DNA of 63,130 bases, counting the filler, from Folioceros fuciformis (Eukaryota): NCBI GenBank assembly GCA_049999805.1. It is 20 parts of 20 records of this genome, joined end to end, with 100 filler letters (N's around TTAATTAATTAA, not from the genome) between each part and the next. Parts side by side here need not be neighbours in the genome. Positions count along the whole stretch, not along the records: positions 32,139 to 35,596 come from JBNGIO010000706.1; 19 more parts are not named here. One strand, written 5' to 3'. Shown here in pieces: positions 1 to 63,130 of the stretch. A program made the position numbers and the translations under genes. The notes under the pieces were generated by a model. That model did no database searches and was not told the DNA's origin. It saw only the letters and a list, made by a program, of their open reading frames with translations. Numbering within the stretch: position 1 is the stretch's first letter; every line of letters starts with the position of its first letter.

Positions 1-817
1 GCCCAAGATCGGGGCGCCCATGGCCAGACCTGGGACGTGCGTCAGAAACCGTCGTCCTGCTTCAAAAGCCAGCAGCTGGGAAGCGGGAGTAAAGATTCGT
101 GAGAGACCCACTTGGTAGAAGAAGGATCTCTGCCTGGCCACTGCCACAGCCAACTCATAGCTTGCATCACCCGTCTGCGGTTGCGGTTGTCCCCCGACCA
201 TCCCGCTGGTGTTTGCGAAAGCACGGAGGTTCAGGGCGTAAGGCTCATCCGAATTCCGCTGTCCCCACAGCTCAATGGTCTTCTGCTTCGCCCACTGCGG
301 CCTTACGCCGCGGAGCGGAGGCGCATCGATGATTTTCCCGTACAGTTCCTTGCAGTCGTTTGCATACTGAACCTGCTTCAGCAGACAGTGCTCAGCAACC
401 GTCACACATGCTCAAGACAACGAATCTACGGACGAAGTTTGCAAGGCTGAATCGCTTAGGGGACTCAGGCGATGGCAGTGCCAGATCCAGGCACAGCCTA
501 AAGGGGGAACGAGATGCTGCCCATCTGCCTCAGCTGCCAGAGGTAGCCAGCAGGACTTATACCTGGACCACAGCACACGTGGTCAAGACTCTCCATTCTC
601 CATGAACATGTTCCACGTGATTCACAGAAATGCACAGAACACCTCACTACCTCTTGATGGCTCGCGTGATGGCTTTCTCGTCCCAATACAAACATGGATG
701 TCGCTCCGCCTGAGAAAGGAAATCTAACAAGAGTTTGGCTGCTTCAATTAAATCCACGCTGACTTGTATTATTTGAGCAGACCTCCACTCGGCCTCTGGA
801 TTCCTCGTGCTCCCCAT
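1..817 (-). CDS. Glycine-rich domain-containing protein (GRDP / DUF1399 family), 5' part, runs off the window; possibly a pseudogene
   Basis: Manual splicing gives exons 817-651, 562-460, 372-112 and 29-<1: MGSTRNPEAEWRSAQIIQVSVDLIEAAK...RAIKRYKSCWLPL...LVPPLGCAWIWHCHRLSP VQYANDCKELYGKII...YELAVAVARQRSFFYQV. This matches recalled Arabidopsis GRDP1/2 motifs (VDLLAAAK, PPLDCEWxWHCHRLNPVRY, DLVxAVKRQSPFYYQV). Introns are 88, 87 and 82 nt; the intron 2 donor is CT, not GT. Confidence 0.9.
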
Positions 818-1430
818 GATTCCGTCGGCTCAGCCTAGATCTGGCTCAAACCGGAACTCCACAGAATCCTACACACCAATGCGTGGCCTCGGCGACCGCG
901 TTGTGAGCTCTGCAATGTCAGTGCCTGCAGAAGCACGATGGCGAGCAGACCCACGCGTGGCTCCCTCGAATTGATTGGAACAGGTTAGGCATCATCTACA
1001 GCACCATCTGTTGGAACTGTAGAGGACATCTCGTATGTAAAGGCTGGCTCCTTCGCTTTGGCTTGGACTGCCAGCCTTCCTACACTCTTTCACCAAAGGG
1101 TCGTTGGCTTCCACGACGTTCCCGAACAGCGCCCCTTCTGCGTCTCTTCCATCCTGTTGGCGATCCCGTTAACGCACTTCAAGTCATACCGTTCAAACCC
1201 GTTTCGAGACCAGTCGGAGCATGTAGAACGGTATTATTAAAGACTCCTATACCTGTCTGGAAAATTACAATAAAATCATCTCATGCGAGTTCCTCCTCCA
1301 GACATTAAAACCCATTCATCGAAAGGAAGCTAACCAACCTAAGCCCTGTGTATGAAAAGGTGGCTAACTAAGTACTGTACTCGACATCCTTCATGGTGGA
1401 CAAGGCAGCGCGTTGTCGCGGTGGTCAGAG

Positions 1431-2782
1431 TCAGAGATAACGCGTGAGGCCCATTGCTATGAACGTGGAAAAGATCAAGTCGCGTACTTCTGGTTTGTTC
1501 CCCACACCTAGAAAGTGGAGGACTCCAAGCTTCTCAAGCTGTTCGTGCCTGTAGAGGGCAAGGACCTCTCCTGTAGCCTCTACGAAGCAGTGGTAGTAGA
1601 CCTGGTGCTCTTTCTTGCGACCCTGCAGACGCAGTCGTCCAACTCTCTCCCTGTCGAGCCCTAGGATCTGTGTTTGGCTGAAAGTGAGGAGGACATCATA
1701 ACGCTGCGCTTTGTATATTCTAGCGGAAGCTTGACCATTCGACCGGTTCCGATAGTGTTTACTCACGAGTAAGCTGCCCACTTCAGCCGGGCTGAGTCCC
1801 AAGGGAGACTCCATCGTGACACTGGTCACCGTCCCGTGCAAGGAACCATTGAAGGAGATGAACACCGTTTGCTCCTTGTATCCTGAAATATTTTGCTTCT
1901 CCTCTGGCTGGCGGATGTAGTACACTCCTGGCGTTCCCTTCTCCAACTTTGCCGCTAACCTCTTGGCTGTCAACCAGGAGTTCGGATTATTGAGCTGGGT
2001 CGTGACGGTGTATACCTTCGGATTCGTCTTGCTGGAGTCCGAGACGGTGAACTGAATGGGTTGCCCTCTCTCGATTTTAGATTCGAGGTTGAGGGGCGTC
2101 ACTAGTTCCAGCCTGTTCATCCCCTGGTCACCCGACATGTTTCGCGGTGGCTCCGGATCCTGGCCATGCTGCTGGCCCGCTTTTGTACCCTGGCGCTAAC
2201 CACGGTAGGAACACCACTTCAGCTACCAGCTATCAGCTCATTAGGGCAGCCAAGGTAAATTCGCAGCAGGTTCCTACCTGGAGGAAGCTGGACAGATCAG
2301 CTGCAACCTTCTGCGTCTCGTTCGATTGCCGTTGCACCCCCTGAATGCGCTCACTGTCGGCGCCTGACGAACAGCAGCAAATGAGGTAGAGGATTCCTTG
2401 TAAACTATTATGGAGACGGTAAACCAGGGCGAAGATTTTGGATGCACATATCCGGGCCCTAAGCAGCAGCCGCTCTCTGTCTCCTTGGTCGTTGAAAGTG
2501 TTCTGCAAGAGGCACGCTTAGCAATAGCAAGCCAGTGAACCGAGCACTTGCTCCAGGGAGCAATCTCCTGTAAATTTGCAATCTCCAAGATGCACATGTG
2601 GCCTTCACCTTCCAAAGGTCGAGTTCATTTCGCAGTTGCATCGTGGCAGCCTTAAGGACAACATAGCTAGGCCGCATGGAGGCGGGGTCGGACACCATCA
2701 AAGCGTCCAAGTACGGCAGAGCTGCTGACAACGTGGAGACGATGTCTGGCACCAGCGTCTCGGCAACCACGACGGTGGCCAT
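1431..2782 (-). CDS. Unannotated 3-exon gene, 385 aa: helical N-terminal domain plus a beta-rich, possibly Tubby/LURP-like C-terminal domain
   Basis: Exons 2782-2609 (58 aa), 2502-2278 (75 aa) and 2189-1431 (252 aa + stop). Both introns are GT-AG and phase 0 (106 and 88 nt). They join three separate ORF-track entries into one open frame. Domain calls are inference only. Confidence 0.75.
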
Positions 2783-3567
2783 CCTGCACAGCTTCAGAGA
2801 AAGGCGGTGTGCGTCGTACTAGAACAGCCCTAGGGCCTTCCATCTCAACGTTGCCTACAACCAGGATGCCATGGTTGCTTGTAAGAGGCGAATCCTATTA
2901 GAAAATTCGATTCAACGTCATTCAGGCTTCACCAGGCACCGGGTCATTTCCTTTCGATCTCGAGGCATCTCAGGAGCTCTCGTCCGTACCTTTATCCTCT
3001 TCGAAAATCCGCCGTCTTTTTCTTCAAGCCAACGCGTATCCGATCTGGGACAGATGTCGTCTCGTACTGACAAGCCGACGTTTACAATGCACCAGTCCAT
3101 CCCGAGACGGAGGAGCTGGACGCCCTGACCGTACTCTGCGTCGCACAGCCTTACGCTTGAATCAATGAGATAGACCACCACCATTTGCATCTCAATTTCC
3201 TACGGTATGGAACGAGTGGCCGGTTTTCTCTCAGGCCCTACGGCCCTCCCCTTTTCTGGATGAAAGCAAGTGGCACTGCAGCTATGTTTGAGAGCCTCTC
3301 TAGGCGAGGTCTCCGGCGTAAGATATGGCAAGGCCAGAAAAGTGGACGCTTGGACCCTTCAGGCTGCCTAGCCATAAAAATCAGGTGGCCAGGTCTGGGT
3401 CGGTACGAATAGACATATATCTTAAATAAAATATTCACTCTGCGCCTGCCTGGAACCAAGTCCCGCTTCTTCGTCATCCGGGGGAAGAACCAAGTCCCGC
3501 TTCTTCGTGTTCCACGGCAGAGAGAGGTAAGTGTGTGTGTCTGCGTTCGTAAGCGGAGAAGGTTTGC

Positions 3568-3720
3568 CATGGATTTGAAATTGCGGGAGCCTGAGCCCCA
3601 TGGATTTAAAGGCTGCAGAGTCTAAGGCTCATGGATTTAAAGGCTGCTGGAGTCTAAGGCTCATGGATTTAAAGGCTGCTGGAGTCTAAGGCTCATGGAT
3701 TTAAAGGCTACTGGAGCTTG
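3568..3720. repeat. ~32-bp tandem repeat, about 5 copies
   Basis: Unit CATGGATTTAAAGGCTGCTGGAGTCTAAGGCT, degenerate at the edges. Confidence 0.9.
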
Positions 3721-4149
3721 GATAAGAAGGTCATGGAGGCAAGAAGGCACTATAGTGAATGGAAACTAAATGCACAAAGCGGCAGAAACAAAGAAGCCAA
3801 GGTACTCCTCTAGAGAGAAAAACCAAGGAGTGCAACCTTGCCATTGTCCTGGAAAACGAGGCATGTAATTATCTACCGTTGTCATCTATGCATTCTAGTT
3901 GCCACCTCACATTCCAAGTGACTTTCAGCTTATTCCCTTAGGAGGGAAAAACAAAGGCCTCAACCTAAGTGCATGCTTGGTCCTTCAACATGTATAAGAG
4001 GTTGTGATGGCCTACACTTAGGCTGTCCATCCATCTCTTGCATTTGGGCTATGAGCCACTTCACAGCCAACAAAGTATTTTGCATCCTCAAACACACCAT
4101 TGTGCATATACACACAATCCTAAATGTTCTTGCATCCTTGTTCCACACT

Positions 4150-4230
4150 CACTGATCCTTGCATGCTACATATCATTCTGTTTGCCTTACCAAGATAAAT
4201 AGAATGGTGTGTAGCATGCAAGGATTAGTG
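4150..4230. repeat. 34-bp inverted repeat (hairpin, 13-nt loop)
   Basis: 4150-4183 pairs with 4197-4230: 30 Watson-Crick pairs and 4 G-T pairs. Confidence 0.9.
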
Positions 4231-4325
4231 AAGATTGGAGAAAGAAACAAACATCCAAAGTCAAGATGTGAAGAAAACCTTGCATTGTAGCATTCTCATC
4301 AAATGTGGTCCGTAATGCACAAAAA

Positions 4326-4660
4326 ACACATCATTCTCTTTACCTCATTGAGACAAACAGAATGATATATAGCATGCAAGGGTTAGTGATGAGTAGAGAA
4401 AGAAATAAGCATTCAAAGTCAGGATATGAAAAAACCTTGCATTGGCAAGTTAAAATCCATGACAGGTATCAGGGTGAATCATTCGGTGGTACACATCATT
4501 CTCTTTTACCTTAGTGAGACAAACAGAATGATATATAGCATGCAAGGATTAGTGATGAGTAGAGAAAAGGATAAGCATTCAAAGTCATGATATGAAAAAA
4601 CCTTGCATTGGCAAGTTAAAATCCATGATAGGTATCAGGGTGAATCGTTTAGTGGTACGC
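4326..4660. repeat. ~165-bp direct duplication, with a partial third copy upstream
   Basis: ACACATCATTCTC...CAGGGTGAATC...GTGGT starts at ~4326 and ~4491. Confidence 0.85.
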
Positions 4661-5185
4661 GCGAGGTCAGCTCGGATCACCCTTGTCCATATAAGGAATT
4701 TGGTGGTATCACCGTTGTCCATGTAAGGAATTTAGTGGTACGCAAGGTTAGCTGGGATTACCCTTGTCCATGCAAGGAATTTGGTGGAACGCAACGTTAA
4801 CTGGGATTACTCTTGTCCATGTAAGGAATTTGGTGGAACGCAACGTCAGCTGGGATTACCCTAGTCCATGTAAGGAATTTGGTGGAACGCAACGTCAGCT
4901 GGGATTACCCTAGTCCATGTAAGGAATTTGGTGGAACGCAACGTCAGCTGGGATTACCCTAGTCCATGTAAGGAATTTGGTGGAACGCAAGGTCAGCAAG
5001 GATTACCCTTGTCCATGTAAGGAATTTGATGGAACGCGACATCAGCTGGGATTACCCTTGTCCATATAAGGAACTTGGTGGAACACGACATCAGCTGGGA
5101 TTACCCTTGTTCATGTAAGGAAATTGGTGGAACGCAACGTCAACTAGGATTACCCTTGTCCATGTAAGGAATTTGGTGGTACGCT
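4655..5185. repeat. 49-bp tandem repeat, about 10 copies
   Basis: Unit AAGGAATTTGGTGGAACGCAACGTCAGCTGGGATTACCCTAGTCCATGT at 4823, 4872, 4921, 4970 and onward. Confidence 0.95.
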
Positions 5186-5398
5186 AAGTGAGCTGACAAG
5201 GAGCGCCCATTTGGGGCACCACAGTGTAAGCAAATAAAGATTTGAAATGAGGTTTCAGTACCTAAACCCTACATAGTTCCAACAACTTGCTCTCGTAGAC
5301 ACAACGGGTAATCGGTCAAGCCTATACTATGTATTGTGCATGTGTGATGTCAGATACATGCACTGTATAGACTTGGGCACAAGGATAGGTGTTAGTGG

Positions 5399-5498
5399 NN
5401 NNNNNNNNNNNNNNNNNNNNNNNNNNNNNNNNNNNNNNNNNNTTAATTAATTAANNNNNNNNNNNNNNNNNNNNNNNNNNNNNNNNNNNNNNNNNNNN
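5399..5498. other. Artificial contig linker (first of 19)
   Basis: N44-TTAATTAATTAA-N44, with stops in all six frames. The others start at 9836, 13024, 14532, 16130, 20544, 26280, 27468, 28822, 30501, 32039, 35597, 37421, 40030, 43438, 45817, 50983, 58363 and 60981. Confidence 0.99.
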
Positions 5499-5992
5499 GT
5501 GACTGTGGCTGTCAATTGCACCGTGATTTTGTGGCGAAGGGGAGCGCGGTAGGGATGCCGGCTTCCCCTCAGCATCTCGGTGAAGGATTGTTGTGACCCG
5601 GATCAGGATGGGCGCGGCACATGTGTGAGTGATCTGGAGCGGTGCTTGTCATGCTTGGGTCGCGGTGTGTGCGTGCCATCCTGTAGCGGGTAGTTGCAAC
5701 TGAAACGAAACGAAAGGCACTTAAGTTGGAATAACGTTTCGGAATTCAAGCTGGAGTTTCGTTTCGAGTTTCTAGTTGGGGTTTCGTTTCGGTGTTAAAG
5801 TTGGAATAACGGTTCGTAGTTTTTAGGGTTCAGTTCTAGCATATTCTTTTTAATATCTTTTAGGCCTTTTTTTATTGTTTTTAGTGTAGTTTCTTTCTAT
5901 GCTTATAAACTCATAATGGGCTTACAATCTGTTTCCCTTGTGCTTGTAACTTTCAGCATCTTTTCTATTGTTTTTATTTCTTTCCCTTTTGG

Positions 5993-8900
5993 ATGGAAGT
6001 AGATGACATAGATGCTGATAGTGAATCAGATGTTAACATTAACACTCTCTCTGAGTCTTTATCTCATTTAGTGTTGTCTTCTGGTCCCATGAATCCATTA
6101 TTGGTGCAAGCACAAACACCTCAGATTTTCCCAATCATGGCTAGTTCTGCTCTTTCCATCCCTATTCCTTCAGTCGTTTCTTCTGGCTATGGGGGTGAAT
6201 TTAAAGAGAAAGACCGTTTTGATGGGAAACCTGCTAGGTATGAAGGTTGGCGAGCTCGTATGAAGGCACATCTGGATGCGCGTGATGTGTGGGAGTATGT
6301 TGACGGTACTCTACCCGATCCTCGCAAGACTCCAGTTACTGCTCCCAACCAACCAACTGCTAATGAGATTGCCAAGTAGAAGAAAGGGAACAAGACAGCC
6401 TTTGCTATTCTCCTCTCCGGCCTAGATGAACCTATGGTGACCGAGGTAGAGTACTTGGAATCTGCAGCAGCAGTGTGGAATCAGCTTAAGGAGACATATA
6501 AGGTGCAGAATATTCTTACTTTGGTAGCTGCTCGGAATGAATTTCATTCCTTACGTATGAAGGAGGGTGATTCGGTCGCTGCTCATATCAGCCGTTTCAG
6601 GCTTCTGCGGGCACAACTTACTTCTCTGGGGAGTGTTTTGGCCGAGAATGAGGCTGTTGTGCAGCTCCTTTCAAGTCTTCCTTCCTCCTACCAAAGTTTT
6701 GTTTCAACACAAAATGCAGCCTTACGATCTTCAGTAGCTGTTGTTTCTGCTGGCCAGGTGCAAACTCTTACATTCAGTGAGCTTGTTGGTGCACTTTTTC
6801 AAGAAGAGCAGTCCCGCCATCGGAGTGGGGGACAACCACAAAGAGCTAGGAGTGAGAAGGTGTTGTTCGCTGCCAGAGGAAAACCATTCGTGAAGAACAA
6901 AGGGAAGAAGGTTCCTGCCAATCCGGGAGCCCCCTCCACTAAGCGACAAGGCAATTGTCATTGGTGTCAACTTCCTGGTCATTGGGAGAGGGACTGTCGT
7001 AAGAAGAAAGCTGGAGAGCCAAAGAAGGAGGTTCGGCTGGAAGCTCATGTTGCTGCAAAGGACAAGGGCTCAGCAACCTCTTCTCGTAAGAGTAGCTCCA
7101 CAGTTCTTACAGTTTGCCTCACCTCTACTAGGAATGTTTCTTCTGCTTGGTATAATGATTCTGGGGCTACTTCTCATGTCTGCAACAATAGAAGTCTTTT
7201 CACTACTTATACACCACATACATCACCGCAGTTAGTTTATGTGGGGGATGCGAGAGGTGTAGATGTCAAGGGGGTTCGTACTGTTACCATACCATTGATA
7301 GGTGGTGAGGACATATTGTTAGAAGAGGTTTTGTACGTACTTGCTATGTCTAAGAACCTTCTTTCTGTAAGAGCCGCCACTAGGTTAGGTTGTTATGGCT
7401 TTACTTTTCAGCAAAGTAGTTGTTGCATGTTCAACCTAACTAACCCTGGTCATTGCATAGCACGTGGAGAGTTAGTAGATGAGTTGTACCAATTGCATGT
7501 TAACTCTTCAACTCCTCTGGTGTATGCCTTGTCTTCTTCGTTGGAGGCGAAACTTTGGCATGCTAGGCTTGGGCATGTTAATAAGGAGAAGCTGAACTTG
7601 ATGGCTTCTGTCAATTGCTTCCGAGAAAGGTTACCTTCGTGTTTTAAGAATCTTCCAGTTTGTAGTTCATGTGTGATGTCCAAGCAAAAGGAGCTACCAT
7701 TCAAGAACAAACAGGCGCAAAGAGCTCAAGTTGTTTTGGAGCTGATACATGCTGACATTGCTGGAAAAATCCAGGTCAAGTCTTTGGGTGGAGCAGAATA
7801 TTATCTCACTTTGACAGATGATTTTTCTCGGTATACTTGGGTGTTTCCTCTTCGACTAAAAAGTGATGTGTTTGGCTGTATTGAGTCTTGGATTTCCATG
7901 GTTCAGCGCCAAACAGGACAACTTGTGAAGTGTTTCCGTACTGATCATGGTGGAGAATTTTCTGGTCATTTGTATGATGACCTATTTAATTCTCTAGGTA
8001 TTGTGAGACAATTTTTAGTTCCATATACTCAGCAGCAAAATGGTGTTGCAGAAAGGAAAAATCAAACTCTCATGGGCATGACACGAAGTATGTTGAGTTG
8101 GGCTGGCTTACCTAAGAAGTTTTGGGCAGAAGCTATTTCAATTGCAGCATATATCCTAAATCGTGTGCTTACATCAGCTGTATTGGGCAAGACTCCCTAT
8201 GAGGTGTTTTGGAAGAAGAAGCCAAGTCTTCTTCATTTGAGAGTGTTTGGCTCCTTAGCTTATGCATATGTTCCTAAAAAGCGACGTCGTAAGCTTGACA
8301 ATCGTGCTAAGCCATATATATTTTTGGGATATTCAGAGACTTCCAAGGCATATAGGCTGTTTGATTCTCTTACCCATGAAGTTGTGTTGGCACGGAGTGT
8401 TGCTTTTGTGGAGCCAAGTACACCTAGGACTAGTCTTGTCACTGATCAGTTGGATTCAGTGGGGGTAGCTAATGCTTCAGCTGAAACAGATGGTTCTCCT
8501 TCTAGTTCTTCTAATGCTGAGCAACAGGATGATATTTCTTATGTACCACCTGCTGAGTATCCAGGGTCAGATGGTGAAGAGGGTATCGAATTACCTTTGT
8601 TAGATGTTACTCCTCTTGATGATGGACATGACGTGCCTGGACTTGTTGACTTGGGTGTAGATTCTCCTAGTGAAGGTGCTTCTGACGCTTCTGGTGATGG
8701 TGTTTTTGATAATCAGGATGATCCTGTAGTTGATGCAGCTCCAACTGTTGAGAAGCCTACTCCTTTAGCTGCTGAGCCTAGGTATCCTTCTCGTGAGCGG
8801 CGACCTCCCTCTCAATGGTTGGAACCTCCATACCAATCTATTGATTTTCGGCGTCCCCAAGCACATCATGTTGATTTGAAGGTTCCAGAGGTTCGTCCAG

Positions 8901-9835
8901 ATCCTCAATCTTATTCAGAAGCACTTCATGGCCCTGATGGTGAGAAGTGGAAGGTTTCCATTGCTGATGAGTACAACTCCTTGATCAAAAACCACACTTG
9001 GGAGTTGGCTGATTTGCCTGCTGGAAGGAAACCTATAAGTTGCAAGTGGGTATTCAAGACCAAGTTGAATGCAGATGGTTCTATTGCACGTTACAAGTCT
9101 CAGCTAGTAGCTAGGGGATTTAGTCAAATTCCCGGGATTGACTACGGCGATACCTTTTCTCCTGTAGTCAAGCCTCCCTCTATTCGTATTTTGATGGCTT
9201 TAGCTGCTGAACTTAACTTGGAGGTGCAACAGATGGATGTGTGTACGGCTTTCCTGCATGGTGAGTTAGAGGAGACATTATACATGGATCAGCCTGAAGG
9301 ATTTGTGGACAAACAACATCCTAAGAAGGTATGTTAGTTACTCAAGACGATCTATGGTTTGAAGCAGTCTCCCCGGGCTTGGTACAAGAGGATTATGAAG
9401 TATCTTAAGCAACTTGGCTTCCTACAGTCTCCTGCTGATAGCAATGTTTTCTTTCTCTCGGCTGGTTCTCAGTTTGTGATCCTTGCACTTTATGTGGATG
9501 ATTGTGTTTTGCTAAGCACTAGTTTGGAGCAGCTTGCAACTGTTAAGGATATGCTCCGCCGTGAGTTTGAAATGACAGATCAAGGAGACTTGCAATTCTG
9601 TTTGGGCATCCAAATCTTGAGAGACAGGTCAGCTGGTTGTATTACCTTGCATCAAACTAAGTATTTGAAGGAGATTTTGCATCGCTTTCATCTTCAAGAT
9701 GCGCGTCCTGTATCCACTCCCTCAGCAGTGGGGGTTAAGTTATCAGCTGAGGATTTCACTAGTGCCGATGCTGCTGAGATGGCAGCTGTACCTTATGCTG
9801 AGGCAGTGGGTTGTTTGATATTTCTCTCTAATTGG
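5993..9835 (+). mobile_element. Ty1/copia gag-PR-INT-RT, with in-frame stops at 6377 and 9335
   Basis: Gag Zn knuckle CHWCQLPGHWERDC, protease WYNDSGATSH, GAG-pre-integrase LWHARLGH, integrase TDHGGEF/QQNGVAERKN, RT QMDVCTAFLHG and LYVDD. Copia domain order. Confidence 0.97.
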
Positions 9836-9979
9836 NNNNNNNNNNNNNNNNNNNNNNNNNNNNNNNNNNNNNNNNNNNNTTAATTAATTAANNNNNNNNN
9901 NNNNNNNNNNNNNNNNNNNNNNNNNNNNNNNNNNNCTATCGTTTAAATGACGGGTAAACCCTAACGGGGTTTCTCCAAA

Positions 9980-11906
9980 CAAGTACATTACCCTGATTCT
10001 GATGGCGAGAATGATCTACCTACCTCGATTGGAGATGAGATTGGTGAAGAGACTGCAGTTGCACCACATGTTGCTCAGGGTGCCTTCGATCTTAATGATG
10101 AACACTCAGAGTCCACTGGTTCTCTCTAGGATACTGATGAGGTAATTGAACTGTTAGATGGTGAGTTCCCGGTTGACCAAGCAGTGGGAGTAGCTGCAAA
10201 CGAGCCTGCTGTAGTCTCTGAGCCTAGATACCCTACACAGGAGAGGCGTTCCCATGAACATTGGACAGAACCACCTTATAAGGCAATTGATTTTAGACAA
10301 GGTTTTCAGGCTCATGTTGCAGACTTCATAGTACCTGAAGTTCGTCCGGATCCACAAACTTATGATGAGGCTGTTTATGGCCCTGATGGTTCTCACTGGC
10401 GTGCGCCCATAGACGATGAATATGCTTCTCTCATCAAAAACAACACTTGGAAGCTTGTGGATTTGCCTGCAAGACGGAAACCTATTAGCTGCAAATGGGT
10501 GTTCAAAACAAAGTTGAAAGCAGATGGGACAATTGCTATATACAAGTCTTGCCTAGTTGCTCATGGTTTCAGTCAAATTCCTAGCATTGACTATGGTGAC
10601 ACGTTTTCTCCAGTGGTGAAGTCTCCCTTTGTTCGGATTCTCTTGGCAATGGCCGCAAAGTATGATCTGGAAGTTCAGCAAATGGACGTTTGTACTGCCA
10701 TTCTGCATGGAGAGCTAGAGTAGACCCTATATATGCAACAACCACCACAGTACATTAGCCCAGAGAATGCCAATAAAGTGTGCAAGCTGTTGAAAACGAT
10801 TTCTGGTCTTAAGCAGTCACCTCGAGCATGGTATAAGCGGATAATGAAGTATTTGCGCCAACTTGGTTTCCTGCAGCCGCCAGCAGACACCAATGTCTTT
10901 TATTTTGCTGTTGATTCGCTGTTTGTCATCCTTGCCCTGTATGTCGATGATTGTGTGCTTCTAAGCAACAGCCTTGATCAACTTCAGAAGGTGAAGGCTA
11001 TGTTGCGTCAAGAGTTTGAGATGTCTGACCAGGGTGATTTACAGTTTTGCTTGGGTATTCAGATCATGCGCAACCGTTCCCATGGTCAGATCATTTTGCA
11101 TCAAACAAAGTATATTAAGGAGATTCTAAAACGGTTCAATCTTGATGAGGCCCGACCAGTTGCCACTCCGAGCTCTGCAGTGGGGGAGAAACTTACCTCT
11201 TCTATGTCTCCTTAGAGTGATCTTGAACTTGAGGACATGCAACTTGTTCCATATGCGAAGGCAATTGGCTGCCTGATCTTTTTGGCAAACTGGACGCGAC
11301 CTGATATTAGTTACTCTGTCTCGATTGTCTCCCAGTTCTTGAAGTCTCCTAGACGGCAGCACTGGGCAGCAATTAAGAGCAATCTTAAAGGCACCATTTC
11401 TTATGGTTTGCAATACACTAGCAGTGGGAGTAATAGGTGTGAACTTACCTCCTTCGCTGATGCTGACTGGACTTCTAATGTTGACACCAGGAAGAGTTTA
11501 TCTGCATATTGTTTTCTCTTGGCTTTTGGTACCATCAGCTGGAGTTGCAATTAGCAGACTTCCTTGGCACTTTCATCCACTGAAGCTAAATATAATGCTC
11601 TCACTGATGCCTGTAAAGAATCAGTTTATGGATCCAGTTAATCAAGCTCAAACAAGTCCAACACTGCTGCTATGTGACAATATGAGCGCAATCGCCCTTG
11701 TCTCCAACCCTAGGTTTCATGCCAGAACCGAGCATATAGAACTCTATCATCACTATATAAGGGATGCAGCTGAACGAGGCATAGTCAAGGTTGAGTATGT
11801 TAGCACACATTTAAATACTGCAGACATATTTACTAAAGGGCTCTCCAAAGCCAAACACTTTCAGCACATGGCTGCTTTAGGTCTCAGGGAGTTCAGCTAT
11901 CCCTAG
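9980..11906 (+). mobile_element. Decayed copia RT-RNaseH, related to 5993-9835
   Basis: CKWVFKTK, QMDVCTA, LYVDD, FADADW, CDNMSAI..NPRFHART; contains stops and frameshifts. Confidence 0.95.
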
Positions 11907-12070
11907 CCTGGCACACTGTCTATCTACTGTACAGAATTGGTATTGGCGTTCTCTAGGGTTCTATGCACACCACACAGGGAGGTCAGCACCGTGGTGGCTC
12001 AGGCCACAACTTCTGTCAGGCCTCATACTTCATGTGAAGTAGCCTTAGGCACAGCACCACCCTGCACAAG

Positions 12071-12742
12071 TTATAGCCAGTTGTCAGTGACATGCCTGTT
12101 TAGAGGATGAAGCTCAACAGAAGTTCTAGACGTAAGTAGGGCATGGCTAGGTAGTTGTTTACTTACAGGGTGGAGTTTCTTGCCGCATAGGGGGCACAAC
12201 CTGCTCTTGTGAGCACAAACACCACAGTCTTTAGTAGCGTTACGTTTTGCCTTGTTTACCTTGATGTCGTGAAGAACGTTGTCAGCAGGTGAAGTAGCTC
12301 TTCTCTCATACTCCTCTACTAGCTCTGCCTGCTGCCTGGCCACCTCGGCCCTTTTTGTGTCTAGTAGTTTCTCCATCTCTGCAAGCATCGCGAACACTAT
12401 CTCCACTTGGTCAGCTAGCAGGGGAGTAGTGGGAGGCCCTCCAGGAGCATGGGCTCTGCGAAAAGGGATACTCGCCACTTTGTCCTCCTCGTCAGTTGAG
12501 TTGGGCACAGGAGACAAGTTTGTGATGCTTGGCTTAGAAGCTCTGGAGGATTCTTCCAAGTCCAGCTCTTTCTTTGGAATGCTATCAGGGCAGCAAGGCA
12601 GGTTGGCAGGCGCTGAGGCATTGGTCACAGGCGCAGGCGTCACAGCTAGAGTCACTCTTTTGGTTGTTGAGCGCCTATGCTTCTGTCCTTCTTCACAGCT
12701 GGAGCTGCTCGCCTTCTTCTTGCCTGTGCGCCTGGGAGCCAT
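12071..12742 (-). CDS. Antisense accessory ORF (223 aa) downstream of copia pol: basic N-terminus, coiled coil, CxxC-x6-CxxC
   Basis: Uninterrupted ORF MAPRRTGKKK...LAEMEKLLDTKRAEVARQQAELVEEYERR...CGVCAHKSRLCPLC. It ends ~165 nt after the pol stop. Confidence 0.55.
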   Translation of the reverse strand: MAPRRTGKKKASSSSCEEGQKHRRSTTKRVTLAVTPAPVTNASAPANLPCCPDSIPKKELDLEESSRASKPSITNLSPVPNSTDEEDKVASIPFRRAHAPGGPPTTPLLADQVEIVFAMLAEMEKLLDTKRAEVARQQAELVEEYERRATSPADNVLHDIKVNKAKRNATKDCGVCAHKSRLCPLCGKKLHPVSKQLPSHALLTSRTSVELHPLNRHVTDNWL

Positions 12743-12759
12743 GGTTGCTTAGGTGTTGT

Positions 12760-13023
12760 TGTGGAGGCAAAACCCCGGGCACTGATTGCCAACGGGTCCC
12801 ACCTTTAGTGGCCACACTTATCCCACTGTCGTTGAGACATTGGGTTTCGTTCCCACGAAGGAGCGATGGGGTTCCTTGCTGCTGTGGATGGAGGGTCGGA
12901 CTTGATCGACTCGATGATGGATTCGAGGGCTCCCCTCCAGCTCCGATCAGGCGTAGGACAGGCCTCGCTGTCCGGCGGTCAGCTGCACCTCTCTCGGTGC
13001 CCACAAACTCACTCCAGTCACTA
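12760..13023 (-). mobile_element. 3' end of the high-copy long LTR (TGTGAACC...GCCTCCACA family)
   Basis: Begins TGTGGAGGCAAAACCCCGGG on +; near-identical to the copies at 25999, 32139, 61081 and 63070. Confidence 0.9.
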
Positions 13024-13123
13024 NNNNNNNNNNNNNNNNNNNNNNNNNNNNNNNNNNNNNNNNNNNNTTAATTAATTAANNNNNNNNNNNNNNNNNNNNN
13101 NNNNNNNNNNNNNNNNNNNNNNN

Positions 13124-13495
13124 AGGTTAGGTTTAGGTCAAACCTAGGTTAGGTTTAGGTCAAACCTAGGTTAGGTTTAGGTCAAACCTAGGTTAGGTTT
13201 AGGTCAAACCTAGGTTAGGTTTAGGTCAGAACTAGGTTAGGTTTAGGTCAAACCTAGGTTAGGTTTAGGTCAGAACTAGGTTAGGTTTAGGTCAGATCCA
13301 GGTTAGGTAAGACCTAAGTTAGGTTACGTCTAAGTTAGACTTAGGTTAGGTTTAGGTCAGATCCAGGTTAGGTCAGACCTAAGTTAGGTTAGGTCTAGGT
13401 TAGATTTAGATTAGGTTTAGGTCAGATCCAGGTTAGGACAGACCTAGATTAGGTTAGGTTAGGTCATACCTAGGTCAGGTTTAGGTCAAAACTGG
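13124..13495. repeat. 22-bp TTAGG/TTTAGG-based tandem array
   Basis: Unit AGGTTAGGTTTAGGTCAAACCT, degenerating toward the 3' end. Confidence 0.9.
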
Positions 13496-14285
13496 GTGTA
13501 GGATGGTTTAGGTTAGAGAGAGATGGTTAGGTAGTTGACTCAGATTAACCCTAGTAGACAGAGATGGAGGGCTAGGCAGTATAAGAGTGGAGACTTGCCT
13601 TTAAGAGGGGGCGGTCTACGGTGCGATTTCCCTTGACCTTGTGTGGAGACTCCCGACCTAGAGTGTTGAACAGGTTGAGACTGGACCAAGGGCTTGATTC
13701 CCCTCGCCATTAGGGAGACGTGGTGGATCCCAAGACTGCCGAGATCTGTGTGGCCGGATCCGCAAGGGCTAAATGTTTTGCAGGCTAGCTGAAGTGAAGT
13801 GATAGGGCCGTGAGCCAGGAGGGCTATCCAGTCCTAGTATCCACCCGTGCTTGAAGAATGCAAGGAGTGAGGCTGTTGTGTCCCAATTTCCCGGGGATAG
13901 CTAAAGCAAAGAGAGGGAGAGCTGGAGTGAAGTGTAGTGAAGTGAAGAGTGAGTTGCTAGAGTGCAGGAGTGTGTGCTGAAGTGAAGGGTGAATGACTGA
14001 AGTGAAGAAGGGAGGACTGAAGCGGGAATCATGAAGAGCTGAAGGACTGAAGATGCTAGAGTGTGAGTTTTGTGGGTTGATCTGAAGATAGGCTAGGATT
14101 CTAGCCTTTTTGCTGGTGTGTGTGGTCAGGCCTAGAGACCGGCTGATAGGTAGAAGTGTGAGTAGACAGCCGTAGGTGTTCCTTGACGCTAGTTCACTCC
14201 CTTGGGAGCGAATCATAAGACTAAAACGACAATAAGGGAAAGTGTGGCCCTTTGCTGGTTCTTGGGTGCAAGAAATCACTCCACA
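13124..14285 (+). mobile_element. Probable 3' part of a long LTR distantly related to the high-copy family
   Basis: TATA-like TATAAGA at ~13580. The end AACGACAATAAGGGAAAGTGTGGCC...CTCCACA parallels AACGACAGTGGGATAAGTGTGGCC...CTCCACA of the high-copy LTR. Confidence 0.55.
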
Positions 14286-14631
14286 AGGAGCGTGGATCGC
14301 AAGCTAATGGTGTTCAATATGTTGGGCAAGAAAGGAGAGGTCATACATCATATTGATGATAGGCCTGCGGAAGACCTTTACGCCATCACTGTCTGGGATG
14401 AGAATTGCACTCTGCCGCCTCAAACTACAGAGGACCCTAACTTCTCGCTGCTTCGGGTGGGTACCGATGACTTAGCTGATACTGATGCACAACGCTTGAA
14501 TGATTTAGATATGGTTGTGGACTCCGAAGCCNNNNNNNNNNNNNNNNNNNNNNNNNNNNNNNNNNNNNNNNNNNNTTAATTAATTAANNNNNNNNNNNNN
14601 NNNNNNNNNNNNNNNNNNNNNNNNNNNNNNN

Positions 14632-16129
14632 GCACGCTACCGATGATAATGGGCTGACAGTCATTTCCGGCCATCCATTGTCAGGAATTCCTCAAAAGGG
14701 TCGGTGGATATCCAGATCATTCTAACGTCGAGGTGTATGCTGTACGAATCCTGTAAGTTTTCTGCTATCAACAGCTGTGTTTGAAAGGCTTGGTCTGTCA
14801 TCTGAATGCGAAACAAGACCCATTGTGTGTGATACAATAAATCCTTTAGGGCTCCAACAGGAGCTGCCGCAAGATCGCCAAGAGAGAATCCTGTCCCTGT
14901 TCAAGATTGGAGAAGGGTGATTCATGTACACAAGGGGGCATGGAACAAGTCTATAATGCGGGAGATGCGTTACAATACCTGTAGTAAAGCCCCAAGTGAG
15001 TGGAGATCTCGTGACTGATCGTACCATCTCGTAGTTTCCTCAAGAAAGGCAGCATGCAAAAGCTGTGATGGGGCTTGACCTATCTCTCGTATGAGATTGC
15101 TGGCTCTGCGGAGCACCACTTGGCCCCAGTGGAGACCCGCAAATTTCGAAGGAGCTCGTCCTTACGTGGCACCACCAACGCACGCCTCCAAATAACGATG
15201 CCTGAAAGTGGTGTATTTCATGTCATCGTTCCCAAACTTGAGCTCGCGATCATGGTGGGTCACCGGGTAAGCTGCTCTCTTCTCTGCTGGTTTCTGGTGT
15301 GATGTGGGAGCGCCGTAAAACTCTGACTCTTCATTCTTCCATTGCAACTGTGTCTTAGATCTGCTGCAGAGAAACTATGAGACTCAGGAATAATGGTGCG
15401 ATGTGTGATTCAGGCCGCCTTGTTGCCAGGAAGAAAGCTGCAGTATGAGATTGAGGGTGCGAAACCGTCAGACGAAGAAGGCTTTGTGACTCTCATTCGT
15501 TACAGTGCTGAACACCCTCATGGCAAGGCTACTGCTCTCTTCAACTGGAAGTCTAGGACTATGGAGGTACCAATGCCCTCCTGTTCTTTTCTGGCCAAGC
15601 ACTAGATTGTCCCCACCGAAATGTAGTACGTAACCGAGCCTGGCACTGGTCGTGCAGATCGAGCCAGATGAGAATGTAGTGCTGGTGTTGCTGCTTTCCA
15701 CAGCAATCAGCACATCTCTGTTTGACATGTATCCACAGCGATTTCTAAAACAAGGTTGGAAAAACCACCGAAAACAGTCCATCGATAACCAGTGGGGTAG
15801 TGCTCTTGGACTTTGGCCTGAATTGTCCGATTCGTGAACCTTGTGCTTCCGGCTTGTGATGATCTGAACTGTGGACACAACGGTTGGAGGAGCTGTGACC
15901 GTGAATGGAGGGTTCCGGGATCCCAGACACAACCATACTTACACACGCAGAGGAGATCTTATGGCCACTGGGTTGCTATTCAACCAGTGGTGGTTGTTTA
16001 CCCCTCAAGTGTGGTACAGTGGAGGAGGTTGTGGAGGTTGCGGCGGTGGTTGTGGTGGAGGATGCGGTGCTATCGGCGGTGGCTGTGGTGGTGGTGGGTG
16101 TGGAGGAGGTCACATCTTAGGAAGACAAG
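14632..16129 (+). pseudogene. GRDP/DUF1399-like gene, 3' half, disrupted
   Basis: TDDNG..PQKGRWISR, LLPGRKLQY..DEEGFVTLIRYSAEHPHGKATALFNWK, EPDENVVLVLLLS, QWGS and a Gly/Cys tail GGGCGGCGGGCGGGCG. Frame break near 14723 and stops at 15835 and 15865. Confidence 0.8.
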
Positions 16130-16229
16130 NNNNNNNNNNNNNNNNNNNNNNNNNNNNNNNNNNNNNNNNNNNNTTAATTAATTAANNNNNNNNNNNNNNN
16201 NNNNNNNNNNNNNNNNNNNNNNNNNNNNN

Positions 16230-17933
16230 GTACATAGGAGAAATCCTGCGTAAATTTAAGATGGATCAAGCCAGGCCTGTGTCCACACCTTATGCAACTA
16301 GAATGAAACTCACCAGTGAGCAGTGTCCGCAGTCTAAGGGAGAAATTAAGGACATGTCTGCAATCCCCTACAGGCACGCTGTGGGCAGTCTCATATTTGT
16401 TGCTAATTGGACCAGGCCAGATATCCAATACGCTGTTAGCACCGTCTCAATTCTTGGAGCGACCTGGAAATGCACATTGGGTTGCTGTCAAGCGCATTTT
16501 CAGGTATCTGAAAGGGACACAAATGACAGGCCTATTCTACAGGAGCAGTGGGAAGAAGAAACTTACCCTAGAAAGCTTTACAGATGCAGACTTGGCATCC
16601 AATAGCGACTCCAGGAAGAGTCTCTCAACCTACTGTTTCCTCCTCTCATCTGCCGTTGTCAACTGGTCTTGTAAGAAGCAATCGTCCATAGCACTCTCTT
16701 CCACGGAGGTAGAGTACAAGTCTCTCACACACGCTTCCAAGGAAGCTGAGTGGGAGCGTAGTTTCCTCAAGGACCTTGACCAGGAACAAATGGCACCTAC
16801 AAAGTTGTATTGTGACAATATGTCAGCCCTGGCATTGGTGGCTGATCCTAGATTTCATGCACGTACTAAGCACATTGAAATTCAGCACCACTATGTTAGA
16901 GATGTAGTCGAGAGAGGTGTGGTCAAAGTAGACTATGTGCATACAGATGAAAACGTAGCAGACATCCTCACAAAGGGCTTGCCAAAACATAAGCACTATA
17001 AGCACCTTGAGGGACTTGGGTTATCAAATTACTCTGCCTACTTCAAGGATGGGTCTTAGGACTTATTTGGTAGGAGGGGGTGGGAACCCTGACGTTCCCT
17101 GGGTGTGGTGTGGTGTGCCAGCAATCCAATTGCCTGCACAAATGAGTGCACGTAGCAGGCTCGTTAGAGGGAGAGTCCACGACACATGTTAGGTCAGTCA
17201 CACATTTGATAGCACAATAGCAAGGACAGATGGGATGGATGAAGCTCACCTTAGGATGAAATCATCCCGTGCTGCTCTGATTCTCACAAGACAAGTTTCA
17301 CATCCTGCGGCTCATCTGAAGGCAGTGGGACTCCACCAGCAGCTAGCAGCAGTTCCAACTCCGCAATCCTATTCATGGCTGCCCTGAGCTTGGCCGCAAG
17401 GATGGGAGCAGCGTACTCTGAATAGCAAAAGTCTGGTAGTTGTTGCTGGGGCCCCTCCTCCTGCGGAGCTCTGGCAGTCCCTGGGTATGGTCCTGAGCTC
17501 ACCGGCATATTGTTCACTCTCCTGACCAGTTCCTCCAGTGAGTTGCAGCGCGGGCTTCGCTTCTGCTGTTCTGGGCTCCTGCACGGGCGTGCGTTCCCTT
17601 CTCTTCAAAGCTGCTTCACACAGGACTGCAGTATCGAAAGCCGCCATGATAGAGGGTTTTGGGTTTTACGCCTGGAGTCGCCGCGGCACAGGGCAGCCAA
17701 CAGGAGCGCTAAGGATGATCCGAGCAATGTGAACCTTCGTTATGTATACGTCACTTACCTAATAGGTGCTTTAGAGGGAGTGTTGGAGATAAAGCCAACC
17801 TCTAGTTAAGTAATGGTCGTTAGGGTTAAGTGAAGCGTTATCTAGTCAAGTATAAAAGACACAACTCAAACACTTTTTGTATTCATTTTATTTGTTTTGA
17901 TGAAAGTTTATCTTGTACGCTCGTCAGCTTACA
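16230..17933 (+). mobile_element. Copia 3' end: RT/RNaseH (stop 17059), ~720-nt 3' region, PPT 17771-17780, putative 153-bp LTR 17781-17933
   Basis: FTDADL, KKQSSIALSSTEVEY, DPRFHARTKHI. TTAGAGGGAG is followed by TGTTG...TATAAAA...CTTACA. The LTR 3' end is tentative. Confidence 0.85.
17284..17647 (-). pseudogene. Antisense accessory ORF of copia, one frameshift
   Basis: MAAFDTAVLCEAALKRR... continues in another frame as ...AAKLRAAMNRIAELELLL, which is coiled-coil like. Confidence 0.4.
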
Positions 17934-18053
17934 AAAGAAACAATTTTGCTAGTGTCGCACAAAGTTGAAAGAATGTGTTTGTTTTGCTAGTGGTCTCGAA
18001 GAATGGGCAAACATATAGTGCAATCCAAGAATACCATTTTACTAATTCTCTTA

Positions 18054-18262
18054 GTTATATTATGCAAACAAAACTTGATTATATTATACAAGCAAAACTT
18101 GGTTATATTATACAAGCAAAATTTGTTTACATAATAAAAGCAAAACTTGATTACATGATACAAGTAAAACTTGATTACATAATACAAACAAAACTTGGTT
18201 ACATTATACAAGCAAAACTTGGTTACAATATATAAGCAAAACTTGGTTACATTATACAAGCG
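18054..18262. repeat. 24-bp tandem repeat, about 8.5 copies
   Basis: Unit ~TTATACAAGCAAAACTTGGTTACA. Confidence 0.9.
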
Positions 18263-18916
18263 AAACATGTTGTAGGAGAGAGATGAGAAGAGAGCGGCAA
18301 GGTGCAAGTTGGTTGGGGGAGAGAAATAGAGCGCCAGTTGACCACCACCCAACCCTTCTCTCTTCCACCAAGAGGTTGGGCACCCCCAACCAAGGCCATG
18401 ATCCCCTTTCTACCCTAAAAATGTGTAGGAGGTTTCTTCTTTTAATGATATTATTATCTTATACTTTGGCTTCAACTTGGCTATATGTTGTGCTAAACAG
18501 CGTCAGTCACAAGCGCTAGGTCTCACCACATACGCTAACCATACACTGATACGCTGATATGCTGGTTAGGCCACTAGTTGGAGCATAGGCGAGATTGTCT
18601 CACCCATGGACAAGGAAAATGAGCTGACTCCTTATCCAAATGAGAGCCAACGCAATGCCTTGTGAGGAAACGCCCCAGCGTTCTACCATGCACATCAATC
18701 AGTTCTAAACAAAGAAAGCATCACAGTGAGCTTGCAGCAGCGCCGCATTGGGCGACTTGGCTCATGCTTCCTATAGTTGTTTTTGGCTGCCAGGAATGTA
18801 CTGTGATGGCCGCCATGAGACCTTCCAACTCGCAATCTCTTAAGAGCAAATCTACTCAGCATCACATGCGCCATAGATCCTAACAAAATAAACTTGTCTC
18901 TTATTAAAGAATAAAA

Positions 18917-20182
18917 TGTTGAATTACATTAAAAACATTGTGTGTCAAGAAGGACATAAAACATATGCTGAAAAGACACTATCGTTCTAAACTTGAACGA
19001 CATAACGGTTCACCACAAGTTGCAACCCTAACGAACGAGTACTTATAATTATTTTATTCTATGTACCCCTATATGTCACTATATATGCACCTTTAATAAC
19101 GAGATATTATGAACATTATCCCTTAACACTCCCACTTGTTGATGATGTCGAGCAATGAATTCACAGTCCTGCTTCGCCAATATCAGTCTTTACGTGTGAC
19201 AACCAGCTGAGACCTCAGCCATGAACTGCGAGTGCTTGGTCTCCTCCTGTTCTACGGCTCAAAACTCCACAATACGGTCCTTGTTGGAGCGTGCCCAAAA
19301 GAAACCTCTTGAAAACCAGTGTGCGATACTCATTCTCGCCTTGTTCACTCTTAGCATCATTTTGAGAGAGCAACTGGAGAGCCACCTGACCAAGATGTCG
19401 TCCTCTAAGGATTCGGAGGCGACTCGCCGTCATGTGAGGGATATCTTGGGCCACTTTGCGCGTGCAAAGGGAGCTCCTAGGTCAACTGCCTCAAGTTTTG
19501 GCGGAAGGTCCAATGTTGGAACAAGCTCCGTCCTGCCAAAGGAAAACCTCAGGCGTCCAAGAGTCTCCTTCAACACCCCACCTACTGTGAAGACAGAGAC
19601 TGCTGAGAATACGGGAGCCCGTGCACGTCCTCCATCGTCTGCAAGACACAGAGCTGCAGGCAAATGACTGACAGAACATAAGCTTCCTGTTTTTACTGAC
19701 TCAGGTCCAATCACGATGTGGGAGGAAGGCAAGGGAAGGCCTCTTGTTCCCCTCAGGTTTCTGAGAGGTAGCCTCAAGCAGAACACCAGAATCAAAACAT
19801 CTGCTGGATTGTCTTGTGTGGAAATATATTGGAGTTCGATTGTTCCTGCTGATACTAACTCATGAATGTAGTGATATTCGACTTCCACGTGTTTCGTCCT
19901 CGAGTGAAAGACTAGATTCTTAGCAAGAGCAATCGAGCCTTTGGTGTCTGTGTGTATAGTCGTGCAAGTTGGAATGTTAATCCCCATTTCTGAAAACAGG
20001 AGCTTGCACCAATCTATTTGCTTGGCTGCTGCTGTCAATACTCAATGTTCAGCCTCAGTGCTGGATAGCGCCACTGTTGGCTGCTTCTTACTGGACCAGC
20101 ATATAGGTCCTCTAGCAACACAAACACAATAACCAGATATAGATTTTCTGATATCCAGATCTCCAGTGTAATCAGAGTCTGT
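18917..20182 (-). mobile_element. Copia 3' end: RNaseH remnant, 3' region, PPT, putative 212-bp LTR 19128-18917
   Basis: SIALAKNLVFHSRTKHVEVEYHYI. On the minus strand AAGTGGGAG is followed by TGTTAAGG...TTCAACA. Confidence 0.8.
19221..19667 (+). CDS. Antisense ORF (148 aa) of the minus-strand copia, with one hydrophobic segment
   Basis: ATG 93 nt from the LTR; AILILALFTLSIIL is followed by an S/R-rich tail. Confidence 0.4.
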   Translation: MNCECLVSSCSTAQNSTIRSLLERAQKKPLENQCAILILALFTLSIILREQLESHLTKMSSSKDSEATRRHVRDILGHFARAKGAPRSTASSFGGRSNVGTSSVLPKENLRRPRVSFNTPPTVKTETAENTGARARPPSSARHRAAGK

Positions 20183-20543
20183 TGTGAACCTCCAAAGTTT
20201 GGGGTAGTAGTTTGTTTTGGTTGAAAAAGGGTTAATAATGGTATGGTTTGGTTTTCTTTTTCTACTTATTTTCCCTAATTTTCCTTGATTTTCTGGTCAT
20301 TTTTCCTACTTTTCTTTGTGCTAATTGGGTTAATTGACTAGGAAATAGTTGGTTTGGTTATAAGAGTGGGTATAGGTTTGGTCCCAGAGCTGGGAAGGTT
20401 TAGGTTCGGTACCAGGCCATAGGGTTGGGTGATTAGTTTAATATTAATTAAAGACATATAATATTAAATGATTAAATAATAATATAATAATATAAAATAA
20501 TATAATAATGGTTTGAACATAGGAACGGGTATCTGGGTATGTC
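20183..20543 (+). mobile_element. 5' end of the high-copy long LTR, subtype B
   Basis: TGTGAACCTCCAAAGTTTGGGG start interrupts the copia RNaseH; near-identical to 45438-45816. Confidence 0.9.
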
Positions 20544-20643
20544 NNNNNNNNNNNNNNNNNNNNNNNNNNNNNNNNNNNNNNNNNNNNTTAATTAATTAAN
20601 NNNNNNNNNNNNNNNNNNNNNNNNNNNNNNNNNNNNNNNNNNN

Positions 20644-21889
20644 GGTTAGTCTTCCATGGCCGAGGAACCATTTCGGCTGGAAGCTGATTCCGCTGAATAA
20701 GCTGCCGTTTTTAGGCCAGGTTTCGGCTGCTGATCCCACTTCTTCCCACCTCTTCTCTATCTTTCCCATTGCTCATGCTTCTCCCCTGGAGGCTGGCTCA
20801 ACGACCAAGGGTGAACAGTTGCAGGGGAAGACTTAGCGGGCGGCCATCCAGCAAGGAAGAGGCGGCGTCCGCAGATCTTTGAAGATCAGACATCCTCCGA
20901 AGTCTCAGGATAGTCTAAGAGGTGGTAGATCCTTATGGTGGTAGGGCCAGCTCATTGGTGGCACGATGTGCTAGAAGTCTAAATAAGTGGCTGGTGACAG
21001 CCGGCTAGGCTAGTGGTCCTATTAAAATAATATTTATCAACTTAGAGAGAGGTAAAGTCAGAGAGAGAGAGGCTCCTATAAGATCAGGTGAGCCTGTAGG
21101 AGGAGGTAGTCATTCACTTTGGGAGTCAGTCTGTCACTTCGTGAGCTCTTGGAGGTACTCTCTACATGAGCTCTTATGGTCTGTCCCTGCTTGGTTTAGG
21201 ATCTGCAGTGTGTTGCCGGCTGTGCAACCTCTGGTAGGATCGCAAGCCACGTGTTGCCGGTTGTACAGTGTCTAGTAGAATCACAAGGTGTAATGACCAG
21301 GGTGAAGGGGCTTGCCCCTAGCTCTTGATTGAAAAGGATGTGTCTTTCTCTCGACCTGTCCACTCTTGTTCCCTGTTTGGACAAGTACTGTAGGCCGGCC
21401 ATGTTTCAGGGCGTCTGGTAAGGTTGTGGGGAGGAGATATCCAAGAGGGGAGTGTGTTCCCTTCTTTCTTTTCTTTGGGGTTAGTCTAGTGACTCTAGCA
21501 GGGTAGGAGGAGTCAGTAGGGAACTGTAGAAGGTAGTGGTGTTGTTGTTAGTTGCTGGTGTTGGTGCTGGAGTGAGTGAGTGAGTGAGTGAGGGAAGTCG
21601 CAGATCTAAGAGGTCAGGGTCGTTGTAGTGACTGGAGTGAGTTTATGGGCACCAAGAGAGGTGCAGCTGACCGCTAGACAGCGAGGCCTGTCCTACGCCT
21701 GATTGGAGCTAGAGGGGAGCCCTCGAATCCATCATCAAGTCGATTGAGTCCGACCATCCATCCACAGCAGCAAGGAACCCCATCGCTCCTTCGTGGGAAC
21801 GGAACCCAATGTCTCAACGACAGTGGGATAAGTGTGGCTACTAAAGGTGGAACCCGTTGGCAATCAATGCCCAGGGTTTTGCCTCCACA
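20644..21889 (+). mobile_element. 3' part of the high-copy long LTR, probably subtype B
   Basis: Ends GCCTCCACA at 21889. From ~21280 it matches subtype A; the upstream part differs. Confidence 0.85.
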
Positions 21890-21974
21890 GTGTGAGAGGA
21901 ACTACCAAGAGAGCCTGGCACCTGGAAACAGGTGGCAGCAGGCCTGGATTAGAATCTGTATCATCTTAGAACTA

Positions 21975-22339
21975 ATGGCAACAAATGTGGTTCAGCGTTT
22001 CGAAGCTAGCGACGGATATGATTGGAGCAAAATAAATACTTCAGACCTGGTCCAATAGCAGACATGTCGTTATCTTCCAAGTCAACCTTTGTCATAAATC
22101 TACCTGCAACACCAAATAGTGTCCATACATTAGTCTTCAATGCATTGAGTGATCTGCTCAAGGAACAACCAGTCACACCCTGTGTCCACTATGTAGAAAC
22201 CTTCACTTGTCATGTAGTACAGAAGCTACATTGTGAGTTTTGTTTTGCTCAACACATAAGTATTCAAATGTCTTTAGAGGTAAAGTGTCAACGAAATACA
22301 CCTTCCTCCTGCAAGGCTACCTTTCATTCTCTTAATTGA
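21975..22339 (+). pseudogene. Pre-gag accessory ORF (ORF0) with CxH-x7-H-x6-CxFC, probable frameshift near 22050
   Basis: LVFNALSDLLKEQPVTPCVHYVETFTCHVVQKLHCEFCFAQH. It ends 24 nt before the gag ATG at 22364. Confidence 0.55.
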
Positions 22340-22363
22340 GTCTTCTTGATCCTTTTTAGTGTC

Positions 22364-25300
22364 ATGGCTGGGCAATAGCCTCAAACCCCTGTTGCCTTGG
22401 CGAAGGAAGACAAGTTTGATGGGGAAAATTTTAACCTCTGGAAGTTCCGTATGGAAGAATTGCTGAAGTCGAAAAATTTGTGGGAATATGTTGGTGCAGC
22501 TGTTGTGAAACTTGAACCACCAAACACTGCACCACCTGATGAGATTGCAGCATGGAAGACTGCAAATCAACAGGCAAGGAGTTCATTAACTATGAGTGTC
22601 AAGAGCTTGCACATAGCCACACTCATGGGCTCTATTACATCAGCGGCGGCACTCTGGCAACAACTACTCGAAGTATATGATGCTTCATACTTGATGCTAA
22701 AGACTCACACGCTCAAGTCTTTCGTATGCCAGAAGATGTCAGAAACCGACAGAGTTGCTGAATATGTTCTCACCTAGAGAAGTTGGTAAACCAAATTTCT
22801 GGCACTCGGCTTCCAACTCGACGAAGAAATAATGGCTGTCATCCTCCTATCACAACTGCCAGAAAGTTGGACCAATGTTATCCAATCCCTGCAGAATGTA
22901 GCGCAGATCACGGTAAACAGTGTCATCTCACCTATGCTCACTGAGGAAGATTGCCGAACTATGGCAACGTCCTCAACATCTGCAAGAGATAAGGCCTTGT
23001 TCATCAATAAACTTGGACGAGGCAGAGGCAGGGCTTTTGTCAAAGGAAGAGGCCGAGGACGTGGTATTTCATTCAGACCACAGCCTTTTAATGCTGGAAA
23101 GAGCAAGCCACCATGCGGCTATTGCGGAATTCCCAATCACACATGGGAAGTCTATGGAAAGAGACTGGCTAATTAGTCAGGAGGTAGCCACACAAGTGGT
23201 AATTTAGCAGTTGCTATGAAGAAGTATTCTAAGGCTTTTGCAGCCACCGTAGAAGAGGTTGCAAATCTACCGCATCATGCAACCAGTATCTCAGCATTGG
23301 TGATTACCTGTTACGCATCCCAGGCTGACCAGGTGTGGTACATAGATTCAGGAGCGTTTCAGCACATGACGCTAAATCATGCCTACTTCACAAATCTTGA
23401 ACCAATAAATGCTGAGAGGTTTGTTTGCCTGGGGAACAATACTAAGCACAAAATCGAAGGTCAAGGAACAATCCAGCTTGATCTCGAGCCTGATCAGCAC
23501 CTTGAAATTCCAGAGGTGCTCTACGTACCAGGATTAGCTAAAAACCTGGTATCCGTGCGAAAAATAGATCAGTCAGGTTGCTACATTTGCTTCGGCGGAG
23601 GCAAGTGCATAGTGGAGATGCCGGAAGGGAAGCTCATGGCTACTGGAGGACTCAAATCCGATGATTTATATCATCTGAACATCAAGCATGTTCAAGCCAA
23701 TGCAGCTGTGCACCCTGCACACATGGCAAAGCCATCGTTAACATATCTATGGCATTTGAGACTTGGCCATCTGAACTTCCAAAAGCTAGTACGCATGTAT
23801 AAAAATCAGCTGGTGAAGGGACTAAAGTTGGATATCTTATCTGACTTTGGTATTTGCAATGCGTGCGTTGTTGGGAAGCACCACCGAGCACCCTTTCCAT
23901 CAGAACCAGCTAAGAGAGCTACAAAACTGCTTGAGTTGGTGCACAGCGATGTATGTGGACCACTAGCTGCGTCACTAGGAGGCAAGACCTATTTTTTGTC
24001 ATTTATCGATGACTATTCGAGGTTCACTGTGATCTATCTCCTCAAAAGCAAGTCTGAAACCCTGTCCTGCTTTATGGAGTACAAAGTATGGGCAGAAAAC
24101 GAAATTGAGCACAGACTCAAGGCATTGTGTTCTGACAATGGCGGAGAGTATGTATCTACTGAGTTTCAGGCGTTTACCTTTGCAAATGGCATATCAAGGC
24201 AGCTGACAAATGCACACACTCCACAACAAAATGGTGTCGCCGAGAATAAGAACAAATCCCTGGAGACAATAGCTTCTAGTATGCTAACATACGCCAACCT
24301 TCCGAAGTGCTACTGGGCAGAAGTAGTAGCATATGCCACATTCATACAAAATCGGATAGAACATGCAGCTGTCCAGAATAAGACCCCCTACGAGCTTTGG
24401 AATGGAGAAAAGCCTGATGTTTCGCACATGAGGGTCTTCAGATCACTTGTTTATGTGCACGTTCATAAGGATCTTAGGCAGAAGTTTGACCCTAAGTCAA
24501 CATCTTGCATCTTTCTAGGCTTTACAGATGGTATCAAAGGATACAAAGTCATTGACAAGTGTGCCAGGCGGGTGACACATTCTCGGGATGTCATTTTTGT
24601 CGAAGGAGTGGAATCACTTGATTCAGTGGGAGCTGCCTCCCGGGACACACCTGAAGCATCCGATGATGAAGGGCAAGAAGTAGTGTCCTTAAATCCAACA
24701 GCTACTATACCACAAGTTACCGTACCACTAGCTAATCCTCCAGCTGGTGTACAAGGGCAGCAAGTTCCAGTTACGCCAATCACTCAACCTCCAAGTAGGC
24801 CCACCAGTAGTGCTGAAACAGAACCTATTATTCTTGGGGACTTTGACATAGAGGGAGTAGTGTCTCCTGGAGACTTGTTCTCTACACCCTCACATTATCA
24901 GCACGTGCCAACATCTGGAGTTGTGCAACGCAAGAAGAAGGTTGTCTCAGTACCTGTACAGCCAAGTCCAAGACCTATTAGGTCAACTACCGGGAAAATT
25001 GACTTGTACAAAGTTCATGATTGGTGGCATGGCAAGGGCTCAAACCACTCAAAGTCTAATCTGACTTACTGTTTGGCTGATGCAATTGAGCACTTTGAGC
25101 CTCAATCGTATGAGCAGGCATTGGCCTGTCCAGATGCTGAACATTGGAGGAAGGTAATCGCCTCCGAGCTGAATTCATTGAAGGAGAATGAAACGTGGGA
25201 ACTCACTCAGTTGCCACCTGGACGGAAGCTTGTTGGCAGTAAATCGGTGTTTAAGGTCAAATTGAAGGCTGATGGCAACATAGAACGTTACAAAGGCAAA

Positions 25301-25370
25301 GTAGTGGCAAAGGGCTACTCACAAGTTGCAGGGGTTGACTATACGGACACCTTCAGTCCTGTAGTAAAGA
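22364..25370 (+). mobile_element. Copia gag-PR-INT-partial RT, decayed and truncated by an insertion
   Basis: KFDGENFNLWKFRME, CGYCGIPNH, WYIDSGAFQH, LWHLRLGH, SDNGGEY, YTDTFSPVVK. Confidence 0.95.
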
Positions 25371-25998
25371 TGTAAAGAAAAGTACAGCAGGAGAAGAGAG
25401 CATAAACAAAAATATTGAAATATGCATAAGTTAATAATATAAAGAGTTGTGTAATGTATATAAGCCTATCCTCTAGGCTAAGCACCCCTTGACTTAATAA
25501 CCTAAATATAATTAACTGAGAGGTTAATGTAAATCAATCTAGGTGAAACCCTAAGCGAGGGAGGTTACCCCGTAACACCCTCCCTTAAGCGAGCGAGCTT
25601 AGGGACTGAGCACGGGGACCTCGTGTGAAGGTGGCGCTTGTGCGGGACGATCACAAGGGAGAGGCAGGCGCGGGGGCACTCATCGATGCAAGGACGTGAG
25701 CTGGCCAGATGGAGTCAACTATAAATCGGGCGACAGCATATGCAAGATTCCTAGCAGCCAGCTTTCTGTGCGTCCAAGTGACGAGGGCCATACTGCTGTG
25801 CACAATGATGCCCGAGGAGCATCCTGAGGAGCGTCCAACCAAGCGGAGTAGAGACGCCAATAGGGCGGGGAAGAAACGCCCTACTAAGCGTCCAACTGTG
25901 GAAGAAGAGTGGGATGAAACCCACGCAGCGGGAACCAGCCTGAGGATTGGGGGCTGGAGAGTCGTATTCAATATGTCAATGTGCTGGAAGAAGCCCGG
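25371..25998 (-). mobile_element. Nested element 3' end: 207-bp LTR (25577-25371), PPT (25578-25588), and a 3' region with an antisense ORF from 25709
   Basis: On the minus strand TTAAGGGAGGG is followed by TGTTAC...TTTACA. It interrupts the host RT right after FSPVVK. Confidence 0.8.
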
Positions 25999-26279
25999 TG
26001 TGGAGGCAAAACCCCGGGCACCGATTGCCAACGGGTTCCACCTTTAGTGGCCACACTTATCCCACTGTCGTTGAGACATTGGGTTTCGTTCCCACGAAGG
26101 AGCGATGGGGTTCCTTGCTGCTATGGATGGAGGGTCGGACTTGATCAACTCGATGATGGATTCGAGGGCTCCCCTCCAGCTCCGATCAGGCGTAGGACAG
26201 GCCTCGCTGTCCGGCGGTCAGCTGCACCTCTTTCGGTGCCCACAAACTCACTCCAGCCACTACAACGACTCTAACCTCT
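25999..26279 (-). mobile_element. 3' end of the high-copy long LTR
   Basis: Same sequence as 12760-13023. Confidence 0.9.
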
Positions 26280-26379
26280 NNNNNNNNNNNNNNNNNNNNN
26301 NNNNNNNNNNNNNNNNNNNNNNNTTAATTAATTAANNNNNNNNNNNNNNNNNNNNNNNNNNNNNNNNNNNNNNNNNNNN

Positions 26380-27467
26380 GGAAGGAGCCAAAGCTTGAAG
26401 CTCATGTTGCTGAAAGAGGCAACAAATCTTCCAGTTCTCGCAGTGCCCCAAAGAGCAGCTCAACGGTGTTGACTGTTTGCTTGACTTCAACAAGAGAGCA
26501 TCCCTCTCTTTGGTTCATTGACTCAGGGGCGACTTCACATGTGTGTAATAATCGTCACCTGTTTACTACCTTCACTAGGCAATCATCTCCACAGTCAGTG
26601 TATGTGGGAGATTCACGTGCTGTGAAGGTACTTGGGAGTGGAACAGTAAGTGTACTTGTTTCCAGTGAATTCACTCTTGAATTGCTGGATGTACTTTATG
26701 TTCCTAATATGTCAAAGAACCTATTGTCAATTAGAGCACTTACACAAATGTCAGAATTTGCTTTTCGCTTTGAGAAGGACTCTTGTTGCTTATATAGCAT
26801 AACACAACCTAGTGTGTGTTTAGCTAGAGGGTTACTTAAAAATGATCTCTATCAGCTTTCTATGGGAGATCATAGTCAAGCTGTGAATGTTACTACATCT
26901 AAGTCTCTAGCAAACCTATGGCATGCTAGACTTGGGCATGTAAATAAGGTCAAGCTAGACCTAATGTCCACAGGTGACTACTATAAAGAAAAGTTACCCT
27001 CATGTTTTAAGCATCTTCCAGTTTGCAAGTCATGTGTCCTTTCTAAACAAAAGGAACTGCCTTTTAAGAACAAAAAGGCCACAAGAGCTGAAGGTGTTCT
27101 AAGATTGATACACATGGACATTGTTGGAAAGATACAGGTACCTTCTCTAGGAGGAGCTGAGTACTATTTAACCTTGACTGATGACTTCAGTAGGTACACT
27201 TGGACTTTTCCTCTCAAGCTGAAAAGTGATGCCTTTGATAAGATATCATCTTGGATACCTATGGTGCAAAGGCTGACAGGAAAGTTAATTAAGTGTATGA
27301 GGTCAGATAATGGAGGAGAATTTGCAGGTTACAAGTATGATTCATTATTTGATCAGTTTGGAATAACAAGGTAGTTGTCTATACCATATACACAACAGCA
27401 AAATGGCGTGGCAGAACGTAAGAACCAAACACTTATGGGAATGACTAGAAGCATGCTTTCATGGGCA
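26380..27467 (+). mobile_element. Copia PR-INT fragment, family of 5993-9835
   Basis: WFIDSGATSH, LWHARLGH, SDNGGEF; stop at 27372. Confidence 0.95.
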
Positions 27468-27567
27468 NNNNNNNNNNNNNNNNNNNNNNNNNNNNNNNNN
27501 NNNNNNNNNNNTTAATTAATTAANNNNNNNNNNNNNNNNNNNNNNNNNNNNNNNNNNNNNNNNNNNN

Positions 27568-27853
27568 TTTTGGTGTGCTATAAATGCCTAAAGATACTTG
27601 GTTATCTATGCTTGTTGGGATTTTGGTGTGCTATAAATGCCTAAAGATACTTGGTTATCTATGCTTGCTGGGATATTGGTGTGCTATAAATGCCTAAAGA
27701 TACTTGGTTATCTATGCTTGCTGGGATATTGGTGTGCTATAAATGCCTAAAGATACTTGGTTATCTATGCTTGCTGGGATATTGGTGTGCTATAAATGCC
27801 TAAAGATACTTGGTTATCTATGCTTGCTGGGATATTGGTGTGTTATAAATGCC
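27568..27853. repeat. 53-bp tandem repeat, about 5.4 copies
   Basis: Unit TTGGTGTGCTATAAATGCCTAAAGATACTTGGTTATCTATGCTTGCTGGGATA. Confidence 0.95.
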
Positions 27854-28055
27854 AGGTGACATTAATGCGTTGCATTGTGGTGGCAACTCTAGGTTAACGC
27901 TACTACTATGTCCTAGCCAGTCAAGTCAGGTAACTGTCTCTTTGTAACTTGTTGTAGTAACTCCATTCTAGTTTTTGCTCTATGTGAGTAACCTTGATAC
28001 CACTAGTGTGTCCTACCAAGTCAAGTGTGGAGTGAAATTCTATGTCCGGAGACAC

Positions 28056-28240
28056 AATGAGGCCCACATTCATCCTCTATGTTGTTACAGTCCTATGATT
28101 CGTTTCGTTTCCTTGTAGGGACAAAAATGAGGCCCACATTCATCCTCTATGTTGTCATAGTCCTACGATTCGTTTCCTTGCATAGACAAAAATGAGGCCC
28201 ACATTCATCCTTTATGTTGTTATAGTCTTAGGATTCGATC
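28056..28240. repeat. ~65-70-bp tandem repeat, 3 copies
   Basis: AATGAGGCCCACATTCATCCT recurs at ~28056, ~28126 and ~28191. Confidence 0.85.
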
Positions 28241-28725
28241 CAAAGGAATGGCTCGTGTCAAGTTGTTCTAAAGTTACGACTTCTAGGCTCTCTACTGTTT
28301 GTTCCTACCCAGACATACCCCACCACCATACCTAAGTCCACCACAGTAGGGAGTTCTACAACAACGCGGTAGTGGATTCACCCACCCGTTCGGCGCACGC
28401 AGTGTCTGAAGGATGCGGGGTTTCTGGCCACACTCGTGAAGGAGTTATGGCCTGTACAGGCTGATTCTCATGCACACCAAGCCATGCTCATGTTATTTTA
28501 CATCTAGATCTTGTTGGTAGTTGCAGATTAGGCCACCCACACCGCGGCGCTTCACTGCATCACTAATTCTCCATGCAATCTACCTCTAATCTCCTTTAGT
28601 GCTTCACAATCTCAGACACTCACACTTCTTACACACCAAATCTCTACTCAATTTGTCATTAATCTTCCTCAGCACTTCACAATTCCAGACACTTACACTT
28701 CACCTGCACCAAATTGTCATTCAAT

Positions 28726-28821
28726 CCTCCTCCTTGAGCCGCACAGACTCCTCCTCGAGCCACACAGACTCCTCCTTGAGCCACACAGGCCTCTCCTTGA
28801 GATACACAGTCCCCTCCTAGG
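28726..28821. repeat. 21-bp tandem repeat, about 4 copies
   Basis: CTCCTCCTTGAGCCACACAGA units. Confidence 0.8.
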
Positions 28822-28921
28822 NNNNNNNNNNNNNNNNNNNNNNNNNNNNNNNNNNNNNNNNNNNNTTAATTAATTAANNNNNNNNNNNNNNNNNNNNNNN
28901 NNNNNNNNNNNNNNNNNNNNN

Positions 28922-30150
28922 ACAAACAAAGCCAATCTCGACAAGAGTACCATCAATATCAACATACCACTTCAAAGGAGATTGCTTGAGTCCATAAATA
29001 CACCTTAAGAGTCTACAAACTAAGTCCTTTGTTTTAGGATCTATAAACCCTTCAATTTGTTCCATGTAAATCAGCTCCTCTAATTTACCATGTAGAAAAG
29101 CAGTTGTAACATCCATTTGTTGTAAGTCTAAATCTAACTCAACTGCAAAGGCTAACAGGTATCTTATAGTCTGCAACTTAACTACAGGTGAAAATGTCTC
29201 ATGATAATCAACACTCGGAACTTGGCTATATCCCTTAGCACACAAACGTGCCTTGTAACGTTGTACACTACCATCTCTTTCAATTTAATACGAAACACCC
29301 ACTTACATTGTATAGGCTTTCTTCCATAAGGAAGCTTAACTAATTCCCAAGTATTATCTTCTATTAAACTATTATACTTGGACATAATAGCTGCCTCCCG
29401 CTTCTCCTTATCAGGTCCTGACAAAGCCTCTTGACGTGTAGCAAGTTCAATCAGATTTGTGGCTGCTATGTAAGCTTGGACTAAAGAGGCATGTCCATAA
29501 GTTAAAGTGTTAAAGTCTAAATTAAGTTCATTTTCCGAATTTGGTAAAGGCCCAACTAAAGAATTATTATTTTGAGTGTTTGAAATGGGTGGTGCAAAAA
29601 CGGGAGCCGAAATGGGCTCTGAGGATGCAGCTTGGGGCGCTGATTCTGTGTGCAAGGAGGGGGTCTCGTGACCAAATGTGCACCCAGGTGCAGCATGCGA
29701 GGAGGAGCTTCCCTCCCTAGGTGTTGTGTGCGCACCTTCAAGGTGATACGGCTTAAGCCAAGCTAGTGGTCTACGCGTCCTTGTGGATCAACGCGCGACA
29801 GGCACTGCAGGCGCGTCAGGAGGATGATGCTCATGCATCTGACCAGCACTTGAATTCCCTGATGTACTGGCCAGATTGTGAGGATCAGGCCGCTGCGGAT
29901 GTGTGGGATTAAGTGCTGCAAGTGCAGGGGCGGATTGTAGGCGCTCAGGTGCTGGTTGAAGAGGGGCTGCTGGCTGGGAGGTCTGGGGATCTGAGGAGGG
30001 TGCAGGCTGTGCATGTGGAGTGAGTACCTGAATGGGCGCTAGCCCTTGTGCAATGTGTGTAGGCTGTGCGCTTCCAGAATCCTCGGACTCCCACTTAGAC
30101 AGGTGCTGGTCATCATCGCTCCCACTCACATATGCAAGGTCAGAATCCAA
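28922..30150 (-). mobile_element. Copia INT-RT linker and RT fragment
   Basis: NTWELVKLPYGRKPIQCKWVF, YHETFSPVVK, QMDVTTAFLHG, IYGLKQS. Confidence 0.9.
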
Positions 30151-30282
30151 AGGAATTGCAAACTTGCCTGGATCTTGACGTGGATCGAGCTAGCATCACG
30201 CACGTATGCAGATCGCATAAGAGTATATTCGATATTGCACGGGAACGTGCTGGTGGCTTACACGCGGCTTGTCCATGTCGCT

Positions 30283-30416
30283 TGACATCTCGGTAGTTAG
30301 AAAAACAAATAACCGTCCTAGCACGTAACCCTAACTACTTCTAGGTATAGACAATTATATATATATATAGTTTTAGGTTTAGGGTGAAACGAAACACTAC
30401 GCTGTCACCCCCACTT
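30283..30416 (-). mobile_element. Putative very short LTR (125 bp, 30407-30283) with PPT
   Basis: On the minus strand AAGTGGGGG is followed by TGACA...TGTCA (5-bp terminal inverted repeat), with an internal (TA)n TATA. Confidence 0.55.
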
Positions 30417-31297
30417 GAGTTTCACGACTGAAAAAAAAACTTTGCACTCGACAACATGACTCTGCTGACCTACTTTCTCTCAATCTGCACGCTGCTGCTG
30501 NNNNNNNNNNNNNNNNNNNNNNNNNNNNNNNNNNNNNNNNNNNNTTAATTAATTAANNNNNNNNNNNNNNNNNNNNNNNNNNNNNNNNNNNNNNNNNNNN
30601 AAGGTGTAAAAGCCCTGCCCTACCCACAATTGCTGAAGGTAAAGCATTAGAAGGGGAAGCGCCATCGTCACCCAAGCGCAAGGGAGGACATCCAAGAGAT
30701 CCAAGTGCAAGCATCCACCATTAGAGACCATGGAAGCCCAGCAGGAGCTTAGGGCAAGTCGGCCTCGATCCAGGGAGCGATCAGCTAGTGCTGACAGTAG
30801 CCGAAGGACACTTAGGTCGCCTCCTCATAGCAGAGCAACAGAGCACAGTGCCTACCTACCAGGACAACCGAAGCATACCCCTGAGCCTACTCAGGTATAT
30901 CACATTTGTAGGCATTCAGCAGGTGTTGTGAATTCCAGGGTCACAACCACGAATAGCAGATTTCATCCTACACAGCAACCATGGAGAAGGCCTCGCTCAA
31001 GCGGTGTGGAGGTGCTGGAGGTTGTGCCCTCCAGTGTGTGCTATGAGTGTCTCCAATTCAAGCACGTTTCTCAAGGCAGGATGGGACCCTAGTTTGTGGA
31101 TGATGAGAGCGCGGGCAAGTGGAGTCTTTTTTATTCACGCAAGTATGACCCAAAACGAGGTATTCCACCTGCAAGTTATGATGAACTTCACACCTCCTTG
31201 TTGTATGTTGAGGAGCATCATGAAAGTTGTAGGGTGGAGTATTATCTCAATGAACACAGGGATTTGTTTGAACTCCAGCGCCGGGGTTATAAGCGGT

Positions 31298-32038
31298 TGT
31301 GAACCTCCAAAGTTTGGGGTAGTGGTTTGTTTTGGTTGAAAAAGGGTTAATAGCGGTATGGTTTGGTTTTCTTTTTCTACTTATTTTCCCTAATTTTCCT
31401 TGATTTTTTGGTCATTTTTCCTATTTTTCTTTGAGCTAATTAGGTTAATTGACCAGGAAATAGTTGGTTTGGTTATAAGAGTGGGTATAGGTTTGGTTCC
31501 AGACCTGGGAAAGTTTAGGTCCGGTACCGGGCCATAGGGTTATTAAAGCCCAATGTGCTTAGGCTAATGTGATTAGTTTAATTAGGCTAATGTAATTAGT
31601 TTAATTAGGCTAATGTAATTAGTCTAAGATTAGTGTCTAATTAAGTATCATTAGTTTAGATTAGCTTAAGCTAATTTTTAGGAAGCTTCCTGCATAGCTT
31701 CCTGTGAGCTTCTTGTGAAGCTTCCTGTGATCTTCTTGTGAAGCTTCCTTGGGAGCTTTTCTAGAGGGTATAAATACCCTCTTGAGCTTCCTTTTCAAGA
31801 GAGATGAGAGAGATGGGAGAGAGCTGTGAGAGACATTGTGACCTCTCTTTCTCCTCTTCTCCTCTCTTCCTCTCCTCTCCTCTTCTCCTTCATCATGTGG
31901 CTCCCTTTCTGATCCTTCAAGGATCACAAGGTGTAATGACCAGGGTGAAGGGGTTTGCCCCTAGCTCTTGATTGTAAAGGATGTGTCTTTCTCTTGACCT
32001 GTCCACTCTTGTTCCCTGTTTGGACAAGTGCTGTAGGC
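31298..32038 (+). mobile_element. High-copy long LTR, subtype A, 5' part
   Basis: TGTGAACC start; TATAAATA near 31768; the core matches the 290-bp copia LTR. Confidence 0.9.
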
Positions 32039-32138
32039 NNNNNNNNNNNNNNNNNNNNNNNNNNNNNNNNNNNNNNNNNNNNTTAATTAATTAANNNNNN
32101 NNNNNNNNNNNNNNNNNNNNNNNNNNNNNNNNNNNNNN

Positions 32139-33252
32139 TTGAGACATTGGGTTTCGTTCCCACGAAGGAGCGATGGGGTTCCTTGTTGCTGTGGATGGAG
32201 GGTCAGACTCAATCGACTCAATGATGGATTCAAGGGCTCCCCTCCGGCTCCGATCAGGCGTAGGACAGGCCTCGTTGTCCAGCAGTCAGCTACACCTCTC
32301 TTGGTGCCCACAAACTCACTCCAGTCACTACAACGACCCTAACCTCTCAGATCTGCGACTTCCCTCACTTACTTCACTCGCTTTCTCACTCTAGCACCAG
32401 CACCAACAACTAACAACGACACAACTACCTTCTACACTTCCCTATTGACTCCTCCTACCCGGCAAGAGTCACTAGACTAACCCCAAAGAAGAGAAAGAAG
32501 GGAACACACTCCCCCCACACCCCTCGGATATCTCCTCCCCACAACCTTACCAGACGCCATGAAACATGGCCGGCCTTCAGCAGTTGTCCAAATAGGAAAC
32601 AAGAGTGGACAGGTCGAGAGAAAGACACATCCTTTACAATGAAGAGCTAGGGGCAAGCCCCTTCACCCTGGTCATTACACCTTGTGATCCTTGAAGGATC
32701 GGAAGGGAGCCACATTATGAAGGAGAAGAGGAGGGGAGAGGAGAGGAAGAGAGGAGGAGAGGAGAAAGAGAGGTCTCACAATGTCTCTCACAGCTCTCTC
32801 TCATCTCTCTTGCAAAGGGAGCTCAAGAGGGTATTTATACCCTCTAGAAAAGCTCCCAAAGAAGCTTCACAAGAAGCTATGCAGGAAGCTTCCTAAAAAT
32901 TAGCTTAAGCTAATCTAAACTAATGATACTTAATTAGATACTAATATTAGACTAACCACATTAGTTTAATTAGACTAATCGCATTAGTTTAATTATATTG
33001 GGCTTTAATAACCCTATGGCCCGGTACCGGACCTAAACTTTCCCAGGTCTGGGACTAAACCTATACCCACTCTAATAACCAAACCAACTATTTCCTGGTC
33101 AATTAACCAATTAGCACAAAGAAAAATAGGAAAAATGACCAGAAAATAAAGGAAAATTAGGAAAAAGAAGTAGAAAAAGAAAACCAAACCATACCACTAT
33201 TAACCCTTTTTCAACCAAAACAAACCACTACCTCAAACTTTGGAGGTTCACA
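32139..33252 (-). mobile_element. High-copy long LTR, subtype A, nearly complete, preceded by a PPT
   Basis: On the minus strand GAGAAGGGGGGGA is followed by TGTGAACC at 33252. It links the 5' and 3' fragments seen elsewhere into one LTR of ~1.2 kb. Confidence 0.9.
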
Positions 33253-33298
33253 TCCCCCCCTTCTCAACTATTTGCGTTCTCGCAAACAACTAACCCTC

Positions 33299-33934
33299 TC
33301 ATGGTTGATAATACTTCTTGACTTGCCAACCATTGACCCTGCCTTTGCCAGTCGCTGCCTTTGCCAGTTTTGAAGTTTGAAGATGTGAAGCATTGAAGGA
33401 TGTCACAAAATGTGACCATGATTCTGGGAGAGACAGTAAGAGGTATAAGGTTAACATGTCTTCTTTGACACTCTCCTTTGAGGCACTCTCCAGTTTGGAG
33501 ACAAGTGTCATGAAATGACCAAGGTGCTTCTCTACTGATTCTCCATCTTTCATCTTGCAATTCTGTGAATTTCGCAAGGCTGTCAACTAACTCATTGTGT
33601 TGCTACTTGAATACAGGTCCTGAAGTCGTGTCCAGATTTCTGCTAAGGTTTTACATCCGGATGTCTGCCTCAGCATATCTAAGGTTAAACCACTCCGGAC
33701 GAAGAACATGGCAGCTTCATCTTTTGCCACCCATTCGTCATGTTTCAACTTTTCAGCAGTGGTAGTTGTGGTGGTAGTAGTTGGGAAGTCTTCATCACAA
33801 ACAACTATCTTCCAAAGCTTCTTATTTTGTAAAGCTCCACGCATTCTGATTACCCATATGTCGTAATCATACCCACCAAATCTGTCCTTTTCTCTAAACC
33901 CTTCCCCACCATAGCTAGATGAGGGATCAGCCAT
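33299..33934 (-). mobile_element. Copia gag, decayed and truncated
   Basis: YGGEGFREKDRFGGYDYDIWVIRMRGAL...KMKDGESVEKHL...LLLSLPESWSHFV (UBN2-type gag). Confidence 0.85.
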
Positions 33935-34022
33935 TTTTCTTCTTTAGTATTTTGAGTTAGCTACTCCCAAAACACTAAGATACTAAAAATGACTGACCTT
34001 TGTAGGTTTGTTTATCTGGACC

Positions 34023-34610
34023 TCAAGCATATGTATCTTCAGCAACAGAGTCAGAGAATGTTAGCAGCAGGTTGGACAAACCATCTACAAGTATGTTTAT
34101 TAACCCCTGATGCTGTGTAGCGTTCCCTATTCTCTGATTTCTAATCTCCAACATGTTGTACGAATGTAGTGCACAGAAAGGACAAGAATTTAAATTGTTA
34201 AACTTATGAACTCTATTTGTTTTCTTTGCGTGCTTACAAGCTGCTCCTCTAAAAGCAAGATTAGCAAGCAAGGTAGGCTTCAACAAGGTTAGCAGTCTAA
34301 AGTCCAAATGATCTATCTTTTCAATTAGATCATGCAAGTCAACAGTCACTGCAGTAATCCTTTGTGAGATACAATCAAAACGCATGTCAACTTGTTGCTG
34401 GTGTGCCTCAATCTTGTTTATGAATTCATCAGCTGTAGGTGATTGAGAGAAATGAGAAGTTAGGAAACCTCTCTGATTATAATTTCTTTGAAGTAGTCGT
34501 TCTGTTGCAGCATTCCATGATGCTTGCGCGACGACTTCTGGCCCCTTGTGACGATTCTGGTGATGAATCCGCTCAGCAAGGCGATGTCGGCCATCCACTT
34601 GATCGGCCAT
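34023..34610 (-). CDS. Intact pre-gag accessory ORF (ORF0, 195 aa): coiled coil plus CxH-x7-H-x7-CxFC
   Basis: Same strand as gag, ending 88 nt before the gag ATG. The motif CKHAKKTNRVHKFNNLNSCPFCALH is shared with 21975-22339. Confidence 0.65.
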   Translation of the reverse strand: MADQVDGRHRLAERIHHQNRHKGPEVVAQASWNAATERLLQRNYNQRGFLTSHFSQSPTADEFINKIEAHQQQVDMRFDCISQRITAVTVDLHDLIEKIDHLDFRLLTLLKPTLLANLAFRGAACKHAKKTNRVHKFNNLNSCPFCALHSYNMLEIRNQRIGNATQHQGLINILVDGLSNLLLTFSDSVAEDTYA

Positions 34611-34928
34611 TCATTTGACAAGATTTTTGTGTTGACAAAATTCCTTTTTAAATATTATGTGTTATTTATGAATGCCACTAATAATCTGACTATAGATTAG
34701 GTAGTTGTCCTAGCACATCCTTGTTGATTTTGCTGAGGTAGCAAACCGGAAGGGATGCGTTGGGATCACTCCCTTAATCTAATAGAAATTACAAGTGCAT
34801 CTTCATAAACTATCAACACAAAATATATACTTTCTATTCTTTGTTTCTTAATTAAGAAACTTAATTTCTAGATCAAAATAAACAAGAAGACTACATAAAT
34901 GCATTTTTAAACGTACATTCATTACACC

Positions 34929-35053
34929 ACAACCTGCATCCTATTGCTATGATACCATGCACAACCTGCATCATATTGCTATGATACCATGCACAACTTG
35001 CATCCTACTACTATGGTACCATGCACCACGTGCATCCTATTGCTACGGTACCA
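34929..35053. repeat. 32-bp tandem repeat x4 containing a PBS-like motif
   Basis: Unit ACAACCTGCATCCTATTGCTATGATACCATGC; the minus strand reads TGGTATCATAGC. Confidence 0.85.
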
Positions 35054-35249
35054 TAACAAATTTAGGTAATTATAGATCAATTAAACATATTAAATAATCA
35101 CATTGTGTCAAGAATACAATAATAATGTCTTGGTAATAAGAATAACTTAAGTCACTTACAATAATAATGTATTGATCATAAGAATAACTTAAGTCACCTC
35201 TGAAACGTGAAACGTTGTGACCTAATCAAAGGACAAAACCCTCATGACA

Positions 35250-35507
35250 CAGTGCTCGCTATTGACACATTAGATTCATGTCCTCCTCCTCTAATTTGTG
35301 CATGAAGATGCTTGCCCTTCTGCAACGCTGGGGCGCCCATACTTGCACACGTCTGCAGGAGGCACACAAAGGTATTTGCATCAGGTACACCCATGCCTTC
35401 ACCTTGCATGGAATTGTTGAGATGGAGGGCTTCCTCGACCATACCTTGCCGAGAATATCTTGCTATCACGGTAGTCCAAGTTAATACATTTTTTTGATCA
35501 AGTTCAT
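35250..35507 (-). pseudogene. PLS-class PPR fragment
   Basis: KNVLTWTTVIARYSRQGMVEEALHL..MQGEG..PDANTFVCLLQTCAS..ALQKGKHLHAQI..HESNVSIAST, i.e. P-L-S motifs. Cut at 35249 and by a microsatellite. Confidence 0.88.
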
Positions 35508-35508
35508 T

Positions 35509-35596
35509 ATCTATCATATCTATCATATCTATCATATCTATCATATCTATCATATCTATCATATCTATCATATCTATCATATCTATCATATCTATC
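35509..35596. repeat. (ATCTATCAT)n microsatellite
   Basis: About 10 perfect 9-bp units up to the contig end. Confidence 0.97.
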
Positions 35597-36142
35597 NNNN
35601 NNNNNNNNNNNNNNNNNNNNNNNNNNNNNNNNNNNNNNNNTTAATTAATTAANNNNNNNNNNNNNNNNNNNNNNNNNNNNNNNNNNNNNNNNNNNNTTTC
35701 CGGTGGAGTGTCGACCCCTCTTACGGATGAGGAGTCCCCACTTGATTCCGAATCAGCCATGGCAGCCTATGATGAGTCTGATGAAGATGACACCCCGTTG
35801 ATACAGTGACCTAGGGAGCAGCAAAGGGACCGAAGGCTACCATCAGTCACCAACCCCGCAGCCCTAAATTCCACCCCAACTGAGATAGAGACACTGAGGG
35901 ATCCTGGACCAAGCCAGCCAATAGTTGAGGTAGGGTACCAGGTAGGGGATTTGGCGATGACACCAGTAGTGCAAGCACACAGTGGAGCACCAAATTTGGG
36001 GAGAAGGAGCCCAGTGAATTGGGAAGCAGCCCGAGGAGCACACGCCACAAGCCAAGGTAACGATACTTCGTTGGGAGTGTGGAGCAACATCGTTCGGTGT
36101 GGCCAATAGCTACAACACATCAATTGGGGAGAGGCCCGTGTA

Positions 36143-36724
36143 ATGATTGCAACCCTACTACAGGAGGACATAAGTCGGGATGCAAACCAAGCACGACTAG
36201 AATCCAAAGTGCAGGAATTGGAAAAGGAGCGAGAACAGTATCTCCTCAAGGATGGTGAGCAAAGGCAAGGACTGGAGAAGTTGACCCAGCAGGTGACCAC
36301 TTTGCAAACTTCCCAACAAGGTTTATCACATGAGATCATTGCATGTCAAAGGGACCTCGCCCAGTCTGAGGAAACTAGGAAGGTGGTGGAGGAACAGCTA
36401 CGGGAACAAGTCTACGTTGCAAAGGATTTGCAAGGCAAGCTAGATGAGTTGGAGGCACAGAATGCTAAAGCAAACCAGGAACTCCAGCAACGACTTGAAG
36501 CAGGGCAACGAGAGCGAGTAGAGAGGGAACAATTGACCATCCAATTAGAAGACCTTCAGCAGGAGAAAGCACAACAAGAAGCTGAGCATCAGACCAAGAT
36601 TCACAGGATGCTGGTGGTTCGAGGTCGTAGGTTTCGTGTTGACTATGCCTACTTGACGGGGTGCATGACCAAGCTTCATGCAACTCATCAAAAAAACCTT
36701 GACCTACAGTTGAAGGTCCCTTGA
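36143..36724 (+). other. Long coiled-coil ORF remnant, probably a transposon accessory protein
   Basis: E/Q/L heptad-rich 193 aa; flanking frames are broken by stops; 24-bp repeats at ~37043-37125. No family recognised. Confidence 0.4.
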
Positions 36725-37520
36725 TGGAGGCTGAACGGGATATCTACAAGAGTAGATGCGAGGGTGGGGATTGGGTTGTTGACATGGATACCATAGATCT
36801 CGCTCAATAGAATCGCAACCTCCACCTACACTAATGTCTACTCGCTCATCACAAGGAACTGGCAGCATTGGCAAGGCGAAGGTATCTTGGGCCACATGAT
36901 GACGACCGTGAGGCCTTGGAGACAGTGCCTCTACCAACAGACTTTCAAGAGGACAGCAGTATGGACCTGGAGAGCTCGCAATGGGAACCTGAGGAGCTGC
37001 TATGGGCTAGGAAGAGCACGCAACAAGGGGTACCTACTCCCGTAGGGAACCTACCTATGAGAGGAGGGGTAGGGAACCTACCTACGAGAGGAGGGGTAGG
37101 GAACCTACTTACGAGAGGAGGGGTAGAAATGGAAGGTACCCTACCTACAGAGGGAACATTCCCACCCTACGTAGGGAAGGAGCCTCAAGTTGAGGAACAA
37201 GAGGAACCCTCCCTTACCAAACTTGTAGGTGGTGGTGAAGGGATAGCCCAAGAGATCCACATAGAGGAATGTACGGTGGAAGCTTGTGGATCCAAAAGAA
37301 GACGAATCCCAATAATGGAGGGGGGCCCAGTGGCTCAACCTTTAGACTCTGCCTCCCTTCAAGAGCCATCCTAGCCATACCTTTTTGAAAAAGGGGGTCA
37401 ACGAATCTTCTATGGCGGCANNNNNNNNNNNNNNNNNNNNNNNNNNNNNNNNNNNNNNNNNNNNTTAATTAATTAANNNNNNNNNNNNNNNNNNNNNNNN
37501 NNNNNNNNNNNNNNNNNNNN

Positions 37521-37571
37521 AACCCTTTTTCAACCAAAACAAACTACTACCCCAAACTTTGGAGGTTTCCA
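37521..37571 (-). mobile_element. 5' stub of the high-copy long LTR
   Basis: ...CCCCAAACTTTGGAGGTTTCCA matches 33201-33252. Confidence 0.8.
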
Positions 37572-39147
37572 TCAGAAATTTGACATGAAAGACATTGGAG
37601 CTCTTACCTTTGTCCTCGGTGTCCAAATTATTCGTGATCTGGAAGCTGGCTCCCTTATGCTTCACCAAGCTAAATATATTGCTGAAACCCTGCACCGTTT
37701 TCACCTGGACACTGCTAAACCCGTATCTACTCCTGGAGTTGCAGGATTGAAGCTTTCTCATGATCAGTGTCCACAGACAGATGAGGAGCGCCAGGCTATG
37801 GCTCAGATTCCTTATCGTCATGCCGTGGGATGCCTCAATTACATTAGCTGTTGGACACGGCCAGACATTCAGTATGCTGTGAGCTCCGTCTCCCAGTTCC
37901 TTGATAACCCTGGCCCTGCACACTGGAGTGCTGTTAAACGTGTCCTTAGATATCTTAAGGGCACCATGCAATATGGCCTCTGCTTCCGGGGGCGAGAACA
38001 GGCACCTACCTTGTGCGGGTATGCTGATGCCGACTGGGCCACCGACCCAGATGCCAGGAGAAGCATCTCGGCATATTGCTTTACTTTGAATCACACTGCC
38101 ATTCACTGGAGTTCGAAGAAGCAATCTTCTGTTGCTCTGTCATCCATCGAAGCAGAATATAAAGCCTTGACGGAAGGTGCCAAAGAAGCTGTATGGGAGC
38201 GGTGTTTTCTGGCAGGCCTTGGATTTCCACAGTCACAGCCCACTCCTATTTACTGTGACAACATGTCCACAATAGCCCTGACTGCCAACCCCCGTTTCCA
38301 TGCGCGTACAAAGCACATCAAAGTGCACCATCACTTTATCCGGCATTCTGTGGAGCAACAACATGTGAAAATTCAATATGTTTCGACAGACCTAAACACG
38401 GCCGACATTCTGACAAAGTATCTTCCTGCTAGCAAGCACTATCAACATCTGGAGGCTATGGGTGTACAGGCTTGCCCTGACTCCCAGACCTAGTTTCTAC
38501 GAACTCCTGACCAGCTGCAGATTATGGTGGATGAAGCAACAAGCTCAACGTAATCGCATACTGTAGCTGACAGAGTACTTAGCTGTCTTGTGGCAGCGGG
38601 CTTGCAGCAGCGCATTTGAATTGCGCGTACAACTCATCTTCAGGGTGCAATGCTGGGACGGCGTCCAACTTCTTCACAGTCAACCAGAGTTGTAGCTGCC
38701 ACTCCCAGCCTGCTATTTGCCATCGTTGTTCAGTTGTAAACGCGCTATATCTTTGTTGACGGCCAGCCGTCTGGGCTTTCAGCTGTGCGCGTCCTCCGAC
38801 GTTTGTTCCTCCTTTGCTCTTCGCGCCAGTGCTGGTACAAGAGGTAGATCGCAATCACGAAGGAGCAAAGGGCGAGGCATTGGGCTATGGAGCCTGACAT
38901 GTTTGCGCCGTCACACCCAGCTAACTAGCGTGCTCCGTTTACGGGGGCGTGTTAGAAGAGAACCCTGTTATGGTTCTTATATAAACGAAGCAGCTTAATA
39001 GCTGTTAGTTATTTAATACCTAGGTTAATTTGAATAGACATGACTCTTGGATAATTTTGATATATAAGACACTTTGTATATTCATTAATATAACTTTTTT
39101 TCATTACCAGCACTTTGTGCGCATGAGTACATCTGATTTTATCAACA
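37572..39147 (+). mobile_element. Copia 3' end: RT-RNaseH (stop 38493), 3' region, PPT, 198-bp LTR 38950-39147
   Basis: YADADWA, KKQSSVALSS.EAEY, NPRFHARTKHI. ACGGGGGCG is followed by TGTTAG...TCAACA. Confidence 0.9.
38579..38900 (-). pseudogene. Antisense ORF with an N-terminal transmembrane-like segment, probable frameshift
   Basis: MSGSIAQCLALCSFVIAIYLLYQHWREEQRRNKRRRT (38900-38745). An overlapping frame continues to 38579. Confidence 0.4.
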
Positions 39148-40129
39148 GGCTCAGCCCCTTGAGAAAGGGCCACCTGCTTGGATCTTGTGCCTGGCCCTTT
39201 CTCATTTGGCCAATCCACCTTCCTTGATCCACCACAGACTCACTTGGAGCGTCGGGCGCCTGGACGCTAGCGCCCACCTCTGATCCGCTTGGAGGACTCG
39301 ACCGCCCCAGCTTGCCTCCTGCCTGCCTCAATTCCGTTAAGCACGATTCTGCACGTCTTGGCTCCACCTACTTGCCTGGATTTTGCGGGCAACCCGCCTG
39401 CTAGCCGACCTCCTACCTGCTGGATTTCATCAGCCTATCCGTGTCGCGAGGTAGTGCCATGCTCCCTGCCGGGTTGGCCTGGCCGTGATCCAGCCCGCTA
39501 CCAGGTTGCGCATCCCTTGCAAAGGTTTCGATCCGGCCTGCCAGCCCGCCAAGCCGTCAGCCGAACTACCTGCTCGATCGGCCATCCATGATTACCCCCT
39601 GCTAACCATCCGTCCTTCCCCCCAATGCGGGCTCTCCCCAGCCAGCCGCTAGGCGGTTGCCCGACTTCGAGATCCAACCTTGCCATGACGATCCAACCAA
39701 GTCGCTTGGATCTGGGCCACCTGATTCGCCCCCGTCTTGACGCTGGCACCCGCCCGCCTACCTCAGATCCCTCCCGGCTGCTTGTATCCACCCTGGCCTG
39801 CCTACCTTCCATTCTCTTGGCCGCATGTCGGCCACCCCCCTGCCTACCAGCCGCCAGCCTTCTTGGCCTGCCATGCCTCGATTCAGCCAGGTCGCTGTCT
39901 GGCCAGGGTCCAACCAGTCGACCTGGCTACCCGGATCCACCCAGACCAGCCACAAGCAGCTGGGCCGCTGCTGGCCTCCGAATCCGGCCCGTTAGCCCGT
40001 TGAATCCCCCAGCCACCGGCCCTGCTAGCNNNNNNNNNNNNNNNNNNNNNNNNNNNNNNNNNNNNNNNNNNNNTTAATTAATTAANNNNNNNNNNNNNNN
40101 NNNNNNNNNNNNNNNNNNNNNNNNNNNNN

Positions 40130-40497
40130 GCGTCGGATGTACTAACTAAGTATGGTATGGTTGAGTGCAAGCCAATCTCGATTCCTTTGGATCAAAATCT
40201 AAAGCTCAGTGCTCATGATGGTGAAGCACTTGAAGATCCAACAATGTACAGGAAGATTGTGGGTAGCTTGATATATCTCACTCTATCCCGACCAGATTTG
40301 AACTATACAGTGGGATTGCAAAGTCAGTTTATGCAGGCGCCAAGAAAGCCACATTTGGATGCAGTAAGGCGAACGTTGCGCTATGTGAAGGCAACTATGG
40401 ATCATGCTCTCTTTTATGTTGCAGATTTAGAAATAAACCTGTGTGGGTACACAGATGCAGATTGGGCAGGCAGTGTTACTGATCGTAGATCTAGCAC
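40130..40497 (+). mobile_element. Copia RT/RNaseH fragment, different family
   Basis: YRKIVGSLIYLTLSRPDL, YTDADWAGSVTDRRS. Confidence 0.92.
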
Positions 40498-43437
40498 TGA
40501 TCGCTGAGTTATCGAGCTCTATATGATCTAAACTCATGTGGTGTTAGTTATCCCAGTTGGGTTCATACTAGACTAGTTCTAGTTATTAGTGAACTTAGGA
40601 TAGTGTAGATTATCCCATATTGAACCTGGAAGTTGTGTAGCCCTAAATGTACTACTTAAATGGAGACCTCGGACCTCCATAGTAAGACTGATCACCTCCA
40701 TAATCTCCACAACCTGTACAAGCAAATCCCTTCCTTGGCACAAAAGCTTGCACATCAATTATTGGGTTCAAGTGAGGTAAATGACATGGTACACAATTTT
40801 TCACGTGATCCAAACAAGTTGTGCCATCCTTTCCCTCCAACTCTAGAATTCCATTCAACTTCACACTTCTCACCCTTAATATTATGCTACTTGCACTTTT
40901 ATCAATTGTTGTCATTGTCTTCCTCTGCAAATATACATAATCCCCAACTTCAAAGTTTTTCACCTTAGGCTTGAAATGCCCACTCCTTGTTTTCCTGTAC
41001 CTCAACTCATCCCTATGTTGAGCTATTAACGGATTATCCATTGCCATAGGCATTATTCTCCAAAACAACTCCACTCTATGTGTGACTATCTTTAACCACT
41101 TATTAGGATCGTCCAGATCCACTATAGCATTCACCTTGTCTTCTAACATCCCAGATAACTATGGTCTACGCCCAAACAACAGCATGTACGGTGAAAACTT
41201 TCCTAGCAATGCTTGCCTACTCATCCTATAGCCCATCGCAAGAAATGGCAACATCCTATCCCACTCACTCTTATCCATTACCAAATAGTAATTCCTCAAA
41301 GCACTCTTACATGTCTGTACCATTCTTTTTGCCAAACCATCAGTCAAGTGATTCCTTGAAGTTACGCTATGATCAATAAGATACTCATTTAAAAATTCAT
41401 CAAAATCTCTCATAAACTTATTAATCTGATCTATCAAAACTTCTCCACAAGCCCCAAAAACACTCAACACATGATTAAGAAATGCTTCCTTAATGTCATG
41501 TGACTTCTTCTCTCTCCAAGGCACCAAAACTATCCACTTAGAGAAATGTTCTATCATCACCAACACATACTTAAAACCTCTACGCATGACTGGTAACTCT
41601 CCAGCCAAATCCAAACTCCACCTATAAAACATCCCCCTAATAGGCAATGGATGAAGCTGGGACATTTTGCCTAAAAAACTTGCCTTCACCCTATCACAAA
41701 CCTCACAAGTAGACACCACCTTCTCAACTACATCCGTCATTCCTTTCCAATAATAATTGTTCATGAGTAAACTCAATGTTCTTTTTGTACCAAAATGCCC
41801 TAACTCTACATGAATCTTTTTGCCAAATTCATTCTTTCTTCAAGTCTTGGTACCACCTTCATGTTATCCTTAAACAATAACTTATTGTCAACCCATACAT
41901 ATCTCCTACTTCGTTTTGTCACCCTATTATTCTCCTTCACCATTAACGCCTCCTGATTGCCACCCTTCATCACCCTCTCCAATGTATTCTTGTTTTCCCA
42001 CACATCTACTGACACCGAAGGAACTCCCAACTCCACCAAATTCACCAAGTATGCACTCGGTGTCCATCTGGACACCACCATATTACAATCAACCCTAATA
42101 TTCTTATCAAAATCCTGCCCAGCAACTATTGAATCTTCTGAACTTCCTTATGGATTCCTTGACAACACATCTGCATTTGCATGTTTCACCCCCGCCCTAT
42201 GCTCAATAGAAAAATTATACTCCTGCAAAATAAGTGCCCACCTTGCTAACTTTCCTGTTACATTTTCACTCTTCAACCACTTCAAAGGCTGATGATCCTG
42301 AGCACCATACAAATAAGGCCTAAAATGCGATACTGCCCATACCGTTGACAAACATTCCCCATGATATGAGGAATAATTACTCTCTGCGGAATTGTTACTC
42401 CTACTTGCATACGCTACCACATGCTCCACCCCACTCTCATCATCATGTGCCAGCACTGCTCCCAAACCAAGTTTGCTCCAATTTGTATATATAACTTAAA
42501 CTTTCTGTCAAAATTGGGTCTTGTCAATAAAGGTTTACTCATCAAAATGTCCTTTATCTCCTTAAATGCTCTCTGCTGATCTTCTCCCCAAACCCACACT
42601 GCATCTTTCTTTAACAACATTGTCATAGGTTTCACCACCACACCGTGGTTTGCCACAAAATTGCGATAATAATTTACCAATCCTAAAAAGGAGCACAAAG
42701 TTCCCACATATGAGGGTGGCATCATCTTTGCTATTGCCTCAACCTTGACATCAGACAGTGCCGTAACCCTAGGCACTATAAAATGTCCCAAATATGCTAT
42801 CTTAGAGGATCCAAACCTGCACTTTTGTGGATGACATGTCAAACCAACCTCCTTCAGTCTATCCAACACTCGTCTAACATGCTCCTTATGTTCTTTCACA
42901 CTGCTACTAAGAATTATTACATCATCTATATAACACCTAGTAAGTGACAAACCTCTCAATGCTTGATCCATCGCTCTCTGGAAAGCACTAGGAGCATTCT
43001 TCAATCCAAACGGAATAACCACCCATTCCCACAAACATCTATTACCCAAAAAGCAGTCTTCTTCTTATCTTCCTCTTCAATTTCAATATGATTAAAACCA
43101 CCCCTCAAATCCAATGTTGAAAATATCTTACATTCACCAATTGCATCAAAAATTTCCTCTAGAGTTGGCATTGGATATATGTCCATAGGCGTCACTTCAT
43201 TAAGCGGCCTATAGTCACCACACATTCTCTTTTCTATCCTATTGCCATGCACATCTTTCTTTGGCGAAAGTACCGTAGCTGCTGCATACTTTGACTCCGA
43301 AGACCTTATCAATCCAGCTTCCAGCAGCTCTTGACACTTCTCATCCACAATCTCATTCTCCAGTTTACTCAAACGATATGGCCTTCTAAAAACCGGTTCA
43401 GAAGTTTTAAGCCGAATCTTAAACTTAAACGTCTTGT
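40498..43437 (-). mobile_element. Ty3/gypsy RT-RNaseH-INT with a truncated PHD-like tail and a putative 197-bp LTR (40694-40498)
   Basis: RMCGDYRPLN, STLDLRGGF, PFGLKNAP, CYIDD, VAYASRS, DHQPLKWL, integrase CEVCD/WSLDLAG, and DHVKNCVPCHLP..ACTGC. Order RT-RH-INT. Termini TGATC...GATCA. Confidence 0.93.
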
Positions 43438-43632
43438 NNNNNNNNNNNNNNNNNNNNNNNNNNNNNNNNNNNNNNNNNNNNTTAATTAATTAANNNNNNN
43501 NNNNNNNNNNNNNNNNNNNNNNNNNNNNNNNNNNNNNACTCTGGAGGTGACCAAGTCCTTAGCTGAAGGATCCGATTTGACAACGAGCATTATCATGTGA
43601 CTGCCTTCATCGTTGCCACTTCCCTTTGAAGC

Positions 43633-43898
43633 ATGGCAACGCGTAGTGGTCGAACGTATGGGGTTGATACCCACAGAGGGTGGAGCAGCTCATCAAGTTT
43701 GCTGGGTGGGACGGTAGATGGTCAACATAAGTTGCTATAGCCGGGGTCAGGCGCATCGAAGAAATCCTCAATCAACCTGGAAACACCAGTGTCAAATATG
43801 TCTGTGAGCTGTTGAAGATGGCCGCCAGGGTGTCGGTGCCGTTGGAGTATTCGCCTGAGGAAGGTGAAGGGAATCCAGTGGCTTCTGCTGCAGTGTGA
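43633..43898 (+). pseudogene. Antisense ORF remnant downstream of the minus-strand copia pol
   Basis: MATRSGRTYG..., then in another frame RVEQLIKFAGWDGRWST*VAIAGVRRIEEILNQ..YVCELLKMAARV. Confidence 0.3.
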
Positions 43899-44082
43899 TT
43901 TGATCAGGTCTGTCAAGCTTCATCCACCTCCAGGTCAGAAAGATTGTGTGGTGTAATTGTGAGAAGGGGACTGACGTGACTGGCTGCTTGTAGGAAGCCC
44001 TTATTTGGAGAAGGGAGGCACAAATTAAATTATCAGGGAACTAAGGTTCCCACCCCCCCTGAATCCAGATAAGTGCCCAAGC

Positions 44083-45437
44083 TCATGATGTTGTGTGCTC
44101 AAAGTAGGCGGCATAGTCGTGTAGTCCAAGTCCTGCCATATGAGCATAGTGTTTGAATTTGGGCAGAGGCTTAGTGAGGATATCAGAGATGTTGAGGTCT
44201 GTTTCAACATAATCAACTTTGACTACTCCTCGTGCAGCCACGTCTCGTATATAATGGTGCTGGATTTCGATATGCTTTGTTCTGGCGTGATATTTGGGTT
44301 GGGCAACAAGATCAAGAACTCCTGTATTGTCAGAGAGGATGAGTGTAGGCTCAGGCTGTGGGTGGCCAAGGTCCTTTAAAAACTGGCGCTCCCACTCTGC
44401 TTCTTTGGATGCCTCTGTAAGTGATTTGTATTCAGCTTCAGTTGAAGACAGGGCAATCGATGTTTGTTTCTTGCAGCTCCAGCTCACAAACGCATTGGCT
44501 AGGAGAAAACAGTAAGTAGACAGGCTGCGGCGTCCATCACTATCAGAACCCTAGTCAGCATCTGTGAAGCCAGATAGGTGAAAATCTCCCGTTCCACTCC
44601 TTTTGTAAAATAATCCATATGTGTGGGTACCTTGCAGGTACTTGAAGATGCGCTTCACAGCTACCCAGTGGGGGTGTCCAGGGTTCTCCATGAACGGGGA
44701 AATAGTGGTAACAGAGTATTGAATATTTGGACGAGTCCAATTGGAGACAAACATGAGGCTACCAACAGCATGTCTGCATGGTACCTCTGCCATGTCCGTT
44801 TTATCCTCAATGGAGGTAGGACATTGTGAAACTATCAGTTTGATACCTGCAGCTGACGGGGTAACTGCAGGTCGAGCCTGATCCAACCTGAATTTATGCA
44901 GGATCTCACGAACATATTTATGCTGATGGATAATAAGGAGGCCCTCCTCATGGACTCTAAGGATTTGAATCCCTAGACAGAACTTGAGGTCTCCTATATC
45001 TTTCATTTCGAATTTGTTGCTAAGTAGTTGTTTGACCTCAGCTAACAAGGGTTTACTGTTGGTGACCAGAATGACGTCGTCTACATACTGTGCAAGCACT
45101 ACAAAGGATGATCCTCTAGCCAGCCTGTAAACATTAGTGTCGGCAGCACTTTGGACAAAAGAGAGTCCCAACAGGAAAACATGAATCGTGAAGTACCAGA
45201 CCCTGCCAGACTGTTTAAGTCCATAGATACATTTTAACAGTTTCAGAACTTGTTGTGGGTGCTTCTTGCTAACATAACCTTTCGGTTGTTGCATGTACAG
45301 GTCTTCGTCTAAGGAGCCATAGAGGTATGCTGTGCAGACATCCATCTGCCATAGCTCTAGGTCGAACTTGGCGACTAGTGCAAGGAGCATCCTTATGGAT
45401 TGGGCTTGGACGACAGGGGAGAAAGTCTCTTGGTAAT
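44083..45437 (-). mobile_element. Copia RT-RNaseH, family of 16230-17933
   Basis: QMDVCTAYLYG, YVDD, FTDAD, KKQTSIALSSTEAEY; C-terminus GLHDYAAYF versus GLSNYSAYF. Confidence 0.95.
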
Positions 45438-45816
45438 TGTGAACCTCCAAAGTTTGGGGTAGTAGTTTGTTTTGGTTGAAAAAGGGTAAATAGTGGTATG
45501 GTTTGGTTTTCATTTTCAACTTATTTTCCCTAATTTTCCTTGATTTGCTGGTCATTTTTCCTATTTTCTTTGTGCTAATTGGGTTAATTGACTAGGAAAT
45601 AGTTGGTTTGGTTATAAGAGTGGGTATAGGTTTGGTCCCAGACCTGGGAAGGTTTAGGTTCGGTACCAGGCCATAGGGTTGGGTGATTAGTTTAATATTA
45701 GTTAAAGATATATAATATTAAATGATTAAATAATAATAAATAATATAATAATGGTTTGAACATAGGAACGGGTATCTGGGTATGTCAGTGTCAGGGGTCA
45801 GGGTCTGACGATAGGC
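45438..45816 (+). mobile_element. 5' end of the high-copy long LTR, subtype B
   Basis: Matches 20183-20543. Confidence 0.9.
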
Positions 45817-45916
45817 NNNNNNNNNNNNNNNNNNNNNNNNNNNNNNNNNNNNNNNNNNNNTTAATTAATTAANNNNNNNNNNNNNNNNNNNNNNNNNNNN
45901 NNNNNNNNNNNNNNNN

Positions 45917-47381
45917 GTACTTAATACCTTCCCCTTCTCCATATTGAAACGTTGAAGCACCTTCTTAATGTATTCAGTCTGAGACAAGTACAACAAACGC
46001 TTCTGTCTGTCTCAACGAATACACATGCCAAGAATATGGCTTGCCTCTCCCAAGTCTGTCATGTCAAAGCGACCATTCAACTTTGACTTCAACGTTGAAA
46101 TCTCATCACTGTTCGTCCCAGCAATTAGCATATCATCCACATAGAGGACCAAAATGAGCAAGCTTCCATCCTTAGCTTGCTTCGTATAGAGGCAATGATC
46201 CTCATCGCTACGCTTGTAGCCTTGAGAAAGCATAAATGAGTGGAACTTGAAATACCACTCCTTGGGTGCCTGCTTCAAACCATAAAGGCTTTTCTTTAAC
46301 ACACTAGATTCTCTTTGCCCTTCTCAATGAAACCCTCTAGTTGCTGCATGTATACCTCTTCCTAGAGATCACCATGCAAAAATGCCGACTTCACATCCAT
46401 CTGGACAAGTTCCGTGTCGAGCCTCGCAACCAGACCAAGAACACATCGCAAGGTGGTCATTTTGACAACCGGTGAGAAAATTTCATCAAAGTCAATACCT
46501 TGCTGTTGCTTAAAACCCTTCACAACCAATCGTGCCTTGTACTTAGGTTTGCCATAATGGGGTATGTCCTTCATCTTATACACCCATTTGCATGGCAACG
46601 CCTTCTTGCCCTTAGGCAACCGAACCAACTCCTAAGTTTGGTTCTTGTGGAGTGAATCCATCTGCGACTGCATCGCTTCCTCCCACTTGTCCTTGTCAGT
46701 CACTGACATGGCCTCTTCGTAACAAGAGGGCTCCCCACAATCCGTCAGCATGACATAATCAAGAGATGCAACATACCTGTCAGGAGGACGTGAGATCCTT
46801 CCTGACCTACGAAGCCCGAAACTATCTCACGTCCTCGACCGGAGCGTACCATCTCACGTCCTCCTGACAGGTATGTTGCATCTCACGTTCGGGTTTACGT
46901 AGGTCTCACGTCCTCCTGACAGGTTTCGTACGCCTCGACCGGAGCTGGTTGCACTCTCTCCTCTTGTACAAGTGGAGGAACTTGTTCCTGCACATCACGA
47001 TGTTCAACCTGCGTAGGACGGTCAAATCCATCTTCTTGAAACACCACCCTTCGCACCTCCACAGTTGGAGTAGGCTTCTTGTGCATCTTGGTCTTATTGA
47101 AGAACACGTCATTACTGCGAACCATTCTCTTGGCCTCTGGATCCCACAGACGGTATCCCATCTCACCAGATTCACCATAGCCAAGAAAAATACATTTCTT
47201 GGACTTGGGTGTCCCGAAACTCCTTAGGAACATGGTAGTATGCCTCGCAGCCAAACACTCGTAGATGCTTGTATGACGGCTTCTTTCCAGACCACATCTC
47301 CTCCGGAACCTGCTCATCCACAGCCCTATTAGGAGATCTGTTAATAAGATGCACCGTAGTAGCCATTGCTTCGGCCCAAAA
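45917..47381 (-). mobile_element. Tnt1/Tork-like copia INT-RT fragment
   Basis: HLINRSP, YKHLRVFGCEAY, FDEIFSPVVKMTT, LKKSLYGLKQAP, LYVDDMLI. Confidence 0.9.
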
Positions 47382-50300
47382 TCATCAGTCTGTGGGGACT
47401 GTTGCGAGGTAAGCCTAGAACCCACAACTCCTGGTGTGCTAACAAGTTTAGCGTTGTCCAAGTTAAAACGCTTCAAGGTCTCATTTACATACTTGGTCTG
47501 ATGTAGAACCAAGGTGTGATTCCCACGATCCCTAAGCAGCTGGACTCCAAGTACAAAAGTAAGAGCACCAATATCCTTCATATCATACTGCTTGTGCAGC
47601 ATCTGTTTAACCCAATCCAGAAGCTCACGATTGTTTGAAGCTAAAATGGCATCGTCTACGTACAATGCTAAAATGACAATATGCCCATTTCTGGAGTAGA
47701 TGTAAACGTTGGCGTCTGTAGAGTTCTGGACAAAACCTATCGACTTCAGGTAAGCGTCGATTGTTTTATACCACTCACGGGCACTCTGTTTCAGTCCATA
47801 GATTGTCTTCTTGAGTCTACACACCCATGTTGGATGTTTAGGGTCGACGAAGCCCTCGGGCTGCTCCATGAAGATATCCTCCTCAAGCTCACCATATAAA
47901 GATGCAGTGGAAACGTCCATCTGCTCAAGATCCCAGTCACGGGCTGCAGCAAGAGCAAGGATTATTCTAATTGATTGTGTTTTCACAACAAGGCAGAATG
48001 TCTCCGTATAGTCCACTCCTGCAACTTTGGAAAAACCTCGAGCAACTAGCCTAGACTTGTATCTGGCAATCTGGCCTTGGGCATTCAACTTATGCTTGAA
48101 GACCCATTTACAACTGATTGCCTTTCGTCCAGTAGGTAGAGGGCACAACTCCCAAGTTTCATTTTGGATGAGCGAATTGTATTCATCCTGTATAGAGGGA
48201 ATCCATTTGTCCTTATCTCTGCCTGTGATTGCTTCCTTGTAGGATCTAGGTTCTGTAGGGTGCTCAGTAGAAGAGGAGAATACAATTGGTGAGTTGAGTG
48301 CCATTCTTGACAACTTGGGGTTTCTAAAGTCTATGGCCTCATATGGCCTTTCATGCCATTGATCCCTAGGGTTTCTAGTTCTGCTAGGATATCTACGCTC
48401 CTCAAGAGCAGGGACAGGTGGCTCTTCAACCGATGCCGTTGGTGCAACAGGATCAAGAGCCTCATGTTCATCGTCATCATCGGAAGATGCAGCTATGTCA
48501 AGAATATCATGTAAGTCTTCAGCTACTGGAAAATGCTCTAAATCATCAGCATCGACGTGCTCATCATGTGCTGCAAGAGGTTCAAGCTCATCATCTAACA
48601 GCGTATCTATCTGGTCTTGCAAAATAGGCTGTGTAGGTTGAACAGCAGTTACAGACTGTTGAGCAGCAGGAACAGGCTGGGATGCAGATGATGGGAATCC
48701 ACCCCCTGAACCACTTGCGGCTAGAGAAGCACCCCCTGAAGACGGAACCATGAAGATATCTTGAGGATACTCCGAGACAGCAGTGTCAAAACCATCTTCA
48801 GGAAACTCAGGAACAACAGAAGCAGCAGCAAAATGTGAAACTGCTGGTTGAGTGAGCTCTTTGAAAGTGACGCTGCGAGCAAATATGCAAGACCGAGAGG
48901 TAGGGTCATACAATTTATAAGCCTTGGTCTCTGCGCCATAGCCAATGAAAATGAGGGGCTGGGCCCGAGCATCCAACTTCTTGCGTTGTTCTGTAGGGAT
49001 ATATGCATAGGCTGGTGAGCCAAAAACACGCAAATGAAGAAGACTTGGACGTTGCTGCCAGACAACCTCAAAAGGAGTCTGCCCCTCGACAGAACTGGTG
49101 AGAAGGTGATTGAGAATATAGGTGGCAGTGACAACTGCTTCAGCCCAGTAAGCCTTGTGCAAATCGGACCATTGAAGCATGCTGCGAGTCATCCCTAACA
49201 AAGTTTGATTCCTTCTCTTAGCAACACCATTTTGCTGCTGGGTGTAGGGAACACCAAGCTAACTCAAGATACCGTGATCAGCTAGATACTGGTCGAAAGC
49301 CTGGTTGATGAACTCCGTACCGTTGTCAGATCTCAAACAGCGAAGAAGCCGACCAGTCTGCCGTTGCACAATGGTAAGCCACTCTTGAAAGACTGGAAAG
49401 GTATCTGATTTCGTCCTTATAGGGTAGGTCCAACAATACCTACTATAGTCATCGATGAGAGTAAGATAATAGTTGGACTTGCCAAGAGAAGAAACATGGA
49501 TCTTACCAGATATATCTGTATGCACCAGATCGAGAACATTCGATGTTCTGTGGGCAACAGCAGACGGGAAAGGAAGCTCTTTTCGTTTGGCAAGGACGCA
49601 AGAATCACATAAGGGAAGTTCTTTAAAGCACTTCAGCAAAGGCTCTCTGTAACATTCCGTGCTGGACATCTTAATAAGATTATTCTTATTAGCATGTCCC
49701 AAACGAGCATGCCAAAGTTGTGCTAGTGCTGACTGTGTTTTGGCAGCCACAAAAGCACTCTGAGCAGATTGGCAACATAAGTCCAATTGATATAAGTCAT
49801 CGACCAAGAGCCCTCGAGCAACAGGATCATGGGAACCCTTATATTTGATAGTGCAGCCCTCAGCTGCAAATGGAAGATCAAACTATCGAAGTTTCATCAA
49901 CTGACTAACCGAGAGAAGATGCTTGGCCATCGTTGGTACGTAGAGAACGTGATCCAAGTGAAGCATTGAGCCATCTTTGAGTCGGAAAGTGCAGGATCCT
50001 ATGCCGAAGATCATTAAACCTGTACGGGTAAGCTCATCTCCCAACAAAACTTTCTCATGAGTACGTGTTGGAGTAAAATTGCTAAGCAAGTTTCTGTTGT
50101 GACATATATGAGAAGTGGCGCCCGAATCCAAATACCAAGAGTCTGGCTCACAAACAGAGGTAGAATGGCAGATGGTCATCACTACAAGCTGCTTGCTAGA
50201 AGAAGAGGCTTGTGAGGACCTGTCCTTGGAAATCGAGTGCCTCAACCGCCTTCTAGGTCTTCTCGGCCTTTTTCGGTTCTCCATTTTTCTTCTTCGTGCA

Positions 50301-50982
50301 TTCGCGTTCCTAATGTCCTTGAATCCCACACCAATTGCAGGACCCGGTTCTCTTGCTTGGCACTGGCTTGGAAGCTCCAACGCCAGGTGAGTTTTTAGCT
50401 TTCCCTTGTTGTTTATTTTTATTTGAGTACAGGACCTTATCAGCTTTTCTTCGTCCATGCGTGTGTGAGCCTCGACTCTGCTCTTCTTGCAGTAAGGCTC
50501 CAACTACCTCTGTAAAGGAAATAGTGGGTGCATGTCCTAGAGCTGCAGCCTGCTGAGCAGCACTGAGAGCAGCACCATAGCTGGAAACAAAAGGCTGGTA
50601 ACTCGGGGGAAGATTGGTGAGAAGTTGTGCTACGGAATCAACCTCGTCCAACTGTGAGCGTAGCGAGATCAGTTGTGATCTTAAATGCCTGAATTTGGCC
50701 GTACTGACCTTCTCTCCTTCTTTCATCCGTAATGAAAAGAGTTCTCCTTGTACTGTACAGAGTGTGATGATATTTCTCACATCATACGCCTGTGATAATT
50801 GTCTCCAGATGTCCTCCGCCTTAAGTAGGTAAGCCACATCAGGAACAAGCACCGCATCTAACCCACTGATGAGAAGGGCACGAGCAACATTATTGGCGTT
50901 GGCCCACCTGTCCTTGTCATCCTGTGTGGCGTTGATGGGAGGTTCGGGTATCTGTCCAGTAACAACCATCCAAACGTGTCTG
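47382..50982 (-). mobile_element. Copia gag-PR-INT-RT, decayed, related to 5993-9835
   Basis: CNWCGIQGH, WYLDSGATSH, LWHARLGH, SDNGTEF, LYVDD. Confidence 0.95.
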
Positions 50983-51265
50983 NNNNNNNNNNNNNNNNNN
51001 NNNNNNNNNNNNNNNNNNNNNNNNNNTTAATTAATTAANNNNNNNNNNNNNNNNNNNNNNNNNNNNNNNNNNNNNNNNNNNNCGACTCACCAGAGCAACA
51101 CCTTGGCTCACAGAGATTCCTCCTCCCTCCCTGTTGTGTGTCTGCTGGACCAGCAGCCAGCAGCCGGCAGCCAGCCCTCTTCTCTGCTGCCTGCTGCCGC
51201 CCCACTTAACTCAAGGCTGCTGCTGTACACGCTCTGTGTACATACACGCTATAGACGTCTACTAG

Positions 51266-51273
51266 ATGCATGC

Positions 51274-51304
<31 letters not shown>

Positions 51305-51334
51305 TGTATGCATGCATGCATGCATGCATGCATG
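51266..51334. repeat. Compound (TATG)n/(CATG)n microsatellite
   Basis: Direct reading. Confidence 0.95.
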
Positions 51335-52124
51335 TGTGTGAATTAAATAGGTGCGATGTACAGTGACATGTACGCGAATTAATGCAAAACTGGCAGCTTC
51401 GTGTAGCGGGGATTCGCGTATCTCGTCTCCCTCCATTTGCATATGCGCGGGTTATTACAAAGGCTCCATCGGTAAGGCGTCCGGGGCGGGCTGTACCGGT
51501 GGGGCGGCCTGGATTGGGCCGATTGGCCACCACCCGCCTGCACCAAAGCAGCACAAGCACAGTATAGTATAAGGCTGGCAAGGCGCAGGCAGGCCACCTG
51601 ATCGAAGCTGACTCCCATGAGCCTCACACACACACCCCGCATACACAGTAGTACACACTCTGTACGTCTACTGTATACCCTGCTACGTACCTGCTCAGTA
51701 CAGTATTTTGTACCGTCCAGAGACTTGGGTCCACTGCACTCCAGCTGCTGGTTAAGGGCAAGCCAGACCTTGTGCCGTGCCTTATCTCTTCCGTTCTGTT
51801 CAAGGGCAGGGGGCCGTTGCACCGTCGCCCTCGGATTCCGTCTCCTTACTTTTACTGCCCGGGAAACCAAGCTGGGGGCTTGGGGAAACAGGCCAAACAA
51901 AAGCGTCTAGACGGGGCTAGAGTGGAGTAAAAATTGGGGTCCCATCATGTACCCACATGTGGCATGAGACCATGGGACCAGGGAGGCATCCGGAAGCCCA
52001 CACGCACTGATTACATCCAGGCTTTCATCGTCAGTGCGCCTTCCTTCAGGTACTCGGTTACGACACCAAGAATTCTACCTGCGTCCAACCGTCCAACAGC
52101 CCTACTCTACTGATCACACCCACA

Positions 52125-53666
52125 TCAGCGGCTGTAGTCCTTCAGGTCGTTCACTCTCTCCACAATGGCAGTGTCCACCAGACATTCCTCAGGGCTCAAG
52201 GGAGGCAGGTCTCTCAACTTACGCTGGAGGTTGTGTTTGTGCCACTCCGATTTGAAATGCTCCCGATACTCCTTCGTATCTCCTACATCTGCGTCGCAGA
52301 CTTTGCACCTCTGTTGCTTCCCCGATAGGACACCTTTGGACCTTCTAGCTGTGGAAGAGATGGTGCTCGTGCTCGTGCTCGTGGCACTGGAGTCCCTATA
52401 TTCAGGTTTGCTGGACCCTGTGATTGCATCCAGTTCCTCACGATTGAGTGTAGGTCCCTCTGCTAGGGACAGAGATCTGAGTGCTCGTCTCTCGGTCGCA
52501 TCATCACCATAGTCATCCAATCTTGCATCCCCCTCCTTCTGCACTGCCACAGACATGACATCTATCCGCCCCTTGAGCTCCGTCGTCAGTGCATCCAATT
52601 CACGAAACCTGCCAGGCTCCAACTCGCAAACCTGAAAATCCAAAACACAGTTATCCAAAACACTGAGCAGGCAAATGGCATGCCACTCACACACACGCTG
52701 CATGAACACTGGCTTTCATCATACCAGGATGAGAGAAGTTGATGCTTCCGTGGAATCGATGCGAGCATCCCAAGCACTCAACCTTTCCTCCAACCTTTGC
52801 CGTTCCTCCAGAGGAACAACCAGCCGGAGCTTCATCCGTGCCCTAGTGATGGGAAACTTCTTCTGTAACACGGGAATCACTTCCAATGCCTGAACGAACA
52901 TCCACATCCCCCACATTCAGTCATCCATCACGATCCACACACGTAACTCCTCCACACCATAACACGGAAATGCTCCTCACTCACCTGCTGCTTTGAGCTT
53001 CTGTGCGGATCAACTGCAAAGTGGACATCCTTCAGCAGACGTTCTACCATACTGATAGTGTACGGCCGCTGCGTCTCTGGATTCACTGTTTTCTCCATCA
53101 CAATCATCGCGATGTCCCGAAACTGGTTGGTAAATTTCGATTCTCGCTCTTTATCAGCAACCTGGACTTCGCCAGTGTTCAAAATCTGCACCACACATCA
53201 TCAAGTGTCAAAACACAAACCCCAGGCTGAGCAAGCACCCCGATGACAAGCTGCTCAACAATTAGGGCACAGCAGTTTGCACTAGAATCCAAACACACAG
53301 CTCCACCTCCAAGCAAACTTTGTCTTCATCGCTTGTCCCAAACGCCTTCACCAAGTCCACCGAATTGGCTAGCACTCCCTTGGAAACATTGGCAAACACC
53401 GTCTTGGTTTGCAGCACCTCGTCAATGTCCTTTTCCCTGCGAATTTCACCGCAAAATCAGAACCTGCTCAGCAGCCACAGCCGCAGCCGGATGTCAGTCA
53501 CGCGCTCAGCACACTTCCAGCAACATTCTTACACTCCAGATCGCCAAGACAGCACTTTGTTTTTGTAACACGCCACCTCAAATCGCTTTCCACCCTTCTT
53601 GAGGCGCACCACGGCGACATTTGTTAGGCGCTTCTGCCCCACCGGCTGCTTCACACTTCGCGACAT
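52125..53666 (-). CDS. SBDS: Ribosome maturation factor SBDS/Sdo1 with the plant-type C-terminal C2H2 zinc finger, 378 aa, intact
   Basis: Exons 53666-53533, 53436-53307, 53185-52985, 52889-52725 and 52631-52125 (1137 nt), with GT-AG introns of 96, 121, 95 and 93 nt. [66 protein letters not shown]. Confidence 0.97.
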
Positions 53667-55853
53667 CTTGCGCTGGGCCAAATCCCTGCAATCACGGGTA
53701 GAGAGAAAATACGGAACCTTGATACGAGATTCTTGACTTCCCGGTTAAAGGCAGCGGAGAGGAGCCTATAAACAGGTTCCAAAGCGACTCCGAATCCCGC
53801 ACCGCTTCAGTTCAATTTACATCAAAGCAACCAAGCAAGGGAGAGCAATCAACCAGGAAATGTGATAAAACAAGTCCCGAGTTTCACAACATACTATATA
53901 TATATCCCTTAAGCCCTTAGCTCACGCATGGAATACCGATATTGTCACGTTGGCTTTTACATAAAGTTTTCCTGTATATGGTACAAAATTTTGGAAGTAA
54001 CATATCTTCCCCTTCGATGGCAGGGTGCCATCTATGTGTCCCAATTGGGACACCTAGATTGTGATAATACTTTCTCCCTCACATGTTTGGATCCATCTCT
54101 CTCCACTTACAGTCATTCACTTTCTTTTCTGTTAGGGTTAGAGCTTGTGAGTTCAGCATCCATCCTCGAGATGCAAGGTTTACAACAGACCTCAGCGTTC
54201 ACCATTCTATCTTCTATGCACACATCTCTCTCGCCTCCATGCACACCCCTAACCGGCCTCGCTTTCATTTCTGAGTTTTTGCCACTCCAATCCAAAACCT
54301 GTTGAAGGGGACGTCTCTTTTTGCCTTCCTCGCTATGCAATCACGTGGATGTAAGGAGGACAAGGGGGACAAACAAACAATAGTGGGGAATTAAATGCCC
54401 ACCTTTATTTCACAGCCCATGAGGGCAAGGCAAAGCTACATAGGGTCTCACCTCACAACACACACGCCCCTAAGGCACTGGACAGATCCCCCCCTCCCCC
54501 CATTACTACAGAGAGTGAAGGAGGCAAATGCCTGTCCATGCCCACGGAGTGGCCTATATATATATATGGCGATCCTGGCGAGGCCATCCACAACCTTGCC
54601 ATGGTAATGTACCAGGGGAATGGCGAGGCACCTAGACACCTACCATTGGTGGCGGGTGGTGGAGAAGGAGACCTCCCTCCCCTGCAAAAGGATGCGGGAG
54701 CTAGGAGGGGTAGGGATGGCAGCCCTGGCCTGGTCGAGCAGGGTGGAGTTCTTGCTGCCACCGAGGAGGCCATAGACGCTGAGGCAACGGAGGCAGGAGA
54801 GACAACAGCAGAGGTTATGGCGAGCATCGCAGCCGGCACATGGAACTGGGCTGTCGGGCAGCGGTTGCGAAAGACTGCATATGGTGAAAACGGCTAATTC
54901 CAGTGCTGGAGATACCTGGATGTCATTCGCAAGCAACAGCTGACAAGACAGCTTGCCCGACCTAGTTGTGTGGGGGAGGAACGACGCATGGTACAGATGG
55001 AGCTGGATGCGGTGGAGGCAAGTATTACCAGACAGACGAGAGGAGCGGCAGCGGGTGGGCGGGCCACTCTTGGAAGTGGTGTAGGGCAGGACGTACGTTG
55101 GGTGGGGAGGCAGACTGTCATTCGAGGTCCAATGTGCCCCCATTGAGGAGGGCGTGAAGGCAGTGACGGGAACTTTATTACTGAGAGCTTTGCTCTTTAG
55201 GAGAGGATGAGTATGAAACGCCTGTCCGTCAACAGCAAGGCGCAGCACGTGGCACTCCACGTCACCGCGCAGCAAAAGGAGGCACCCATGGAGGGAAGGA
55301 GGCGAACAAGCTTGTAGACGCAGTGCACGATCTGCACAATAGTGTCGGGTTGCTGGATTTGCTGGAAGAAAGCTTGCAAAAGCTGAGAGCAAACTTACGG
55401 GAGTGTGCAACAGAAGTGGAGGCTGCCTCCTACACTAGGGATAGCCAGGGGTAGGGATGATTGTGACGCTCTAGCATGTAGGTGTAGGAAGATCAGAGCA
55501 TGTGCACTTGCGGCACCAGAGGTTTGTCTCTTGTGGTTTTTTTTGAAGATGGTGTAGGCAGGTTAGTTGGTAACCTTGTGCGGCTGGCATCGTTGTTTGT
55601 TTTTGTGCACCTGTGAGTGCAACCTGGTTGTTCCTATGGCTTCTTGGGTGTGGACATGTCCACCCATCTTATGCTCTGTTGCTGGCTTGTCTGGTGGCTA
55701 GCTTCTATTTCGAATATAAGTGGTAGAGTGGATGTCCCTTTTTGTGCTGAAGTTTGAGAATGTGAGCAACCATTTCCTTGTGTTCTTGGACTAACTTCTG
55801 AGGGATAGCAAGCAAGCTTCTGGGACCGACTCGTGATCCAACAACTTGTGTTT

Positions 55854-56144
55854 TGTAGGATCGCTAGAGGAGCATGGTGAAGGAGAGGAGAGGAGGAGGC
55901 AAGGAGGAGGAGAAAGAGAGGTCACACTCTTACAATAGACCCTCATAATAGCAAGGGAGCTCAAGGAGGTATTTATACCCTCTAGAAGAACTCCCTAAGA
56001 AGCTTCACAAGAAGCCCACAGGAACCTACACAAGAAGCTTCCCACAAATTAGCTTAAGCTAACCTAAACTAATGATAATTAGCTAGACACTAATCTTAGA
56101 CTAAACACATTAGTCTAAGCACCTTGGGCTTTAATAACCCTACA
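55854..56144 (-). mobile_element. Solo LTR (291 bp) of a Tork-like copia with TSD TGTTT
   Basis: TGTAGG...CCTACA is flanked by TGTTT on both sides; homologous to 60101-60392. Confidence 0.95.
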
Positions 56145-58462
56145 TGTTTAACATTGTGAAGAAAGTGATAGGCATTGGTAGAAATCCTTGAGCTCATAAT
56201 AGTGACAGTTTCATGTAATCTAAATAGTTGCAAACATTCCGACCACAGGTGTGTGAAGTCTCAATGGCGTGGGCACGAACCCTACAGCCCATTTCATGCA
56301 AGTCATGGACACACAATGAGCTGCTTAGGTCGCACACCTTCGAACTCTTGGCGCAGGGAAGAAGGAGGCGGAGGGTGACAGGCTTGTCATACGTGTAGGG
56401 CTCCTCCTCCTTCCTCATGTCCTTGTGATGCACATAACCCTGATGGTGCTTGGCAATATTCGTTATATTGTGTCTTGCATATGGCCATATGGTGTTTGTG
56501 AAGGAATTGATTAATTGGATTGGCAATTCAGCTTGTGCAGGCCTAGGATTTGAGAAGACCATTCATGGAGCTGGTGAGAAACCTTACAATGTTCATTGAA
56601 GTGTTTCATAGGTTTTGCAATGTTTTTGATGTGTGCTTAGGGAGCCAAGGACTGTCCTCTGATGTCAAAGCTTATGATGTATCTTGTTTCCAGATTGAGT
56701 GGCTTGTGGCCGCGACTTTGCTTCTTGTTCGGTTACTGCAATAGCCGTGCGAGGTGACTTGTCTGCCTCATGCCTCCAATAGTTCAGGCTTTCATGCTCG
56801 TAGCCTGTGAATCGGTTGTTCATTGAGGACTGCATGTGGTTGAGTGTGGATAGGCAGAATGTGCGTAGGAGGTGGGGATGATGAAAATGAAGGCACCTAA
56901 TATGAAAGCAAAGCAAGGCAAACATTTCTTGTAACCCGGGACATCCACTTAGCATGCTTATACAGTTCAAGCATGTTCACTTCTCTCGTACCTTTGTTAC
57001 AGGTTAGTGTGAACGGTAGATTGCTGTACCAACAAACGCAACTGGATGGTTTGCGTGAAGACAATGAAGGCTATGCAAAGCTAGTAAATCCATCAACCCT
57101 AAACCTAAGGAGGAGTTGGAGTTGAATAGAAGGCAGGTAAGCTTCGGTGAACAATGTAAAACACTGGTAACTATGCTCAGTGCAAGAGGTGCTGATGGGA
57201 TAACTTGGAAAACAGCTCCTCTTGTGATGAGCACTATGAAAGTAAGTGCAATTATTCAATTCTTGAGAAAGTGTTAGGCATTAGTAGAGATCCCTGACCT
57301 GTGAGTAGTGACATTTGTGTATGTGCGGCTTATGTGTCAGGAACCATCTACCACAACAATTGTGGCAAACCATGGCACCAGACAAGGAAATTCTGTATGT
57401 GTGCGAGGTAAGTTTGTGGTGTGAAGATTGTCCACAGGGTGAAAGTGCCTTGAATCTTGGGCTTTGATAAAGCCCTATGTGGAGGCAGAAGCTGCCGTGA
57501 ACTTGAAATTTGTGGGGCTAATTTTTATGTGATAGTAGCAAAATGTGTTCCCTCATACTAAGGGAGTATCACCTATTCAGATTTTCATTCAATTTGCAAG
57601 CATCCCGAATCCAAAGTGTCTAATGTTGCAATGGTGGTGGGCATGAACCTTGCAGCCCATTTCATGCCACCTTTCAAATCCTTTGGGGGATGGAGGGAAG
57701 GAGGTGGAGGCTGGCAGGCTTGTCACACATGCAGGGTCCTCCTCCTTCTCCTTCCTAATGTCTTGATATTAACTGATTACCCTTCGATGCGATGTGCCAC
57801 GACGAACCCTAAACCCTTGGCGATGCAAGGATGGCGGTGGTTTTTTTTCTTGTGTGTAATGCGTACTTAAAAACATTTCGATGTTGTGCATGAACTCTTA
57901 AAAAAAACCTTCTGCGTACCCATCGGTCCACAACTTTGATGCATAGAGAAAAAAATAATAATGGTATACCATATTGAGGTGGGACCCGTGACGACGTGGC
58001 TATGTACAATACGAGCATCTATACTAGATTCTGAGGTATATTCACATATGAAGTATGTATTTGGAAAAAAAAAAACTTGTGTGTCCAACCACTGTCCCTA
58101 CCGGTATTCCATACTCACGATACCAATTCTCTACACTTTAAATACTTCCATTTAACACATCACCCTTATTACTTCATGCTTTATATTTTGTTAACTCAAA
58201 ATATTTTATTTTTTATATCAATTTTTTGATCAAATTACTTACAAGTATATCGTCATCTATAGGGCCATATCATGGCACGTGAGACAAATTACAACATTTG
58301 CAACAAGAGGGTTAGTCTTTTTCCATTTGATACAGTCCTAAGGATAGTTGCCACCATCTTAANNNNNNNNNNNNNNNNNNNNNNNNNNNNNNNNNNNNNN
58401 NNNNNNTTAATTAATTAANNNNNNNNNNNNNNNNNNNNNNNNNNNNNNNNNNNNNNNNNNNN

Positions 58463-60100
58463 AATTCCCACATCAGATTTTTAATGAGCGAGTCGTACTC
58501 ATCAGCAATAGAGAGCTTCCATTTTTCTCCATCATGACCATGAAACGCTTCAGCATAAGATTGGGGATCAGGTCGTACTTCATGTACACTCAAATCTGCA
58601 ACATGAGCTTGAGGGTAGCGAAAATCAATTGACTGATATGGAGGTTCACACCACTGTTCCCTAGGGCGCCTGTCACATGTAGGATATCTCGGTTCAAGTT
58701 GAACAGGGACTTCAACTGGAGGAAGAACAACTAGAGGCTCAAAATCTATTTGGTCATCACCACCAGAAGAAGGACCTTCTAAAGCATCCAGGTCCTCATT
58801 TAGCTCATCATCTGAAAAGACAGGTGCAGCTGGACCAAGATCAGCATCCATGTGATCAGGGAGATCATCTTGCTCCACATCTAGTGCATCCTCAAGTCAG
58901 GTAATTCAGTAATAGACTCTCCATCAGAACCAGGGTATTCCACATAAGGCAAGTGTTGAAGTTCAGTTGCCGAACTGATAGGAGTGAAACTATCTTCAGC
59001 AAGCACAAATACAGATTATGAATTGACCCCCACTGAAGCAAGCTGGTCTGAAGCAAGACTTGAATGAGGAGAAATAGGTTCATCAAACACCACACTCCTC
59101 GCCAGCACCACTCTTTGAGTAGGTGAATCAAGCAACCTGTAAGCTGTGGAAGTTTCTAAATATCCTAGAAAAATATATGGTTTTGCCCTATCATCAAGCT
59201 TACAAGAACATGGCTTAGGGATATATGCATATGCCAGAGAACCAAAGACCCTGAGATGTAGAAGACTTGGTTTCTTCTTCCAAAACACTTCATAGGGGGT
59301 TTTTCCAGGAACAGCTGCTGTAAGCACATGATTTAGAATATAAGCTACTGTTGAAATGGCTTCTGCCCAAAACCTCTTTGGTAAGCCAGCTAAACTAAGC
59401 ATACTTCTTGTCATTCCCATTAAAGTTTGATTCTTTCTTTCTGCAACTCCATTCTGTTGCTGAGTGTATGGTACGGAATACTAATGAATAATGCCTTGTG
59501 ATTGGAATAGATCATCATATCTGTGGCCTAAAAACTCCCCACCATGATCCGTTCGAAGACATTTAATGAGGTTCCCAGTCTGTCTTTGAACCAAGGAAAT
59601 CCAGGACTCAATACACACAAAGGCATCACTCTTAAGCTTGATTGGAAACACCCAAGTCTAATCGAGAGAAGTCATCAGTCAAGGTAAGGTAATATTCAGC
59701 ACCACCCAAGGACATGACTTGAAGCTTTCCAGCAAGGTCAGCATGAACAAGTTCCAAAACTAACGTTGCCCTTTGTGCTTGCTTGTTCTTAAAAGGTAAC
59801 TCCTCCTGCTTAGAAAGAACACAAGAGCTACACACTGGTAGATTCTTAAAACAGGCAGGTAGTTTCTCCCTGAAGCTATTCAAAGAAGCCATTAAGTTGA
59901 GCTTTTCCTTGTTGACATGTCCTAACCTGGCATGCCAAAGATTTGCTTTAGAGGAAGATGACAAGGCATACACCAAGGGAGAAGTAGGATTGACATGCAA
60001 CCTATACAAGTCATCCACAAGCTCTCCTTGTGCTATGCAAAGTCTAGGAGCTGACAGTTTGTACATGCAGTAACTGCCCTGCTCAAAGGTAAAACCATAG
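58463..60100 (-). mobile_element. Copia INT-RT start fragment, same family as 5993-9835
   Basis: LWHARLGHVNKEKLNLMAS, FWAEAIST, EVRPDPQSY. Confidence 0.95.
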
Positions 60101-60980
60101 TGTAGGTACGCTACAGGAGCTACATGGTGAAGAAGGAGAGGAGGAGGCAAGGAGGAGGAGAAAGAGAGGTCACAATCTCACAATGAGTCTCTCTATATGC
60201 AAGGGCGCTCAAGGGGGTATTTATACCCTCTAGAAGAGCTCCCTAGGAAGCTTCACAAGAAGCGCACAGGAAGCTGCGCAAGAAGCTTCCTACAGATAAG
60301 CTTAAGCAAATCTAATTTAATGATACTTAACTAGACACTAATCTTAGACTAAACACATTAGTCTAAGCACATTGGGCTTTAATAACCCTACAATCTCCCA
60401 CTTAAAGGCCAACTTGCCTTCATAGAAGAGTGGTCTACCTCATGCCCATGAGTGTCTGAACTTGTGCGAATTGCTCCGTAGAGAGTCCCTTGGTAAGAAC
60501 ATCTATAGGGTTTTGACTAGTGTGAACTTTGACAAGCTGTACCCTTTTGTCTTCCAACACCTCTTGAATGAAGTGATACTTCACCTCCACATGTTTGGTC
60601 TTTGTATGAAACACTAGATTCTTTGCCAATTGGATAGCACTCTGGCTATCACAATGCAACATTGGCAGCTCAACCTTCATCCCCAAATCTCCCACTAAAC
60701 GAGCAAGCCACATGGCTTCCTTGCACGCCTCAATCGCTGCAACATACTCGGCCTTTGTGGTAGATAGCGTTATGCACGATTGCAAACGAGATCACCATGA
60801 GACTACCCCTCTAGTGCACATGAAGACATAACTTGATGTGGACCTCCTTTTGTCCATATCCCCTGCATAATCAGCATCTGTATATCCCACGATAAATGCA
60901 TCTTCACTACCAACACATAAGCACAAAGCTTTTGTACCATTTAAGTACCTCATAACTCATTTCACTGCCTCCCAATGCTT
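60101..60980 (-). mobile_element. Tork-like copia 3' end: RNaseH (stop 60435), PPT, 292-bp 3' LTR (60392-60101)
   Basis: LSTTKAEYVA, CDSQSAIQLAKN. AAGTGGGAGAT is followed by TGTAGGG...CCTACA. Confidence 0.93.
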
Positions 60981-61080
60981 NNNNNNNNNNNNNNNNNNNN
61001 NNNNNNNNNNNNNNNNNNNNNNNNTTAATTAATTAANNNNNNNNNNNNNNNNNNNNNNNNNNNNNNNNNNNNNNNNNNNN

Positions 61081-61286
61081 AGGCCTGTCCTACGCCTGAT
61101 CGGAGCTGGAGGGGAGCCCTCGAATCCGTCATCGAGTCGATCAAGTCCGACCCTCCATCCACAGCAGCAAGGAACCCCATCGCTCCTTCGTGGGAACGAA
61201 ACCCAATGTCTCAACGACAGTGGGATAAGTGTGGCCACTAAAGGTGGAATCCGTCGGCAATCAGTGCCCGGGGTTTTGCCTCCACA
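61081..61286 (+). mobile_element. 3' end of the high-copy long LTR
   Basis: Ends GCCTCCACA. Confidence 0.9.
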
Positions 61287-63069
61287 AAGGTCGTCAAGGA
61301 GCATACCTCCGAGGGAGCTTTGGAAAGAGCCACCTCTTACATATAATCGAGCAAGTACACTTCATGATGAAGAAATGAGGGCAGCTGAAGAGTCTCATAG
61401 AGGAGAAGATCTTGCGACATATGAGGAAACAATTAATGATAAAGACTCAATAGGATGGAGAGTGGCCATAAAGGCAAAGCTGGATGCGCTGCTTAAGAAC
61501 GATACCTGGTCACTTGTCCCTCTTCCACTAGGTAGGAAGCCTATAAACTGTAAATGGGTCTTTCAAACGAAATATAAAGCTGATGGATCTTGGGAAAAGC
61601 TGAAGGCCTGGCTCGTAGTTAAGGGTTACTCACAACAAGCAGGGGAAGACTTCCTCGAAACCTTCTCCCCTGTAGTCAGGATGAGCTCGATCAGATTTCT
61701 TGTAGCATTGGCGGCTCAGAAAAATCTGGAATTGCACCAGATGGATGGCAATCTGCATTTCTTCACGGAACTATCGAGGAAGAGATTTATATGGATATTC
61801 CTGAGGGCTATGAACTAGAACCAGGGCAACAGGGATTAGTGTGCAAGCTCAAGAAAGCGCTTTATGGATTAAAGCAAAGTCCCAACCGCTGGTTTGCATG
61901 CATCAAGGAATATCTGTTACATATGGGTTTCGTACAAAACCCGTCAGATCATAATGCCTTCATGCTGAGGGACAGCCAAGGGTTTGTGCTATTAGCACTA
62001 TGTGTCGACGATACGATTCTCCTGTCCAACAACCCAATAGGTACGTTGTTAAAAGCCAAAGAGATTCTCCGCACAAGATTCTCTATGACAGATCTAGGGG
62101 AGTTGCACTCCATTCTTGGGATCAACGTGGAAAGAAATAGAGCAAGTTATGAAATCAAGCTGTCACAGCGTGCTTATGTGCTTCAAGTACTCAGGAAATT
62201 CAACATGGAATCCTGTAAACCATGCTCAACACCAGCATGTAGGGTTATTAAAGCCCAATGTGCTTAGGCTAATGTGTTTAGTCTAAGATTAGTGTCTAGT
62301 TAAGTATCATTAGTTTAGATTAGCTTAAGCTAATCTGTAGGAAGCTTCTTGCGCAGCTTCCTGTGAGCTTCTTATGAAGCTTCCTAGAGAGTTCTTCTAG
62401 AGGGTATAAATACCCCCTTGAGCTCCCTTGCCAACTACTCTCAATGTGACCTCTTTTTCTCCTCTCCTCTCTGCCTCCTCTTCTCCTCTCCTCCACCATG
62501 CTCCTCTAGTGATCCTACACAGCATCCATGTCTTCTCAGATCTGCCCTTAAGGAACCTCTGACTGCAGAAGACATTGCTTGAATGGCCAAGATTCCTTAC
62601 CGAGTAGCGTGTGGGTCCTTGCAACATCTGCAAGTCTCTACGCGGCCAGATGTGAGCAAGGCAGTTTCGCATGTGTACCAATTTTTCCAGAACTATGGCA
62701 AAGAGCATTGGTCTGCGGTGAAGAGAGTTATGCGATACCTCAAGGGCACGGCTAATCACGGGCTGCTATACAGAGGAGATGACAAGGAGCACATACCGAG
62801 ACTGGAACTCACAGCGTACTGTGACAGCGACTGGGCCGGAGACAGAGAGCAGAGGAAATCCACGGCAGCGTATGTGTTACTGGTGGCTGGCGCTGGGGTT
62901 TCATGGAGCAGTAGGAGCTTCAAACGATTTGCTTGTCATCCGCAGAAGCAAAGTACGCCGCCTGCATTGAAGCTGCGAAGGAAATCGTGTGTCAGAGGCG
63001 ATTTGCGGAAGGACTGAACCTTGGATACACTAAACCCACCAGGCTTTGCTCGGATTCTCAGTCCGCCAT
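61287..63069 (+). mobile_element. Copia RT-RNaseH, decayed and interrupted by a solo LTR
   Basis: CKWVF, ETFSPVVRMSSIR, LYGLKQS, YCDSDWAGD. Confidence 0.93.
62238..62519 (+). mobile_element. Solo LTR (282 bp) of a Tork-like copia with TSD CAGCA
   Basis: TGTAGGG...CCTACA is flanked by CAGCA on both sides. Confidence 0.95.
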
Positions 63070-63130
63070 TGTGGAGGCAAAACCCCGAGCACTGATTGCC
63101 AACGGGTTCCACCTTTAGTGGCCACACTTA
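63070..63130 (-). mobile_element. 3' end of the high-copy long LTR, runs off the window
   Basis: TGTGGAGGCAAAACCCCG... Confidence 0.88.

What the first reader, a model, noticed from the sequence alone, without database searches (positions are those of the whole stretch)
34023..34610. Copia elements with a separate pre-gag ORF carrying a conserved CxH-x7-H-x6/7-CxFC motif
Seen: an intact 195-aa ORF lies 88 nt upstream of a copia gag on the same strand, with a coiled-coil stretch and CKH-AKKTNRV-H-KFNNLNS-CPFC-ALH. A different copia on another contig has CVH-YVETFTC-H-VVQKLH-CEFC-FAQH in the same position, with a similar lead-in (LDFRLLTLLK vs LVFNALSDLLK). The DNA shows no obvious similarity, so the conservation is at protein level. 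Known: canonical copia encode only gag-pol; extra 5' ORFs are a hallmark of Ty3 Ogre, and Sireviruses carry theirs 3'. Inference: a lineage-specific zinc-binding accessory protein, such as a silencing suppressor or regulator, that I cannot match to a named family.
Basis: partly seen in the sequence, partly recalled or inferred. Interest (0 to 1): 0.8.

Follow-up and report, generated by a model that had tools for sequence, protein, structure and literature searches.

The report
Orphan ORF upstream of copia gag
A real-looking 195-codon gene of unknown family sits just upstream of the gag gene of one decayed plant copia retrotransposon, but the "conserved zinc motif" said to link it to a second element is no better than chance.

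Summary
The window is 20 short contigs joined by N spacers. The finding lies on a 3.46-kb contig (32139-35596).

Confirmed:
- An intact 195-aa ORF (34610..34023, minus strand) ends 88 nt before a copia gag ATG (PF14223).
- The ORF is not chance: 0 of 3000 shuffles reach 195 aa.
- Its codon usage matches the window's gag/pol ORFs.
- A PBS-like 12-mer lies 336 nt upstream on the same strand, so the ORF probably sits inside the element's leader.

Not confirmed:
- Conservation. The second ORF (22022-22339) is only 105 codons in a decayed element.
- BLASTP does not align the motif. The local alignment score (40) is reached by 2.55% of shuffles.
- That score ties for 2nd-3rd among 116 similar-sized window ORFs.
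- Two other related gag starts have no pre-gag ORF.

ORF195 has no Pfam hit and no relative among 1.84 billion representative proteins. Its structure model is useless (pLDDT 42). Zinc binding and silencing suppression are untested.

Both elements are broken. Other copies, dN/dS and expression could not be examined.

Best reading: a lineage-restricted 5' additional ORF, a kind already catalogued in plant LTR retrotransposons. Interest is low to moderate.

The parts
34023..34610 (-). ORF195: intact ATG-to-stop ORF of 195 aa (22.3 kDa, pI 8.4), the finding itself.
   Evidence: Searches give the coordinates. 0 of 3000 dinucleotide shuffles of 33935-35241 give an ORF >=195 aa; the longest is 142. 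In-frame codon score is 0.177 bits/codon, against 0.13-0.35 for the window's gag/pol ORFs, and 0 of 2000 stop-free shuffles reach it. No Pfam, PDB or protein-library relatives.
34164..34238 (-). Cys/His cluster C125-x-H127-x7-H135-x7-C143-x2-C146-x2-H149 inside ORF195.
   Evidence: Present as read. No zinc-finger family matches at E <= 1. Metal binding was not tested.
34314..34397 (-). Heptad-periodic (coiled-coil-like) stretch, residues 72-99 of ORF195.
   Evidence: My own crude a/d-position score is 0.85, reached by 2 of 500 shuffles. AF2 draws a helix at 60-99 but with pLDDT below 40.
33935..34022 (-). 88-nt spacer between the ORF195 stop and the gag ATG. gag is in a different frame from ORF195.
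   Evidence: Sequence read directly. 34610-33934 = 676, which is not a multiple of 3.
33587..33934 (-). Copia gag, N-terminal piece (115 aa), ending in a premature in-frame stop at 33589..33587.
   Evidence: PF14223 Retrotran_gag_2, E 6.5e-10, profile positions 1-78 of 172.
33299..33586 (-). Copia gag continuation in the same frame, ending at a second stop (33301..33299).
   Evidence: PF14223, E 1.9e-10, profile positions 93-147 of 172. Same frame as the first piece, since 33934-33553 = 381.
32139..33255 (.). Repeat R: an unrelated dispersed repeat of ~1.2 kb with LTR-like TGTG...CACA ends. It interrupts the copia 44 nt after the gag frame closes and runs to the contig end.
   Evidence: blastn finds copies at 78-94% identity on other contigs of the window. 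It has a sharp terminus with a different flank at each of 5 copies.
34928..35054 (-). Four tandem 32-bp units. Two of them carry TGGTATCATAGC preceded by TGCA, a primer-binding-site-like sequence 336 nt upstream of the ORF195 ATG.
   Evidence: TRF: period 32, 4.0 copies. The 12-mer copia/iMet PBS consensus, recalled from general knowledge, matches with 1 mismatch at 34946-34957 and 34978-34989 on the minus strand. These are the only 2 matches in the window; 0.33 are expected by chance for the whole window.
35242..35481 (-). PPR gene fragment on the same strand, upstream of everything else. It is either host flank or material captured in an LTR.
   Evidence: PF13041 PPR_2, E 4.2e-08. ORF listed.
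22022..22339 (+). ORF105: the second 'motif' ORF (105 codons stop-to-stop, 91 from ATG). It ends 24 nt before a degenerate copia gag ATG at 22364.
   Evidence: No Pfam hit and no homologues. Length p = 0.013; codon score p = 0.087.
22364..25375 (+). Decayed Ty1/copia on contig 7. gag has TAG at codon 5 and further stops. The pol frame is cut within the reverse transcriptase domain.
   Evidence: Pol_BBD, gag_pre-integrs, rve, SH3_retrovirus and RVT_2 occur in copia order. Its gag is 25% identical to the contig-12 gag.
21277..21889 (-). Copy of repeat R that truncates the contig-7 pre-gag region 474 nt upstream of the gag ATG. No LTR or PBS of that copia is visible.
   Evidence: No PBS match at <=1 mismatch on contig 7.

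Best explanation
ORF195 is a genuine, or very recently genuine, protein-coding ORF carried in the leader of one decayed Ty1/copia copy, between the primer binding site and gag. That makes it a lineage-restricted 5' additional ORF (aORF), a kind already catalogued in plant LTR retrotransposons.

Shown: it is an intact ORF with codon usage like the neighbouring TE genes. It lies on the gag strand, 88 nt upstream of gag in another frame.

Inferred:
- It is the first cistron of the element's genomic RNA.
- Its product is a 22-kDa, mildly basic, mostly helical protein with a heptad segment (possible self-association) followed by a Cys/His cluster.
- It most likely acts on the element's own RNA or particle, for example as an RNA-binding or regulatory accessory factor.
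- Its translation would lower downstream gag initiation.

The resemblance to the ORF upstream of the contig-7 copia is best read as coincidence, not as a conserved family.
For: 1. Not a chance ORF. 0 of 3000 shuffles of the 1307-nt gag-to-PPR interval give an ORF >=195 aa; the longest is 142.
2. Coding-like. The codon log-likelihood, trained on the window's TE ORFs, is 0.177 bits/codon in frame. The other five frames score -0.06 to -0.60. This is within the range of gag/pol (0.13-0.35), and 0 of 2000 stop-free shuffles reach it.
3. Same strand as gag and only 88 nt from its ATG. That is too short for an LTR plus PBS. So either the ORF is internal to the element or the copia was deleted precisely up to its gag start.
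4. TGCA|TGGTATCATAGC lies 336 nt upstream on the same strand, with 1 mismatch to the copia iMet PBS consensus. These are the only 2 matches in 63 kb, against 0.33 expected window-wide. By my inference, about 0.003 would be expected in the 1.3 kb upstream of gag on that strand.
5. 5' aORFs without recognisable domains are a described class: passages of PMC11728184, PMC7264820 and PMC2533021.
Against: - Only one copy is visible. No second copy occurs in the window.
- No relative was found anywhere. There were 0 hits in the near-length protein search and 0 in 1.84 billion representatives. There were 0 in metagenome, prokaryote-genome and viral contigs by 8-residue patterns, which reach only very close relatives.
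- There is therefore no evidence of conservation or purifying selection.
- No LTR could be delimited. Only about 190 nt separate the PBS-like array from a PPR fragment, and the 3' half of the element is off-contig.
- The PBS-like 12-mer has a mismatch and sits inside a tandem repeat, so its two matches are one event.
- The element is dead: it has two stops in gag and a repeat insertion. ORF195's intactness could reflect youth of the copy and not selection. By my estimate, P is about 0.16 for no stop at the gag rate.
- Two other gag starts lack any pre-gag ORF: contig 2, the closest gag in the window at 32% identity, and external locus L001.
- The structure model is uninformative: pLDDT 42.2, pTM 0.24.
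- Function is pure inference.
Confidence: 0.5

Rival explanations
1. ORF195 is host-derived. Either it is an orphan host gene or exon that happens to abut a 5'-deleted copia fragment, or it is a host gene fragment transduced into this one copy (Bs1-like capture). In that case it is not a regular component of the family.
For: - The locus is a mosaic of PPR fragment, AT-rich repeats, ORF195, broken gag and an inserted repeat.
- No LTR could be defined.
- Only one copy is seen in the window.
- The closest gag in the window has no such ORF.
- The abstract of PMC7264820 notes that aORFs present in one or a few copies are explained by transduction.
Against: - No plant or other protein resembles ORF195 (0 hits). 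A donor gene cannot be named.
- The gag ATG and its 88-nt leader are preserved. A deletion ending exactly there is an a priori unlikely coincidence.
- A PBS-like sequence lies upstream of the ORF, not between the ORF and gag.
- Codon score and GC3 (0.35) are close to those of the TE ORFs.
Confidence: 0.22
2. ORF195 and ORF105 are homologues of an ancient pre-gag gene shared by distant copia lineages. The gene encodes a zinc-binding accessory protein defined by CxH-x7-H-x6/7-CxFC-x2/3-H.
For: - Both ORFs lie directly upstream of a copia gag on its strand, at 88 and 24 nt.
- Both are longer than most shuffles give: 0 of 3000, and 1.3% of 3000.
- The regular expression built from the two motifs hits only these two places in the six-frame translation of the window. 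It was designed on them, so this is not an independent test.
- The two gags are only 25% identical. A faster-evolving partner gene could have drifted below detection.
Against: - BLASTP and tblastn do not align the motif.
- Among 116 window ORFs of similar size it ties for 2nd-3rd, behind an unrelated ORF at 42.
- The ORF lengths differ, and so do the motif-to-gag distances (229 against 111 nt, my arithmetic).
- ORF105 has no significant coding signal.
- 2 of 4 gag starts examined have no pre-gag ORF.
- Neither ORF has any homologue.
- No zinc-finger model matches.
Confidence: 0.07
3. ORF195 is a non-functional open frame in a long non-coding copia leader. It is never translated into a working protein and would matter at most as an upstream ORF that affects gag translation.
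For: - No homologue, no domain and no confident fold.
- The ESM Atlas 'recognition' value is 1425, below the 2300 that 91 in 100 known-family proteins reach.
- An out-of-frame ATG lies 4 nt upstream of the ORF's ATG, and the -3 position is T.
Against: The length (0 of 3000 shuffles) and the in-frame codon usage (0 of 2000) are hard to get without a coding history.
Confidence: 0.12

Closest known systems
5' additional ORFs (5'aORFs) of plant Ty3/gypsy chromoviruses (Tekay group; e.g. sunflower Tekay 13-2, rice RIRE3/RIRE8, Retrosat-2)
   Same: - A separate sense ORF lies between the 5' LTR and gag.
- The product has no known domain and is partly helical.
- There is no amino-acid similarity even between species (passages of PMC11728184).
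   Different: - Those are Ty3/gypsy elements and this one is Ty1/copia.
- Those ORFs are conserved in hundreds of copies, 500 of 523 in sunflower. Here only one copy could be seen.
Ogre (Ty3/gypsy Tat lineage) ORF1 upstream of gag
   Same: A separate ORF precedes gag on the same strand. A passage of PMC2533021 describes a 1527-bp ORF upstream of GAG in Medicago Ogre families.
   Different: - Ogre is a giant gypsy element that uses a tRNA-Arg primer and has an intron in pol.
- Its ORF1 is about 2.6 times longer.
- ORF195 shows no match to any library protein.
Sirevirus (Ty1/copia) env-like ORF
   Same: An extra ORF in a Ty1/copia element.
   Different: It lies downstream of pol, not upstream of gag, as stated in the abstracts of PMC3599292 and PMC7264820. 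Transmembrane helices in ORF195 were not tested with a dedicated tool.
Gene transduction by LTR retrotransposons (maize Bs1)
   Same: A foreign ORF sits inside an LTR retrotransposon and is present in one or a few copies (passage of PMC7264820).
   Different: A donor host gene is identifiable for Bs1. None is identifiable for ORF195.

Membership tests
Ty1/copia LTR retrotransposon (the element next to ORF195, contig 12) | copia-type gag (Retrotran_gag_2) | tested here: met
   PF14223 matches at E 6.5e-10 and 1.9e-10 in two pieces of one frame. The gag is broken by an in-frame stop.
Ty1/copia LTR retrotransposon (the element next to ORF195, contig 12) | pol with the order protease-integrase-RT-RNase H | not testable with these tools
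   The element is interrupted by repeat R at 33255, and the contig ends inside R. No genome is held.
Ty1/copia LTR retrotransposon (the element next to ORF195, contig 12) | flanking LTRs and a tRNA-iMet primer binding site directly after the 5' LTR | tested here: inconclusive
   A PBS-like TGCA|TGGTATCATAGC with 1 mismatch is found, repeated in tandem. No LTR pair is available, and only about 190 nt lie between this array and a PPR fragment.
5' additional ORF (aORF) of plant LTR retrotransposons | sense ORF located between the 5' LTR/PBS and gag | tested here: inconclusive
   The ORF is on the same strand, 88 nt before gag and 336 nt after the PBS-like site. The LTR boundary is not established.
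5' additional ORF (aORF) of plant LTR retrotransposons | present in all or most copies of the element family (as opposed to one-off transduction) | not testable with these tools
   There is no other copy in the window. No genome is held. Read laying gave no result.
Conserved pre-gag protein family shared by the two copia elements (as proposed) | significant sequence similarity between ORF195 and ORF105 | tested here: not met
   BLASTP gives no alignment of the motif. SW has p = 0.0255. Rank is tied 2nd-3rd of 116 decoy ORFs.
Conserved pre-gag protein family shared by the two copia elements (as proposed) | recovered upstream of gag in other related elements | tested here: not met
   The contig-2 copia has no pre-gag ORF. 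External locus L001/L002 has none, and neither ORF195 nor ORF105 finds any similarity there. The sample is small: 4 gag starts.
Zinc-finger / zinc-binding domain (any Pfam family) | match to a zinc-binding domain model or a confident fold with a Cys/His site | tested here: not met
   Pfam at E <= 1 gives only three sub-threshold non-zinc families. The PDB sequence search gives one chain at E 0.17, unrelated. AF2 has pLDDT 42 and draws helices through the motif. Metal binding itself is not testable here.
Ogre ORF1 | carried by a Ty3/gypsy Tat/Ogre element | tested here: not met
   The adjacent gag is the copia type, PF14223.

The most novel reading that the evidence does not exclude
ORF195 is the intact representative of a previously undescribed accessory gene carried between PBS and gag by a family of Ty1/copia elements in an early-diverging land plant. 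It would encode a self-associating helical protein with a C-x-H...H...C-x2-C...H metal site that acts on the element's RNA or on host silencing. ORF105 would be a decayed, very distant homologue, implying that the gene is old within copia.
Probability: 0.07. Interest if true: 0.6.

Novelty: new member of a known kind. Interest (0 to 1): 0.25.

Why it matters
Accessory genes of plant LTR retrotransposons are poorly understood. Ty1/copia elements are usually treated as gag-pol only.

If ORF195 proved to be a regular, conserved component of a copia family, it would add a 5' accessory gene to copia. It would also give a small, tractable protein to test for RNA binding or anti-silencing activity.

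As it stands the evidence shows one orphan ORF in one dead copy. The feature that made the finding striking, a motif conserved across two elements, does not survive testing. Its present value is as a lead for a genome-wide check.

Tried and rejected
PROTEIN AND FAMILY SEARCHES (all empty)
- Pfam for ORF195 and ORF105 gave nothing above threshold.
- The near-length protein search gave 0 hits for ORF195 and 0 for ORF105.
- A full HMMER scan of 1.84 billion representatives gave 0 hits at E <= 0.001.
- The PDB sequence search gave one chain at E 0.17, not meaningful.
- ESM Atlas: best cosine 0.79 and recognition 1425, unnamed Streptophyta clusters. These are leads only and I rejected them as evidence.

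STRUCTURE
- AF2 from the single sequence gave pLDDT 42.2, so no fold search was run.

CONTIG COLLECTIONS
- Pattern scans for ORF195 in metagenome, prokaryote-genome and viral contigs gave no confirmed relative. These scans need exact 8-residue words, so they exclude only close relatives.
- A gag-profile scan of metagenome contigs gave 2 loci that are one locus (99.9% identical). Its gag is 33% identical, and it has no pre-gag ORF.

OTHER TOOLS
- Rfam on 32139-35506 gave 0 matches at E <= 1. tRNA scan of the window gave 0.
- No genome is held for this window.
- Sequencing runs: 2 DNA runs of one study hold about half of the words. No RNA holder is listed.
Copy number, variants and expression therefore remain unexamined.
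- Earlier findings of the scan: nothing to show.

IDEAS REJECTED
- ORF195 as an N-terminal extension of gag. It is in a different frame, and stops lie in the spacer.
- ORF195 as a gag duplicate. There is no PF14223 signal at E <= 1.
- Repeat R as the LTR of either copia. Its terminus has a different flank at each of 5 copies.

LITERATURE
- Searches for a pre-gag ORF in copia or bryophyte elements found no description of such a protein.
- The catalogue of about 4000 aORFs cited in PMC11728184 (its reference 47) and all supplements were not seen. They could hold a relative.

Full report
CONTEXT

The 63,130-base window is not one locus. It is 20 short contigs (1.1-7.3 kb) joined by spacers of 44 N + TTAATTAATTAA + 44 N. 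The finding lies on contig 12 (32139-35596, 3458 bases). The 'different copia on another contig' lies on contig 7 (20644-26279). No whole genome is held for the window, so everything below rests on these short contigs and on public protein and contig collections.

THE OBSERVATION

An ATG-to-stop ORF of 195 aa runs from 34610 to 34023 on the minus strand. It is also 195 codons stop-to-stop. Exactly 88 nt downstream on the same strand, at 33934, a copia-type gag begins. It matches PF14223 Retrotran_gag_2 at E 6.5e-10 for 33934..33587 and at E 1.9e-10 for 33553..33299. The two gag pieces are in one frame separated by a premature stop at 33589..33587. A second stop closes the frame at 33301..33299.

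From 33255 to the contig start lies a different, dispersed repeat, which I call R. It is about 1.2 kb long and has copies at 78-94% identity on many other contigs. Its terminus is sharp, its ends are LTR-like (TGTG...CACA), and the flank differs at each of 5 copies. So the copia is a dead copy interrupted by R, and the contig ends inside R.

In ORF195 they are C125, H127, H135, C143, C146 and H149.

IS ORF195 MORE THAN CHANCE?

Yes.
- In 3000 dinucleotide-preserving shuffles of the 1307-nt interval between the gag ATG and the upstream PPR fragment, no ATG-ORF on that strand reached 195 aa. The longest was 142, and 1.2% reached 100.
- I trained a codon log-likelihood on eight TE ORFs of the window. 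It gives ORF195 0.177 bits/codon in frame and -0.06 to -0.60 in the other five frames.
- That value is in the range of the window's gag and pol ORFs (0.13-0.35). None of 2000 stop-free shuffles reaches it.
- A crude heptad score of my own supports a coiled-coil-like stretch at residues 72-99; 2 of 500 shuffles reach it.

IS ORF195 INSIDE THE ELEMENT?

Probably.
- The 88-nt spacer cannot hold an LTR and a primer binding site. So either the ORF is internal or the copia was deleted exactly up to its gag leader.
- 336 nt upstream of the ORF's ATG, on the same strand, lies a 32-bp unit repeated four times (34928-35054).
- Two of the units read TGCA|TGGTATCATAGC. That has one mismatch to the copia tRNA-iMet primer-binding consensus, which I recalled from general knowledge.
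- These are the only two matches in the window, against 0.33 expected window-wide. Because they are tandem copies they count as one event.
- I could not delimit an LTR. Only about 190 nt of AT-rich, repeat-containing sequence lie between this array and a PPR gene fragment (PF13041, E 4.2e-08). A (GATAGATAT)n microsatellite follows at the contig end.

IS THE MOTIF CONSERVED?

This is not supported.
- The contig-7 ORF (22022-22339) is 105 codons stop-to-stop, 91 from its ATG.
- It ends 24 nt before a gag ATG at 22364. That gag has a TAG at codon 5 and further stops, and its pol frame breaks off in the reverse transcriptase domain.
- A copy of R cuts the upstream region 474 nt before that ATG. 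No PBS match is present there.
- BLASTP of the two ORFs does not align the motif; the only alignment, elsewhere, has E 8.2. tblastn at E <= 10 finds nothing between them.
- The best local alignment does cover the motif. It scores 40 (BLOSUM62, 11/1), which 2.55% of 2000 shuffles reach.
- Against all 116 window ORFs of 80-140 aa, ORF105 ties for 2nd-3rd. An unrelated ORF antisense to a gypsy-type integrase contig scores 42.
- With only the C-terminal 100 residues of ORF195 as query, ORF105 ranks first, but by one point (40 against 39).
- ORF105's length has p = 0.013. Its codon score has p = 0.087. It has no Pfam hit and no homologue.

I could examine four copia gag starts.
- One has ORF195.
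- One has ORF105.
- Two have no pre-gag ORF. These are contig 2, whose gag at 32% identity is the closest in the window to the contig-12 gag, and the external locus L001/L002 with a gag 33% identical.
- A fifth gag, on contig 17, has its start off-contig.

WHAT IS ORF195 RELATED TO?

Nothing I could find.
- Pfam gives three sub-threshold, non-zinc families, best E 0.048.
- The near-length library search found none.
- A full HMMER pass over 1.84 billion representative proteins gave 0 hits at E <= 0.001.
- PDB sequences gave nothing meaningful.
- ESM Atlas neighbours score 0.77-0.79 with low recognition.
- The single-sequence AlphaFold2 model is all-helical at pLDDT 42.2, so I ran no fold search.
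- Pattern scans of three contig collections gave no relative. They can detect only close relatives.

No RNA holder was listed.

INTERPRETATION

The best-supported reading is that ORF195 is a lineage-restricted 5' additional ORF in the leader of one copia copy. If expressed, it is translated as the first cistron of the genomic RNA.

Its product is 22 kDa with pI 8.4. It has a heptad segment followed by a Cys/His cluster. I therefore commit, as inference only, to a self-associating accessory protein that acts on the element's own RNA or particle. Its translation would incidentally lower gag initiation.

Rivals are:
- a host-derived ORF, either adjacent to or transduced into this copy;
- a non-functional leader ORF;

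COMPARISON WITH WHAT IS KNOWN

Pre-gag ORFs are described for Ogre (passage of PMC2533021) and for Tekay chromoviruses. In Tekay they are domain-less, partly helical and not alignable between species (passages of PMC11728184).

[quoted passage not shown] I did not see that catalogue or any supplement.

The review PMC7264820 (abstract and passages) notes that aORFs confined to one or a few copies are usually transductions.

My four literature searches found no description of a copia pre-gag protein with this motif.

VERDICT

- The ORF and its position are real.
- The conservation that made the finding interesting is not demonstrated.
- The zinc-binding and silencing ideas are untested.
- It is a new member of a known kind (an orphan 5' aORF) seen in a single decayed copy.
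- It is worth one genome-wide tBLASTn and not more until that is done.

Noticed in passing
window 1-63130: The window is a concatenation of 20 short contigs (1.1-7.3 kb) separated by N44+TTAATTAATTAA+N44 spacers. Apparent neighbourhood across a spacer therefore means nothing.
   Followed up: yes
window 32139-33255; also 21277-21889, 25999-26279, 12760-13023, 61081-61286, 63067-63130, 31295-32038, 20183-20426, 45438-45680, 37521-37573: An abundant dispersed repeat R of ~1.2 kb with LTR-like ends (TGTGGAGG...GGTTCACA). Its terminus is sharp and the flank differs at each copy. Many contigs end inside it, so it probably broke the assembly.
   Followed up: partly
window 21609-21889 with 25999-26279, and 61081-61286 with 63067-63130: On both contigs that hold two copies of R, the same terminus faces inward in inverted orientation. 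The two copies bracket a 4.1-kb copia fragment on one contig and a 1.8-kb segment on the other. Unexplained; it may be chance or an assembly effect.
   Followed up: no
window 34928-35054 (-): A 32-bp unit repeated four times, each holding a tRNA-iMet PBS-like 12-mer preceded by TGCA. It looks like a tandem duplication of an LTR-end/PBS junction.
   Followed up: partly
window 35242-35596 (-): A PLS-type PPR gene fragment (PF13041) that ends in a stop. It is preceded at the contig end by a (GATAGATAT)n microsatellite, which reads through as MIDMIDMID....
   Followed up: partly
window 5909-9337 (+), contig 2: A nearly intact Ty1/copia gag-pol. It has a 985-aa open frame holding gag, Pol_BBD, gag_pre-integrs, rve, SH3 and RVT_2. 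One in-frame stop separates the gag N-terminus from the rest. There is no pre-gag ORF.
   Followed up: partly
window 36143-36724 (+) and 35767-36339 (-), contig 13: Two overlapping ORFs of ~190 aa on opposite strands. The plus-strand one is rich in E/Q/L and coiled-coil-like, with only weak sub-threshold Pfam hits.
   Followed up: no
L001 and L002 (whole loci): The same decayed copia locus (99.9% identical over 8.2 kb) was recovered from two different metagenome records, presumably plant DNA in environmental samples.
   Followed up: no
window 34587-34618 (-): A 16-bp direct duplication spans the ORF195 start codon. An out-of-frame ATG lies 4 nt upstream and opens a 13-codon overlapping mini-ORF.
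   Followed up: no
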